Assembly: GCA_030704615.1 (NCBI GenBank)
Contig: CM060733.1
Span: 39,494,001 to 39,558,000, forward strand
Source of the DNA: Takakia lepidozioides
Lineage: Eukaryota; Plantae; Bryophyta
Reading direction: 5' to 3'
Length of the DNA: 64,000 nucleotides
Shown: positions 1-64,000 of the stretch, piece after piece
Layout: the number at the start of each line of letters is the position of its first letter
Numbering within the stretch: the stretch's first letter is position 1
Made by a program: the position numbers and the translations under genes
The notes under the pieces: generated by a model
The model's input: the letters and a program-made list of their open reading frames with translations, nothing else
The model's database searches: none
What the model was told of the DNA's origin: nothing

Positions 1-11
1 GTTCCAACCCA

Positions 12-1659
12 GTGAAGGTGTTCACGGACAATGTCACGGTGAAGTATTTTGCCACGCAGCCCAAGTTGTCCCCAAAACAACTTAGGTGGCAAGATACTTT
101 GGCAGTGTTCGACGTGGATATCCAGTACAAACCGGGACGGGACAATGTGGTGGCCGATGCTTTAAGTAGAAAGCAGCAGCTCTTGTTGGTGTACAAGGGC
201 GAGACGGCGCTCCAAAGGAAGATCCGGAAGGCTTGCCGGAAGGATGAGCTGGCAAAGTGTGATGCAGAACTTGAGAATGGGGGTTAAATCGCAGTTCCAC
301 TTGCAAAACGGACTGCTCCGGTATAAGCAAAAACGTCTCTATGTGCCAAAGGGAGGGATCAGGGATAGTCTCTTGAGAGAATGCCATGATAGCCCGCTTG
401 CGGGCCACGGTGGAGCCAAGCGCACTGCGGCACTCTTGAAGAAAGAGTATTTCTGGCCCAAACTGAGGGAGGAGGCAGAGGAGTATGTAAAGACATGCAC
501 CACATGCCAACAAAACCGGAGCGAGTATAAAAAGCAAGCGGGGCTGTTACAACCCTTGCCGATTCCAGAGGGGACTTGGGAAAGCGTCTCGATGGATTTC
601 ATGACTGCTATGCCGCTGTCAAAAGGATTCGATGCAATCATGGTGGTGGTAGATAGGTTCAGTAAAATGGCCCATTTCATCCCCACCAAGGAGACGGCAA
701 CTGCGCAGGAGACAGGGCGACTTTACTTCGCCCACGTCTTAAAGCATCATGGAGTCCCGAAGGATATTGTCTCGGACCGCGACCCAAAGTTTACGAGTAA
801 ATTCTGGAGAGCACTTTGGAAGAAGATGGGGACGAGGCTGAAGATGAGCACCGCCTTCCGACCTACGACGGACGGCCAAACGGAAAGAGTGAATTTCGTA
901 GTGAAGCAATTCTTGCGGAATTACGTGTCGGCAGACCAATCAGACTGGATGGAACACTTAGACGCGGCAGAGTTCTGTTATAATAACACAGAACACTCCG
1001 CGACGGGAGTTTCCCCTTTTGTGTTGGTCTATGGAAAAGCACCTCTGGTGCCGACAAGTTGGGCCGCCCAGGACGTTGAGGAACCGGCAGTAGCGGCGGT
1101 ACTGGAAGAACGCGAGCGTTTGTTGAAGCTCGCAAAGTACAACATTGCCAAAGCTAGGAAACGGTATGAAAGGCAGGCGAATCGGAAGCGGAGGGAAGTG
1201 AAGTTTGAGGCAGGCACAGAGGTCTGGTTGAACATCAAGAATTTTCGACTACCTCCGGAAATGAGTCCGAAGTTCGTACCTCCGTATGCGGGTCCCTTTC
1301 GCATTCGGAGGGTTATGAATGAGGATGTGTATGAATTGGAGCTGCCAGCAAACAGCAAGGTGCACCCAGTATTCCATGTCTCCCTTTTGAAGCCTTACTT
1401 CAAAGATGAAGCACGTCCGAATCGGCAGCAAGTGTTGCGTCCGCCACCTATGCTGTTGGATCATGAAAATGAACCCGAGTACGAGGTGGAGGCAATACTT
1501 AAGTCGAGGAGGTTCAAGAACCGAGAAACAGAGTATCTCGTCAAATGGAAGGGCTATCATCTTGTGGAGGCATCTTGGGTGCGTGCCTCAGAAATGGGAA
1601 ACGCATCCGAGGCAGTTGCAGCGTTCGAAGGGCGACCTCAAAAGCGAAAGAAGCGTTGA
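12..1659 (+). pseudogene. Gypsy pol C-terminus: RNase H end, integrase (HHCC, DDE, GPF) and chromodomain, frameshifted near 250-285
   Basis: ORFs 12..287 and 244..1659 overlap in different frames. Motifs: HDSPLAGH..CTTC, SMDF, DRDPKF, TDGQTE, YAGPF and EYEVEAIL..YLVKWKGY..ASW. Confidence 0.92.
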
Positions 1660-2565
1660 TGGGGACATCAACCTTGGAGCGTGGGGGAGGAAATGCATGC
1701 TTAGCCCGGTTTAGCTAGCTCAGGAATCCGATTGCAAAAACTTGTATTGTACAAAAATTTGTGATAAAGGAAATGGGTTCCAAATATTGTGCGTCCTATT
1801 GTGTTTGGAATGGTGATGCATGGTGTGGTTGGCTGGTGTGTAGAATGCATGCTAGCTTACAAAAGTGGGAGAGGTAAATTGGGTTAATCGTGTGTTTACG
1901 CAGTGCCGAAATCGGGTGACTCCCATCCAAGGGGCAAGGAAACTTGCGCCTTATTTGGGAGTTCAAGTGCTAGTGCGCACCTGGCGCGTGCGCGTACTAT
2001 AACTGCGCTACCGAGGGGGTTGCCTTGTAGTGCGGGCTAACGCGGAAGCTACGTGCTTCCGTTCACGTACTATAATCGTGTAGCCTCGGGACGAAGTCGT
2101 AGTGCGGCTTCGGCGTGTTCCCGTACCTCAGGCCAGCATTCCAAGGCGGACCCAATTGTAGTGATTGGGGCGCACGGTTGGTTCAAGGTTATCTTCCTAG
2201 TCAAAGAGGGTTCCAGGTGAACCCTTGCTCAAGGTGATGCCAAAAGAGGCATCATGAGCGATTGCAAGCAATGTTGTTGCAGTAAGGCGATTCGATCCTC
2301 GGGGAGGATCGTTCCTTGGCCTTGAAGTAGGCCAAGAAGAGTGCACTGGGAGGAGCTGGAGAGGCTCCACCCTTGGCCGGGACTTGGAGGAAGTCGGCCG
2401 AACTAGCTAGTGGAGAGTGGAGTCAAGTGTGGGGTTTGGTTCTTTGCCATGGGACGCCATGGTACGGAAACAAACTCCTTGATGTGGGACGCCACAACTT
2501 GGATGTTCGTTTCTACAAAATGGACAAGCCGATGAGGACATCGACTCCCTGTTGGTAGGGGTGTG

Positions 2566-3290
2566 TGTCGCGGCCCTTTGCCTTGAGGGCAGGGGGTCGG
2601 GACACGTGAGGGGCTGCCCCTGTGGTGGGGGGCAGCGGCAGCGATAGGTATGGGGGGCTGAAGCACCCTTGAGTGCCCAAGGCACTCAAGGAGGCGGAGG
2701 CGCTCACTAGGTGGAGCCCCGCACACCGGGTTGCGGTGGAGGTGGCTCCACAAGGGGTGGTGGTAGCTTAGTGGGACTTAGTGGGGGTGGCATAGGACTC
2801 ACCATGGGGTGGAGACCTCGAGGTAGGAGTCGTGGGGAGTCTTGGGACTCATCACGGTCCATTGGGGCCGCGGTGAGTGGGCCAAGACTCACCGCGACTC
2901 ACCACCGGGAGTCGAGGGTTTTCGTGGTGGTTCGCCATAAAATGGCATGGCTGGTTATGAAACCCCCGCGGACAGCTACAGAAGTATATATAGGGAGTAG
3001 TAACCCCGAGAACGGTGCAAGCCCGTTGGTGACCAAAAACTAGTGAGTAAGCGAGCGAGCCGGAAAGCGACCAAAGAGTGGGGAGCTGTTCCGGACTGCC
3101 ATCTACCAAAGGGAATTCTCCTAGTCCCAAATAGGTGGAGGGTTTAGAGGGAAGCGGAAGGGGACCGTTATGTCCCGGTGAGCAGCCGAAACTCCAAGTT
3201 GGCCCGGCGGCCAGGTTGGGAGTCAGGCGCGCGCATCAAAGCGAGTAACTATGACTTGAAGGGGAGTTTACCGAACTGAGGTGTGCGACA
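2566..3290 (+). repeat. 3' LTR of the chromovirus (~725 bp)
   Basis: Starts TGTCGC right after TGGTAGGGGTGTG, ends GCGACA (6-bp terminal inverted repeat), and has TATATATA near 2985. Confidence 0.75.
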
Positions 3291-6200
3291 GTATGGGGAC
3301 ATTCTCATAAGCTACGAGGATGAGTCCTATGGACTCAGTCTCTCCACAGCAAAGATCTCGATTTACGATGGTGCATATATCGGAGGACATGACACCGTTG
3401 TCCACTACACCAAAGCAGAACGGGCTGCATCCATTGTCTTCACCTACCGACATCCTATCAGTCATGAGCTTGTTGAGAGGCCAATGGAGGTTCCAGCTTC
3501 TTGGTGAGGATAGTGCAACACGGGAAAAAATTCCCAACTTACCTGAGCATGGATGGCATGCATACTTTTGGCTTCCCTCGGCTTGTGAGGGCATGCATAC
3601 TTGTCACAGTTCATTATTAATAAAAATGTCTCCTTTGAACCAAAGTTCCACTTTTTGCGCAATGTTGCATTTTGTTGTATGTTGACTTTTGGCAGTGAGG
3701 GTCTGGCACTCAATCTTGTAATCAGACCCACTGGAATGCCACCTCTGTTAGTTCCCTTTGTCCATGGGGAAGGTGCTTGCACGCTCGCCCCCCCACACTT
3801 CTTGTCAGACGCTGTAATGATTGGTTTGCGCAGCGCATCTGCACAGGTCATATACCTTCTGACTGCATACCGTTGGCAGTTATTGCGCAAAGGCCAGGGG
3901 CCGCATTCCGTAGACAAGGTTCATTAACTCTCTGACAGTGGATTTTCGGGAGAGTGGGCTCCCCGGATTCGTGAATAGGCTTCGTCGCTTGCAAAAATCG
4001 GCCTTCCATTCCTTCCCCTCGCTGCATCCCCCCTTCTCCCAGGGCGCTTGTCCGAACGCCGTCCTGGCAGTCTTGTGTGCACATCTCCCATGGCAGAAAA
4101 CCCGAGCGCTATAGTGTACTGCCCTCCTCACGAGCATAGAGCTACATTTCCATGCAGAGGGGAGATCTGCTGAAGAAATATCTCTACGTTCGATACCACG
4201 TGAAACTGGAGGAGGAAAGGAATGATTCAAACGGAGTTGTAGTCAAAAGTATTGTTGTGCTCCACAATGATTTCGGCGACAGAGGGAATGACGAGTTCCA
4301 CCATCGGATAACGTCATATACAGGGCTGTTGGGGACTTCATTTTCCCGCCAAATGCGCCTTCTATCCTGGCGCCTTCAACGAAACAATCCGCGAATCAGA
4401 GAGTGGGTACCTCAAAGAGAGAAGTCCGCAACGAAGTAAATCCAGAGCCGAACCCATCAATGAAGACGAGTGAGAACCGGGTTGTTCACAACCTGTCCGA
4501 CTCCGATGAGGTCATGGAAGTTCCGAGATCATCCTGGAGATCAGACAAGTCCTCAATGGACATCAGCGGACGAGGGAGTCATATTCCCAGCACGAACACA
4601 GCAGTTCAATCCATTCTTGAAATTCTGCGAGGGCTTCATATGGAGGGACACCACTCGGAGCTGGCTGGGCAGGACTATAGCAAGTTTGCAATTAAATCCG
4701 TTACATGCCTTCCCGCAGACGTCGACGGTAATATGTTCTTTGAGTTCCCTCATCGAACGGACTATTCGAGGGCGTCCGGAATGTTGTCAGATATGGATAG
4801 GAAACATGACGGTCATCCTTGGTGCGTCACCAAAACCACTAGCATGAAGATGCTTGATGGTGTGCGGGTGCGCTATGTTGTTTGTGCGGGTGCATTGCGG
4901 TGTTTCTCCCTAACTTGCTTCCACTTTAAATCCAGAGGTCACAGGAACGAGACGGATTGGACAGGCACAGCTCATCAACCATTTCGAGCTCAGGAGAAGG
5001 TTCCAAACTCCACATTTAAGTGTGTGCATTGCAAAGAACCACCACATTGCATGTCTGTTTGTAATGCCAAGCAGTTCTATATGTTGCACCGTTTCCTTGA
5101 CCTCACACGAGCTTGCATACACGTTGGTTCCCATTGTCACAAATTGGCAAGGGGGAACTCGCGGGAGGCTGCCCACGAGGCAGAGAAGCTCATTCAGGAG
5201 GAGGTTAAGTTGAGACCTGGTGCCAAACCCAAACAGATACAGCTGCAGGCCGCCCATAAGATGGCATTGGCCAGAATTATGTCGGAAGACGGTTCCGACA
5301 GAGTTCCTCTCGATGAGAAGGAAATGGAGGCATTGCTGGAGTCAGTGTCCCACGTCTGTTCACCGAATGTCCGAAACCACATTGTCTCCTGCAAACAGAA
5401 AATTGGGTGTGGCTCGGATATGCACTCCATTCTGGAGGTGAAGCGACGATGTGGATATGACTACATTCATGGAAGTAGGTTTCCTGGACAAGGGACTAAG
5501 GCAGATCATTGTTTCGTATTCAAAATGTCCACGTGTGGGTCTGGCAGCAGCGTCGAACTGGTCGACCGGATGACGAGTGGGGACTTGTCAAACAGTTGGG
5601 TCATGTTCGACCATATCAAGCGAATTACAAATCACCAGTGGGTGACAATGGCTGCACATGTCTACGACACCCACTGCAGGATGCTAATGACAATTGCTAT
5701 TTGTGAGATGAAAGGAGAGGACACACAATTGGAGATGCTTCTTTGGCAGGGAATAAACGAACAGATGGCCAGGGCAGGATTGCCCCCTCCCAATTTCCAT
5801 GGTTTCATGGCGGACAACGAACAAGCAAATTGGGCTGCCATCCGAAGGGTGTACGGGGAAGACCCCAATGTTCCGATGGAAGGCAAAGAGAGTCTGATCT
5901 TGTGGGTTCCATTTTCTGCAAAGCTTGTCGCAGTACACAACCCAGCTCGTGGCGCCAGATTTCAGAGAGGAACACCGTTCCATGTGTCTTGCGTGGAAGC
6001 TTGCTCCCACCTTGGATGATGCAGAGACACAGTTTGTATGTATACGGGCTTGGTGGACAATGTCAGGTGTTGTATAGAAATCAGACGAGGGAGCAATGGT
6101 CAGTTGGCTAGCATGGTGGCATTATCGTTTCCTCCAGTTTGGCGACTATATGCGGAAGGTGAGTTGGACGAATTCGCGTCCCGTTGAATATTATGCTACT

Positions 6201-8421
6201 CATTATTTGTAACTTGCTTGTAACCTCAACATGTGTATGTGCAGGAAATGTGTCTGGACTCCGACACCGACATGCCGACAACAAACATGGCCGAATCAGT
6301 ACATTCTTCCTGGCGTGCCTCCTCTGCGGCGCATCTGGTGGACATCCTCACTGCCACAACGGAGGACATTGTGAGGTCAATTATGCAGCAATGCAGGTAC
6401 AACGAGTTCTTGAAAGGGAAACAGTGGGGCTTGGGGCCGGACAGGCAGGAAATGTTGATGCGGACTGCCTCCAGATCGAAGAATCCTCGCAAGTGGGCGG
6501 CAGCCTTGCGAAAGGGCCTTCGGGACACGCCATTGCTTCGAAGAGGCCAACACTTGGAAAGAGATGTTCACACCCGTCCAGTGAGACGAAGACTTGACGA
6601 GGCACCTGGCGGAGAAGAGGATTCATGGCGAGTTGACAAGAATATTTGCACGCTCCCTCGTGGTCCCGTGATGTTGCCCGAGGAGGTCTCGTCGAGCACC
6701 GCAAGTCTTGCACGTTCAAGATCGCCATCTCCTTTGAGCACAGGGCACGTGCCCGAGGAACAAAACGAGCCATCTGTAGTAACGCAGTACAACATACCCA
6801 TTGTGGAGACAAAAGTGTCGGAGTCACAGTGGAGAATTGCAAGGACATTGCCGGCATTTCGAGGGAAGTGCTGCGCCATCCGGATGGATACCAGAGCACG
6901 CTGTGGTGAGATGATTCGGAGGAACCCACACGGTGCTGTACCTGTACCTTGTTTCAGCGGCATATTTTTTACTCCCACATTCTCTCACGCCACAACGCAG
7001 ACATTTTGGTTCTATAGGCACGACATAATGACCTGTGTATTTGACAAGCCCAAGTACGAGATTCAGGGAATGCCGGAGCCTCCGGGCGTCTGGCCTGTTG
7101 CACCGGGTTGCAACCTCTCTAAGAATGAGGCGGATGCTCTTTCTGCAGCAGGATTTCGAATGGTGCAATGCACAGACGTCCCGGCCCATTCGTTTCTAGT
7201 TCCTCAGACCCAGCCATTGCAGACTGCTCGGTCCAATAGAGACGGATTGGACAATTCTGCACATCCCACAATGCGATTCGGAAGAGTGAGAGACGACACC
7301 CTCCCAACAAGTTGAATGAGACTCAGAATGCCAATGCTCTTGGGATGGCTTGCACTATTCAGAGCTCCATGGACGTACCCCCCCCCCGGCCTTGGGCGTG
7401 TTTATCGGATGGCAACGGCCGGCTCAGCTGTACGCGACGACGTATACACAATTACGATTGGAATGGAACCGACTTGCAATTGTACGGACTTCTCGTTGAT
7501 GGAAGCAAAGAAGGGGTCAAAGTCCGTGCAAGCATCTGTATTACATTTACCTGAAGAGGTTGAGCATGAACTTGACTATTGATGACTTTATTCATGCACC
7601 AGCATTGAGCGTGAACGAGCTACACAAACTCCTCCGCCGAGATTCCAGAAATCATTGATGGGGCAAAGGGAATCCACAATATGGATATTTGCAATTGCAT
7701 TTTGATGCATTAGACTTTGTTTTTGCAGTGTAATGAAATGCACCCCAAAACTCTTGGAATGAGACAAACAATATTAAAGTGATGTCTTTTAAACACTATG
7801 GACTGCTGGATATCCGTTGACGTCCAGTGACAATTCTATGTCGAAACAGAATCAATACAAAGATGGCGGCAGGAAAAATTTGCAAATCTTCCAGAAAACT
7901 AAGTTCCAACAGTTGCAGTTGTAGGTGCCATTTCTGGAAAAATGGCGCCGAATTTCCAGTTACATGGCCCAGAACTGCCCAACATCTGTGCAATGTCGGG
8001 CACCATGTACCGAAATTCGGCGCCACATTTCCAAATTTTGGGCTTACACTTCAATCATGTTGGGACCTATAACCGCGAAATTCGGCACCATTTTTCGGCG
8101 GAGACACCTATTACCGCGCAATACGTTGTCGATTTCTCTGCTTGCGGACCCTGTTACCGCAAAATTCGGCGCCATTTTTGCAGATGTCGCTCGGAATTCG
8201 CATGAGCGGAAGACGAAATATCATGAGCACGGCTCTCAAAACTACAATTTCTACTTCAAACAATGAATATTATATTGGGGGTTTTTTTTTTTTGGACACA
8301 TTCCATTAAAATAATGTTTTTTAAATGTTTTTTATTTCCAGAATTTGTACTTCTGCTCATGAAAACCGATTGTCTTACTACTCCGCTCATGCCGCTCATG
8401 CTCATGAAATAGCTAACCTCC
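3291..8421 (+). mobile_element. Mutator-like (MULE) DNA transposon with a GCM-like domain; right end ~8421, left part interrupted by the Gypsy
   Basis: Transposase at 4403-7660. Subterminal motif arrays AAATTCGGCGCC (7940-8175) and GCTCATG (8200-8408) end at GCTAACCTCC. Confidence 0.7.
4403..7660 (+). pseudogene. GCM-like zinc domain + MULE-type DDE transposase + SWIM zinc finger (spliced, frameshifted)
   Basis: N-terminal DGHPW..CAGALRC...C..CVHC..PHC..C..HVGSHCH. Catalytic-like motifs WVMFDH, GFMAD and TTNMAESVH. SWIM-like YTITIG..PTCNCTDF..CKHL at 7440-7550. Intron ~6159-6244; frameshift near 5895. Confidence 0.75.
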
Positions 8422-8514
8422 CATAGGGCAGACCATAGGGCATATCAAGCTCCCAGGGCACCTCACCCCTGTGCACCAAACTCCCTGGGAACCCTCGGCA
8501 GACGCTCAATGTTG

Positions 8515-8552
<38 letters not shown>

Positions 8553-10895
8553 AGAGGGAGGGCCATAGGGCAGACCATAGGGCAAAATGAGATGTGGCAT
8601 ACCGGATTCAGTACCGCCACAAACGTGAGACCAGACAGGGTAGACCTTGCAGCGGACCATATAGCAGACCATAGGGCAGATTGAGATGTGGCATACCGGA
8701 TTGCATTGATTTCTGCTTTAGCGTCGTCGACAATGAAGGCATTTGGCCACCAGGTGGGCTTTTCCTGAAGGAGGGCATCACACAATGCTAGCATCCACGG
8801 GATAAGGTCTGATGTTCAATTGCGTGCTGACAATATGTATGCAACCGGAATTCCGTTCAACCATTGGTCGAACACCATCAACGTGAACAAGGGGAACTGC
8901 ATGAAATGACAATTTGTAATTAGCAGACCAGTGTCGTACCGACAGGGCCTATTTTAACAGGGTGTACTAGCACAGGGTCTATTGCAATAGGGTGAAAACG
9001 CACATGGTGTACTGCAACTTGGTGAACACGCATGCTGGAACAGGGTGTACTGGGACAGGGTCTACAACAGTTAGGTCTATCGGGATTGAGGACGAATAAG
9101 CAATGCACCACAAGAGTGGGAGACCGATGTAGTATGTTATCATGCTAGCAGAAGCCCGTGGAGAGGGTCCATGGCATACTTGTGATGGTTAGTTCCAAAT
9201 GTAGCGTCGCAAACTACGATGCACGCATGGCCCAAGTCCAACATCTTCTGCCGCTGCCAAGGAGTCTGAATCCCAATGGTGAAGGTCAAATCTCCATCAA
9301 AATGTTAAAATGTGGGTGCCAATGATTAGGTCTGCTTGCTAGGCTCATTTTTCAGCGAGATTTCGGACATCTTGCTCGAGGAGAAAGTCGTCGCGTGTCC
9401 ATGCGTCTCCCAAGCCATTGTTCTGCATGACGTGCTCCTTGTGTTCAATCATGACTTGGGCGACACTCAAGCCTCGAGACAAACATTCCATGATCCACTT
9501 TTTGAGCTTCTCGCTAATATTTGGAGCGTAAGTATATCGGCTGAACTGGAACTCAACATATCCGCCATGAGAGGGTTTTCCGGACACATCCAGGTGTTGC
9601 ATATTGTTATAATATGTGATGACCCCAATGTCTGGAGTAAAATAACATTGCGAGACTTTGAAACAACAGAGACACCCACGCTTGTAAGACTCGCCGTATT
9701 GGCTTTTCTTTCGTCTTGGACCTTTGTGAGGATTACTGCTTCCAGCCCCAACGTCCGAACCTCCTCGCTTGACTTTAGGATCCGTGACAGTCAAATTGTT
9801 GGTGCGTTTGTCCTCTGGTCCATATCAACACTGATACCTGAACAGGGTCGTATGTCATCGACACCCATGGAGTTCTGCAAGCATGTAAGACAGCCTAAAC
9901 CCTATCTACATATGATGCATGTACATGTCCGGCAAGCACAAACATAGGGCATGAACAAAGAGGCAGTGCGGGAATATGGTGTAGACATGACAGAGGTTAG
10001 ATATGTGTTAGCTCTTGGAGCTCTTCGCGGTCCGGGCTTCGCGTTAACATGCACATTTATGTAAAATTGGGTGGAACATCCGTCTCTACTCTCCTCTCCA
10101 AGTACAAAGTCGGGCACTCTCTGCTAGGGAATACAGGTCGTGCGGACCCGCACTTGAGAGCCTAGAGCGACTCTCGTTCTTCCAGTAAAGGTCTTTGCAT
10201 GAAAATGGCCCATCCTTTGGTGTTTGAAGACATTGTCCCAGTGGACGTATAAGAAAGTTTTCTGGTTGGGCATCGACGGCCGCTGCCATATACACTGCAG
10301 TACCCCTTCGCGCACTCGAAAGCACCTGCAATACGACCTGGAAAAGTGGAAGCGAAGGACGACAGCACGCACGTTCTTGGCAGGATGGAAGCGCGTTGGC
10401 AGGAACAGACCAGAGGGAGGAAAAGATCGATGAAACAGTCTTCGCCCACGATTGGCGGCGGCTGCCATGCCCTAAATCCGGGTTGCTACGATAGCAGCAC
10501 GGCATGACGGTGAGATGGCGGCACATCATCTGGGGTGCGTTTGGGTCTGCCGGATCGGGCTGCTTGGTGGCAGACCCAGCAGACCCAGCAGCGGGCAGAC
10601 CGATCTTGGGCAGACCCCATCCCGGGCAGACCCACTAGGGACCCGATGGCGGGCGGACCCAACGGCGAGGGCGGGCGGACGGGGGCGGCGGGCTGGGGGG
10701 CGTGCAGGCAGGGCCGCTGGCGGCTGCAGGGCTTCCGACCGCGTGCACGGCTGGCAGGTGGGGGGCGGGGCGGGGGAGGGCGACCCCGCATCCGTGCGCC
10801 CTGTCCCACACGCGACATAAACTCCCAATTATTCAAAAATGAGAGGCCACTTGACCCCTGTTTTTGTCCTTTAAAATAAATAAATAAGTACCCTT
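8422..10895 (-). mobile_element. Truncated MULE, same general family as the 22.6-25.7 kb transposase
   Basis: Minus-strand exons KRGCLCCF..QH..SHG..APNIS, GIQTPWQRQKM..CDATFGTN, FPLFTLMVFDQWLNGIPVAY and WWPNAFIVDDAKAEINAIR. GC-rich GGGCAGACCC repeats at 10570-10640. The 3' half is missing. Confidence 0.8.
8518..8548. repeat. (GA)n microsatellite among GCAGACCATAGGGC repeats
   Basis: Read directly from the sequence. Confidence 0.9.
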
Positions 10896-11471
10896 CTGAA
10901 TACATATCAAGGGCTCTGAGAAGTCCACACTTTTTCAGCCCAGAGGAATACTTGATTTATTGCTTGAAGGCCACTTTTTGCTGCCTGTTCTCCACTTCAA
11001 CTCTCAGACATCACACAATAGAACCCACAATAACCTCAACTGCTCTTTGACCATTAGAAGACTGGGCTTTACCCACGACAAACGCTCACCAAGCTTGTTC
11101 AGCACCTGCCTCAACAGTTCTATCCTTCTTGTAACATTTTGGGCTAACACTGCTCCTAGTGCTTCTCCATGGACAGTTGCCATAGCAAAACCAGTCTACA
11201 AAAACAAGTTTAATAGTGCAAGTAGACAAAGTACACTACGACATTTGAAACCAAACCTGCTCTGGCGCTCACATTAGCTGAGGAGATGCACAAAGTATCA
11301 CACTAGTCAGCAACACTGGAAATCACCTGAATTAAAGAGGAAGGATTTAAAGAACCCACCAACCAACCTATAGTTCCAGTACGAAGTGGCTGATACAGAA
11401 ACATGAGCTAGCAAGACACCAGTCCATGGCCCCTAAAACTAGTTCTAGTTCTTTGATCCACTTCACAGAAT

Positions 11472-14400
11472 TCACAATTTCTCTATCACACGCAGCTTAG
11501 CACTCCTACTACGAGGATTCATATTGATTTCGTCATCGCCAGCGACAATGGGTCTCTTTGTCAAAATCACACCAGTTTTCCCCTCTAGAATGTTCTTACT
11601 TCTAACATGAACACTATCTAGGCCTTCTTTGAGGCGTTTTCTCCTCACATACTTGCTATGCCTAGTCTCTCCAGGGATGTGGCCATACTCAGGGGCCGTG
11701 ACAAACTCAAGATCGATCTCATTTTTGTTGTCCAATGACTTGCTGACACCTGCTGCATTCAAGAAAGAGTGTTTCACTATTCGGTCCTCTAAACTGTGGA
11801 AGGAGATGGCAGCTAGACGCCCCTTTGGTGCCAAGCTCACAAACGCGTCGGAGAGTGCCACCTCCAGCGACCTCAGTTCATCATTCACAGCAATTCGCAA
11901 GGCCTGAAACGTGCGTGTTGCTGGGTGCAAGCCCTTCATTCTGCCCTGCCTCCCTGCTCAGATCAAAGCACAACCTCTGCTGTAAGCCTAAAATCAGCTG
12001 TGGATTGTTGGAGGTAGCCCTTGCACGGCAATCTAACAACAGAATGGGACGGTAGCTCAGTGGCAGAGCACCCCACCGGAATGGGGGAGGTCCTAGGTTC
12101 AATCCCTTGCCCGACCACAAGCCAACGGTTTTCTGACATGGATAACCCTTTTTTGTCTCCCACAGTCTCTCTCTTCACTGAATGCTGTCACTGACATGCA
12201 TGCTCATCTGCCAATCTCACAATTTGTGTTAGGGAGGAATAGAGATCTGACCTGGAGCCTTTGGGAAAAAAATGCCCCCTCCAATGACTTGCACTAACTG
12301 AGATGTTGTTTGGATGCCACCTGACAGTCGTGCATCCACAATCTTGCGAGCCAGCTGACGCCACCGTCTCTCCTCACCATAGTCACGCAAAATTCGGCCC
12401 ACCTCAGACTCAGACCACTTGTTTAGAATCTCATCTGCTTTCAGGCTTGCCTACAGACAACATACCAGATGTTGGCAATCATTCATACCAAAGCTCCACA
12501 CAAACCCAACAATGGGAGGGGGAGCCTCCAGCTCCCTCCATAATGATAGTTACAACATCTACAACTCGGAACTTCACACTGAATCAGCAAAAGCAGATAT
12601 AAAGGTGGATCCACCCACCACACAGAGTGATCCACAACATCCTATGTTCCAACACGAAACAGAATCACTCCTACCGATGGGTCCATGCGCATGTCGGCAG
12701 GGCCATCACGCAAAAAGCTGAAGCCTCTCTCTGCCACATTCACCTGCCATAATCCCCGAAAAGCCAAATTCAGAGGATTCAGTGAATTTCTTCCATTTGT
12801 CACCAACCTTGTCATGGCGTACTATTATAGGGCACACTTTACTTTCGAAGGTGGCTTTTATCGCACGGCTGTCACCACAGCAATACAGGTTCACCGATAC
12901 AACATTCTGCAGAATAACAACCCTGGATTTGCCCACCTCATCCCAAAACCTCCAGGGAACTAAAACACTGTGAAAGAATCCCCTCCATACTGTTGGCCCC
13001 AAACTTGTTTCCTCAGACCAATGATCCATAGATAATAACCGCAGATCAACATTGCCATGTGCAGTCAACCCAGTTTCAAGGGGGAATCAGATTACAAAAA
13101 TGGTCACCTATAAACTGCGTACTCCTGACTACTCTAGGGAATACATCACCTGCATAGAAGACATGCCAAGATCCAAAAGGACCCCATCTATGCCCTCTTC
13201 CACCAGCCGTGTATCTACATCGCCCAAAGTCTTTTTGATGTTGCGAAAATTTGTACGGACTAGATGCAGCTGCAAATTTGCTACCATGCTTGATGATGAC
13301 ACACAACCCTCATGGATGCTTGCCTGAAGTCGAGGTTTGGCCTCCTCGTGTGCCACCGGGTCAACATCAAGCCCGATGAATGTTTGCAGCTCAGGGTGCC
13401 CTTTGATTATCTGTCATGTAGCACCTGCCAATTTAGATCTTACAGCTTTTGGCATCTTTTGCTCTTTTTTAGGATACATTTCACAGTACAATCTGCCACA
13501 GTTGTTCTTCTATAAATCTCCACTTCCACTAAGTGTGTCACATCTGCATCTGTCAGCTTCAATAATGCTTCATCTTGCACATGCGACCCTGTTGGTCATG
13601 AGAGCCGCACAGCATTTCCATACTGCATTGCCTCAATAAGGAGGGCTTACATGCCACAGGGTCAGTGCATGGCGCAATTCTAACCTAGTAGAACATAATC
13701 ATACAGGTGACGGTCATGAGATTTATACCATCTAGCAAAACAAATCGTAAACCCTAAACCCTGCATGAGGCTAACATGCTGAACCCACAAAACTATTATA
13801 TGCAGTAGGCTTGAAATTGACAGGCCTTCTACAATTTCTCTAGATTTACTACAAAGTGAAAAGTCAGATTGAAGAATTCCATGCCTGAGTGGCTGTAGTC
13901 CTCTTTCCTTGAATTTCCACCATTGCGGGTTAAAGCACACCTCAAACCTACTTTTCACAGATTTGAATATGCTGCGGCGGTGAAAATTTTCACGGTGTGT
14001 AAAATCATTGCAACACAGCCTCTCGGAGAATTCTTGCAACTCTGTGGACATCACGAACTCGATACATTGCCCAACTGCTCGTTTGCTTCCTAGATATTAA
14101 GCCAATTCAGTGGATGAAGTAGCCAGATACATAGCACTAAATCTGTACCCAGAGAAACTGGGAGGTTAATTGAAGAATCACTTACCAAAACTTTAAGACT
14201 ATCCTGACCTCATTACCGGATATTCAGTTTAGGCAAGGAACATACGGCAGAAGCATGGCCGCCTGCACCCAATGTACAGTCGACAAAGGAGTGGAGACGA
14301 CACTGTTCAAACTGCGCCACCACCTCCTTCAGCAGCACTGCAACATGCCCTGCCTCCTCTCCCACCCTCTCCTCTGCGGGTGAGGACGAAGAGCTCACGG

Positions 14401-14617
14401 CCCCTGCATTCATGGGGCAGAAGGCAACACATTCTGTACCGTTTCGAGAAAACCTTGCAAATCCTGCAGCTACGGAGCTGAAGGCGACGCATTCCGTAAC
14501 CCTTTCAGAAAATTTCGCAATCCCTGCACCCGTGGGGATGCAAGACACAGACACAACGTGGGTTCTCTGCCATATCCCTAGAACCTGGAAGCTGTGAAGA
14601 CCAGCGAGAAATTGCAT
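11472..14617 (-). CDS. rsmH: Ribosomal RNA small subunit methyltransferase H (RsmH/MraW), organelle-targeted, 5 exons
   Basis: Approximate exons: 14246-14617 ([21 protein letters not shown]), 13150-13410 ([19 protein letters not shown]), 12675-12743 ([17 protein letters not shown]), 12252-12450 (DYGEER) and 11472-11953 ([40 protein letters not shown]). GT-AG introns. Confidence 0.95.
12046..12117 (+). pseudogene. Degenerate tRNA-derived sequence (Pol III A/B boxes) in the last RsmH intron
   Basis: A box TAGCTCAGTGG with D-stem GCTC/GAGC, stem CCCCA/TGGGG and B box GGTTCAATCC. The acceptor stem does not pair and the anticodon loop is 6 nt. Confidence 0.75.
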
Positions 14618-15490
14618 CCTTGACAAGCGCTCGCTCCTCTTTCTTGTAAGTAGGCACTGAAAGAGCGCACAATTGTGCTGGATGTGGGTAATGGCATAGT
14701 AGAATATTATTTATATTCGTGAAATATACTCAAAACATTCCGCATGCTCGAAACTCTGTTGACGTGCGACAGGATTCTGGAGCTCCTCGGAGACATTCCC
14801 TCAACAAAAATGTTTCGAGACTCTGTATCATGACTTGCTGCTTTTACGTACATCATCAGGAAGTATGCTTGCCCGCGTGTTTTACTCACTTTCATGCACT
14901 GACTTTTGAATATGAGAGAGGGCGGAATGTGGACGAACTGCGATTAGTTGGATAATGTCACAATGCGTGTGCCTCACTTAGCCATGTCCTGTTTCTGTAT
15001 TTTGAACTGACATGAGCACTTGACCTTGGACAATTCTTGTTTTCAATGACATCCATGCAGGGGCTCATTGTGGACACGAGCAGATATGCTCATAACAACG
15101 AGAAGTAAAGACAACAAAGGGACGAGCCCTTGATAGGAATCTGCATTTATGGATTGGAAAGTAAGAAATACTCCCTGCTGGAAATCTCTAAGTAGTTGCT
15201 AATGGACTAAGCCATCAACTACCTGAACAGTATACTGTTAAACACAAAGGGGTTCACGCTTCACGCCTTCATGGGTTTCCCATCATGTTGATAGCCACAA
15301 ACATATATGCAACTGGCTAGTGAAGGCAATCTCTATGTCGCAACCAATGCCTTGCACATGGAGAGATTTCCCCATGAGCCAACCTTCTGGAGGTGAATTA
15401 ACTCCACAACAACCTGCACAGGACGAGGAAAAAATGTCAGTCTGAAAAAAAATGCCAAACGTAGTTCACATGTACTCTTCCAAGTTCTAC
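14463..15490. repeat. Copy A of a direct duplication (copy B at 40023-40860)
   Basis: Colinear matches such as GCTGAAGGCGACGCATTCC, GAAATTGCATCCTTGACAAGCGCTCG, CCTGAACAGTATACTGTTAAACACAAAGGGGTTCA and CAACAACCTGCACAGGA. Confidence 0.95.
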
Positions 15491-16078
15491 CACATTACAT
15501 CCTAAATCAATGCTAGCTAACATACGCGGGCATAAATACTTGTGTAAGGTTCACTCTACACTAATCAGGTTCTAAGAACATTAAGAGTTCTAAAGACATC
15601 AAATGACAGGAGAAATCACCAAATTAAAACTTACTGTTTCGTTTGTCACAAAACCGGCTAAACAAATCGCAAAGGTCATCTGCGCTATTCACGCTAGCAT
15701 TGACCTTAAAATTGAACGGTACAAATCTGTTGCAAAGCTCTTCTTTTCCCCAACCTTCTTGAACTTGGCAGTTGCATATCCCTCGTTGAACTTGTGCTGA
15801 GGGCCTATGCCGTAGATCTGTGAAATGAAGCTCGTCAACTCATTTACCAGGGCCAACCCCTGACGCTTGACGAAATCTTTTCGAACCGGTCTCAGTTTCT
15901 GCAAAGAGCCAACATAAAAATCTTATTATAAGCTCTCTTCAAATTCATACTATTCTTCAATAAGATAGAGGGGTTGCTGATCAAGCACCCTGCTCCTGCA
16001 AGCTCTGCAATTGGTTTCTCTGCAGGTCATGATCTGCATTTTGCTTTTCAAGGTCGGTCTGCAATCCTGGACTGCAGC

Positions 16079-16195
16079 TTTTGTAGAATATCTTGCGCGC
16101 TCTCTTGAGGGCTCCCAAGTGGAGGGCTCCCTCAAGAGAGCGTGCAAGATATTCTACAAAACGCTCTCTTGAGGGCTCCCAAGTGGAGGGCTCCC
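16079..16195. repeat. 33-bp inverted repeat plus 34-bp direct repeat
   Basis: 16079-16111 pairs with 16129-16161 (one non-Watson-Crick position); 16098-16131 is repeated at 16162-16195. Confidence 0.92.
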
Positions 16196-19100
16196 ATCAA
16201 ACCCCTTCCTCTTCTTTGTCATGATCCCCCTGCATAGCAAAAAGAAACACATCACCTCTCCACAGTTACTTGCTTACCAATGTTACAATGTGTCCACTAT
16301 GCAGTGACTACTTAACATGGGATATTACAGGACCAATATTCAGTGAGAAATTAATACTATTAACACTATTTGTTGAATTCAGAACACCACATTGGAACCA
16401 AGTTCCAACAAGCAAGTCATACTTCACCTCCACCGTTTTTGGCTTATCTGCAATAGAGATAGCGTTTACCTATTGTGCACCAGACTTGAGCATCCAAAAT
16501 ATTTCCCTACGTCAACTCAATACGTATGCAACTGGGGATTACACTACTTAAATGAAGTGATGAGATTACACAATATACCAGGGTAATCAACACGATGCAG
16601 GTAGGCAACTGACCGTGGATCCCAAACTTTGGTGAGTGCCGAAACTGGCTGTATTTCTACTTTGATCAATTGACACTAATTCATATTCAAAGTCGGTCTT
16701 CAATTTCGAATACCTGACACAGCAAAATCACAAGAATGGCTTGGAATAGCAAGAAAATAGCTTAGAATGGCTGCAAACATTCTCCCAATGTCCAAACAAC
16801 CCTAAAAGTTAGTCTCAGTCGTTGAAATATTAGCATTAGCCCAGACTACCAACCACCCAACACCCTGCTTTGTGTGATATTTCCAGAAAGGTAGTATGTA
16901 AGTCAATTCTCGCTCTGACCCACAGTAATCTACTAACTCCTTACACGAGCACGAAAGAAAACTCCTAGTCTTGATTGCAAAATGTGTGTTCTCCGACTTA
17001 CAAGAGATAGCTGGGAACCTCATTGAACACACAGTGACAAAAATGTGTATTGTCCGGCCTGTACACAAAACAGCTCATCAGCACAAAGCCCCCCCTTATG
17101 CAAAAACACAATGAGGTAGAAGCAACAGCAAGCCATGGCAGGTGGACAGGTTGAACTTCTGGGTGCCTATAAGCTCAGCACTTCTAGCGATGGCGCCTGA
17201 TTTGTCAGAGACCATATCGGTAGTCATTAGGAGCAGCTAATGCTGCTACTAAGTTTTGTCCATTCACTTACACAAGTACAACCAATACACCAGAAACTTC
17301 TGCACAGTTCCCACTTCGAGAAAACACCCTTGGCCAGTTGTGTATGATGAGAAAATGATAGTGTAAATCACAGAAAAGAGATGATCACCTTCAAAGTTGA
17401 CACTGATGTCAAATGAGGATGCTGAATCACAAACTTGAAGGAAGAAGCGATACTGGTGATCGAAGGAGTCTGACCCGTACTTATACCTGTTCTCGGAACC
17501 TCTATCTGCACATTTGACCAAGCTGCTATAACTCAACTGTCAAATTTTGAATGAGATGAATGTAGGGTTTTGCAATGACCGTTTCAGGAGAATCTGGGAA
17601 AGAATCCAAGAAGAATAGCAGTGAATACTGGGAGAAACGCACGTGAAAGAATAGCAACAAAACTCACCGTCTTCACTCATCGATTGCGCCTGCTACTTCC
17701 TCGTCGCCAAAATGGTCGCCAAAAGAGAAGAACACTGGAGGATCGGAATCAAACAACGGCAGATGGACAGTGTCAATCGACAGGAGTGATGCAGGGGTGA
17801 CAGAGATGACGTGTATGAAACCCTACACCCTAAAACTAGGGACATGACGCATGCCCTGGCCATGCCCTCTCCCGCATCCCCATCCCCCCTGCATGCCTTC
17901 ATCCTGCATTGCCAAGCATTAGATGGGGCCCTGGAGTTGAATGCGAGGGAGCCGGTTCAGCCAGCGTGGACCCCCCGCCACCCCCGCCCACCCCCGCCTC
18001 CATCGCCCGCACACCGCGCGGTAGCCCTCGGCATTATGTCCCAAGCGTTTTTAGGATACTGCCGCGGCCCGGGGCTCCCGTCCTCATGCCCGCGCTGCCT
18101 TGTTCCGCGCTCCCTGCCACCTCCGCTCCTCCTGATCGCCGCCTGCCTTCAAGCGAGCTCCCTGCCACGTTGCCCCTCCCCTGCCACGTCGCTGCCACCT
18201 GCCATACACTAATCCGTGCAGTGTATGGCAGGACCAGCAGGTCGCCATACAGTGCAATGATCAGTGTATGGGAATCCAGTGGTCGCCATACACCAATCAT
18301 TGGAGTGTATGGCGACTGGAACATGCCCTATTCCACATGTTGAATAAAAAACACAGAAATAAATCATTTAGCTTAACAAATTTAATAAAAATTGTAATGA
18401 TAATCTATTTGAAAAAGTTGAAACCCATTTAGTAATATAGAGACAACATGTTGAATAAAAACACAAAAATAAATCATTTAATTTAATAAGTCTAATAATA
18501 ATAATAATATCTATATGAAAATTGAAACCCATTTAGTAATATTAAAACACTATCTTATGTTCCTCATGAACTATGTTTGATAGATCTAGAGTATGTACTT
18601 GTTAGGTTTTATTTTTATTTTGTGTTTATGTTGGTTTTAAAAATACAAACTCAACTATGATGACTACAATATATAGAAATATAATAGAAAAAACTTATAA
18701 ATATTTTAAAAACTAACATTTGATATTACAATCTTTTTTTTTCAAATTGTCATCCATACATTTGATTTGGATGAAGTTCATACATGTGTAACCTAATCTC
18801 CATATGAACTCCCTTGTTGTTTTGTGTTGTTTTGCTTCTCTCTTCTAAGTGTTTGTCATCTCAATGTTGTTTGTTGTCATAATCCCAAAGCTAAGACCCT
18901 ACTTTTGTTTTGTATGTTCTATTGTCTCTTTGTTTAGTCTTCTGAATAACTGTCATTTCCTTCAAAATCTGGGTATTCTTATTTGCATGTTCTATGTCAG
19001 TCTAGTCTCATAGCTTAGTCTCATAGCTACAAGCTTCATTTTGCTATGGCTATTCCTCTTTGTCTTTGATATACATAGATATACTATTTCATCTCACGCC

Positions 19101-20207
19101 TTTATCATTTTATCATACAATACCCTTGAACAAATATGTAAGAGAATGTAGGGTTTAGGGTGTAGGGGTTTAGAAAATCAATATGGAAGATGACGATGAT
19201 CTTGCAAATGATGCATTTATTTATCTCTCGGACTTTGAGGATGAGCTAGAATATGTCGCAAGTCTGGAGGAGACTTTTATAGGTACACACATACGTGGTG
19301 AGCTTCTTTCACCTCCCTTTTTTGATGAAGCATATTTTCAGCTTTCGGATGTTGAGTCGGATATTGAACTGGTTCTTCAAGATTGGTCTTCTCACTGTCC
19401 CTTTCTTCTTGTAAACGAATCACAACTTAAAGAAGAAACTCATGCATTTTTTTGATATTCTTATTCGTCTATCATGTGACGTATCTTGTGGGGCGTTCTT
19501 GTTCCATTTTCAATTGCGTTTTTTTCCACTTCGATGACATTGAAATATCGTGATGCGTTTCGTCTCACGTGTCTTTGCATGCTTCACATGTCTCAACACA
19601 CCATGTTTCGTGCAAATTTCATCAAGGGTCATCTCCAAAGACTCTTGGGAAACATTGTAAACCTCGTCCCAAAACGACTTGTTACACACAGTACATGATG
19701 TAATACATTGTTTGACAAATGATGGTGGAATACCACCTTGTCTTCCATCAATGCTCTAAGTATTCTTTACCGTAGCAAACGTTTGGTACAACGGTAAGTG
19801 ATTGTCACCATTTTGAACGTGAGCTTCGGCAATGATGGACACCCAATTTTCCAAGCAAGGTACTTGCCTATTTTTTGCATCAGTTCTCGGAACTAAATTC
19901 TTACCTCCTTCAAAATAATGCACCTTGTAGTTGCATTGAAGATTTTTCCATCTTTCAAGGGTAGCTATGGGATCATTTGCATCTATAGAACGTCCATGAC
20001 TATGAGTGATAATGATGTGGAACCATGTGCAATGGGTGACGACCCTTCTCTATGCACTTTCGGGAATATAGAGATAGAACGTTCTCCAAAATTTATTCAA
20101 TTTACATCTGGAAGTAGGAGCCTCATGATTGAATGTTTAGAGGCAAATATTTTGCCGACATTTGCACGTATTGTTGATCCCAATTTCCGACCACTGGAAA
20201 GTTCCAT

Positions 20208-21150
20208 ATGCCTCTTCGTGCTCGTCAAATTCGGATTCGTGTGTTGTCTCCAATCCTTACTATATACGTTCATAATAAGCATAGTGGACATCGTCCCGGG
20301 TCTGAGGGTGACAAGTTTTTTCTACCGGTGCATCCTAATGTGATTGCTTTTGCAATGGAGAATTTGACTCGAATGGTATCAACTTCAACGGTTGCGCTTG
20401 CAAGTACGAGGGAGGACCAAAACATTCAAGCTATGGTTTCCGAGTTGGAGCGTGCTACATACCGGTTTTTCCTCATTCCTAAAAAAGTGGAGCAATTGGC
20501 TTATTCAATGCGGTTGAATGGTAAATTTCTCGCTCAAATGATTTGTTTATACCTACGTAATAATTGATATTTTGATCGAGTATCGCATGTTTATAATGGA
20601 TGTTTATAATGTGGATTGTGGTAAATGCATTGTGTGCCGACGATTGGGATGCCGCTCAAGTAGAAGTATTTAGACTTCAACAACAAAAGAAGGTTATTTT
20701 TTATCAACCTTATTGTCCCACTCATCGCAACCCAAGGAAAAGGCCATTTGTTGCGGTTATACAAGACGATTTCATGACGACTAATGCTAGAAGATTTTTT
20801 AGTGGACAATCATGGGCATTTGATTCTACTTTCAAAACAAATCAATATGACCTTCCATTGTATGCCACCGTTGTCCCAAATCAAACGGGTCGTGGCATGC
20901 CAATGTTTTATATGCTATGTTCCAAAGACAAAGATAGCGGACAAGAAGGGACGGCGATAGAACTTGCCTTAAAAAGTGTGTTTTCCAATATTGGGATCGT
21001 GAGACCTTCAGCCATTGTCATAGACAAATGCAAGACAAGTGTCGATTCCATTAATGCGGTTGTGGGGGCTGATCCATACTGTTGGAAAAATGGGATTATT
21101 GGCAAAGAACAAGTTGCGGGGAGAGTACTCTTATGTCGTTTTCATGTCAT
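20208..21150 (+). pseudogene. MULE transposase fragment
   Basis: HNKHSGH, PFVAVIQ, WAFDSTFKTNQYDLPLY, SAIVID and VLLCRFHV. It stops before the third catalytic residue. Confidence 0.82.
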
Positions 21151-21239
21151 TTGCACTGATCTCCTCGTTATGGATTTCAGGTCAAAAACAAAATCTGGGT
21201 TATGGCCTATTTGCTCACCTGACCTTAGAACTTAAAACA

Positions 21240-21790
21240 TAGAACTTCAATGCTTAAAAAAACAAGACACTATGAAGTGGAGATAAACCCTAAACTACCT
21301 CGTGTATTAAATTCCATTATCCAAGAATACACATATATATGTAGTTATACAATCCTAGTGGAATCATAGATTAATGTTCATAAACTATGTTTTATATCTA
21401 TTCACAAATGTATTTAAAACTTGAAGACACCCAAAGCAAAGAGGATAGAGAAGAGAACTTAAAGCAAAGAACTTCAAAAATTGAAGAGAGTTCAAGAGAA
21501 CTTCAAGCAAGAGAATTTCAATGCTTTAGAAAACAAGACACAATGAAGTGGAGATAAACCCTAACTACCTCGTGTATTAAATTCCATTAACCAAGATTAT
21601 ACCCAATGTGAACCCTAAACCCTCAACCCAACAATGTTCATAAACTATGTTTTGTATCTATTCACAAGTGTATTTAAAACTTAAAGAGACCCAAAGCAAA
21701 GAGGATAGAGAAGAGAACTTCAAGTAGAGAACTTGAAGCATTGAAGAGAGTTCAAAAGAACTTCGAGCAAGAAAACTTCAAGCATTGAAG
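21240..21790. repeat. Imperfect ~270-bp tandem duplication inside the MULE
   Basis: AACAAGACAC..GAAGTGGAGATAAACCCTA..CCAAAGCAAAGAGGATAGAGAAGAGAACTT occurs twice. Confidence 0.8.
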
Positions 21791-22599
21791 CACAAAAAAA
21801 TAAAATGGAAAACACAAAGATTATAAGCAGCAAGGAAGAGTTGATGAAGCCATACCTTAACTTGTAGACCAAGAACTTCACGGGAGAGAGGAGCTGAAGA
21901 ACTTCCCCGTCGAAGAAGAGAAAGGCCGAAGAGAAGAAACGTTGAAGAGAAAACACGATCGATGAAGTGGAGGATACAAACCCTAAAGAGGATTACATCC
22001 ATTTTTAGCCTTATCCATCCATCCAAAAATAAATTCATTCATCCAAAATCATGTGGGTCGCCATACAGTAATCTTTACAGGGTATGGCGACTTGCTGGAT
22101 TCTCCATACCCTGTAATGATTACTGTATGGCGAAAAATTGGCACGTGGCAGGAGGAGGCGACGTGGCAGGCGCCTGATGGTAGGGCCCAAGAAGAGCCGA
22201 GGTGGCAGCGACGTGGCAGGGGAGGGGCAACGTGGCAGGGAGCTCGCAGCAGCGTGGCAGGCAGCGATCAGCGATCAGGAGGAGCGGAGGTGGCAGGGAG
22301 CGCGGAACAAGGCAGCGCGGGCATTAGGACGGGAGCCCAGGCCCATGGCAGTATCCTAAAAACGCTTGGGACATAGTGCCGAGGCGCGGCAGCCCCTCCC
22401 GCGCCTCATGTTCCCTCTGCCAAGACATGACACATGTCCTCTCACCCATCCCCATCCCGCCTCCCATCCTAACCTCATGCATGGCATCATCCTCTATCCC
22501 CCCTGCATGCCTTCATCCTCCCCATGCCACATGCTTGCTTCCATTCATACATGGTATCCCCAAAACATACATCATGCCCTCAATTCAAATTCATTCTGA

Positions 22600-25500
22600 C
22601 ATCTTTTCAAATTTTGAAATGGCAAATCTGAAGAAAGAGAATGGACGTTGGGATATGTGTCACGTCGTCACATACACTGCCACCCCAATGGAGGGTTTTG
22701 CTACCCTCATCGTGCATTTCCTAGTAGAGCAATTCTCTCCATGCGTTTCTAGCTTGCCCACATGAATTGACAGCATTCCATTATACATGCCCAGAATATG
22801 AGTGCAAAAAGGCGCGTGTGAGGATACGACAGCGAAAGAAGACATCAGCAAACTCAGTAAGCATGTAAGCATGGCTGAAGAGGTTGAGCATGGCAAGATT
22901 TTGCCCCACCTTCTTTCTAATCTGCAAAGTCAGCTACAGATACCAAAGACAGGTACTTTCACACACCATGACTTGCAATGGAGGTCCCAATGGCACGGAC
23001 AGATACCTGATGAGAACACAGCTGAAATTGCATATATTCCTTAGAATCGGGTGGCGGACTTCATTGTTGGTGAGTCCTCCCAGAAGGAAGCCCCATGCAC
23101 GTTCCGCACTCATCAATAGAAAGACACCCCTGCTGGGATTCTCCAGGCACCACACATCAATAGTGCCATGAACATTACAAGGTATGAATTCATCTTGAGC
23201 ATGCCATGATTCATGAAAAATGAAATGAATGCTGCCACTACACAGGTTCTGTCCAATCCCACTAGCCATGCACTTATGCTTTTCATAAGAGCGGTTCTAA
23301 AAGGCCACTCATGTTTTTGGCGTAGGTATCACTGCGCCTATGGCCCACAAGACAATACCCTGAACATTGTGGAGGTAACAGAGGCTATGCGTGCGAAGAA
23401 ATGGCGTGCGGGTCCACCAAAGAAAAGGGGGAGAAAGCCTACAGTGGGGCCAGCATCCATAGGAAAAAAACCTAAACAAAAAAGGACTACAAACAACAAA
23501 ACAGGAGAAGGCATCAAAAGATGATGCATGTGCCGATTTGCTGTCAAGCAATGCTACATGGACCCTGCTATGGCAGAGATCATTTATTATGAGAAACAAC
23601 ATATAAATGGAAGAGGTCAGATATGCCACGGACCTTCATGTCACTTGAACCGATGTGCAATGGCTCCCCATCTTAGCGATGACATGAAATCATGGATTTT
23701 GCACAATTTGCGTCTTGGGCTGAGCATAAACAAGATAATGGCCAAGCACACCATGCAAGTGAAGGAGTTGATGGAGCAAGGGCTGGACGTCAGCCATGAC
23801 ACTTTTTTCCTCTCCCATGACATACGGAATATTGTGAAGCTATGCGATGAAGAGACATTCAAAAAACACCCAAATGATGCACATAGTGTCCGCATGTGGG
23901 TGCATGAAAATATGGCTAGTGTTTTCTACTACCAAGAAGAAAAGAACCACAAGGCTTGGACATCCAGTGACATCAAACTTGATCTTCCATTCGTTCTTGG
24001 CATACAGATAGTGTGGCAGCGAGATCAAATGTTGAAATTTGGCCATCACCGAATTGTCGCATGCGACGCCACCTTCAAAACTAATGAGAAGAAAATGGGA
24101 TCTATCTTTTTACTTCATTGCAATCGTTGAAGCAAGGTTTAAGGTATACTTGTCATACTGCATCCCCACATCGTACAAATCTCATACTCACTGCTTTCTC
24201 CATACAAATCTGCCTCAATTGTTGTACATTGATTGTTGTTTATGTAGTACCCGCTATACACCATGATGGTATTCGACGAGTGGTTGAATGGAATCCCAGT
24301 TGCATTCATCATTACAGCAAGATCAAAGGCAATCGATTTGGAGCCATGGATGTCCACACTGAACGGGAAGCTTCAGGCTCACCAGGCAAGATGGTGCCCA
24401 TATGCTTTCATTGTTGATGATGCAAATGCTGAAATAAAAGCAATCAGGTGAATCCCGATTCGCAACTCTCTGGAATTTTTTGGTTTTCTGCAAATATCCA
24501 CATTATAATGTTGTCACATGTCTTTCTATGTCAAGGCCGTGTGGGGGCAATCTGCAGTTTTTCTATGCCTTTGGCATGTGAGAAGAGCATGGCAAAAGAA
24601 TGTCGTGTCTAAGATCAAAGATGCAGATTTGTGTGCATGTGTCATGCAAGATATGTCAAAAATCATGTATAGTGCTGCAAAAAGCGAGGGTGACGCAGGT
24701 GAAGCATGGGCAGTGTGCGAACTTGTGAATTTGCGTTTCAAGTACCCCACTGTAAGTGAATTTTGTGACTACTTGGAACAGGAGTGGGTTCCTAAAGCTA
24801 AGATGTGGACAATGGGTTCTCGCAACATTCCACACGCAGGACAAGACACAAACGCCGCCATTGAAGCTTATCATGGCAATTTGAAGGCATAACTGAAATG
24901 CACAAAAAACAAACTGGTCAGCAGACGAGTCGATTGGCTCATTCATGAACTCACAGGTGATTTGCTTACTCATTACTGGTATATGTCGTATGCCAAAACA
25001 TATGGCTTCATCCGCAACAAGCGACTTGAAGGCTTTGTGTGCAGCTCTATTTTGCTTGCCAAACAGATTCCCGATTGCAATGTGAACCTTCCGTAGACAG
25101 AAAGGGGCATCGCCACTATCAAATGTATTTGGGATGAGGGGACTACCTATACGGTTCACAATCCACAGTCCAACTTGGGATGTTGCGATTGTCGTCATGC
25201 CCGCAAAGGTAATATGTGTGCGCATCAGGTGAAGGTGTTGCAAATGTTGCACCCCAACTTAGAAGGATGGCACCATAGCTAAATTCTATGGAAGCCTTAT
25301 TGGGAGCAGTAGAGGTGGCCTTCATAGTTTGTTTGCAACACCTCAATCACCAGCTGACATGCCTTCCAAAGCACCCATGTGTCCTACCCAAAACGCATCA
25401 CCATATTCCGCCCAGAAAAATCCATAGAATTACTGCCACTAATATCCAATGAGTTTGAGCGGGTTCTAGACATGACAAGACATAATAGGGTCTTGCAGCA

Positions 25501-25735
25501 ACATCTCCTTGCTATGATTAGAGCAGCCAAAGGGAAAATTTGTGACTTGACGTGCAGCATGGACGAGGGTATTCATCATTCCCAGGAAGACCCCACTCTC
25601 ATTGAGGTTGACAATGGAGCAACCAACTCTCTTGTGAGATGGAAAGATTTTCTGGAGGCGCGCGGTAGAAAGCGTCATGTGGCAAACCTGCCTGAACGGC
25701 AAAATGCAGCAAAGAGACAATTGTACGCATCTTGA
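22600..25735 (+). pseudogene. Near full-length MULE transposase with SWIM finger; multiple stops and introns
   Basis: YHCAYGPQD, CMCRF..H..CHG, HPNDAHSVRMWV, CDATFKTN, FIVDD, CLWHVRRAW, DTNAAIEAYH, RRVDWLIH and CDC...MCAHQ. Confidence 0.9.
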
Positions 25736-26416
25736 TGCACATGGAGGTGGGGGGTGGGGAGTTTATCATGCTCCTAGTGTGCAATACCTTGTTTGTTATT
25801 TGACCACAATGACATTGGTCCCAACATTTGCAATCCTACTGTTTCCATGACGTGCCATGCTTCATGTATATGTTTCGTTCTCAATGATGTGATTTTGTCT
25901 TCCGAAATTGTGTGGATATGCAGGCTACAATTACTATACATATATGAAGTGGTTAGTGCCGAATCATGAAGGCATGTTGATATGAAATTGCATGGATTCT
26001 GGACTGTGTTTGGTGTTAATTTTGCATGTCATGGCATGTGTTTTTCCCACAGGGTGTTGCATTCATTTCAAAATATGTGTCGTCCTTCAATGACAAGGTT
26101 TGTAGCATGACTCCCTATCAGACTTTGCATGTCATGCCTCCTCCCGTGAGTGCAAGTATGATGGTATCCATATCAGGGATAACTGCATAAGCACTTCAAA
26201 TATTACTTCGTCATTCCTGATTTTCACACCACCTACCTCATGCACGGATGTGACCACACCTTCCAATTGCACGTATCATTCATGCGCCACCCACCTCATG
26301 TTGTTGAAGAGAAGGTCGGTAGAACTCATCAATAGGCACTGTTAGCAGTAGAGCACCACGAATTGCATACTCTGTTATCATGTCTGGAGCATGCAGGTTT
26401 CCATTTATGTCCTCGG

Positions 26417-28100
26417 TGAAACCTCACTTGGGACATGGGGATGGGTTTTCCCCTTGTGAGTGTTGAAGAGGGCTCATCTTCTTGTAGTTGAGCCTCTATG
26501 AGCCTCTCCCACCTCCATAGCTATAGGTATTGAGAGGGAGTGTGGTGAGGGCTTTGTAGGGTGGATTCATTTAGCAAAGGTGCCATTGGCTTGACTTAGT
26601 TTATGTGATCGAGTGGATTCATGAGTGGATTGTTTCCATTGTGTGTTCACTTCCATTATCACTACACGAAGATCATCTTATTCTTCTGAGTGCGGAGTGT
26701 AAGGATTAGTTTTAGCACTTGTGTTGGTGTACACCAAGGAGTGAGAGAGCTAAGAAAGCTCAAGTATCTCACAAGGCTTGCAAGGTGTTGCAAGGAGGAG
26801 TGTTTTTGCATTGCATCAAAGAGGTGGAGAGCTCAAGGAGAGAGCTCTTGGGTTACAAGACTTCGCAGAGGTAGAGAGCTTAAGGAGAGAGCTCTTGTAT
26901 CACAAAGCTTGCATGGTTTTGCAAGGTAAGTGCTTGTATGTGCACTAAGGGTTTGAGAGCTTGGAAAAAAGCTCTTGCATCACAAGAGAAGCGTCTTGTG
27001 TGTGGAGAAGAGAAACACTAGGGTTTCAAGAGCAAGCTCTAGTACTTGTTCATGGTGTGAAAGAGAAGCCAAAAAGCAGCACACGCTTGGGTTAGAAACA
27101 CCATAGAAGGAGTACAACAAGGGTAGCTTGAGGAGCATTGAGTAGCTCAAGAGAAGCTAAAAAGTGGTTGTTTTATCCATGGTGAAATGAAGCCAAGTGA
27201 GGTTTCATTTGGTTGACAAACAAGCAAGCGAAGGCGGCGCTAGAAGAGAGTGCTTTTGCTAGTTCTATGAGTTCTTGGATTGCTCTTGGTGAAGCAAGTG
27301 ATTGACCAAGCAAGTGGCGCATGTGTGGAGCATGCTTTCCAAGTGTGGCTTCCAATTCAAGCTTGAGGAGAGCTAGAAGGTGAAGTGAGCAAGTTCATTC
27401 CTTGTGTATGAGGTGGTGCATGTTGTGGAAGAAAAGCCAAGGAGCTACATAGGCTAGGGCTTGAAGACAACAAAAGCAACCACTTGGAGAGCATCAAGAA
27501 GCTCAAGATGACTCCAAATAGAAGCATGTGGGTGAGAATTTTATCCATGATGATGTGAAACCAAGCCTAGAGTATTGAAGAGCTTGGAGCACATGTGGGA
27601 GATCATTGGAGGTGGTCTTCATGAAGAAAAGATATTGTGGCTCACGGCATGCATAGCAACTTCAACCATACATTAGCATGTGACAAGACAAGGAAGGGGA
27701 AGGTGAAGCTCATGCATTCATTCCCTTTTTGCTTAAGTTTTGTGGTGGATGGTTGATCAAGCAAGTGATGCTTATGTGGAGCATGCTCTTTAGGGCTTGT
27801 GACTTCAAGTTTGAGAAGATGAGCTCTTGAATAGAGGTGTGGATACACATTATGATGAATGAAGAAAACACCTAGGTCAAGAGATGGAAGTGTGTGTGAC
27901 TAGCCCATGCAAGGGAAAGCACATGGAAGATGGCATACAAAATTCAAATTCAAGCAAGGCTTGACGCTTGTCATTGGGCACATTAGCTTGCTATGAGTTC
28001 CAAGGAGATCAAGAGGAACTTGTCAATTTGGGATGAATGCATTGCAAACTAAGATAATGCAATCTTGCGTGCATGTTAGGGGGGAAGATACCATGAAGAA
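26417..28100 (+). mobile_element. Degenerate non-coding LTR retroelement remnant; its first ~180 bp recur at 36288-36469
   Basis: AAACCTCA(C/T)TTGGGACATGGGGATGGG...GGCTTGACTTA occurs twice, with internal duplications and a purine tract AGGGGGGAAGA at ~28078. Confidence 0.55.
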
Positions 28101-28149
28101 GGTGTTTCTTACTATACTCTACAAACCCTAGTCTCCATACTCTTCAAAA

Positions 28150-28330
28150 AACTGTGTATGGGATCCCTCTGCCCATCATACACTTTTGTGAAAAGAGTAT
28201 GGAACCCCTCTGCCCAACATACACTTTTGTGAACAGAGTATGGGCCCCCTGTGCCCAACATACGTTTTTGTGCACAGAGTATGGGCTCCCTCTGCCCCAC
28301 CATACTCTTTTGTGAACAGTGTATGGATAC
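28150..28330. repeat. ~41-bp tandem repeat, about 4 copies
   Basis: Unit is approximately GAGTATGG.CCCCTCTGCCCAACATACACTTTTGTGAACA. Confidence 0.85.
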
Positions 28331-29642
28331 AAGTGGAGAGACTTTGCCTGCCATACGTTTTCATTAAAAGTGTATGATATCTAGGGTGTATCTGGAGGAG
28401 TATTGCCTTTGGAGGATCTTTGGGGGGTCCTTTGAGGAGCTTTTGTAAGACACTTGAAGAGCTCTTGAAGGGGTGTTTGGAGGACTGTTTGGAGGACTAT
28501 TGGGGGTCCTTGAAAACCAATATTTGGCAAACATTTGGAGCCTTTGGAGGGCTATTTGGAGGACTATTTTGGGGTCCATGGAGGCTAATATTTGGCGAGC
28601 TTAAGGAATCTCTGGCAACTTGTCTGAAGGACTTTTTGGGGTCCTTGAGGGCCAAGATTTGGCAGGCTTTGGGGGCCTTGGTGAGATTGTTTGAGAGACA
28701 TCTTGAGGGCTCTTGGAGAGTTATTTGAGAGACCCTGGAAGGTAGTTATGTCTGTTGGTCATGAGCAAGAGCGTTTAGAGATAGGGGGAGACGAGTGGGA
28801 TGAGAGCATTCTGGGATTATGAATTGCTTTAGTCTCTCTTCCTCGTAGTCTTCCACCCTCTATGTAGGCCAAAACCTTTCCGTAGGTGGAGGCAAGAGTC
28901 AATCCGGGTTTGGGCTGGGGTGTCTTTGCAGGAGCGACACTGTGGAGTGTTTTTTTCGGTGTGGGGGAGTTACTGTCTTGATTTTCTTGTGTTTGGATCC
29001 CCCCCACACCTGCATGCTTGACTGTGCGCCATGTCAGTTTTGTGTGGGCGTTTGTTTTCATAGGAGGTTGGTCCGGATTTGATCACCGGCCAATCCTAGA
29101 GCATGCTGTCAGTACTGAGGCTGGGGTGATGATCAGTCAGACCACCATTGTTTCTCTTATGGTAAGGCTGGGTTAATGACCAGCAGACCATATGAGTGCT
29201 TGCGGTGGATGTAGGTGCAGGTTTATGTTACGAACCTAGTAGTCTAAGCCATAAGCTGCAACAGGTTCTCTACCCGGTTACCTTGTGGAAAGGGGGATTA
29301 GAAACAAGTTTACAACAGGTGTGGTTGTGAGTTTTCATCACGGAGGTGCCACCAGTTGCTGAGGAGAGTGCTGTTACAAGCACCAGCGATACTAGTGGGT
29401 ATACAAGACGAGGTGTGCGGTTTAGGCCACCTTCACCTTCAGTGTCTTCTGAGGAAGGTTCAGACTCAGAGTTAGGAGGATTCTCGCCGAGGGTGCAAGC
29501 CATTTCCGTGCCATTGTTGTGGGATACGATGGAGGAAATGTATGGAGCTACCAAGGGCCACGTCGGTACTCTAGAGCTGTGGGCACCATCAAGCTTGATG
29601 ATTTCATACAAGAGTTTGATAGTTGGTGTGATTTGCAGCTTT

Positions 29643-30420
29643 TGAACACCCAATCCTCCAGGGTATATCATGTGGCCCAGATACTCAATCTGGTTGTGGA
29701 AGAACTTGCACTTCCCAGGGTGCAATTTCAACCCATGCACTCTCAAACGCTCAAACAGCACCTGAAGGTGTCTCTCATGCTCCTCAACCGTAGCACTAAA
29801 GACGATGATGTCATCAATGTAACACCGGGAAAAGTCTAGCCCCGCGAGAATCCTATCCATAACCCTCTGAAACTCTGCAGGAGCATTCTTCAACCCAAAC
29901 GGTAGGAAGCGCCATTGGTAAAAGCAATCCTTCCCATGTTGGTCAATCCCCCAGAATGCCGTCTTTTGCTTGTCAGCCTCTTTGATTGGCAACTGGTAGT
30001 AACCGGATCGCAAGTCCAATGTACTAAACACCTTCGCATGCCCAATGGCATCAAAGATTTCCTCTGGAGTTGGCATGACATATCTATCGGACTTAGTCTG
30101 GCGGTTCACAGGACAATAGTCCCCACACATCCTTCGTTCTGTCCAATTGCCATAGATATCCTTATTAGCTGGCATCACCGTTGCCGAGGCATACTCCCCG
30201 CCTGACAACTCCACCAATCCAGCTTTGAACAACTCCATAGTCCGTGACTGGATCAATGACCTCTCCATGTCACTATACCTGTAGGGCCTTCGAAAGATTG
30301 GCATGTCACTTGCCAAATCAATACAAATCTCCTGACCCTTCAAACTCCCCAAATCCTTCAAACAGAAGGCAAAGCAATTTCTATAATCCCTTAGAAATCG
30401 CTGGATCCTCTGTCTCTCTC
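29643..30420 (-). pseudogene. Reverse transcriptase (inverted segment, cut at its C-terminus)
   Basis: RRPYR, RMCGDY, FSTLDLRSGYYQ, KTAF, LPFGLKNAPAEFQR, YIDDIIV and KCKF..IEYLGH. Confidence 0.95.
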
Positions 30421-30829
30421 CTCCGGTGACTGTAGGTCCAACATCTGGTTCCCAATTGTCCTCAGTGACTGCAACCTCTTGGGCATTGTCCGCCCAATCT
30501 GACTGTGGCGTAGCCTCCACTTGCTCTGCCATAACCACCTTGAGAACATCCTCTGGGGAAGAAACATTCTCAACCTCTTCAAAAACATTGGCCACCTTGG
30601 CCTCCAACTGATCCTCAGTGTATGGCTCTCCCCACTCCTTATATTGCTGCTTGAGAAATCCAATGACTCTCTCTTTCCGCATCTCATTCCACATCTGCCA
30701 TGGGTGTTTGCACCCCATGATCATGTGCTCGCCCCCACTCACTGCCTCAACCGTCCCGATTGGGGGATACAATACCAAATGGGAGTGCAGAAGTAGCCAC
30801 CACTGTCTGCAACCTCCGTTGCTCAGCCA

Positions 30830-31030
30830 TGCATAAGCCAATGACCCATGTCAAGCAATTTAGATCCATTGCTTGACCCAACACATGTCGGCGTGATGCC
30901 TCTGACAGAGCTGGCACAGCTGTAGTGCCCGTGGCAAATCCCATTGCCCGCTCTCGCTCATCTGCATTGGGCACAAACAAATCCCTGAGTCAGGTGGTTG
31001 CCAGGTAATGGGCACTGTATCCAAAGGAGC
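30830..31030 (-). pseudogene. Relic of a cytosine-5 DNA methyltransferase domain (C-terminal motifs IX-X plus an N-terminal stub)
   Basis: PNADERERAMGFATGTT..LSEASRRHVLGQAMD matches the E..R..GFP..T....R...LGNA/S pattern of C5-MTase C-termini. It is joined out of frame to PLDTVPITWQPPDSGICL. Confidence 0.72.
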
Positions 31031-31339
31031 TAACTGAGGAAGTCCAGGTGATGTCACTGAACTCCCCTCACTCACCTATGGATATGCCTCCTGCCATGTT
31101 TGGTGCACACACTCGCCTGCTATTCGATGCAAATTCCTAATTGTACCCCATAGTGGAATATGAACAGACACATGAGGAAGCAAATCAGCCTTGTATGCCA
31201 ATTGTTTGTCCTCATCAGGTGGTGGTCTATCATCTGCATGGCTATTGCCCTCCAAGAGCTCACCACCCCAAGCCACCACCCCTGAGAATGCAGCCAATGT
31301 GGGCATCATGTTCCTATGATCCATCGCTACATTCCCAAT

Positions 31340-31780
31340 AAACCGCACTGGGAGCAGTGCACGTCGACCATCCCCTGACTGCCATTCCGGCCTGTAGGAT
31401 GCCGTTTCCTCCCAAAAGTCCAAAGTAAAGCCCATCGGGTATAACACAGCCCCACCAACAAGCACATCATAAGACATCGCGTCCGTAACAATGGCTTTAG
31501 CTCTCATGACAAAGCCATCTGTAGGATGATCTAACTGCAATTGAATGAAGAGCTCATGGCGTCTAAACCGCCCAAAGATGTTTGAATTTGGAAAGGACAA
31601 GGCTCCAAATCCGCCTCTGTAAGGCCCAAGCCTGCAATTGCTGCTCTCCCCAACATCAATGGCTGTGCTCCCGAGTCCAACAAGACCCGCAGTGGCCTAT
31701 ATATCCTCCCGGCTTGGCCACCCAACTGAAACACACTATCTTGATTGTCCACTAGGACTACCCCAGGAGTCACTATACGA
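31340..31780 (-). pseudogene. Retroviral-type aspartic protease (inverted segment)
   Basis: RVLLDSGAQPLMLG ... YDVLVG, split by a frameshift. Confidence 0.8.
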
Positions 31781-31899
31781 CGCTCAATGGCTGGTCTAGC
31801 TGACAACTCCTGCAACTTTGCAGCTGCCGCTTGCCATGGCGCAGCTGTGGCTATTTTTACCCTTGAATCCAAGGCATCCATGCACTGCACCTGATCCGC

Positions 31900-33575
31900 T
31901 ATCCCCGTAGTAGTGCCGATGCATCACCACTCTCACAGAGTGCAGCTGCCAGTCTAAACACTGCATCCCCGACATTGCAATTGTCGTGGCAGAAAACAAA
32001 GGAGCTTGGCAAATTGTCGTAGCCGCCCCCAACAATGTATTGGCTGCACCTTGCTTTGCAGTACCACCCACTGGCATTTCCCGAGCCATACCAACTCTCC
32101 CCGATGACACTCGTGGCTCTATTTTTGACACACTTGGGCGAGCGGGTGCCATCGATGGCATAGTTGGCACTGTCTCAGCCAATGTGAAAGACTGTGGAAG
32201 CCTTTTCTGCCGACTTGCTTCCCCTCTTTGTGGATCAAAATCCACATCCGCTCCTCTTGGCTCAGGAGCACGCGTTGCTGCTTGAGTGACAGCAGCTGCA
32301 GAGTCCACACGCAATGGTCCTGCAAGTGCGGCTCCACGCATGAAGCCCATACCAATCTGGTCTTCTCTAGGCATAAGAGGTTGTGCAAGTGGGGCTTGAA
32401 CTTCAAGCCTTAGAGCTGGCGCAACATGAGTAGTGGCCATGGCAGCAAAACGTTGCTCTAGCTGGGCAAGTCTATCCACCATGCCTTGGTCATGACCTTG
32501 ACCCTGACCCTGTGCTCCTTGGTTTTGGTTATGTCCTCCACCCCAACCTCTACCTCCTCTACCTCTCTGGACTACATTGCCTTGTCCTCGGCCACCATTG
32601 CTCCCTTGGAACTGGCCTGGCCGTAGCTCAGGATGTAAGTCATAACAATGGGCCTCTTCATGCCCATACTTGCCACAATGCCCACATTGTAGTTGTGTAG
32701 GCTGTGCCTGTTTCCGAGCAATCTCCGGGCATCATTTTGCCTCTTTCCGGACAATCTCTCTTAACATGGGGTCCTCCACAATCCCAGCATGTCACACCCG
32801 ACTGTTGTTGGCCTGAGAATGAAGGATGACCTCTGCAATTGAGATCCTCTCGGCCCTTCCCTGGGCTTCGCCTGAGCCCCCTTGTTGCCTTGAGCACGTT
32901 GGGGTAGTGGTTGTTGTTGGCTAGGAGCCCCACTTCATTGTGTCTCCTGACCAAACCCCACCATGACCACTCGCTCCTCCACCATATTGAGCTCTATCCG
33001 CTCTGCCAGCAAAAACACATTTGCTAAGGTGGGTTGGTCCACTTGTAGGAGAGTTGCATCCCACACCCTTCTCCTCAGCTCCTTGTCCAGGATCCCATAC
33101 CAGAACTGGACTCCCTGGGCTTCTATAACCCCTTGGATTACGTTTATCAAGCGCCTCATGCGAGTGTAAGCCTCCCTCAAACTCTCGGCAGGCTTTCGTT
33201 GGAACTCTTGCAAACTCCGCAATTTCTCCGTCCTTATCCCCTGGTAGTTTCTCCTTAACTCCTCGAAGAACTCCACAACTGGGTTAAAGGCAGGCACGGG
33301 TATTGGTGCTGCAGCAGGAGCTTGGGTGGACTTCCCAGCTCCTGTTCCACTTGACGTCCCACTGCTGCTTGCAGAAGCTGCCGGTGTAGCTACCGGTGTA
33401 GCTACCGGTGTCACCAGTGCCCCTTGTGCCTCTAGTGATGGAGACATAGTCAGGTGACCAATACACCCGCCATTCCTCAATCTCCACCTCATGTCCCCGC
33501 CTAAACTCATGGTAGTCATCCATGGGCGGCCCCTCAAGGTGCTGAAACAGCCCCTTCCACGCCATAAAAGGCGGC
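31900..33575 (-). pseudogene. gag (inverted segment) with zinc knuckle
   Basis: WKGLFQHLEGPPMDDY, LQEFQRKPAESLREAYTRM and CWDCGGPHVKRDC; frameshifts present. Confidence 0.8.
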
Positions 33576-35821
33576 CATTGCACGCATTCCACGCCCGATA
33601 GATGTTAGCAGAGTTCGTGCTTTTATGGGGTTGACAAACTACTATCGACGGTTTGTCAAGGCATTTAGCAGCATTGCAAAGGCTCTTACTAAGTTTGACT
33701 AAGGTGGGTCAAGAGTGGCAGTGGGAGGAGCAGGAGGAAGCCTTTGAGGAACTCAAGGCTCGATTGACTTCTGCACCTATTCTGAGGCGGCCTATTCGGG
33801 GGCGGTCTTTCCAACTACATACGGATTGGAGTATGCTGGGGATTGGAGCAGTGCTCACACAGATGGATGATGAGGGAAGAGAGTTCGTAGTGGCATATGC
33901 TAGCCGCTCAAACAATGATGCCGAGACAAAGTATAGTTCCTATGAAGGGGAGTGTCTAGCTGCGGTATGGGTAGTGACACATTTCAGATGCTACCTCTAT
34001 GACAATCTCTTCACCCTTATCACGGATTACCAACCATTGAAGTGGTTGATGGAGTCAGACAAGCTTACAGTGAAGCTTGCACGGTGGGCAATTATGCTTC
34101 AAGAATACGACTTTCAGGTGGTGCATCGAGCTGGTATTGTCAATCGGGATGCAGATGGATTGATTCGTAATCCATACACGAGCAAGCATGATGATACTGG
34201 AGCTCGGTGGCATGGTGAGACGGATGAGGAGATGGTGCCAGGATGGCATGCATCTGCCTTTTTGTGCATCCTAGCAATGAGAGCTCAAGCTGGTCCATCC
34301 CATAGCATTGGTCATGTAGATGGTGTGCATGACGATCCGGAGATCAATGAGGAGCTTGGTGGTGCTAAGGATGTGCATGAAAATGCAGCAGTGTTGGCCT
34401 ACCTTCGTACTAGAGAGACAGCAGCCAATGTGACTGATAAGGAGAGAGATCGGATCCTACAACAAGCCAAGAGGTTGAAGTGGGAGAGGACTCACCTACT
34501 CCGAGTATGGGAGGATGGACAAGTGAGGATTGTGTCTCATCCAACACAACGAGCATGATTGGTACGCCATGCCCATGAGGAGTTGGGACATTTTGGGATG
34601 CGGCGCACTCATAGTTTGCTGCAATGACAGTATTGGTGGTGGGGCATGCACACGGATGTGCAACAGTTAGTGGCAAGGTGCATGGTGTGTGATAGAGTGC
34701 GAGCTTCTTTCAATGCACCTACTCCACAATTGCATCCTTTACCCATTATGGGTTTGGGCTATCGTTGGAGTCTTGACTTCGCAGGCCTATTGCCACTAAC
34801 GATTCGCCATAACAAGTATGTGCTGGTGATGGTGGAACATTTATCCAAGTGGATTGAACTGGTGGCATTGCCTGACAAGGCAAGTGAGGGGGCTGCGTAT
34901 GCATTCTTAGATCGAGTGCTTAGCCAATTTGGTGCTCCAGCCGAGGTACTCACGGACCAGGGGAGAGAGTTCTTGGGGGAGTTTCAGGCTTTGTGTGAGC
35001 AAGCCTTGATAGATCACCGCACTACTTCTCGGGATCATCCCGAGGCTGATGGCCTGGCAGAGAGGGTTGTACAAACAGTCAAGCGAGGCTTGCGCAAGTA
35101 TGGCTTGCAGAAGGGACACTTAGGAGATTGGGACCTTCAGCTACCTTGGTTGGCCATGGGCTACAGGTTTAGCAAACAAGCATCACTTGCCTCGTTCTCG
35201 CCTTATTTCCTTCTCTTTGGCCGAGAGCCAGATTTGCCTGCATCTATTCGCAGGGAGACTGCAGTAGTTCTCAACCTTGATGATCCGGATGTGTGGACAC
35301 AATCATGTGCCCAGCGGGCAGAGTTGTTCAAGAGAGTCATGCCTATGGCTTTTGAGAACCTTGCTATTGCCCAACATTGAGACACATTGAGGTACGCCAC
35401 TACACGTGGAAGGGGATATCGGCCAGGTGTTCGGCGTTTCCACCCTGGGGACTATGTGTATTTGCAGCAGACAGCGCCTACGACTTTGGATGTCACAGTA
35501 GGGCGTGTGATTCTAAGGGTCCGGGAGGTGTTGCCTTCAGGAGTGTTGATTCTGGAGGGTCGAGATGGCATGGTATGGAAGGACCATGTGCGCAATTGTG
35601 CGCCATGTCACCTTCCACATGTGGATGAGATGATAGATTCCAACCTTGCAGTGGTACCTGCAGGGTTGCGTTGCATGCTATGTGGGCATGCTGGTGGTGC
35701 CGCGACCATGTTGGTGTGTGACAAATGCTCAAGGGGGTGGCACATGGGATGCTTGACACCGCCACTTGAGGAGGTTCATAGTGGAGAATGGTTGTGTCCA
35801 CGATGCCTTGGACATAGGTAG
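33576..35821 (+). pseudogene. RT connection/RNase H, integrase and C-terminal PHD finger; several stops
   Basis: RAFMGLTNYYRRFV, LHTDWS, YSSYEGECLA, HEELGH..CMVC, SLDF, TDQGREF, DGLAER and C4HC3 PHD CMLC..CDKC..H..C..WLCPRC. Confidence 0.93.
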
Positions 35822-36474
35822 TGGGCATGACAAAGGTGGAATTGACAAGTGATCCAAGGTCTAGCTGATGGGAGCTCAACGCCATGGATACTTAATTGAA
35901 GATCATGGATTGCAGGAAGGCGAGTAACGATGGGGCTACTTTTGCACCCGGCCTCTTGATCTATTGACTTTAGATACTGGGACATGTGCGATTGAAGACC
36001 AAGCGATGATTTTATTGAGATGGATACTTGTCAGCTATCCGATGTTAGAGGGACCTAATCACCAGCTAGGGGGGCGATTGTGGCATAGCTTTCTAGGATT
36101 GTGTGCTTAAAATGTATGGTGGACAACGATGTATGTTGTGGCACGATGCTTAGGTGCACGACAGCTGTCATGGTTTTAGTCATGGTTAACTAGAATTACC
36201 TACTTCTAGTTAACTAGGACATTTTGGATATTTATATTTGTATTTTGTGTGTTGGGACTTCATTTGATCTCACATGCCAAGTGAGGTGTCAAACCTCATT
36301 TGGGACATGGGGATGGGTTTTTCCCTTGTGAGTGTTGAGGAGGGCTCATCTTCTTGTAGTTGAGCCTCTATGAGCCTCTCCCACCTCCATAGCTCTAGGT
36401 ATTGAGAGGGAGTGCGGTGAGGGCTTTGTAGGGTGGATTCCTTTAGCAAAGGTGCCCTTGGCTTGACTTAAGAT

Positions 36475-36790
36475 AACATGGATACAATGATATGAATGTG
36501 CTGAATGGGATGAATGGTGACGGCGCAATATGGATGAAATATAGATAGGGTTGAAATGGATGGGATGAATGGTGACGTCAAATATGGATGATAACATGGA
36601 TATGATTCATCTGAATGATGAATGGGATGAAGAGTGACGACAAAATATGGATGAAAGATGGATAGGGTTGAAATGGATGGGATGAATGGGATGAATGGTG
36701 ACGACAAAATATCGGATGATAACATGCATAGGATTCCTATGCATTTCCAGAATGGGATGAATGGTGACGGCCTGGATACGGGATGATAAT
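36475..36790. repeat. Degenerate satellite (GGATGAATGGTGACG core), with an inverted copy at ~37300-37405
   Basis: Read directly from the sequence. Confidence 0.8.
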
Positions 36791-38199
36791 ATGCATAGGG
36801 TTGATATGGATGAAAGGTTTTAGGGTTCCTCTTCTCATTCACGTTGCATTGTATGCATGTCCCTGTTTCCCCCTGTTTCCCCCTGCATGTCCCTGTTTCC
36901 ATGGCTGAAATGCGTGTGAGCAGGCGTCTATCAGCCAGCCTTCGAGGTGGCCACTCTACCACTACGTAGGATGCACATGGAACAATGTAATGTACATGGT
37001 TTCAGGATGTTTGAGGCAAATTATGTCATGTATCCCGGCTATTTTTGCAATGTGGTTGCATGTGCCAAAGTCTGCAAGGCAGTATCCATTGTTGAGGCTT
37101 ATGACAAGCATGGAATTGGGGTATTTGCAACATGACTAGTGTAGAAGTCATGTATGTGGCAATTGCTTCTGATATGTAGGTTGTCGTGCACCTAAGCATC
37201 GTGCCACAACATACATCGCTGTCCACCATACATTCTAAGCACAGATAATGGAAGTGAGCACACAATGGAAACACTCCACTTATAAATCCACTCAATCACA
37301 TAACATCCGTATTCGACGTCACCATTCATTCTATTCATCCCATCCATTCCAACCTTATCCATGTTTCATCCATATTTCGTCGTCACCATTCATCCCATTC
37401 ATCCCGTGAGAAGAAAACTGTGGATGCACTGCATGAAGTGAAGAACTGTTGTGGGCACTCTATAGGGTAAGGGCATCCACCACTGTGTAAGGGCATTCAC
37501 CATTCCACCAGGGTAAGGCCCCGATGTGAAAGATAACAACGCTCAGTACCATCCCATGTTACATACCACTTCTTTTCACTAGACCTAGGAAGATTATGAG
37601 TATGCACTTATAATGAAGGAACACATGAAAGCAAGATTTTCATGAGTTACAACAGATTTGGCCTCCTCAGTTCTGTTTGCAGACTGCCATGTGCCAACCT
37701 ACATACATTGATTGGCTCATTCATAAAACTTTACTTTGTAGAGTGAAAAAATAGAGTGTACATCATAATGCTCACAAATGTTGTAGACAACTTCCTAAAG
37801 GGGCAAAGAAGGCGGCCACCAACACCCTTGACATGAAGGGGATCATGCTACAGTCTCATGTCCCTGCATGGAAGTCCTCTCCCCTCTACTGTGGTCTTTC
37901 TTGTGTGCATTCGCCAGCATGCGGGTCTTGTGGCATAGCCATGGAATACATCCGGGACGGGCTCATCTTTCACGACATAGTATGGTTGGCCATGGCAGAC
38001 GCTCTACACTTCGAGTGAAACAATATGGCATATTTCCCTCTTCTTCATGACAGCCTCATTCACCGGAAACCAATGCTTGTTCAGTTGCAGAAACAAACCT
38101 AGTGGACAAGGGTACCGTTTACTGAAAAGTAATGAGCATGTGATTAAGTGCAAGCCAGTAAGAAAGAGAACAAATGCAGTGAAAAGTGAGGAACGTACC

Positions 38200-38950
38200 G
38201 GCCCAGCACCTCCTGCTCGTGGTTGTACAAATGTTTGATTCAAGTAAATATCTATGTAATGTGCCGTAAAGCAACCACACTCCCAAGTAGAGACCTGTTG
38301 GGGGACAGGGGGATACAACCACAGGCGGGGGGCAATGACGTTCTTCCATTGGAGGCTCGAGGGTAGAAATCCTCTGGAAAGTGCCCAGAAACGTGCAAAC
38401 AAAGGCTTTAGCATATTGTGAGTATGTGACATTTTGACACTATTTAAATGGAGGTACCGCTTCCCTTCCAGAATGACGGCACTCCAGTGCGATCTGCACA
38501 TAACAATTGCAAACAGCGGCATTAGAACATGAATGCACTCATAACACTGAGAATACAACACCGGTGTGTGATATAGGGTAGCATGCAACAGAGTACGTAC
38601 GCATATATAACAGGAATAATCATGGCCTCCACCCCATCACACTGAAGGTAAGGAATGCGTTCTTGCATCCACTGTAGAATAGAACGAGCGCTCGCACCGG
38701 ATTCCTTGTAGTGGTCACGAAGGCATATCCAGGTAAAACTGTCAAGAAGACGTATCTTATTTCTTACATGGACGGGAAGAGACAGTAATTTCATTTGCAA
38801 ATAGAAATCCATGACTCTGTCACTTGTCCACCCCTTGGGGTTAATCAGGAGATCTGCGTCGTCTAGTCTAAGGGCGATATTGGGGCCTACACAGTTCTGG
38901 AAAAACCAGACGTTTGATGTCTGTTTTACTTCTACACCAGCTGATATCCT
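38200..38950 (-). pseudogene. Ulp1/C48 SUMO-protease-like domain (transposon-associated)
   Basis: GWTSDRVMDFY, LLDSF, IIPV, intron, SHWSAVI, HLNS and PQQVSTWECGCF. The catalytic His and Cys are present; the expected Asp is Asn. Confidence 0.75.
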
Positions 38951-40022
38951 GGAGACATACACCATCATGATACATGTCAAACGCATGCACAGTGGCAAGT
39001 AAAGTGCATAATGCAAAAGATTACCACTTGAAATAAGCGAAAATAGGATGATTGTTGACTCACAGCGCTTTTTTCAGCCCTTCATGAAGCCTGCAATGAC
39101 ATACAACATGTTCATGTCAGAAAAAGTATGCCGGCAAAGGGGTTGCCCAAGCAGAGGTAGGATATGTAGAATTGTCAGATGCAAAAAGAGGGCATTCAGT
39201 ACTAACGAGGATGTGTGTAACTGAGGAGGCTCCGACTCCATCTTCTCTTTTGTTGTGTGGACTGTGCGCCATGAAACATGCTCCCATAGTGTCCACCTCA
39301 CTGCCACGGACACCTGTCAATGTTGGCCAAGGCAGAGCTTTGGGTGAAGGAGCTCCGAGGGCGTTCCTTCCTCCAAAACCGAGCAAAGGGTTCGCATACT
39401 GTACAGGGGGTCTGGACGACACCATTTGTGTTACTGCAGGCACCATAACAGGCACAGCGAAGTGTGTGTCAGAAGGATCCCTACTGCCCAAGGGGACGGG
39501 GCTGTTCAAACATGCATGTGTAGCGTTATTGGGCGCATGCACTGCAGGCAAGTGCACCTGTTCAGTCACAACCTCGCTTGAATGCAATTCGATTTCCATT
39601 TGAGTAAGAGCACCTGGTTCACTGGCATTAATGCCAAGGAGGGTAAGGTCTGTAACGGCGGTGTCATGGTTATACAGACGACTGTCATGTACATGTATGG
39701 TCGGGCTTCGCTGCATCATCGGCCCCAATGTGTTCATGTGCAAGCTTCCCTTCCACTCCAGGTGTGGGCTCAGCGTCTTGCAACAGCTCTGTTGGTGACC
39801 CGAACATCGGAGAAGTAGGCATGACTGGACTGTGCAATAATAGGTACATGTATCCTATATCTTCTTCTTTTTTCTTTTTCGTTTTCTTTTTTCTTTTGTG
39901 GGAAAGGGGATGGGTGCCCCGAATTTTATAGCGAATGGACTAAATACCCAAGGGGTACAAAGCAGGTGTTGGTCTGGTATTTGGGTTTTGCCGGGTATCA
40001 ACCTGGGTCTCTCCTTACCTAA

Positions 40023-40860
40023 CCTGTAGCTACGGGGCTGAAGGCGACGCATTCCATAACCCTTTCAGAAAATTTCGCAATGCTTGCACCCGTTAGGATG
40101 CAAGACGCAAACACAACGTGGGTTCTTTGCCATATCCCTAGAACCTGGCAGCTGTCAAGGCCGGCGAGAAATTGCATCCTTGACAAGCGCTCGTTTGTCT
40201 TTCTTGTGGGCAGTAAAAAAGCGTATCATAAGGAAATATGCTCATTTGTTTTTCTCACTTTCATGCACTGGTTTTGAATATGAGGGAGGGCAGAATGTGG
40301 ACGAACTACACGGAGTTGCATAAGTGTCACAATGCTGTGAGCCTCACCCAGCCATGTTCTGCTTCTGTATTTTGGACCAACATGAGCACTTGACCTCGGA
40401 CAATTCTTGTTTTCAATGACATCCAAGCAGGGGATCTTCGTCGACACAAGAGCAGATATGCTCATAACAAAGAGGAATAAAGACAACCTAGGGACGAGGC
40501 CTTGATTGGCATCTGCATTTATGGATTGGAAAGTAAGAACTACTCCCTGCTGGAAATCTCTAGTTGCTAATGGACTAAGCCAGCAACTACCTGAACAGTA
40601 TACTGTTAAACACAAAGGGGTTCATGCCTTCATGGGTTTCCCATCGTGTTGATAGCCACAAACATATATGCAACTGGCTAGTGAAGGCAATCTCTGTATG
40701 TCCTGTAACCAATGCTTTGCACGTGGAGAGGATTCCCCATGAGCCAACCTTCTGGAGGTGAATTAACTCCACAACAACCTGCACAGGATGAGGAAAAAAT
40801 GTCACTCTGTGAAAATAATGCCAGCAGTGGTTCACATGTACTCTTCCAAATTCTCAAAAC
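40023..40860. repeat. Copy B of the duplication, including a truncated RsmH 5' coding piece (~40023-40177, minus strand)
   Basis: [22 protein letters not shown]...ECVAFSPVATG followed by a stop at the junction. Lacks about 200 bp present in copy A. Confidence 0.92.
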
Positions 40861-41672
40861 ACCATCTCATGGCCGGAAGGTGGTTGCACCTGGAGGAAGA
40901 ATGACTAAATCTTATGTTCAAATCATCTTGTTTGAAGCCAACTTTTGTCTGGTGTTCCCCTCCCCCACTGTGACTACTCAATCTAGACAATTGTGGAGGC
41001 TTCTGTTCCTGCTGCCAAGACAGCCAAACATGTCTCTCTGAACTTTCTATCTCCCTGTCCCATTGGCTCCACCCTGAAAGATCCAATTTGCACTCCTCAT
41101 TCAATGTTCCCTGTTTGATTAGCTGTGACCTACTCTTGAAGGCATACACACTGGCAGGACATGAACACTCTGGGAGCCGGCTGTGACATGTCAAAGCCAG
41201 CTCAGAGTCCACAGAAGCAGAGAGGACCTTATGGGACTACCCTATGTAACAAACAACAACAGGGAAAAAAGGTAAAGATATACAGGAGGCCCAAAGGACA
41301 GAAAGGTAGGAAGAAACTTCCTACCTAGGAATTTCCCCTTTCCTCTATCTTCCTTTTAAAAGAAGAACGAAGACAAAACGTCTGACCACTACTTGATTCC
41401 TTGGATTCCAATACCAGGCAATTCTTAAGTAATCATCAAAACCTTTACAAAACAGTAGCTAAGGAACAAAGAAGCCAAGTCCGTGATCAACAATGTTTGT
41501 TTGGGGTCCTTTTCCTTCCAAGACCCCAGAAAAAAAAATTCACCTTCATGTTAGTTGAGAGAGAAGAGCCTGGTCGTGCAGACAGCTGGAAGAAGAGTTC
41601 CTGTCAACATTGTCCATTGTGCTCTACTGCGAACGAATCCCATCTACACAAAGTAGACATTTACTTCGATTT

Positions 41673-44600
41673 TCACAAATGGTTCTGTGTCAGCTTAATC
41701 TCTGGCAACTTTAGCAAGGGCTTCAACTGCTCCATTACGTCTGCAAATGATGGTCGTAGTCTTACATCACTGCACACAGTTCATACACCAGCAATGAAAT
41801 GAGCATGTGTCCACTACCAATAGCATAGTAGCCAGGTAGGCCCATCCGCAAGATATCCAACATATCAAGGGCACCAGCCTTTCAAGGTCTGGGTGAATCC
41901 AGGCTGAGATATCTAGGGCTTGGGATACAATGGCCACCTCTAGAGATCCCCACTCTTACCATGTAAGAGAGTTACACTCACACAGATAGCCTAGGCAAAT
42001 GATCATTGTGGGTGCCACCGGGCCAACCCACCTTCCCTCAAAACCCGCCACCCACCACCCAGCCGATAGTAGGGTAGCATTCCCAGCACCAGTCGGGACA
42101 ACCACCCTGTCAGAAGGAGGAACTTCCTTGACCCTGACGCTAAAGAATTCTCACCTTCATTGCTTCAAGTTAGACTAAGATCAATAACCTTACATGGCGG
42201 GAACGGATTTGCAATGACAGTACAGAACATCCCCAGAGGGAAAAATCCTTTCTAGTTTCTCACCAAGGGTTCTAAAGCAGTTCCCAAGCACAATACTGGA
42301 GGGACTCCAGTCCTACAAAGCAAACAGAGCAACCATAGTAGATCCATACTTGGTCCATAGTGGTATAGACCTCTCACAGGAACAACTAGCCCATGGCAAC
42401 AAGAAGATGGCAGGAAAAGAAGCTCACTGCCTCAACAGGGACTGCGGCATAGCAAGGAGCTGAAGTGAAGTTATCTCACAGCGGCATCATACAATGCAGG
42501 CACAGCACTTGCCCAATACCAAGACGCTCCCATAACCGTCATTCTACCTACTAGCTACTATCTGTGCTGGCGACCTGGCGACCTGGTGGCTTATGCATGC
42601 TGCATCCTCTTAAAGGTCAGCTGGGTTTTTAGGGTAAGCAGGGTGGCAAGTGGTTTGCAACCCACATGTGCTTTTGGGCAAGAGAGAGAGAGAGACATAC
42701 TTCGACCAACAAGACTCAATCATCACAGCCAACTCAGAATTGAGATCCTTCGGAATTTGGAGTCGCCTGTTTTGAAATCCTACTGCACCCACAACCTGTG
42801 ACAAATAACTGGCAAGTTTAAATCTCTTGTTTTAGCTCTCACTGTCATAATTTTCAATAGCCAAAATAGATATCCAGTTACTTTCCAGGATCGTTCCAGT
42901 GATGGTACCATCACAGCTCTAATTATAAGCCAAAACAGAAACGAATGACAAAGCTGGAACCTCCAGTATGTAAACTGTCATTGCTCTTGAAGGGGGCCAC
43001 CAGATATCCAAGGCAGGGCATGATATTGCTGAATGTAAGATGAGGTGATCTACAGAGTGATCTGAAATTTCAGTGCCAATGCAGTGAGTGACCTTGCAAC
43101 TACATGGAGAGACCACTCAACTCTGAAAAGAAACTGCTCTGAGCTAAGAAGTTTCAATATCCAAAACAACATGGAAAGACCAACCCCATTCGGTTGCTAG
43201 CCATGGTTAGGGAAAAGGTGCCAAGAAAACCCACCTGCACAGGGCTCAGGCCAATCCAGGGCTTCTGAAGGGTAATAAGCTCCCACAGCACTACCCCAAA
43301 ACTGTAGATATCTGCCTTTTCGTTGCATGGCTCATCACGTAGAACTTCAGGTGCCATCCATTCGGGCTACAAAAAGTCACCAGGTGCACATATCAAATGG
43401 GAGTCTTCCAGTTGGAACTCGTTCTCAATTATGCAACAATTTTGGTATCAAATTAAACCTAAGGACAGGGGTTTGTTCAATCCTGCATAACAGGGGGGTT
43501 GCTGCACAAGTTCTATAGGTGTAATCTCCAGTCCAGTCTCACTACAATTTTGAAGTTTTGCAGATCTTCTTGTAGATAAGATTGTCAGACACAGTTACTT
43601 TGATTGATGAGATTCAACCACCTGGAACGGAAGGTTCTTGAAATATTTACACCTTACAAAAGATTTACTGAAAATCAATTAGAGTGGCAAAGAGCAGCAA
43701 GCAGGATGACATCTCAGCCAATCCAGAGCTTATCCAAGTCACAAATTCATATGAACCACCTAAGAAGTCCAGAGTAAAACTATCTACTTTCCAGAGCTTT
43801 ACCGTGCCAGCGCCTGATCGCGAGGAAAGGAATGTGTTGCCTTTCAATCTTGACAGACCAAAGTCACAAACCTGCAAGACAATATACAATCATTAGGTAC
43901 CTAGATAACTACCCAACAGAGAGGGGGGCCTTCCCCACAGTGTCTACACCCTACTATTGCATCCTATTCAAATGATATAGCCTTCCAAGAAACTCCAAAA
44001 CGACCATAAAACATGACACATTAAGTCACTGAACGAATATCCAACAAAACTATACGAATTGTATGCTATACAAGTACTACAGACATGAACAATCTGCAAA
44101 AAAATGAGTGTCATAGACAAACAAGTGGTACTATTCTTAAATGGGTTCAGGGAAGTTGTGCATAAAGACTCCTCATAACACGTAAACCAACCTTCACGGT
44201 CCAGGCCTTGTCAACAAGCAGGTTTGGGGACTTCAGGTCTCGATGCACAATCGGCGGATTGCTTCGGTGTAGATAATTCATTCCCTTGGCCTGGAAACAT
44301 CAATGATTTAGGAGCCTTGAGACAAGATCAAGTGATATTACCATACCTCTCAGATAGAATATCTTACACGTGTAAGGCTTGTAGCTCCCAAAGGAAGCCT
44401 TAGAAAATGTGGATATGTTACTTGACACAGAGATAGAGGCTAATTTGCACAATTATCAGCCAATTGATAACTTATCGTGAAGCCTAAAAATACATCATTA
44501 ACAATGATATGACAGAAACCTGTTAGGCAGTGATACTGCACATTTCCCAAGGAAGTTGTTGCGATACTGCACCACTAATTGCTTAAGGGACCAACCAAAG

Positions 44601-47600
44601 GAAATCGATTGTTGTTTCTAGATCAAGGATCTTCATGGAATAGAGGAAGACATACCACATCAAGAGCCATACGAATTCGACGTCTTATATCCAGCACCTT
44701 TCTTGCTCCTGATCTATGTAGCAGATTGAACAAGCTGCCCCTGAGAGCCACACAAGTAGACAGGACTAGACTTATCAGTTAAGTAAAGGTCCCATTAGTT
44801 AGTGGATAAGCTGACAACAAGAGCCTCACACCATACAAATCAGTTCCAAATGCATATGAAGCTTACCTACAGAAAGAAAGCATTAGGGCAACTGGACAAC
44901 AGACATCGTAGACCTGCCGCCTAGACATATCATATGTGCAAGGGGAATATAGCACTATCACATTCCTAAGTCTTAGTTATAGTGAAAGTGCATCCAAAGT
45001 GATTCCAAATTCTGAACCTCAGGCAAAAATAGACAAACAATTTATGTCGACCTCCAAGAACCAAGTAGGAAAAGACGTGGAGGAAGAGAGAGCAGACTTG
45101 GCCAAGTACTCGGTGACAATTGCAAGATTTGGGTGGGTGACAGCACCCATGAACAGAACCACATTCGGATGCCGAAGCCGTTTCATAATTGCAATCTTCA
45201 CATCCGACACACAACTTTGCATATGAAATTTTCACTTTCCTTTCCCTTTGTGTAAGAGTAAGTTGCCCAAAGATCCTTGACTTCAACACAGCTAAGCACT
45301 GTCTATGCAACCAGCACAACTTCTACATGGCCAACAGATCGAGATATCTGAATTCTATTCATATCTGGGAAGGATGATCCAAGCACTCTGCATCCTGTTT
45401 TATGCACACCCTTGCCCATCCAATCCCACTGGCACAGAATCAGAACATTAGGAACAAGTATGTTATTGGAGCTTTGAAATAGAAGCACAAGAGTAGATTA
45501 TGAGGATGTCAAAACTGCTGCCCACCTCTCTCATGAATTCCCTCAGCTGCTCATCAGGAACCTCTTGCTCCATTATAATCTTCACAGCAACGTCCTGCAA
45601 AGACCATCCACTGTTAGCCACTCAGACCTGCCTCGACCTGGTACAAATAGCAACATCGAAGACATACAGAAGCTAGAGCAGTTATAGTTTCTGTGGAGGG
45701 TACAAATCCCAGACGAAGAGGAGGGGTCTCGCAGACAAAGCAGAGCAGACTCTAATGGCATATATACGGCAGGACACAGCTGTCAATTGCCATAATTAGA
45801 CTGTCTCTGCATTCCTTCCAAAGTTCAGCTGCTAAATAGCCATCAAATGGCATGTTTGTTGTTGGAATCGCAAATGCAGGCCTGCTAGCACTAAGGGCCA
45901 TGGGAGGACAAGGGCTGACAGTGGCCTCCATCTGAAAGTTCCTTCAGCATCAAAATACTCCAATATTTTATATGCTGTGTCATAAGAGACACTTACCGAG
46001 TCCATCCAGTCTGCACGATGCACAATACCAAAGGAGCCTGCATCAAGAGTGTAACAAAGTTTCCCACATACCAAACATGAGTAGCTCAAACAAAGACGTG
46101 CGAAAAGAAGAATTTTTCAGTCACAGGAAGTCCAGAAAGAGAGATATACAGGAAAAGAAGAGTGAACTTTAAGAAATACATCAAATACTTGGTTTAGGGA
46201 CAACCCCTTCGCGACATTTCAAATAAAGCAGATCCTTTAGTTCTTGAGTACATTCCACAAAACTGAATATGTTGGTTTACATACAATACCTGCCCCAATT
46301 CTTTCTCCCAAGATGATGTCTTCCCAGTGAATCTCCCACTCCTCCTCAATTGCCACTGGTTCAGTACTTCCCTTGCTTGACTGTGTCAAAGTATTGCTGC
46401 CACTATCAAGGTGATCCTCAGTGCCCTCTGCAGTGTACACAGGTCTAGCTACCAACCATTGGTTCACTCTATGCTCTTCCCATGGAAATTCCCAATCATC
46501 TGATGGCAATGCCCTTTGCAGGATACGCACCTTACTTAAGTTCCCACCTGTCTCTATCAACTGTTCTTTCAGGCGCCCCTCTCCATCCACCCCCCCACTA
46601 AACACTTTTCCGCTGTCAAGTGAGTTTGGCTCCAGAAGAGGTGATTGTGCCCTACCACCAATTCCCTTGCGTTCAAAACCAGACGAGAAAGTAACATCCT
46701 TCGCCAATTCATGTTCATCAATCCGGCTGGGCCTTACATATTCCTTCATAGCCAGCCCTCGATTTTGGGACACAAACTTTGTGGCTCTGTCTGTTGCTAA
46801 TACCTTATTCTCAACCATTGACTGAGAATTATCGCCCTCCACATCATTACTTTGGGAATCCTTAGCATTCAGATCATCGCTGCTTGCCAAGGTTGCAGGA
46901 GTAGCAAAGGGACTTCTAAGAATGGATTGCCATGTTTGCTCCCCAGATGAGGAAATACTTAGTTCAGCTGCTGAACCTGTTTGAGGGGGAGTTTGAATTG
47001 GCTGCAACCACTGTCTAGTCCTCTCAGCAGCCTTCTTCCGTGCAACTGCACAATGCACAAAACATTAGCAAAGAATACAAGTATGAGAGATACAGCAATA
47101 TATCTTCAAGTCAATGTTTATTTAGCATGATGTGTCCAATATCCGAAGTCTTGCCCTTGTGTGGCCAACCTGACGGGTTATATCCAATGTCTGATTCATT
47201 GCGCTGGGTACTCTCGCCAGAGAGGCACACTGACCAATTCCTACAAGGGATTTGTTTCTATACATCTGTTTAGCAACTTTGAAAATGTAGAGGCTTTGAC
47301 TTGGGTGCCCAGGCCCTTTGCGGGCCGTTCAGAAACCCACACCCGCCGAGGATGTTTTGCACGTAAGACAGAGTCAGCATAAGCCACAGTTCCCTGTGAG
47401 TATTTACCATCCTCAAATTGAGAGTCCATATGTATTGACTCCGAAGAGCCTAGAGCCACAGCTGAAGTTCTGCTCGAGTACTTCTCATTGTCAGCAGCAG
47501 GAACAGGGTTTTGATCCAGAAACCGCAGAGGTGATGAGATCAAGTGAGCCATGGGGCTGGTCAAATAAGTATCTGGCTCACACAGGGCTCCCGGCTCGGA

Positions 47601-49907
47601 GATTAGATTGACCAAATACTCCCTGCATTGTCCAATCGTTCAGTCAGCACAACATATTTTCATCACTTTGGCTCCAAGTGGTGCTCACGTGAAATCCATG
47701 CTGTATTACAGAATGGAAGTTCAACCCTGTCTCAAGCAAACAATGCATAGAACTTCATTGAACGACTTACTTGTCAGTGCCACAAAGAACCAGGCAGGAA
47801 GCACCGTCATCCAAGCTGCAAAATTTACATCCGCGAGCAACCCGACATGGCAGACGTATGTTGTCTGCCAAGGCCTACGGCATCCACACAAATTTTTTCT
47901 CAGAGAATATATCATAAAACAAAGCAGTGCAAGTGTCACACTGCTGTTTGTTTCTTACCTGTGGCAGTCAAGTAACTGTCACCCACCTTGAACAAGAGAG
48001 CTCGGTGCCGGCAAAGACCTACAGAGAGACTTCCAATGGGAATAACAACACTCCGGAGACAATCTTTCAGATACTGGCTGCTCGACTGCCAGCGGTCCAT
48101 CAAATCCCCGTGCTCAATAGGAGCTGCCCCCCTTCAGTATCCACATGGCAGCAACACAAGACACCACTGCTGGTTTAGTTCCATACTCATGCTCTGGTGC
48201 AATCCTTTAAGTGAACGGCAGTGATTTTTTCTTCAAAAACAAAACCCTACTCATCAAAGCAGCAATTTTCTTTCGACATAATTCAAGTTTTATGCTTTAG
48301 GCGCTCTCAACACTGGCATACACAACTCTGAAACCCCTTAGCACTGTACTCATCACAAACTACAAGGCATACCCACAGCAACTTCTCTTGATACAGATAT
48401 GATACCCTTGAGCGGCTGCTTTCCAAGGCTACCAAAACATTTTTGAGTCGTTAGGTGCTACAAGTGACACATATACTGGAACAATTAGAACTAACCCACC
48501 CTGGAACCATAGAGAGGCACAATGTCTTCTACCGATCATCAAGACGCACCGGAGCGATAGAGAGACACAAGGACAATGAAAGGGTTGACAAGAAAAAAGG
48601 ACGACAACAGTCAGGAAACTCACCCCATTAGCATGCTCACACACTTGCCAAGCTGTCCTGCAAGATGCCGAGGGTCGGCCAACCCAGAGGCCAGACTGAG
48701 GGCCTTATCTTCCAGCTCACGCAGGTGTGCATCCCCATTTTTGTCTACCAGTACTACCTCAAAAGTAACATCTGCTGGATCTACAGCCCGGAGAGATTCC
48801 AACGAGGGCATATGGCCACTCTCATCTGATTGATTGCACATATCCCACACATGGGGATTCATGCCCCACACTTGGTAGAACCCATCTTGCACTTTGTCAT
48901 TGTAGCCCAAACTTCCATTCACCTGCAAGGCATTTAGTTAACCAGGACAAGTTCAACCCACTTAGCTTTCTGAATTGTCTGCAATTCCTGAGAGCAAGCT
49001 CATGATGACATGTCTCACTCAGACAGACACGAGAGATAAGTGTGCTGAGGAAATGAGATGAAGACGAGGTAGACAGGCAGAAAAAGTCTGGATTGTCCAG
49101 GTGCGCGGGATGCACAAAAACTCCAAGAGAAACACATAATGGAGCACCACACTGGGAAAGAGTTAGCCGTACCCAATAGCGATGAGCTGTGGCTTCTACA
49201 GAACTTCGAGCAGCTGAGCAAAGTGAAGTTTGTCCATCCTTGAAATGTGAGCCAAGCAAACGGGGCTCGTCTGTCAGTTCAGCTTGTGTCATCATGCGCA
49301 GGGCCAATGCCTTCTGCAAGTTGTAGCTTTGCTCCGTCTGCTGTGCCCAAGACTTGGGGGCATCATTGCTCCGACCACTTTCCCCACCTCCATCACCTCC
49401 ATCCTGCTTTGTTACTTCCGCAGCATATAGAGAGTTTAAAAAGGTGGAATCACTAGGAATGTTAAGTGACTGGTTGGGAGAGGGCCCAGGGAAGTCACTG
49501 GAGAGAATGCTGTCTGTGCAGCTACCACCACTTGACTGCCGCAATAACAGAGATGATGAAGGGCCAAAAATGCCATTCCCGCCACTGCTGCTAGTCCTAT
49601 CTAACTTATCATGTGCTGCCTTAGCAGAGGAATTTTGCTCAGCAGGTGTGTAAGAGCTTGGCTCAGAGGAAACAGACGACTGCCTCTCCAAAGTCTGTGG
49701 GCTCTGGTCAGATGATAAATCATAGCATTTCTCTGTAACAAACAGACCGCAATCTAGATTGTTTCTATCATGGCGGTCATTCTGGGCACATCCGGTCTCT
49801 GCCAATACATCCGGAGCTTTATCTCCATAAACATAGTCAGAGCTACGCGTTGACGGAGGATAAACAACTTTTCTTTTATCCCGACTGAGGTACTCTCCAC
49901 CTGGCAT
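41673..49907 (-). CDS. CTR1: CTR1-like Raf MAPKKK (EDR1/CN domain + kinase), about 15 exons
   Basis: [110 protein letters not shown] and RPSF. The exon junctions I checked are GT-AG and in phase. Confidence 0.9.
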
Positions 49908-52900
49908 TTCTGGAGAATTGGGAATTCTTTTGATGAAGTACCTCCTCTACCATTCCTTTGAAGAGGGTCTGTGTAGATGGCCCACAGAAGATCTTCCCCA
50001 ACACAATTATAAGCCTACCTGTTAGATGACTTCTCAAAAGTACATACCTGGCCCTTAAGAAGGAACCCCGACCATATACTGGTTGAAATGGTTTTGCTTC
50101 CAGGCATAGAGGTAAATTGCGGAAGGGACCAAATGAGGGTCTCTCAGGCAATTATCTCTTGAACAAGCGTACTGGAAATCTGAACTACGATCAAGATGTA
50201 AAGAGTCAGATCTACATGAAGCCATGTCCTGAAAGCCTCTATTTGCCTGAAGGCGGTGCTGCATTCACATCCACAGGCTGCGTCTCTCAGCACAACCTCT
50301 ATGAAGACTGTCAGCAATGAATCTGTGAGTACCAAAAGGCTTGAAAGTTGGCGAGCGTGTAAAACCCCACAGCAGGTGATGTTGCTGTTCGACTGTGCAA
50401 TAACAGCATTTCATCACCAGTGGCAACTTCCTTGTCAACTCTTACACAGCAACTTTGCGGATCCGAGAGAGCTCCTCTTGCTGCTGTGTAACTCACTGTG
50501 CCTTTGTTGACAACCCTACTTACAGAAAGAGCTTCTGCTATGAAATACCTGAATCCCAAGACAGCTCATCCTTCTAGTGCGCTCGCAGATGCACCCTGCT
50601 TTCCCTGTAAAACTGAACTGGCTCCTGTGCACAAAACCTGATTACAACAAGGGAAATGACTGTCCCCTTCACCAGTCCTGTTTCTGCGCAGAGTCGACTG
50701 TAAAACGATGCATCAAGTCCTTGGCATACCATTGGCAGATGTAAAGGAAGGATTCACCATGTAAGACTGGAGCCAAGACATATACCCGACTGTCCTCTGA
50801 CACCGATTGTAAGCTCCCACCATGCTTATGCTGAAATGTCTGAGAGGCATCTCTCCATCTAGATTATACGGAAACCCGATCACCTGGAGCGAAAATCTCA
50901 GAATGGCGACTTCCAGAGTTCTCCACCAAAATTCCTAGGCGTCACGAGTTCCTGCCCACTTGACTAAAATGTCCACGTTGCCCTGGGTTTTTCAAATAAG
51001 ATGATCCAGCAAAGAGAAGATAAAACCTGTCAGGTTGTGGCTGGAGATCCCCCGCATACTTGAGTAGATCTTTTGGCAAGCAGAGAATGAGAGTTAGCCA
51101 CGCATAAAAGTAAGATAAGATTCGCGATTTTGCAGGCGGCATTCAACAGCAAACCATTTGAAAATCTAGTGCAACACAATTTCAAGGAAACGCCACCGGC
51201 ATCCACTACATCTCCGCTGGCCTCCAACCCCGAAAGCACCTCCTAAGTCCTAGACTACTGACTTGCGAGTGAAGGTTAGAGGCAAAAGCCTGATGAGCAT
51301 TAATCCAGGGATACAGAGAGCTCTGCAAACAAAGGATCGAATTCAGCTGAGAACCTTCTGAATATAAAAGAGAGAGGAGGAAAAAAAACGTTGCCAACAG
51401 AACTGCAGCGATGAGCTAAGAAAGAAACAGTGTTGAAGACAGATAGAGTATTGACTGAAAAAGTTGGAGGACTTGCAAAACCTTTGATGGAGCGAGAAAA
51501 GAGAGTAGGTTGTCAAGAGTAATAGACGTGCATGGAGCGATAACGGACGATAGCAGCACACACACTGCGCAAAAAGAGCGCTGGGAACCACTACAAAGAG
51601 ATCTAATCGGGGAGAGCGGGAAAAAGACGATAGATAGAGGACAACAAAGATGCTGATCGTGCAACACCTCCGATGCAGAAAGAAGGATACTACGCAGAGG
51701 AAGCAATCAAAACATGAACTGGAGTGCTGCCAAATCGAGGCGTATCCGGTGGAGATATGGATGCCAGAGAGCTGAACTTCAACACAGTTAATCCGACCGA
51801 AAATGAAAATGATGATAATGGTGACTGATGTGAAAAGAACAGCAGACGAGGTACGGCATGTGGTAAGGAGAGAGAGAGCCGATCACAGATCCAGAGAAAA
51901 TGATAGCCAAAAAAAAGAATTCCGAATGTAGGACGGAGCTTTGGACGCACAAGTTCCGCGCTGAGATGCCTCTCGCTCAAACAGATGATTAACGCAGCGA
52001 ACAAGACAGACGATAAGTTAGCAAAGGGCCTTGTCTTTGTCTCACGCGCGGGGCGTGGATGCGCACTCTCCCTCTCACACTCTGCGCGTGACCACCCCGC
52101 ACTCACGAATCTGTAGCCGGGGGAACTCCGCGCAGGAATCGGTTCCGCGTTCAACTCCTGGCAGCGACCTTTCTCATCCTGACAAATGAAAATGCGCAAT
52201 AATATCTGAGCTACGTACCTGCGGACTCTGAGTCCGACGGTGGGCATTATCGTTGAGCCCACAAAATTATTACAACTCAGCATTGTTTTTATTTCTGGCG
52301 AAATTTCGCACTTTTTCAACCTCAAGGAAAAAATAGAATATTCCGTCTTAAATTCCCTATTTTCTCATGGATGAAATCGCCAAAATTCTCCAAAAAAAAA
52401 GAATTCGCCTAATATGGATGATATAAATGGATGATATAAATGGATGAAATTACAGAGAAGAATGATTCTGTCGAAATTTCAATGGATGAACAGAAAATAT
52501 GGCTATTTCCTGCAAAACTCAGTAGCCACTCACCGTTCCCCCCCCCCCCCCCTTTCTCTCTCTGTGAGGGTTTTAGGGATAGGGTTCCCTGCAGACCCTT
52601 CAGCAAAGGTTCCCTCGACGAGGGGTCGCACCACAGAACGGCGAACATGGGGATTGTAGCCCTGGAAATTAAGTTAAGAGGAGGGTAAGGCGGAAAAAAT
52701 AACCTTCCAATTTAATTTATTTCCTGGAAAATTCGTTTGCAAGTAGGCTAGTGCAATAATGTGGGGCACGCGGGGGGTGGGTCCGGCCAAGACAAGGGGG
52801 CAAGTTGCTCTGAGCAACACGGTGACGTCATGTGGTCGCCCTGCGAAGCGCAGGATGACGAAAGCGGGGGGTGACCCGGCGGCTGTCCGGCCGATTTGAT

Positions 52901-54203
52901 CCTGCCGCGCGCTTTTAATACAAAAAGCGCTGCGCGTCCCCGCGGCCTGCGGGCTGCCGTCCGGACGGCAGGGTCTCCCGATGAACGTCATCGTCTTGGA
53001 TGTATGAAACATTCCCCGACGGATGTCGATCATTCATGTGGATGGAGATTACTGAGGTCCGGTTTCTGTTTACACATATCAATTTTGGGGAAGGCGATAA
53101 TCGAATGAATGAAATATATATGAGAGATAATTCATCCATGGGATGTACACTTACTGGGTGCTAATTATCCGCCGACACACAAACTCCAAAACTCAATAAA
53201 TAGATAAGTAAAATAAATAGCGGGGGCAGGGCCACGTGTAGCGTGACGGGGCCGCAGCGCAAGATCTATGCGGGTCCACATTAAGCCCAGTCTTCATGGG
53301 CCACGTGGAAGATCTACTTCTATGCACTTGCTCTGTCAACACGTTGCAATGCACAAAGTTGTGGATGAAGTTTGGTTACGTGGCACGGATGTCGTGGGTG
53401 TGGCCTGCGATTGCAGGGATGAATGTCATATCTGGACAGCCAACGGGGCGCAGGCAGGTGGCAGGGAGGGGGGTGTGTTTGCATAACTGACACACACGTG
53501 CGGGATGCGTGCGACGGAGAGTGGGAGGGGGTGGCAGGGTGTTGTCGTCTTCTCGGCCAAGTCGACAACTATCTGCGGGATATTTTTTGTGTTTTGTCGA
53601 CATCTGATAGAGCGTCTGTTTCGTCAAGCATGTCTGCAGACGGATGCCCCACAGCGAGCGCTGGGTCCCAGACTTCTCTCGGCCAGGGAAAACTTCTGGA
53701 GAAAGGGAGCAGGTAGGTAGGTGTCGTCTTTCCATAACCGCGCCCGTGCAGTGTTCGTGCAACGAACTTTCGAAGGACATTGGAATGCCAGAGCTATTAT
53801 GTACCGTAGGCTTCAGGTCTTGCTTGGCAAAACTGACACAGAGGAGTACAGCCAGTGCTTTGGAAGATTGAATGCACTCCACCAGCCAATGTGGATGATA
53901 GAATTGTAAGATGCAGAGTGAAAGTTGCACACTACGTTTGAGGCCATGCTTCAGTGCAATCCTAGCAGTTAAGAACGGCATCCTTTTTCAGTGGTTTATA
54001 TCACTCGAACATTTGTATGAGACTCGTCCAGTGTGGTAGAACTCTCTACAGATACCGAGAGACTTACGAGTACTTGTTCCGTTAGCAATTAACATAGGGG
54101 GACGGAGTTCCAGGGGCTCTAAGACTTATTGACTAGTGGTCCTCTTGCACAGAGTCGTCGCCATGGGGGGGAGAACTTTCACTTGCAACAAACTAATATC
54201 TGA

Positions 54204-54443
54204 TGTGACTGATAAGCTGTTATTCTCGTGAGAAACTTTGCATGTCCTTAAATCTACAAGCAAACTACTGTAAATTTGTCTCTTTTCCTTCTCATCTTCC
54301 AGGACTGGGGAGACGTTATGTGTTTGCCACTCGCTTGGAAGGAGTTGCTTGAGCTGCACTCGCATAGAGATCTAACCATTTACTGCATAATAGTATACTT
54401 CTGGTTTCTGATCTTGTAAACAAACCGCTATTCTCATCCTCAA
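54204..54443. repeat. ~240-bp inverted repeat, partner at 56576-56813
   Basis: CTTCTGGTTTCTGATCTTGTAAACAAACCGCT pairs with AGCGGTTTGTTTACAAGATCAGAAACCAGAAG, and the flanks are colinear. Confidence 0.92.
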
Positions 54444-54845
54444 TGCAAGCCTTTCGACCAGGTGCCCTTCCAGAACACAAGGACCAACATAACCTGTAGT
54501 CAACGAAGTTCTCTGCTCCCATCTGTCCGCAGACTCCAGAATTGGTAACCTTGTCACAATATCTACAGTACAGATAAAGAAGTAGAGATGAATGTTATTA
54601 AAGACAAGGTCAATGTTTAATAAAGGACTGCTATCAAACACTTAGTTTGTGCACCATGCATTGGCAACATATCAGTTCTCTCTTCCAGAGCACCAGTCCT
54701 CAAATGTTTCTGTAAACAGGGCAGCCTTAGAACTGTTCAAACGGAAAAACAAATGCTTCATGAATACTCCTTCTCTTGGTACTTTTTCTCCACCTTACTA
54801 GGCCAGGCCAAAACGAGGTGGCCTTTCATGTCTGGCAGACATGGT

Positions 54846-56929
54846 CTACTCCTTCTCTTCTTCCTTTTTCTCCTCATTAACCCACAGCGATGTGGCCTTC
54901 CCAGTCTTCGAAACACGGTTGAGCACAGCATCTGGCTTCACGTTCCCAATTACTGTCACTTTCTGCTCTTTCAAGTCAATGTCATATGATTCCACACCTG
55001 GAACCAGCGGAAGCCGAAATCAGTTCTGAAAACCTACAGTCAACCTAAAGGAGAGACAGACCACTGAACTCAGCTAATACAACCTCCAGGCCCTACACAC
55101 CTTTTCTTACCTGCAGGTCACTTGGAAGAGGATAAAATCTTTGCAATAGGTTAGTAGCAAAGGGCAACATATCAGGCCTAAGATGTTTACTGCTTATAAA
55201 TGAATGATATTAGAAGTCCTCGTGATGCCAACGGCCGTGGACGGAAGAAAAATCAGACACACAATAATGAAGCTGCATTAAAACCACAACAATCTGACAG
55301 CCGCCGTAAGTGCCACCACGACATCTGGTTGAGGAATTACAAAACCAAATGGATCCAAAGGTCCTCAAACATCTGACATACATATGAAAACCCTGATCGT
55401 GGGCTAGGAAGCTGCCTCAAAATTCTTTTGGACCCTGTCTCCTTCTACGGATACCTGTCACCTAAGCTGGAGTGAAATTTGAACACTTGTCACCTGGCTA
55501 CCAATTCTGCTCTTTGCTTCTACATGGTGATCTGACAAGTCGCCATCAGCTGCACTTTCATTCATGCTGCTTCCCCGCTTTCAGTAAAACTGAGGTAAGA
55601 AATCAACAGACCCCACAAAAACATGACTTTGTAATGGCATCCAGGATCAGGATGGTGCAAATGTGTGTGTGAAATATGTCTTGTGAAATTTGTCCTGCCA
55701 AGGCATCTAATCAGTTCCAATTGCCGTCAATCAGGCTAGGCTCAAGGTTAACAAAGCTAGTGCTGGTTTTGGAGGTCTTCAATGTGGGGGCTTCCAGGCA
55801 GAAGGTGCCTAAAGACCACCTTGCAGAAGAAGTGAATTGGTGAGTGACATTGACATTGCCACGTACCATGGTAAAGAAGATAGGAGAGGACATTTCAGCA
55901 ACAGAGACAAGCAAGAATCACTTTCAAATATAGTTCAACGAAGAAATGGCTACCATCCAGCTTGGTGATGGCTCTTCTCACAGCTCCAACGCAGCCCTCA
56001 CAGCTCATGGCCACCTTCAGAACTACCGTCTGTACAATCAGTGTAAATGTTAGTTTTGTTACACACAAAGCAGGCTCCATAACCAGCCAACGTAAGACAA
56101 GCGATGTTGCAGATAAGAGAACGTGCAAGTCCTTGTAAGCACTGGCAAACACCCGGGGTTCAATCTGTGATATTCGTGTAAATCTTGTATGAATTCTACC
56201 CTCCCTCTCTCGAGTCTGCTTTCGTCACTAATCACCGTGAAAGCTGGCCTAGCAATGTATCTTCGGTGCCCCCCGTCATACTATAAATGTCCTACCTTTT
56301 TCTGCAAAACCGCTTGGAGCAGGTTCTAAGACAAAATCGTGCAGATTTTATAAACAACTGCTATACCAGAGAGCTCTCTTCGCCAAGCAGACCAATTTGA
56401 TCCTGCTACGGGGAACAGAATCTAAAAAATCTCTCATTATATCTATGTGATAGCGCCTCTTCTCCTGTAGCATAAGGGAAATCCCTAGAGAAGATTTTTC
56501 CACTGCTCCCATACCTTTCCTGTGGCTCAATGCAGGACAGGATTTGTGTCTTTGCATAAAGTAAGTAAATGTCAAGTTGAGGATGAGAGCAGCGGTTTGT
56601 TTACAAGATCAGAAACCAGAAGTAAACTATTATGCAGTAAATGGTTAGATCTCTATGCAACTGACTAACAGCTCAAGCAACTCCTTCCAAGCGGGTGGCA
56701 AACACATAAGGTCTCGCCAGTGCTGGAAGATGAGAAGGAAAAAAGACGAATTTACAGCAGTTGCTTGTAGATTTAAGGACATGCAAAGAGAGAATAATAG
56801 CTTATCAGCCACAATCTTTCCATACACTGGAAGAAAGAGAAGGGGACCAATTCAAAGACGGTTACCGGAAGCGCGAAAAGAAAGAGAATAAAGAGGGTGC
56901 GTTTATGAAGAACGAACCTCGGCAGGCAT
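54846..56929 (-). CDS. ATX1: ATX1/CCH-family copper chaperone (HMA domain), 3 exons
   Basis: Exons 56918-56929 (MPAE), 55954-56029 ([19 protein letters not shown]) and 54846-54997 ([21 protein letters not shown]). Contains MxCxxC and KTGK motifs. Confidence 0.92.
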
Positions 56930-59041
56930 TGTGCCCGAGTGTAAGGAACGGGACGCTCACCCAAAAGTGCTTTCCTACCGACTTTTCAACCAATCTTCAC
57001 AATTCAAGGAGAGATTGCACAGAGATAGAGCGGGAAATGAGAAGCAAACAACTTCCAATACACGACGAAGGAGCGAGACAAGAAAGCCCAATGTAGAGAG
57101 AATGTTGTCAGGCGGGAAAGAGGCCGAGAAGCACACCGAAGGTCGGCGAGCGCTTCCATCTCATCCGTGTGCGGCCCTGACGTTGACCAGGCTCCCTAAT
57201 TAATGAGATGTTGATTAGTGAGTGATTAGTATCGTTTCAAGAAAGCAAACTTGTCTGCAAAGCTGCTGTGGCTTCGATCAACTCCTTTGTTGGTCTTCTT
57301 CTCTGTCTGGATACAAGGTTGACCCGACTTCAGGATCAGGTAATCTGTCACAGCTCAGTTTATGTAGCATGATCGGCAGGATATCGGTAGGCTTTCAAAG
57401 CATAAACATAAATCCCTTGAAGTGTAAGGCTGTCATGAAAATCTCACACAACAAACTGGCACGGATTCTAAAATTTGATAGATTGGTAAGCATGTAAGGG
57501 CACACCTCGAAGCTTTTGATTCAATCACCAAGCCTGAATCAACTTTGGCACAACTTGGGCGAGTCAGATTTTGCTCGCTGAGCCATTACCGGATTGTTTC
57601 TGTTATGAAATGTCCATATGTTTCATGACCACCGCTTGGCGTTGTGTGCTGTGACTGAGTGGTCTCCACTTTTGAAGATTGAGAATGTCAAATGAAGTCC
57701 AGCCACAAATGCTCCATGCCATTTGGAACACCTTTGTGTGTAGGAGAGTTTGAAATACTCAAGAGATTTGTTCTGAATCAATCCACAAATGTAAGCAGTC
57801 TAACTTGCAGGGTTTTAGCTCACTTTCCAGGATCATTGGAATGATAGAGATATTCCTGTGAATGTAAAATTGCACGTAAGGCATGGTGTAAACTGAGACT
57901 CTTGTGAACCAAACTAAGAACTTCAGATTCACCTGACATGTCTGGTACTTGGTTAGGTGAAGTAGCATCCCATCTTCAGTCCTGAAACAAAAGTGAAGGT
58001 GAAGGACCTTTTCATGCAGCATCCTTTGGCCTTGGTAACTTTCCTCTAATATTTTCATGTTAGCAGGGAGGACCCATGGCATTTGAAGTCCTGGCAGGGT
58101 TTGGAGTTCCTCTCAAAAGCTTTGTCCTGTCCGAAGGAGCTCAAAGAATAGTGATCAGTTATCTGGCAATGAAAATGCAGAGCCATACTCAGTGGAGAGG
58201 GTGGCTACCCTTAATGCTAGTGGCCACCACAGGCAGGGACTAACACTAGAAGACACAGCGAAAGGGACAGAGTGAAAAGCGAGAGTTGTGTAATGTGTAA
58301 TTGTGTAATGTGCACTTTTAATAGGTCCGGTTGATTGCTAGCTGCATGACATTCTTCTTTGACTTGAGGATCATCCTCATAGGCATCTCCCTCACCAGCT
58401 CACCCATTCCTGTCTGCCCACTTCTTTGCAAACCCTTCAATGAGGACTATTGTGAATCAGAAAATTCTCCAGTCTCTTCTTCGAGCATGGATGATGGAAA
58501 AGGTGGGCGTAGAACAAGATACAGGGCAGGGCCAATATAAGGAATCAGTGACAGTGGTAGCACCCACAAACTCTTGTCCAACCTGCAAACATTCACAACC
58601 TTGCCATAGCTTAGAACCACTCCAGCCTTTTACTCCAAGTCAGGCTTACTTCCTGAGCCTCTCCTGTTTGTTTGCTTATCTGCTGCAAACCGACATTGGG
58701 ATGAAAGTATTGACCACATAAAAGTTTTGAGCAATCCAAGACAGGCCCTCCACCTGGAGAAGGGATGTTTTGGAAAACTAAATGCTGTATTGAAGTAGTA
58801 AAGGTTTTTAGTTTTTACTCTTCTGCTCAAATGGAAGAAAGGTAACATTTATTTGTTCATTCAGTTTTGCATCCACACTGTAAGTGCTTTCTGGCTTTGG
58901 AACAAAGACTATAAAGGGCACACTTCCTGCAGATGAAGAAAACTGGTGAATGCAACAACTCAGCAACAGAAGAGCTGTGAGAGAAGAGAAACCGTGAGAA
59001 TGGAGGGTGTTGATAAGAGGAGAGTTAAAAGACAACCTCAC

Positions 59042-59668
59042 CATTTGCGGGTAGCCATGTCATTGTAGACCCAGACTGGTGCCAATGATGACAGCGTTAG
59101 AAAGTCAACAGACATCACATGTATCTGTCAACCCATGCACGTAAGAAAGGGAGTTGTGCAGAAACACATTAGCAGACATTTACCTCAGAAGTGCACAGCA
59201 TTCTACCAAGTTTTGAAAAGAATTTACTAAGGAGACGTTGTTTGGTGTAGACTTAAGACCATAGATCCCACCCCAGTTAGGGCAAGTTTCGAAAAGATAG
59301 AGAGGAATAGAGGGGAAGAAAGAGACGTTAAGTAGATTGTCAGGATAAATGTGGGGTGACTCTCTAGGATGGCCATTTAACCTCCACAAGAAGCTTTGAG
59401 CTTATGGGACCAAGAACCGCAGCAACCAGACTACTGCCACTGGCAAAAACTACCAGACCACTACAATACCGTGTAGGACCTAGAGACAAATGATCTTGAA
59501 TGACAAGCCCCTTCTTTAGCAGGATTCCCTATTGTTATAAGAAAGGGTCAGGTAGAGGTGACAACATACAAATTTGCTCTCTCTGAAGTACTGAAAAAAT
59601 TCCGTCCAAGCATCAGTACCAGCCAATGCTGCAGCCACTAAGAAACCTATTCCAAAAACTAGCACTAC
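59042..59668 (-). pseudogene. Internal exons of a conserved plant membrane protein (DUF2834-like, recalled from memory), 5'-truncated
   Basis: In-phase exons 59570-59668 (VVLVFGIG..AWTEFFQYFRESKF) and 59042-59124 (IHVMSVDFLTLSSLAPVWVYNDMATRKW) with GT-AG borders. Confidence 0.6.
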
Positions 59669-60290
59669 CTGCACCCATGAGAGAGAACATCATAAGAACA
59701 ATACCTTTCAAAAAATTCTCAAAGTGAGAACGCTAGACTGTTTCTGTCCCACCTTATGCTTGCATCCTTGCTGATTGCTACTACGCTCTGCTTTCGGGAT
59801 TGTGCGAGCTTCTCCACCATTCCGTCGCATTGTGGCCAGTACGGCACTGAGTGCTCCTGGTGAATACAGGTTTGAGCGAATTCACCCGGCATTCTTCGCG
59901 GAACTAGTTTTGCAAACTATCCTCTGCGTGAAAATTACAAATGGACAAAGGCACTTAGACTAGAAAGAGAGGACGCGGTACCGGGTCTCAGGAGTCGACG
60001 AGAAGCCTGCAATTGTGGTGTATGAGGGGGTGATGACTGACACTCTGCGACGCGTGAAGCTCCTTTCTCTTACAACTCGCTGTCTCTCAGTCGCAGGTAC
60101 TGTAATACAAGACTCATGGCACTGAGGTATGACATGAACTGCAGAAATATCCAGCTCACCATGTGTCATACCACAGTCAACCAGGGGTGGAGTTCATGGT
60201 TGCAACATTAAAGCAAAGATATACCAAATTGTCTTACCTCCTCTGTACATGGGCTATATGACTAATTCCTTACTTTTTCTGAGGTTGCAG

Positions 60291-61373
60291 TTATTGGAAG
60301 CTCGCTAGCACAAAATCCACCTCCTGGAAGTTGCTCGTGTCACCCTGCTTGGTGCTGATGGGTAAGCTCCTCAATGCTTGGCTCACACATGTGTTTACAC
60401 ACAGGATACCTGCAGGCTGACACCTATAATCAGCTCACTGCTCTTTTCCTCCATTTTCTCACTTCTAGGATTCTGGCAAGTCATTTTTGGTTCAGTAGAA
60501 GATTGCGAATTGTGCTTGCGGTTTACTGATTAGGCACACAGGGACTCATTTGTGATAATTGCCTTGACCATAAATAGGGAGTAGATCCTGAGATGGCCCC
60601 TGGGAATGGTAGGTTTCAAAAGAACTTGGAGGCAAAGTTGGTAGGTGCTGACAAGACCAAAGACCTTGCTGTCCTCCAGGTATGAATTCTTGCACTCCCC
60701 TCACAAGTTTAGGGTTTAGGGTTTAGACAGAGAGATTTGAACTTTATCATTCTGTCTCTCTTTCGTGCACACACCTGTGCATTGAAAAAGCTATATCTGT
60801 TCACCTTGGGGAGCGGGAATCTTACTGTACACATCTGACACAAATGTCTTCCTCATTTGGGTGGATCTTTACCTCCTCTTGAATAGGAATTTCTTACTGA
60901 TTGGCATGGTCTTGACTGTCCTCACTACTAGAGATCATGAAAGGTGACTATGGCCTTCCTATGACATATTGCTATTAGGCAGACTCTGTAATCAGGAAGA
61001 GCCCAACTGTTGCAGGACATGTCGAGGAAAGATAATGCTCTGTCACACAAATTGTTCCTTTAAATGTCCCGTCATAGGACCTTCAGACTCCATAATGGGT
61101 TGTTGAGGTGTTGTAGGCCTTCTGAGCATGTTTTGACATGCACTAGGTACACTTTCTGCGATAGGTGGATGCCCCGATTGAGCTTCTGCGGCCTGTCAAT
61201 ATAGGGCAGTCTTCAAAGCTCAAAATAGGACAACCGCTGTCTGGCCATTGGGAACCCCTTTGATTCATTGACAGTTGGAGTTGTGAGTGGGTTGGATCGA
61301 GATATCTTCAGCCAGACTGGTGTGGTCATTGGGGGCGGTATACAGACTGATGCTGCCATCAATCCCGGAACAG
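60291..61373 (+). pseudogene. Deg8-like (DegP/HtrA) serine protease fragment with frameshifts
   Basis: Exons 60291-60361 (VARVTLLGADG), 60613-60679 (FQKNLEAKLVGADKTKDLAVLQ) and 61165-61373 ([36 protein letters not shown]). Small indels break the frame. Confidence 0.85.
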
Positions 61374-61399
61374 GTACATTCTCCTGCTTAGGCATGAAT

Positions 61400-64000
61400 G
61401 TCTTTTGAGGCGGGAGAGAAGGGAGAAAAAAGAATGGTACCTCACCAGGGAGAGGTTAAGAATGTTATGCCAAGCGGCGTGAAAGGGCTGGTGTGGAAGG
61501 GCTGGTGAGACTGTGAGGTATTTTGTAACCACATGTTGGAATAAGGTCTGATCTTAGTCAACATCCAACACAAAGAGTGTTATGGCAGGTTGATTTCTAC
61601 ATATGCTTGGGATCTTTTAGATTCAGACACTCAACCTTCGGATCATTGCATCATCTTGCAGGTGGCGATTTTATCCCTATGCGTACAGGTGTTTAAGCCA
61701 ACACGCAATACACTTCCACTATGGACATGGAAGCAGATGGTAGTATGGACGAGGATTTATTATATCTTTCCGGAACCATTCTTGTTTTGATACAATTCAT
61801 GATGATCACGTTCCCTGAGCTGTTCGGTTCACGTTCACGACGAAAGGCTCCGCGTTTGCGATGCAAGGCTTCTTGTTTGTTGCCACTCGAGGCCAATGGT
61901 TTGCAGCTACTTCAAATGCTGATGATCTTATTATTGACCCCTGCTTGATCATGTTCCATTCCAACCTTCAACGTTTCTTGATGATGTTGTGCTACAAGCC
62001 CAGAGCTGGAGTGTCTTCTGGTATGTGGGTAAAACACCGATCTCGAGCTTGGTTTGAAGATTTTCTGCTCCAGTATAATGGGTGGTTATCAATAATGAAG
62101 ATGAGCTCGGGCACTTTCAATTGGCTATGCCACACCTTGGCACCTGAAATTGAGATGCAAAACACCCATTACCGAAGGCCTCTATCCGTTCCAATGAGGG
62201 TAGGGGCTGTGCTTTATAAATTGTTGTGGGCAGCCACTACAATTGAGATCTCAGAGGCGTTTGGGATTGGGAGGTCCACCTTCTATGAACTTATGCGGCA
62301 AGTGGTTCCTGCCATTGTGTTGATCCTAGGTCATCACCTCCAATGGCAAGGGGGTCAAACTCTGCAAAATACATTGCTTGAAAATGAGAGGAGGACCGGG
62401 ATACCCAATATCGTCGGAGCAATTGATTGTACCCATGTGAGGATTACTGCCCCTTCCACGGACATCAAGTACGACTATTTCAATAGGAAGGGGTACTATT
62501 CTATGATACTACAAGGTGTTGTGGATGCGAATGCAAAGTTCGTCGATGTCTACATTGGTCAGCCAGGGAGCATGAATGACGCTCGGGTGCTCCAGATTTC
62601 TCCCCTCTTCCATCCAGCTTCGGAGGGCACTCTTTTGCAGGGGCCGAGTGTTAACTTAAGTGATGGACAAGCAATGGCTCCAATCTTGGTAGGTGATTCA
62701 ATCTACCCCACCCTCCCATGGCTTGTGCCTAGCTACAAGAGAGCTGCCAATGCTCCACTGCTTTCAAGAGCCAAACGAGCGTTTAACCATCAATTGTCCA
62801 AAGCTAGAATCTATTCTGTGATAGCCTTTGGTCGGTTGAAAGGCACTTTCAAAGAAGTGGGTTGGAAAAGCCAGCTTGACCTGAATTTCCTTCCCCATGT
62901 GATTCACGCATGTTGTATCTTGTACAATGTCCTGGTTGACTTCAAGGAGGTAGATTTTGATAGCATCTACACAGAGATGGATGCTCTCGCAGCTATTATG
63001 GAGCAGGATCAACTTGCTTACAATCATGAACCAGCCATCGACCGGAGGCTGGTGGATGGTACTGCCTTGAGGGAAAGATTGTGTCAACATGTCTTGAACA
63101 CGTGATCAGATATGTCTTCCCCCTTCAACTGGGCATGTGGTGTCAATTCATTGCAAACATTCGGAGCTTTATTGATGCTGCCAGGCCTAGAAGCTCTGGA
63201 CCAACACCGAGCTAGCGTGTGTGCAGCCGCAACCACAGCAGCAGCAACAGCAACAGGATGCTAAACCTCGATGAGGCTTCTGCCATTTTTTAAATCTGAA
63301 CAGACAGCACTGTTGGACACTTACTTTGTAGCGTCCTATATTTTTTGAACTTACATATTGAGCTTGTGCAAGGAGTAGGGAGTAGTACATGAGTGCATTA
63401 GCTTCTGAGAAATAGATGAGCACCTTTTTCAGGCCAAATGTGCCATCATCCTTCCACTTCCTGATATCCATAGCAGTTCAGAAGTTACAAGGGCTGGCTT
63501 TTGGTGTTGAGTTTGGAAACTGAATTTCGTTATCAGGCTCGTATAAATGCATCCCATGTCCGACAAGCTCTTGGTGTTCATGTGCCTCCCTCAGTTGTTG
63601 AGCCTCTGTTTGCCCTTGATGTTGGGGCAGAACTCTCAGCACCAGTCACAACAAGAAGCTGTAACCTTCCCAGTGACAAAGATTTGTCTTTTCCCAATTG
63701 TGCTGCAAGCAGGCTTCTGTCTGAAGCAGCAGGCAGTGCCATAGAGAACTGTCTCTCTTACAGTACAGCGAATGGACACAGTAAAGGCTTCAGATAAAAT
63801 TTGCTGGGATGTTGTACATTTGCAAAAGAGAGTGTTGGAGTCGAGAGCCATGATCTGCAGGATATGGAATGTGGCTTGAATTTTGTAAATGCCACTGGCC
63901 ACAATGGTCTGCAGGTGCCAGGTAGCACTTCTTTAGGTGGAGGGCATCGCCTTGTGCTGGAAGGACTCACCTGTTTACTACATCAGTTTTTTTAACCAAC
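61400..64000 (+). mobile_element. PIF/Harbinger element, probably extending beyond the window
   Basis: Transposase ORF; the Deg8-like gene stops just upstream. TIR not confirmed. Confidence 0.6.
61861..63105 (+). CDS. PIF/Harbinger (HARBI1-like) transposase; true start or first exon uncertain
   Basis: GAIDCTH, YFNRKG, GSMNDARV, LVGDSIYP, FNHQLSKAR..AFGRLKG and ACCILYN. Confidence 0.9.
   Translation: MQGFLFVATRGQWFAATSNADDLIIDPCLIMFHSNLQRFLMMLCYKPRAGVSSGMWVKHRSRAWFEDFLLQYNGWLSIMKMSSGTFNWLCHTLAPEIEMQNTHYRRPLSVPMRVGAVLYKLLWAATTIEISEAFGIGRSTFYELMRQVVPAIVLILGHHLQWQGGQTLQNTLLENERRTGIPNIVGAIDCTHVRITAPSTDIKYDYFNRKGYYSMILQGVVDANAKFVDVYIGQPGSMNDARVLQISPLFHPASEGTLLQGPSVNLSDGQAMAPILVGDSIYPTLPWLVPSYKRAANAPLLSRAKRAFNHQLSKARIYSVIAFGRLKGTFKEVGWKSQLDLNFLPHVIHACCILYNVLVDFKEVDFDSIYTEMDALAAIMEQDQLAYNHEPAIDRRLVDGTALRERLCQHVLNT

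Follow-up and report, generated by a model that had tools for sequence, protein, structure and literature searches.

Methyltransferase-carrying retrotransposons

Retrotransposons that carry a DNA methyltransferase (DNMT) have previously been known from dinoflagellates and one charophyte alga, according to the accessible text of the principal report (de Mendoza et al., 2018; PMC5890265). The closest known system is KnitGypsy-Dnmt3 of Klebsormidium nitens, described there as a Gypsy Pol (PR-RT-RH-INT) with an intronless, non-rearranged DNMT3-like domain, A-coding-B-A-B repeats and purifying selection on the DNMT, all of which are shared with the family analyzed here. The DNMT capture was called specific to the K. 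nitens lineage, and the K. nitens enzyme gave no methylation in yeast, a result that the authors call inconclusive (PMC5890265). SymbioDIRS-Dnmt3 of Symbiodinium likewise has a DNMT3 domain within Pol and A-B-A-B repeats; it methylates CG in yeast and is the source of a model, proposed and partly shown for this element, in which the cDNA is methylated (PMC5890265). DIRS elements integrate by means of a tyrosine recombinase, in contrast to the family described here, which possesses a DDE integrase (rve, H2C2 finger) together with a PHD finger.

The element described below is a land-plant variant of this known algal kind. It differs from KnitGypsy-Dnmt3 in that its host is a land plant and in that this copy has no catalytic core. 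The accessible text on KnitGypsy-Dnmt3 (PMC5890265) mentions no PHD finger, readthrough stop, GACA-GC-TGTCA junction, target duplication, second domain order or chlorophyte relatives.

Structure of the copy and of the DNMT relic

The copy lies within a window of 64,000 nt, the whole stretch of DNA that was analyzed, and is oriented overall along the plus strand, interrupted by two inversions. At its 5′ end is a remnant of repeat A1 (26416-26660, plus strand), which has lost its first ∼120 nt and matches 36288-36470 at 96% identity and the inverted 37303-37244 at 92%; the start of A1 has no match elsewhere. The gag gene begins at 29529 in the element's own orientation (29529-29642; 70% identity to residues 3-39 of Marchantia P0039 by tblastn) and is then broken by a 3.9-kb internal inversion (29643-33573), recognized from tblastn and blastn collinearity with relatives, that places the rest of gag, the protease, the DNMT relic and most of the reverse transcriptase on the minus strand. 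This block contains the frameshifted gag body with a CCHC-type zinc knuckle (32645-33573, knuckle at 32686-32645; Retrotrans_gag, E=0.003), an aspartic protease with approximate limits 31400-31750 (LLDSGA at 31683-31666; Asp_protease_2, E=0.008) and the greater part of the reverse transcriptase (29649-30460, YIDD at 29821-29810; RVT_1, E=1.4e-30). The plus-strand order resumes at 33574-35806 with the end of RT and RNase H (33574-34110, HTDWS at 33818-33832; RT_RNaseH, E=2.9e-33), the integrase, comprising H2C2 finger and core and containing stops (approximately 34530-35400; rve, E=6.7e-14), and a C-terminal PHD finger (35672-35806; PF00628, E=9.5e-11).

Between protease and RT, PLDTVPITWQPPDSGICL is read on the minus strand at 31027-30974 and VPNADERERAMGFATGTTAVPALSEASRRHVLGQAMD, in a different frame, from 30974, the latter containing ERERAMGF (30959-30936) and LGQAMDLN (30881-30858); their out-of-frame join gives GGGATTTGTTTGTGCCCAAT. 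The first peptide is a stub ahead of DNMT motif I (30974-31027; PLDTVPITW...GICL) that aligns to LSPLVTTPIAWAYSSEGVCL|LDLFGG of P0039. It is separated by a deletion junction (30972-30974) from a DNMT3-like motif IX-X tail with its last helix (30800-30971), of which the peptide VPNADERERAMGF...LGQAMDLN ends at 30858. Motifs are numbered I-X in the customary usage for C5-methyltransferases. A DNMT-RT linker follows on the same strand (30460-30800), with a frameshift near 30762; the in-frame stop that 28 related loci have here is absent. The preliminary description of this locus had reported both peptides and their out-of-frame junction on the minus strand between protease and RT, and these are present as described; the strand was correct, but it was overlooked that the relic block is inverted and that the element itself runs the other way.

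The same description had read the tail as C5-methyltransferase motifs IX-X, and in this it is borne out by a profile of 20 intact relatives, with which an 80-residue piece holding the relic scores 90 bits (E=1.2e-26), the runner-up among 2095 six-frame pieces of the window being the PLDTV stub itself at 4.5 bits. A phmmer search with the relic against 1.84 billion representatives returned 301 proteins at E≤0.001, and by tblastn the relic is 64% identical to the collinear stretch of P0039. The check that had been proposed, a match of the peptide to PF00145, fails for the relic alone, which hits neither PF00145 nor any other Pfam family and finds no DNMT among PDB sequences at E≤10. From these comparisons, the peptide at 30974-30858 (minus strand) almost certainly represents the motif IX-X tail of a DNMT3-like methyltransferase.

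Relatives and their methyltransferase

Judged by their sequences, the relatives of this copy are Gypsy polyproteins of the order Gag-PR-DNMT-RT-RH-INT-PHD, found in Marchantia, Calypogeia, Sphagnum, Closterium and metagenomes. The existence of such a family had been predicted from the window alone, and PF00145 does lie between PR and RT in the relatives. The RT frame as query returned 898 matches; PF00145 was present in 5 and a PHD finger in 31 of the best 120, all near the top. With the DNMT of Marchantia P0007 as query, 38 proteins were retrieved (16 from Marchantia polymorpha, one each from Calypogeia fissa and Sphagnum fallax, two from Closterium and 18 others), and a chlorophyte relative, Monoraphidium P0217, was found among 30 relatives that were looked up. 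No K. nitens DNMT was among the proteins retrieved by the family DNMT search, and none of 51 pattern matches in viral contigs was confirmed.

The DNMT domain of Calypogeia P0127 matches human DNMT3A/B in sequence and in predicted structure. Its best match is DNMT3A (E=8e-11), followed by DNMT3B/C, DRM (4e-7 to 2e-4) and bacterial enzymes (M.HaeIII/M.HhaI, 4e-4 to 3e-3), and its counterpart of the relic tail, ERERAMGF...VLGQAMD, aligns with motifs IX-X of DNMT3A (EMERVFGF...RLLGRSWS). The AlphaFold model of P0127 has a mean pLDDT of 66, with values mostly of 80-95 across the DNMT, and Foldseek with this model returned only DNMT3A/B/C among the matches listed, with TM scores by target of about 0.8. 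An atlas look-up of P0127 gave further DNMT3 support only.

The family motifs occur in the order I, IV, VI, VIII, IX, X, and motif I was detected in 32 of the 38 proteins, IV with PC in 31, VI in 31, VIII in 34, IX in 27 and X in 29; all six are present in 6 of the 18 named land-plant models. In the relatives, the DNMT3-related domain is intronless and in the polyprotein frame, and its catalytic residues are kept; the window copy retains the stub and motifs IX-X only, the catalytic residues having gone with motifs I-VIII. In the three pairs among L025, L027 and L031, the dN/dS of the core is 0.10-0.12, pairs with L001 having been spoiled by an indel, and for the window tail against relatives it is 0.06-0.15 where not saturated, as compared with 0.4-0.5 between decayed copies within one subfamily. 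At the sequence level, Ka/Ks values below 0.2 in the L025/L027/L031 pairs thus indicate purifying selection on the DNMT core.

In a tree of RT sequences, from which 15 near-duplicate rows were removed, the window copy groups in a supported 19-row clade together with Marchantia, Calypogeia and loci that bear a DNMT; the DNMT tree, likewise without near-duplicates, shows matching groups. The K. nitens RTs P0031, P0033 and P0042 lie outside the 19-row clade, although the deep forks are weak.

A second domain order, RT-RH-DNMT-INT-PHD, occurs in L047, L049, L055, L057, L067, L070, L076, L078, P0217, P0290 and P0292, whose sources are metagenome loci and the chlorophyte Monoraphidium; this group forms one clade in both trees and has the GACA-GC-TGTCA junction described below. 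Two further proteins were encountered. P0399, a 4799-residue ENA protein of a non-LTR-type retroelement, combines OTU, RT and PHD with a PCIF1-like domain, a C5 DNMT of the family type and RNase H; a LINE-like element has possibly captured this DNMT as well. P0342, an RT-INT-PHD protein of the family, is assigned in public databases to an uncultured cyanobacterium, and its contig is probably a misassigned plant or algal one.

Split repeats and insertion

Split repeats in the DIRS-like order A-B-A-B characterize the family, and the GACA-GC-TGTCA junction within them is conserved. The layout is complete in L034, in which A (1679-2017) is followed by the coding region, B, A and B (to 10805); this 9.1-kb element starts with TGTCATG, ends with CGACA and is flanked on both sides by AAGG, a 4-bp target duplication at the only locus with both ends. 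In the window, the arrangement is preserved in truncated and partly inverted form. A polypurine-tract-like word, putatively functional as such, is located at 36064-36076 (plus strand), L001 and L034 having an identical word at the equivalent position, and L025 and L031 a similar one. It precedes repeat B1, the inner junction (36160-36170) and repeat A2, which together occupy 36078-36470 (plus strand). The end of A2 and repeat B2 (37182-37303, minus strand) were reversed by the second inversion (about 36471-37303), which affects the 3′ end of the element; they are 92% identical to 26601-26660 and 97% to 36102-36163, and end in CACGACA. The inner B-A joint was also found in 17 of 80 related loci (one with GT), many of which stop short of it, and it occurs across both domain orders. 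An ordinary LTR pair with target duplication was not found in the window, where the 5′ repeat is cut short.

The Phygy clade of Physcomitrium (Neumann et al., 2019; PMC6317226) also comprises non-chromovirus bryophyte Gypsy elements with 4-bp duplications, and its size range of 7.7-10 kb includes that of L034. By the description available there, the duplications of Phygy elements are NCGN, their primer site corresponds to tRNA-Trp and an extra domain is not listed, in contrast to the AAGG duplication and split repeats of L034. A tRNA-Trp primer site, sought with an 11-mer query, gave 10 matches in comparison with 15 expected, none near the start of the element, the 5′ end of which is damaged. 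Membership of Phygy is possible but unsupported.

Expression and proposed role of the DNMT

In 28 of the related loci, Gag-PR-DNMT and RT-RH-INT-PHD lie in one frame with a stop between them, 16-23 codons ahead of the first conserved Trp of RT. The sequence CAR YYA after a stop is the readthrough signal of TMV, for which UAG-CAR-YYA is given in the accessible text (PMC2754532). Here, CAR follows the stop in 26 of the 28 loci and the full CAR-YYA in five (L012, L025, L027, L031, and L080); 21 of the 26 belong to one Sphagnum-like subfamily that has CAR-CCC rather than CAR-YYA. Unlike the TMV case, the stop follows Gag-PR-DNMT, not Gag, and readthrough is predicted from sequence. It would not be universal, since a stop between DNMT and RT is lacking in the window copy, L062, L064, L065, P0014, P0015, and P0023. 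For the greater part of this branch, we infer that the DNMT would be made at the level of Gag, and RT and integrase by readthrough.

The window holds a dead Gypsy copy whose intact relatives likely make a DNMT with Gag and would methylate their own new DNA, a reading to which a probability of about 0.6 is assigned. Gag-PR-DNMT would be the main product and RT-RH-INT-PHD would come from occasional UAG readthrough, so that the DNMT would be packed in particles at Gag-like amounts. Once cut free by the protease, the DNMT would act de novo on the cDNA ahead of integration, methylating it probably at CG sites; insertion by the integrase would produce a 4-bp duplication and would probably be directed by the PHD finger.

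Depletion of CpG and CHG was considered as a sign of self-methylation and discarded, as there is no difference from host DNA: the CpG observed/expected ratio is 0.42-0.51 in the element, 0.37 in a host gene and 0.50 in a Harbinger element of the same window, and is therefore uninformative on this point. Among the differences listed, the 42 best-supported ones of C-to-T type fall into 27 CHH, 10 CHG and 5 CG contexts, counts that are likewise uninformative because they cover the best-supported differences only.

It is also conceivable, although we consider it rather unlikely, that the family DNMT is kept for another role, such as non-catalytic binding of DNA or RNA, methylation of the target site or host, or damping of the element's own spread. 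Alternatives of this kind are listed by de Mendoza et al. in the portion of their paper available, and would agree with the inactivity of the K. nitens DNMT in yeast (PMC5890265) and with the replacement of PC by EC in motif IV of 2 of the 38 proteins, by the pattern used. Against them, even distant subfamilies retain the catalytic Cys, ENV, RxR and the SAM motif, CG methylation has been shown for DIRS-borne DNMT3s (PMC5890265), and the place of the DNMT in the Gag-PR product would fit action inside the particle. The identity of the relic would be unaffected by such a role.

Deletion, inversions and decay

The distance from the residue matching GICL to the P of PNADE is 801 nt in eight of nine related loci, 798 nt in the other and 2 nt in the window. 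The ∼799 nt gone at 30973 comprise motifs I-VIII and the target-recognition part, beginning right before DLFGG of motif I, as the preliminary description had proposed when it placed the start of a deletion of motifs I-VIII at motif I. Its expectation that sister copies would have extra residues between the two flanks also holds, the ∼801 nt in relatives containing the core, with motifs I, IV, VI and VIII found. Both flanks are present in 67 of 80 related loci and the core in all 67, the 80 being the best of 217 chosen by motif IV/IX patterns and rank, which favors intact copies.

Contigs on 30600-31300 numbered 2278, 1579, 71 and 19 in four sequencing runs of organism A, X1 and X2 being one sample. 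Sister contigs leave the window sequence at 30972/30974 (33/16 contigs in X1, 19/5 in X2, 4/2 in X5, and 1/2 in X7). By eye, a motif-I-like DLFGG follows on one side, and the other side derives from a stretch that lies ahead of EPNADE in Marchantia. Sister copies in organism A therefore appear to continue into the DNMT and, since they diverge on both sides of 30973, most of this apparently high-copy family would not be deleted there. None of the contigs listed bridges 30973, so that this assembly is the only source for the gap. Position 29642 is joined to 33573 across strands in sister contigs (three of X1 and one of X3).

With its gap, 3.9-kb inversion, and stops and frameshifts throughout, the window copy is dead, and the relic itself does nothing. 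The gap and inversions are most likely repair scars that postdate insertion. Their origin as assembly errors in a high-copy repeat, the true locus being unbroken, would account for thousands of contigs on the element with none of those listed across 30973, but is improbable given that the breaks are sharp, with a few filler or lost bases, and that 260 places differ from the X1 sisters (152 with window A/T versus sister G/C and 45 in the reverse direction), which together with the stops and frameshifts is as expected of an old dead copy.

That the deletion instead marks a DNMT-less sub-lineage that kept spreading is more improbable still. In its favor, seven of 59 representative proteins with enough upstream sequence, including Marchantia models, fail to align into the core, although these may be spliced gene models; against it, contigs of sister copies diverge from the window to either side of the junction, and the reading frame is broken there, ahead of RT, in a copy that is also inverted. 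Finally, an ordinary linker or a captured host DRM/DNMT3 piece that merely resembles motifs IX-X would explain why the relic alone has no Pfam or PDB DNMT match, but has a negligible probability and is ruled out by the family profile score, the collinearity with P0039 and the 801-nt versus 2-nt gap; moreover, the motif order is not that of DRM, in which motifs VI-X precede I-V, and DUF3444, given for host plant DNMT3s in the accessible part of PMC6453930, is absent from the family members scanned.

Distribution and implications

The preliminary description had taken the element to be from a land plant, and a CTR1-like gene in the window places the host among seed-free land plants. For land-plant members of the family, the open-access literature searched gave algal reports only. 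The name "KnitGypsy" was met only in PMC5890265, in three supplement files of which a word search found neither Marchantia nor Sphagnum, and five Marchantia gene identifiers were found in no paper. The available text of PMC12344493 mentions retrotransposon DNMT3s in "streptophytes", and its supplementary trees could hold bryophyte rows; accessible parts of PMC11982613, PMC12885004, PMC7466625, PMC8557442, PMC6911290, and PMC9985172 were also covered.

Tentatively, and at somewhat less than even odds, these elements may form an ancient, green-plant-wide clade of split-repeat Gypsy elements, ranging over chlorophytes, charophytes, liverworts, mosses and possibly lycophytes, that acquired a working DNMT3 in a single capture, has retained it ever since and shifted its place in Pol once, with land-plant readthrough loading the particles with a de novo CG methyltransferase. 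If so, Marchantia and other living seed-free plants would harbor high-copy families that set their own DNA methylation without recourse to the host silencing enzymes. With at least 16 gene models in Marchantia, the role of the enzyme is testable by genetics and existing methylomes, and bryophyte DNMT counts and the results from methylation mutants may be confounded by transposon-borne enzymes. The combination of a readthrough-type stop and split repeats with an integrase suggests an expression and replication scheme that was not found in the literature searched.

Other features of the window

The CTR1/EDR1-like Raf kinase gene of the host extends over approximately 42700-49950 on the minus strand, in at least 13 exon pieces with many introns. 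By identity it is nearest to Marchantia paleacea (65-69%); in a gene tree that had no named moss or hornwort row, it is weakly placed beside a lycophyte, outside the fern and Marchantia-Riccia clades. Other mobile elements on the plus strand include an open integrase-SH3-chromodomain frame of a chromovirus-type Gypsy at 166-1659, with little CpG depletion (observed/expected 0.91), and a Harbinger-type transposase at 61819-63105 (DDE_Tnp_4, E=4e-25). Long open frames at 4292-6019, 6224-7315, 20597-21235, and 23525-24130, also on the plus strand, are by eye Mutator/MULE-type transposase-like; the first two gave no clear match to Pfam. Short tandem arrays with units of 41 nt and about 60 nt are present at 28136-28330, 28413-28680, 36470-36812, and 37301-37405, the last two flanking the second inversion. 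Direct repeats of about 0.8 kb at 14463-15488 and 40023-40854 are 88-91% alike and lie 25 kb apart.
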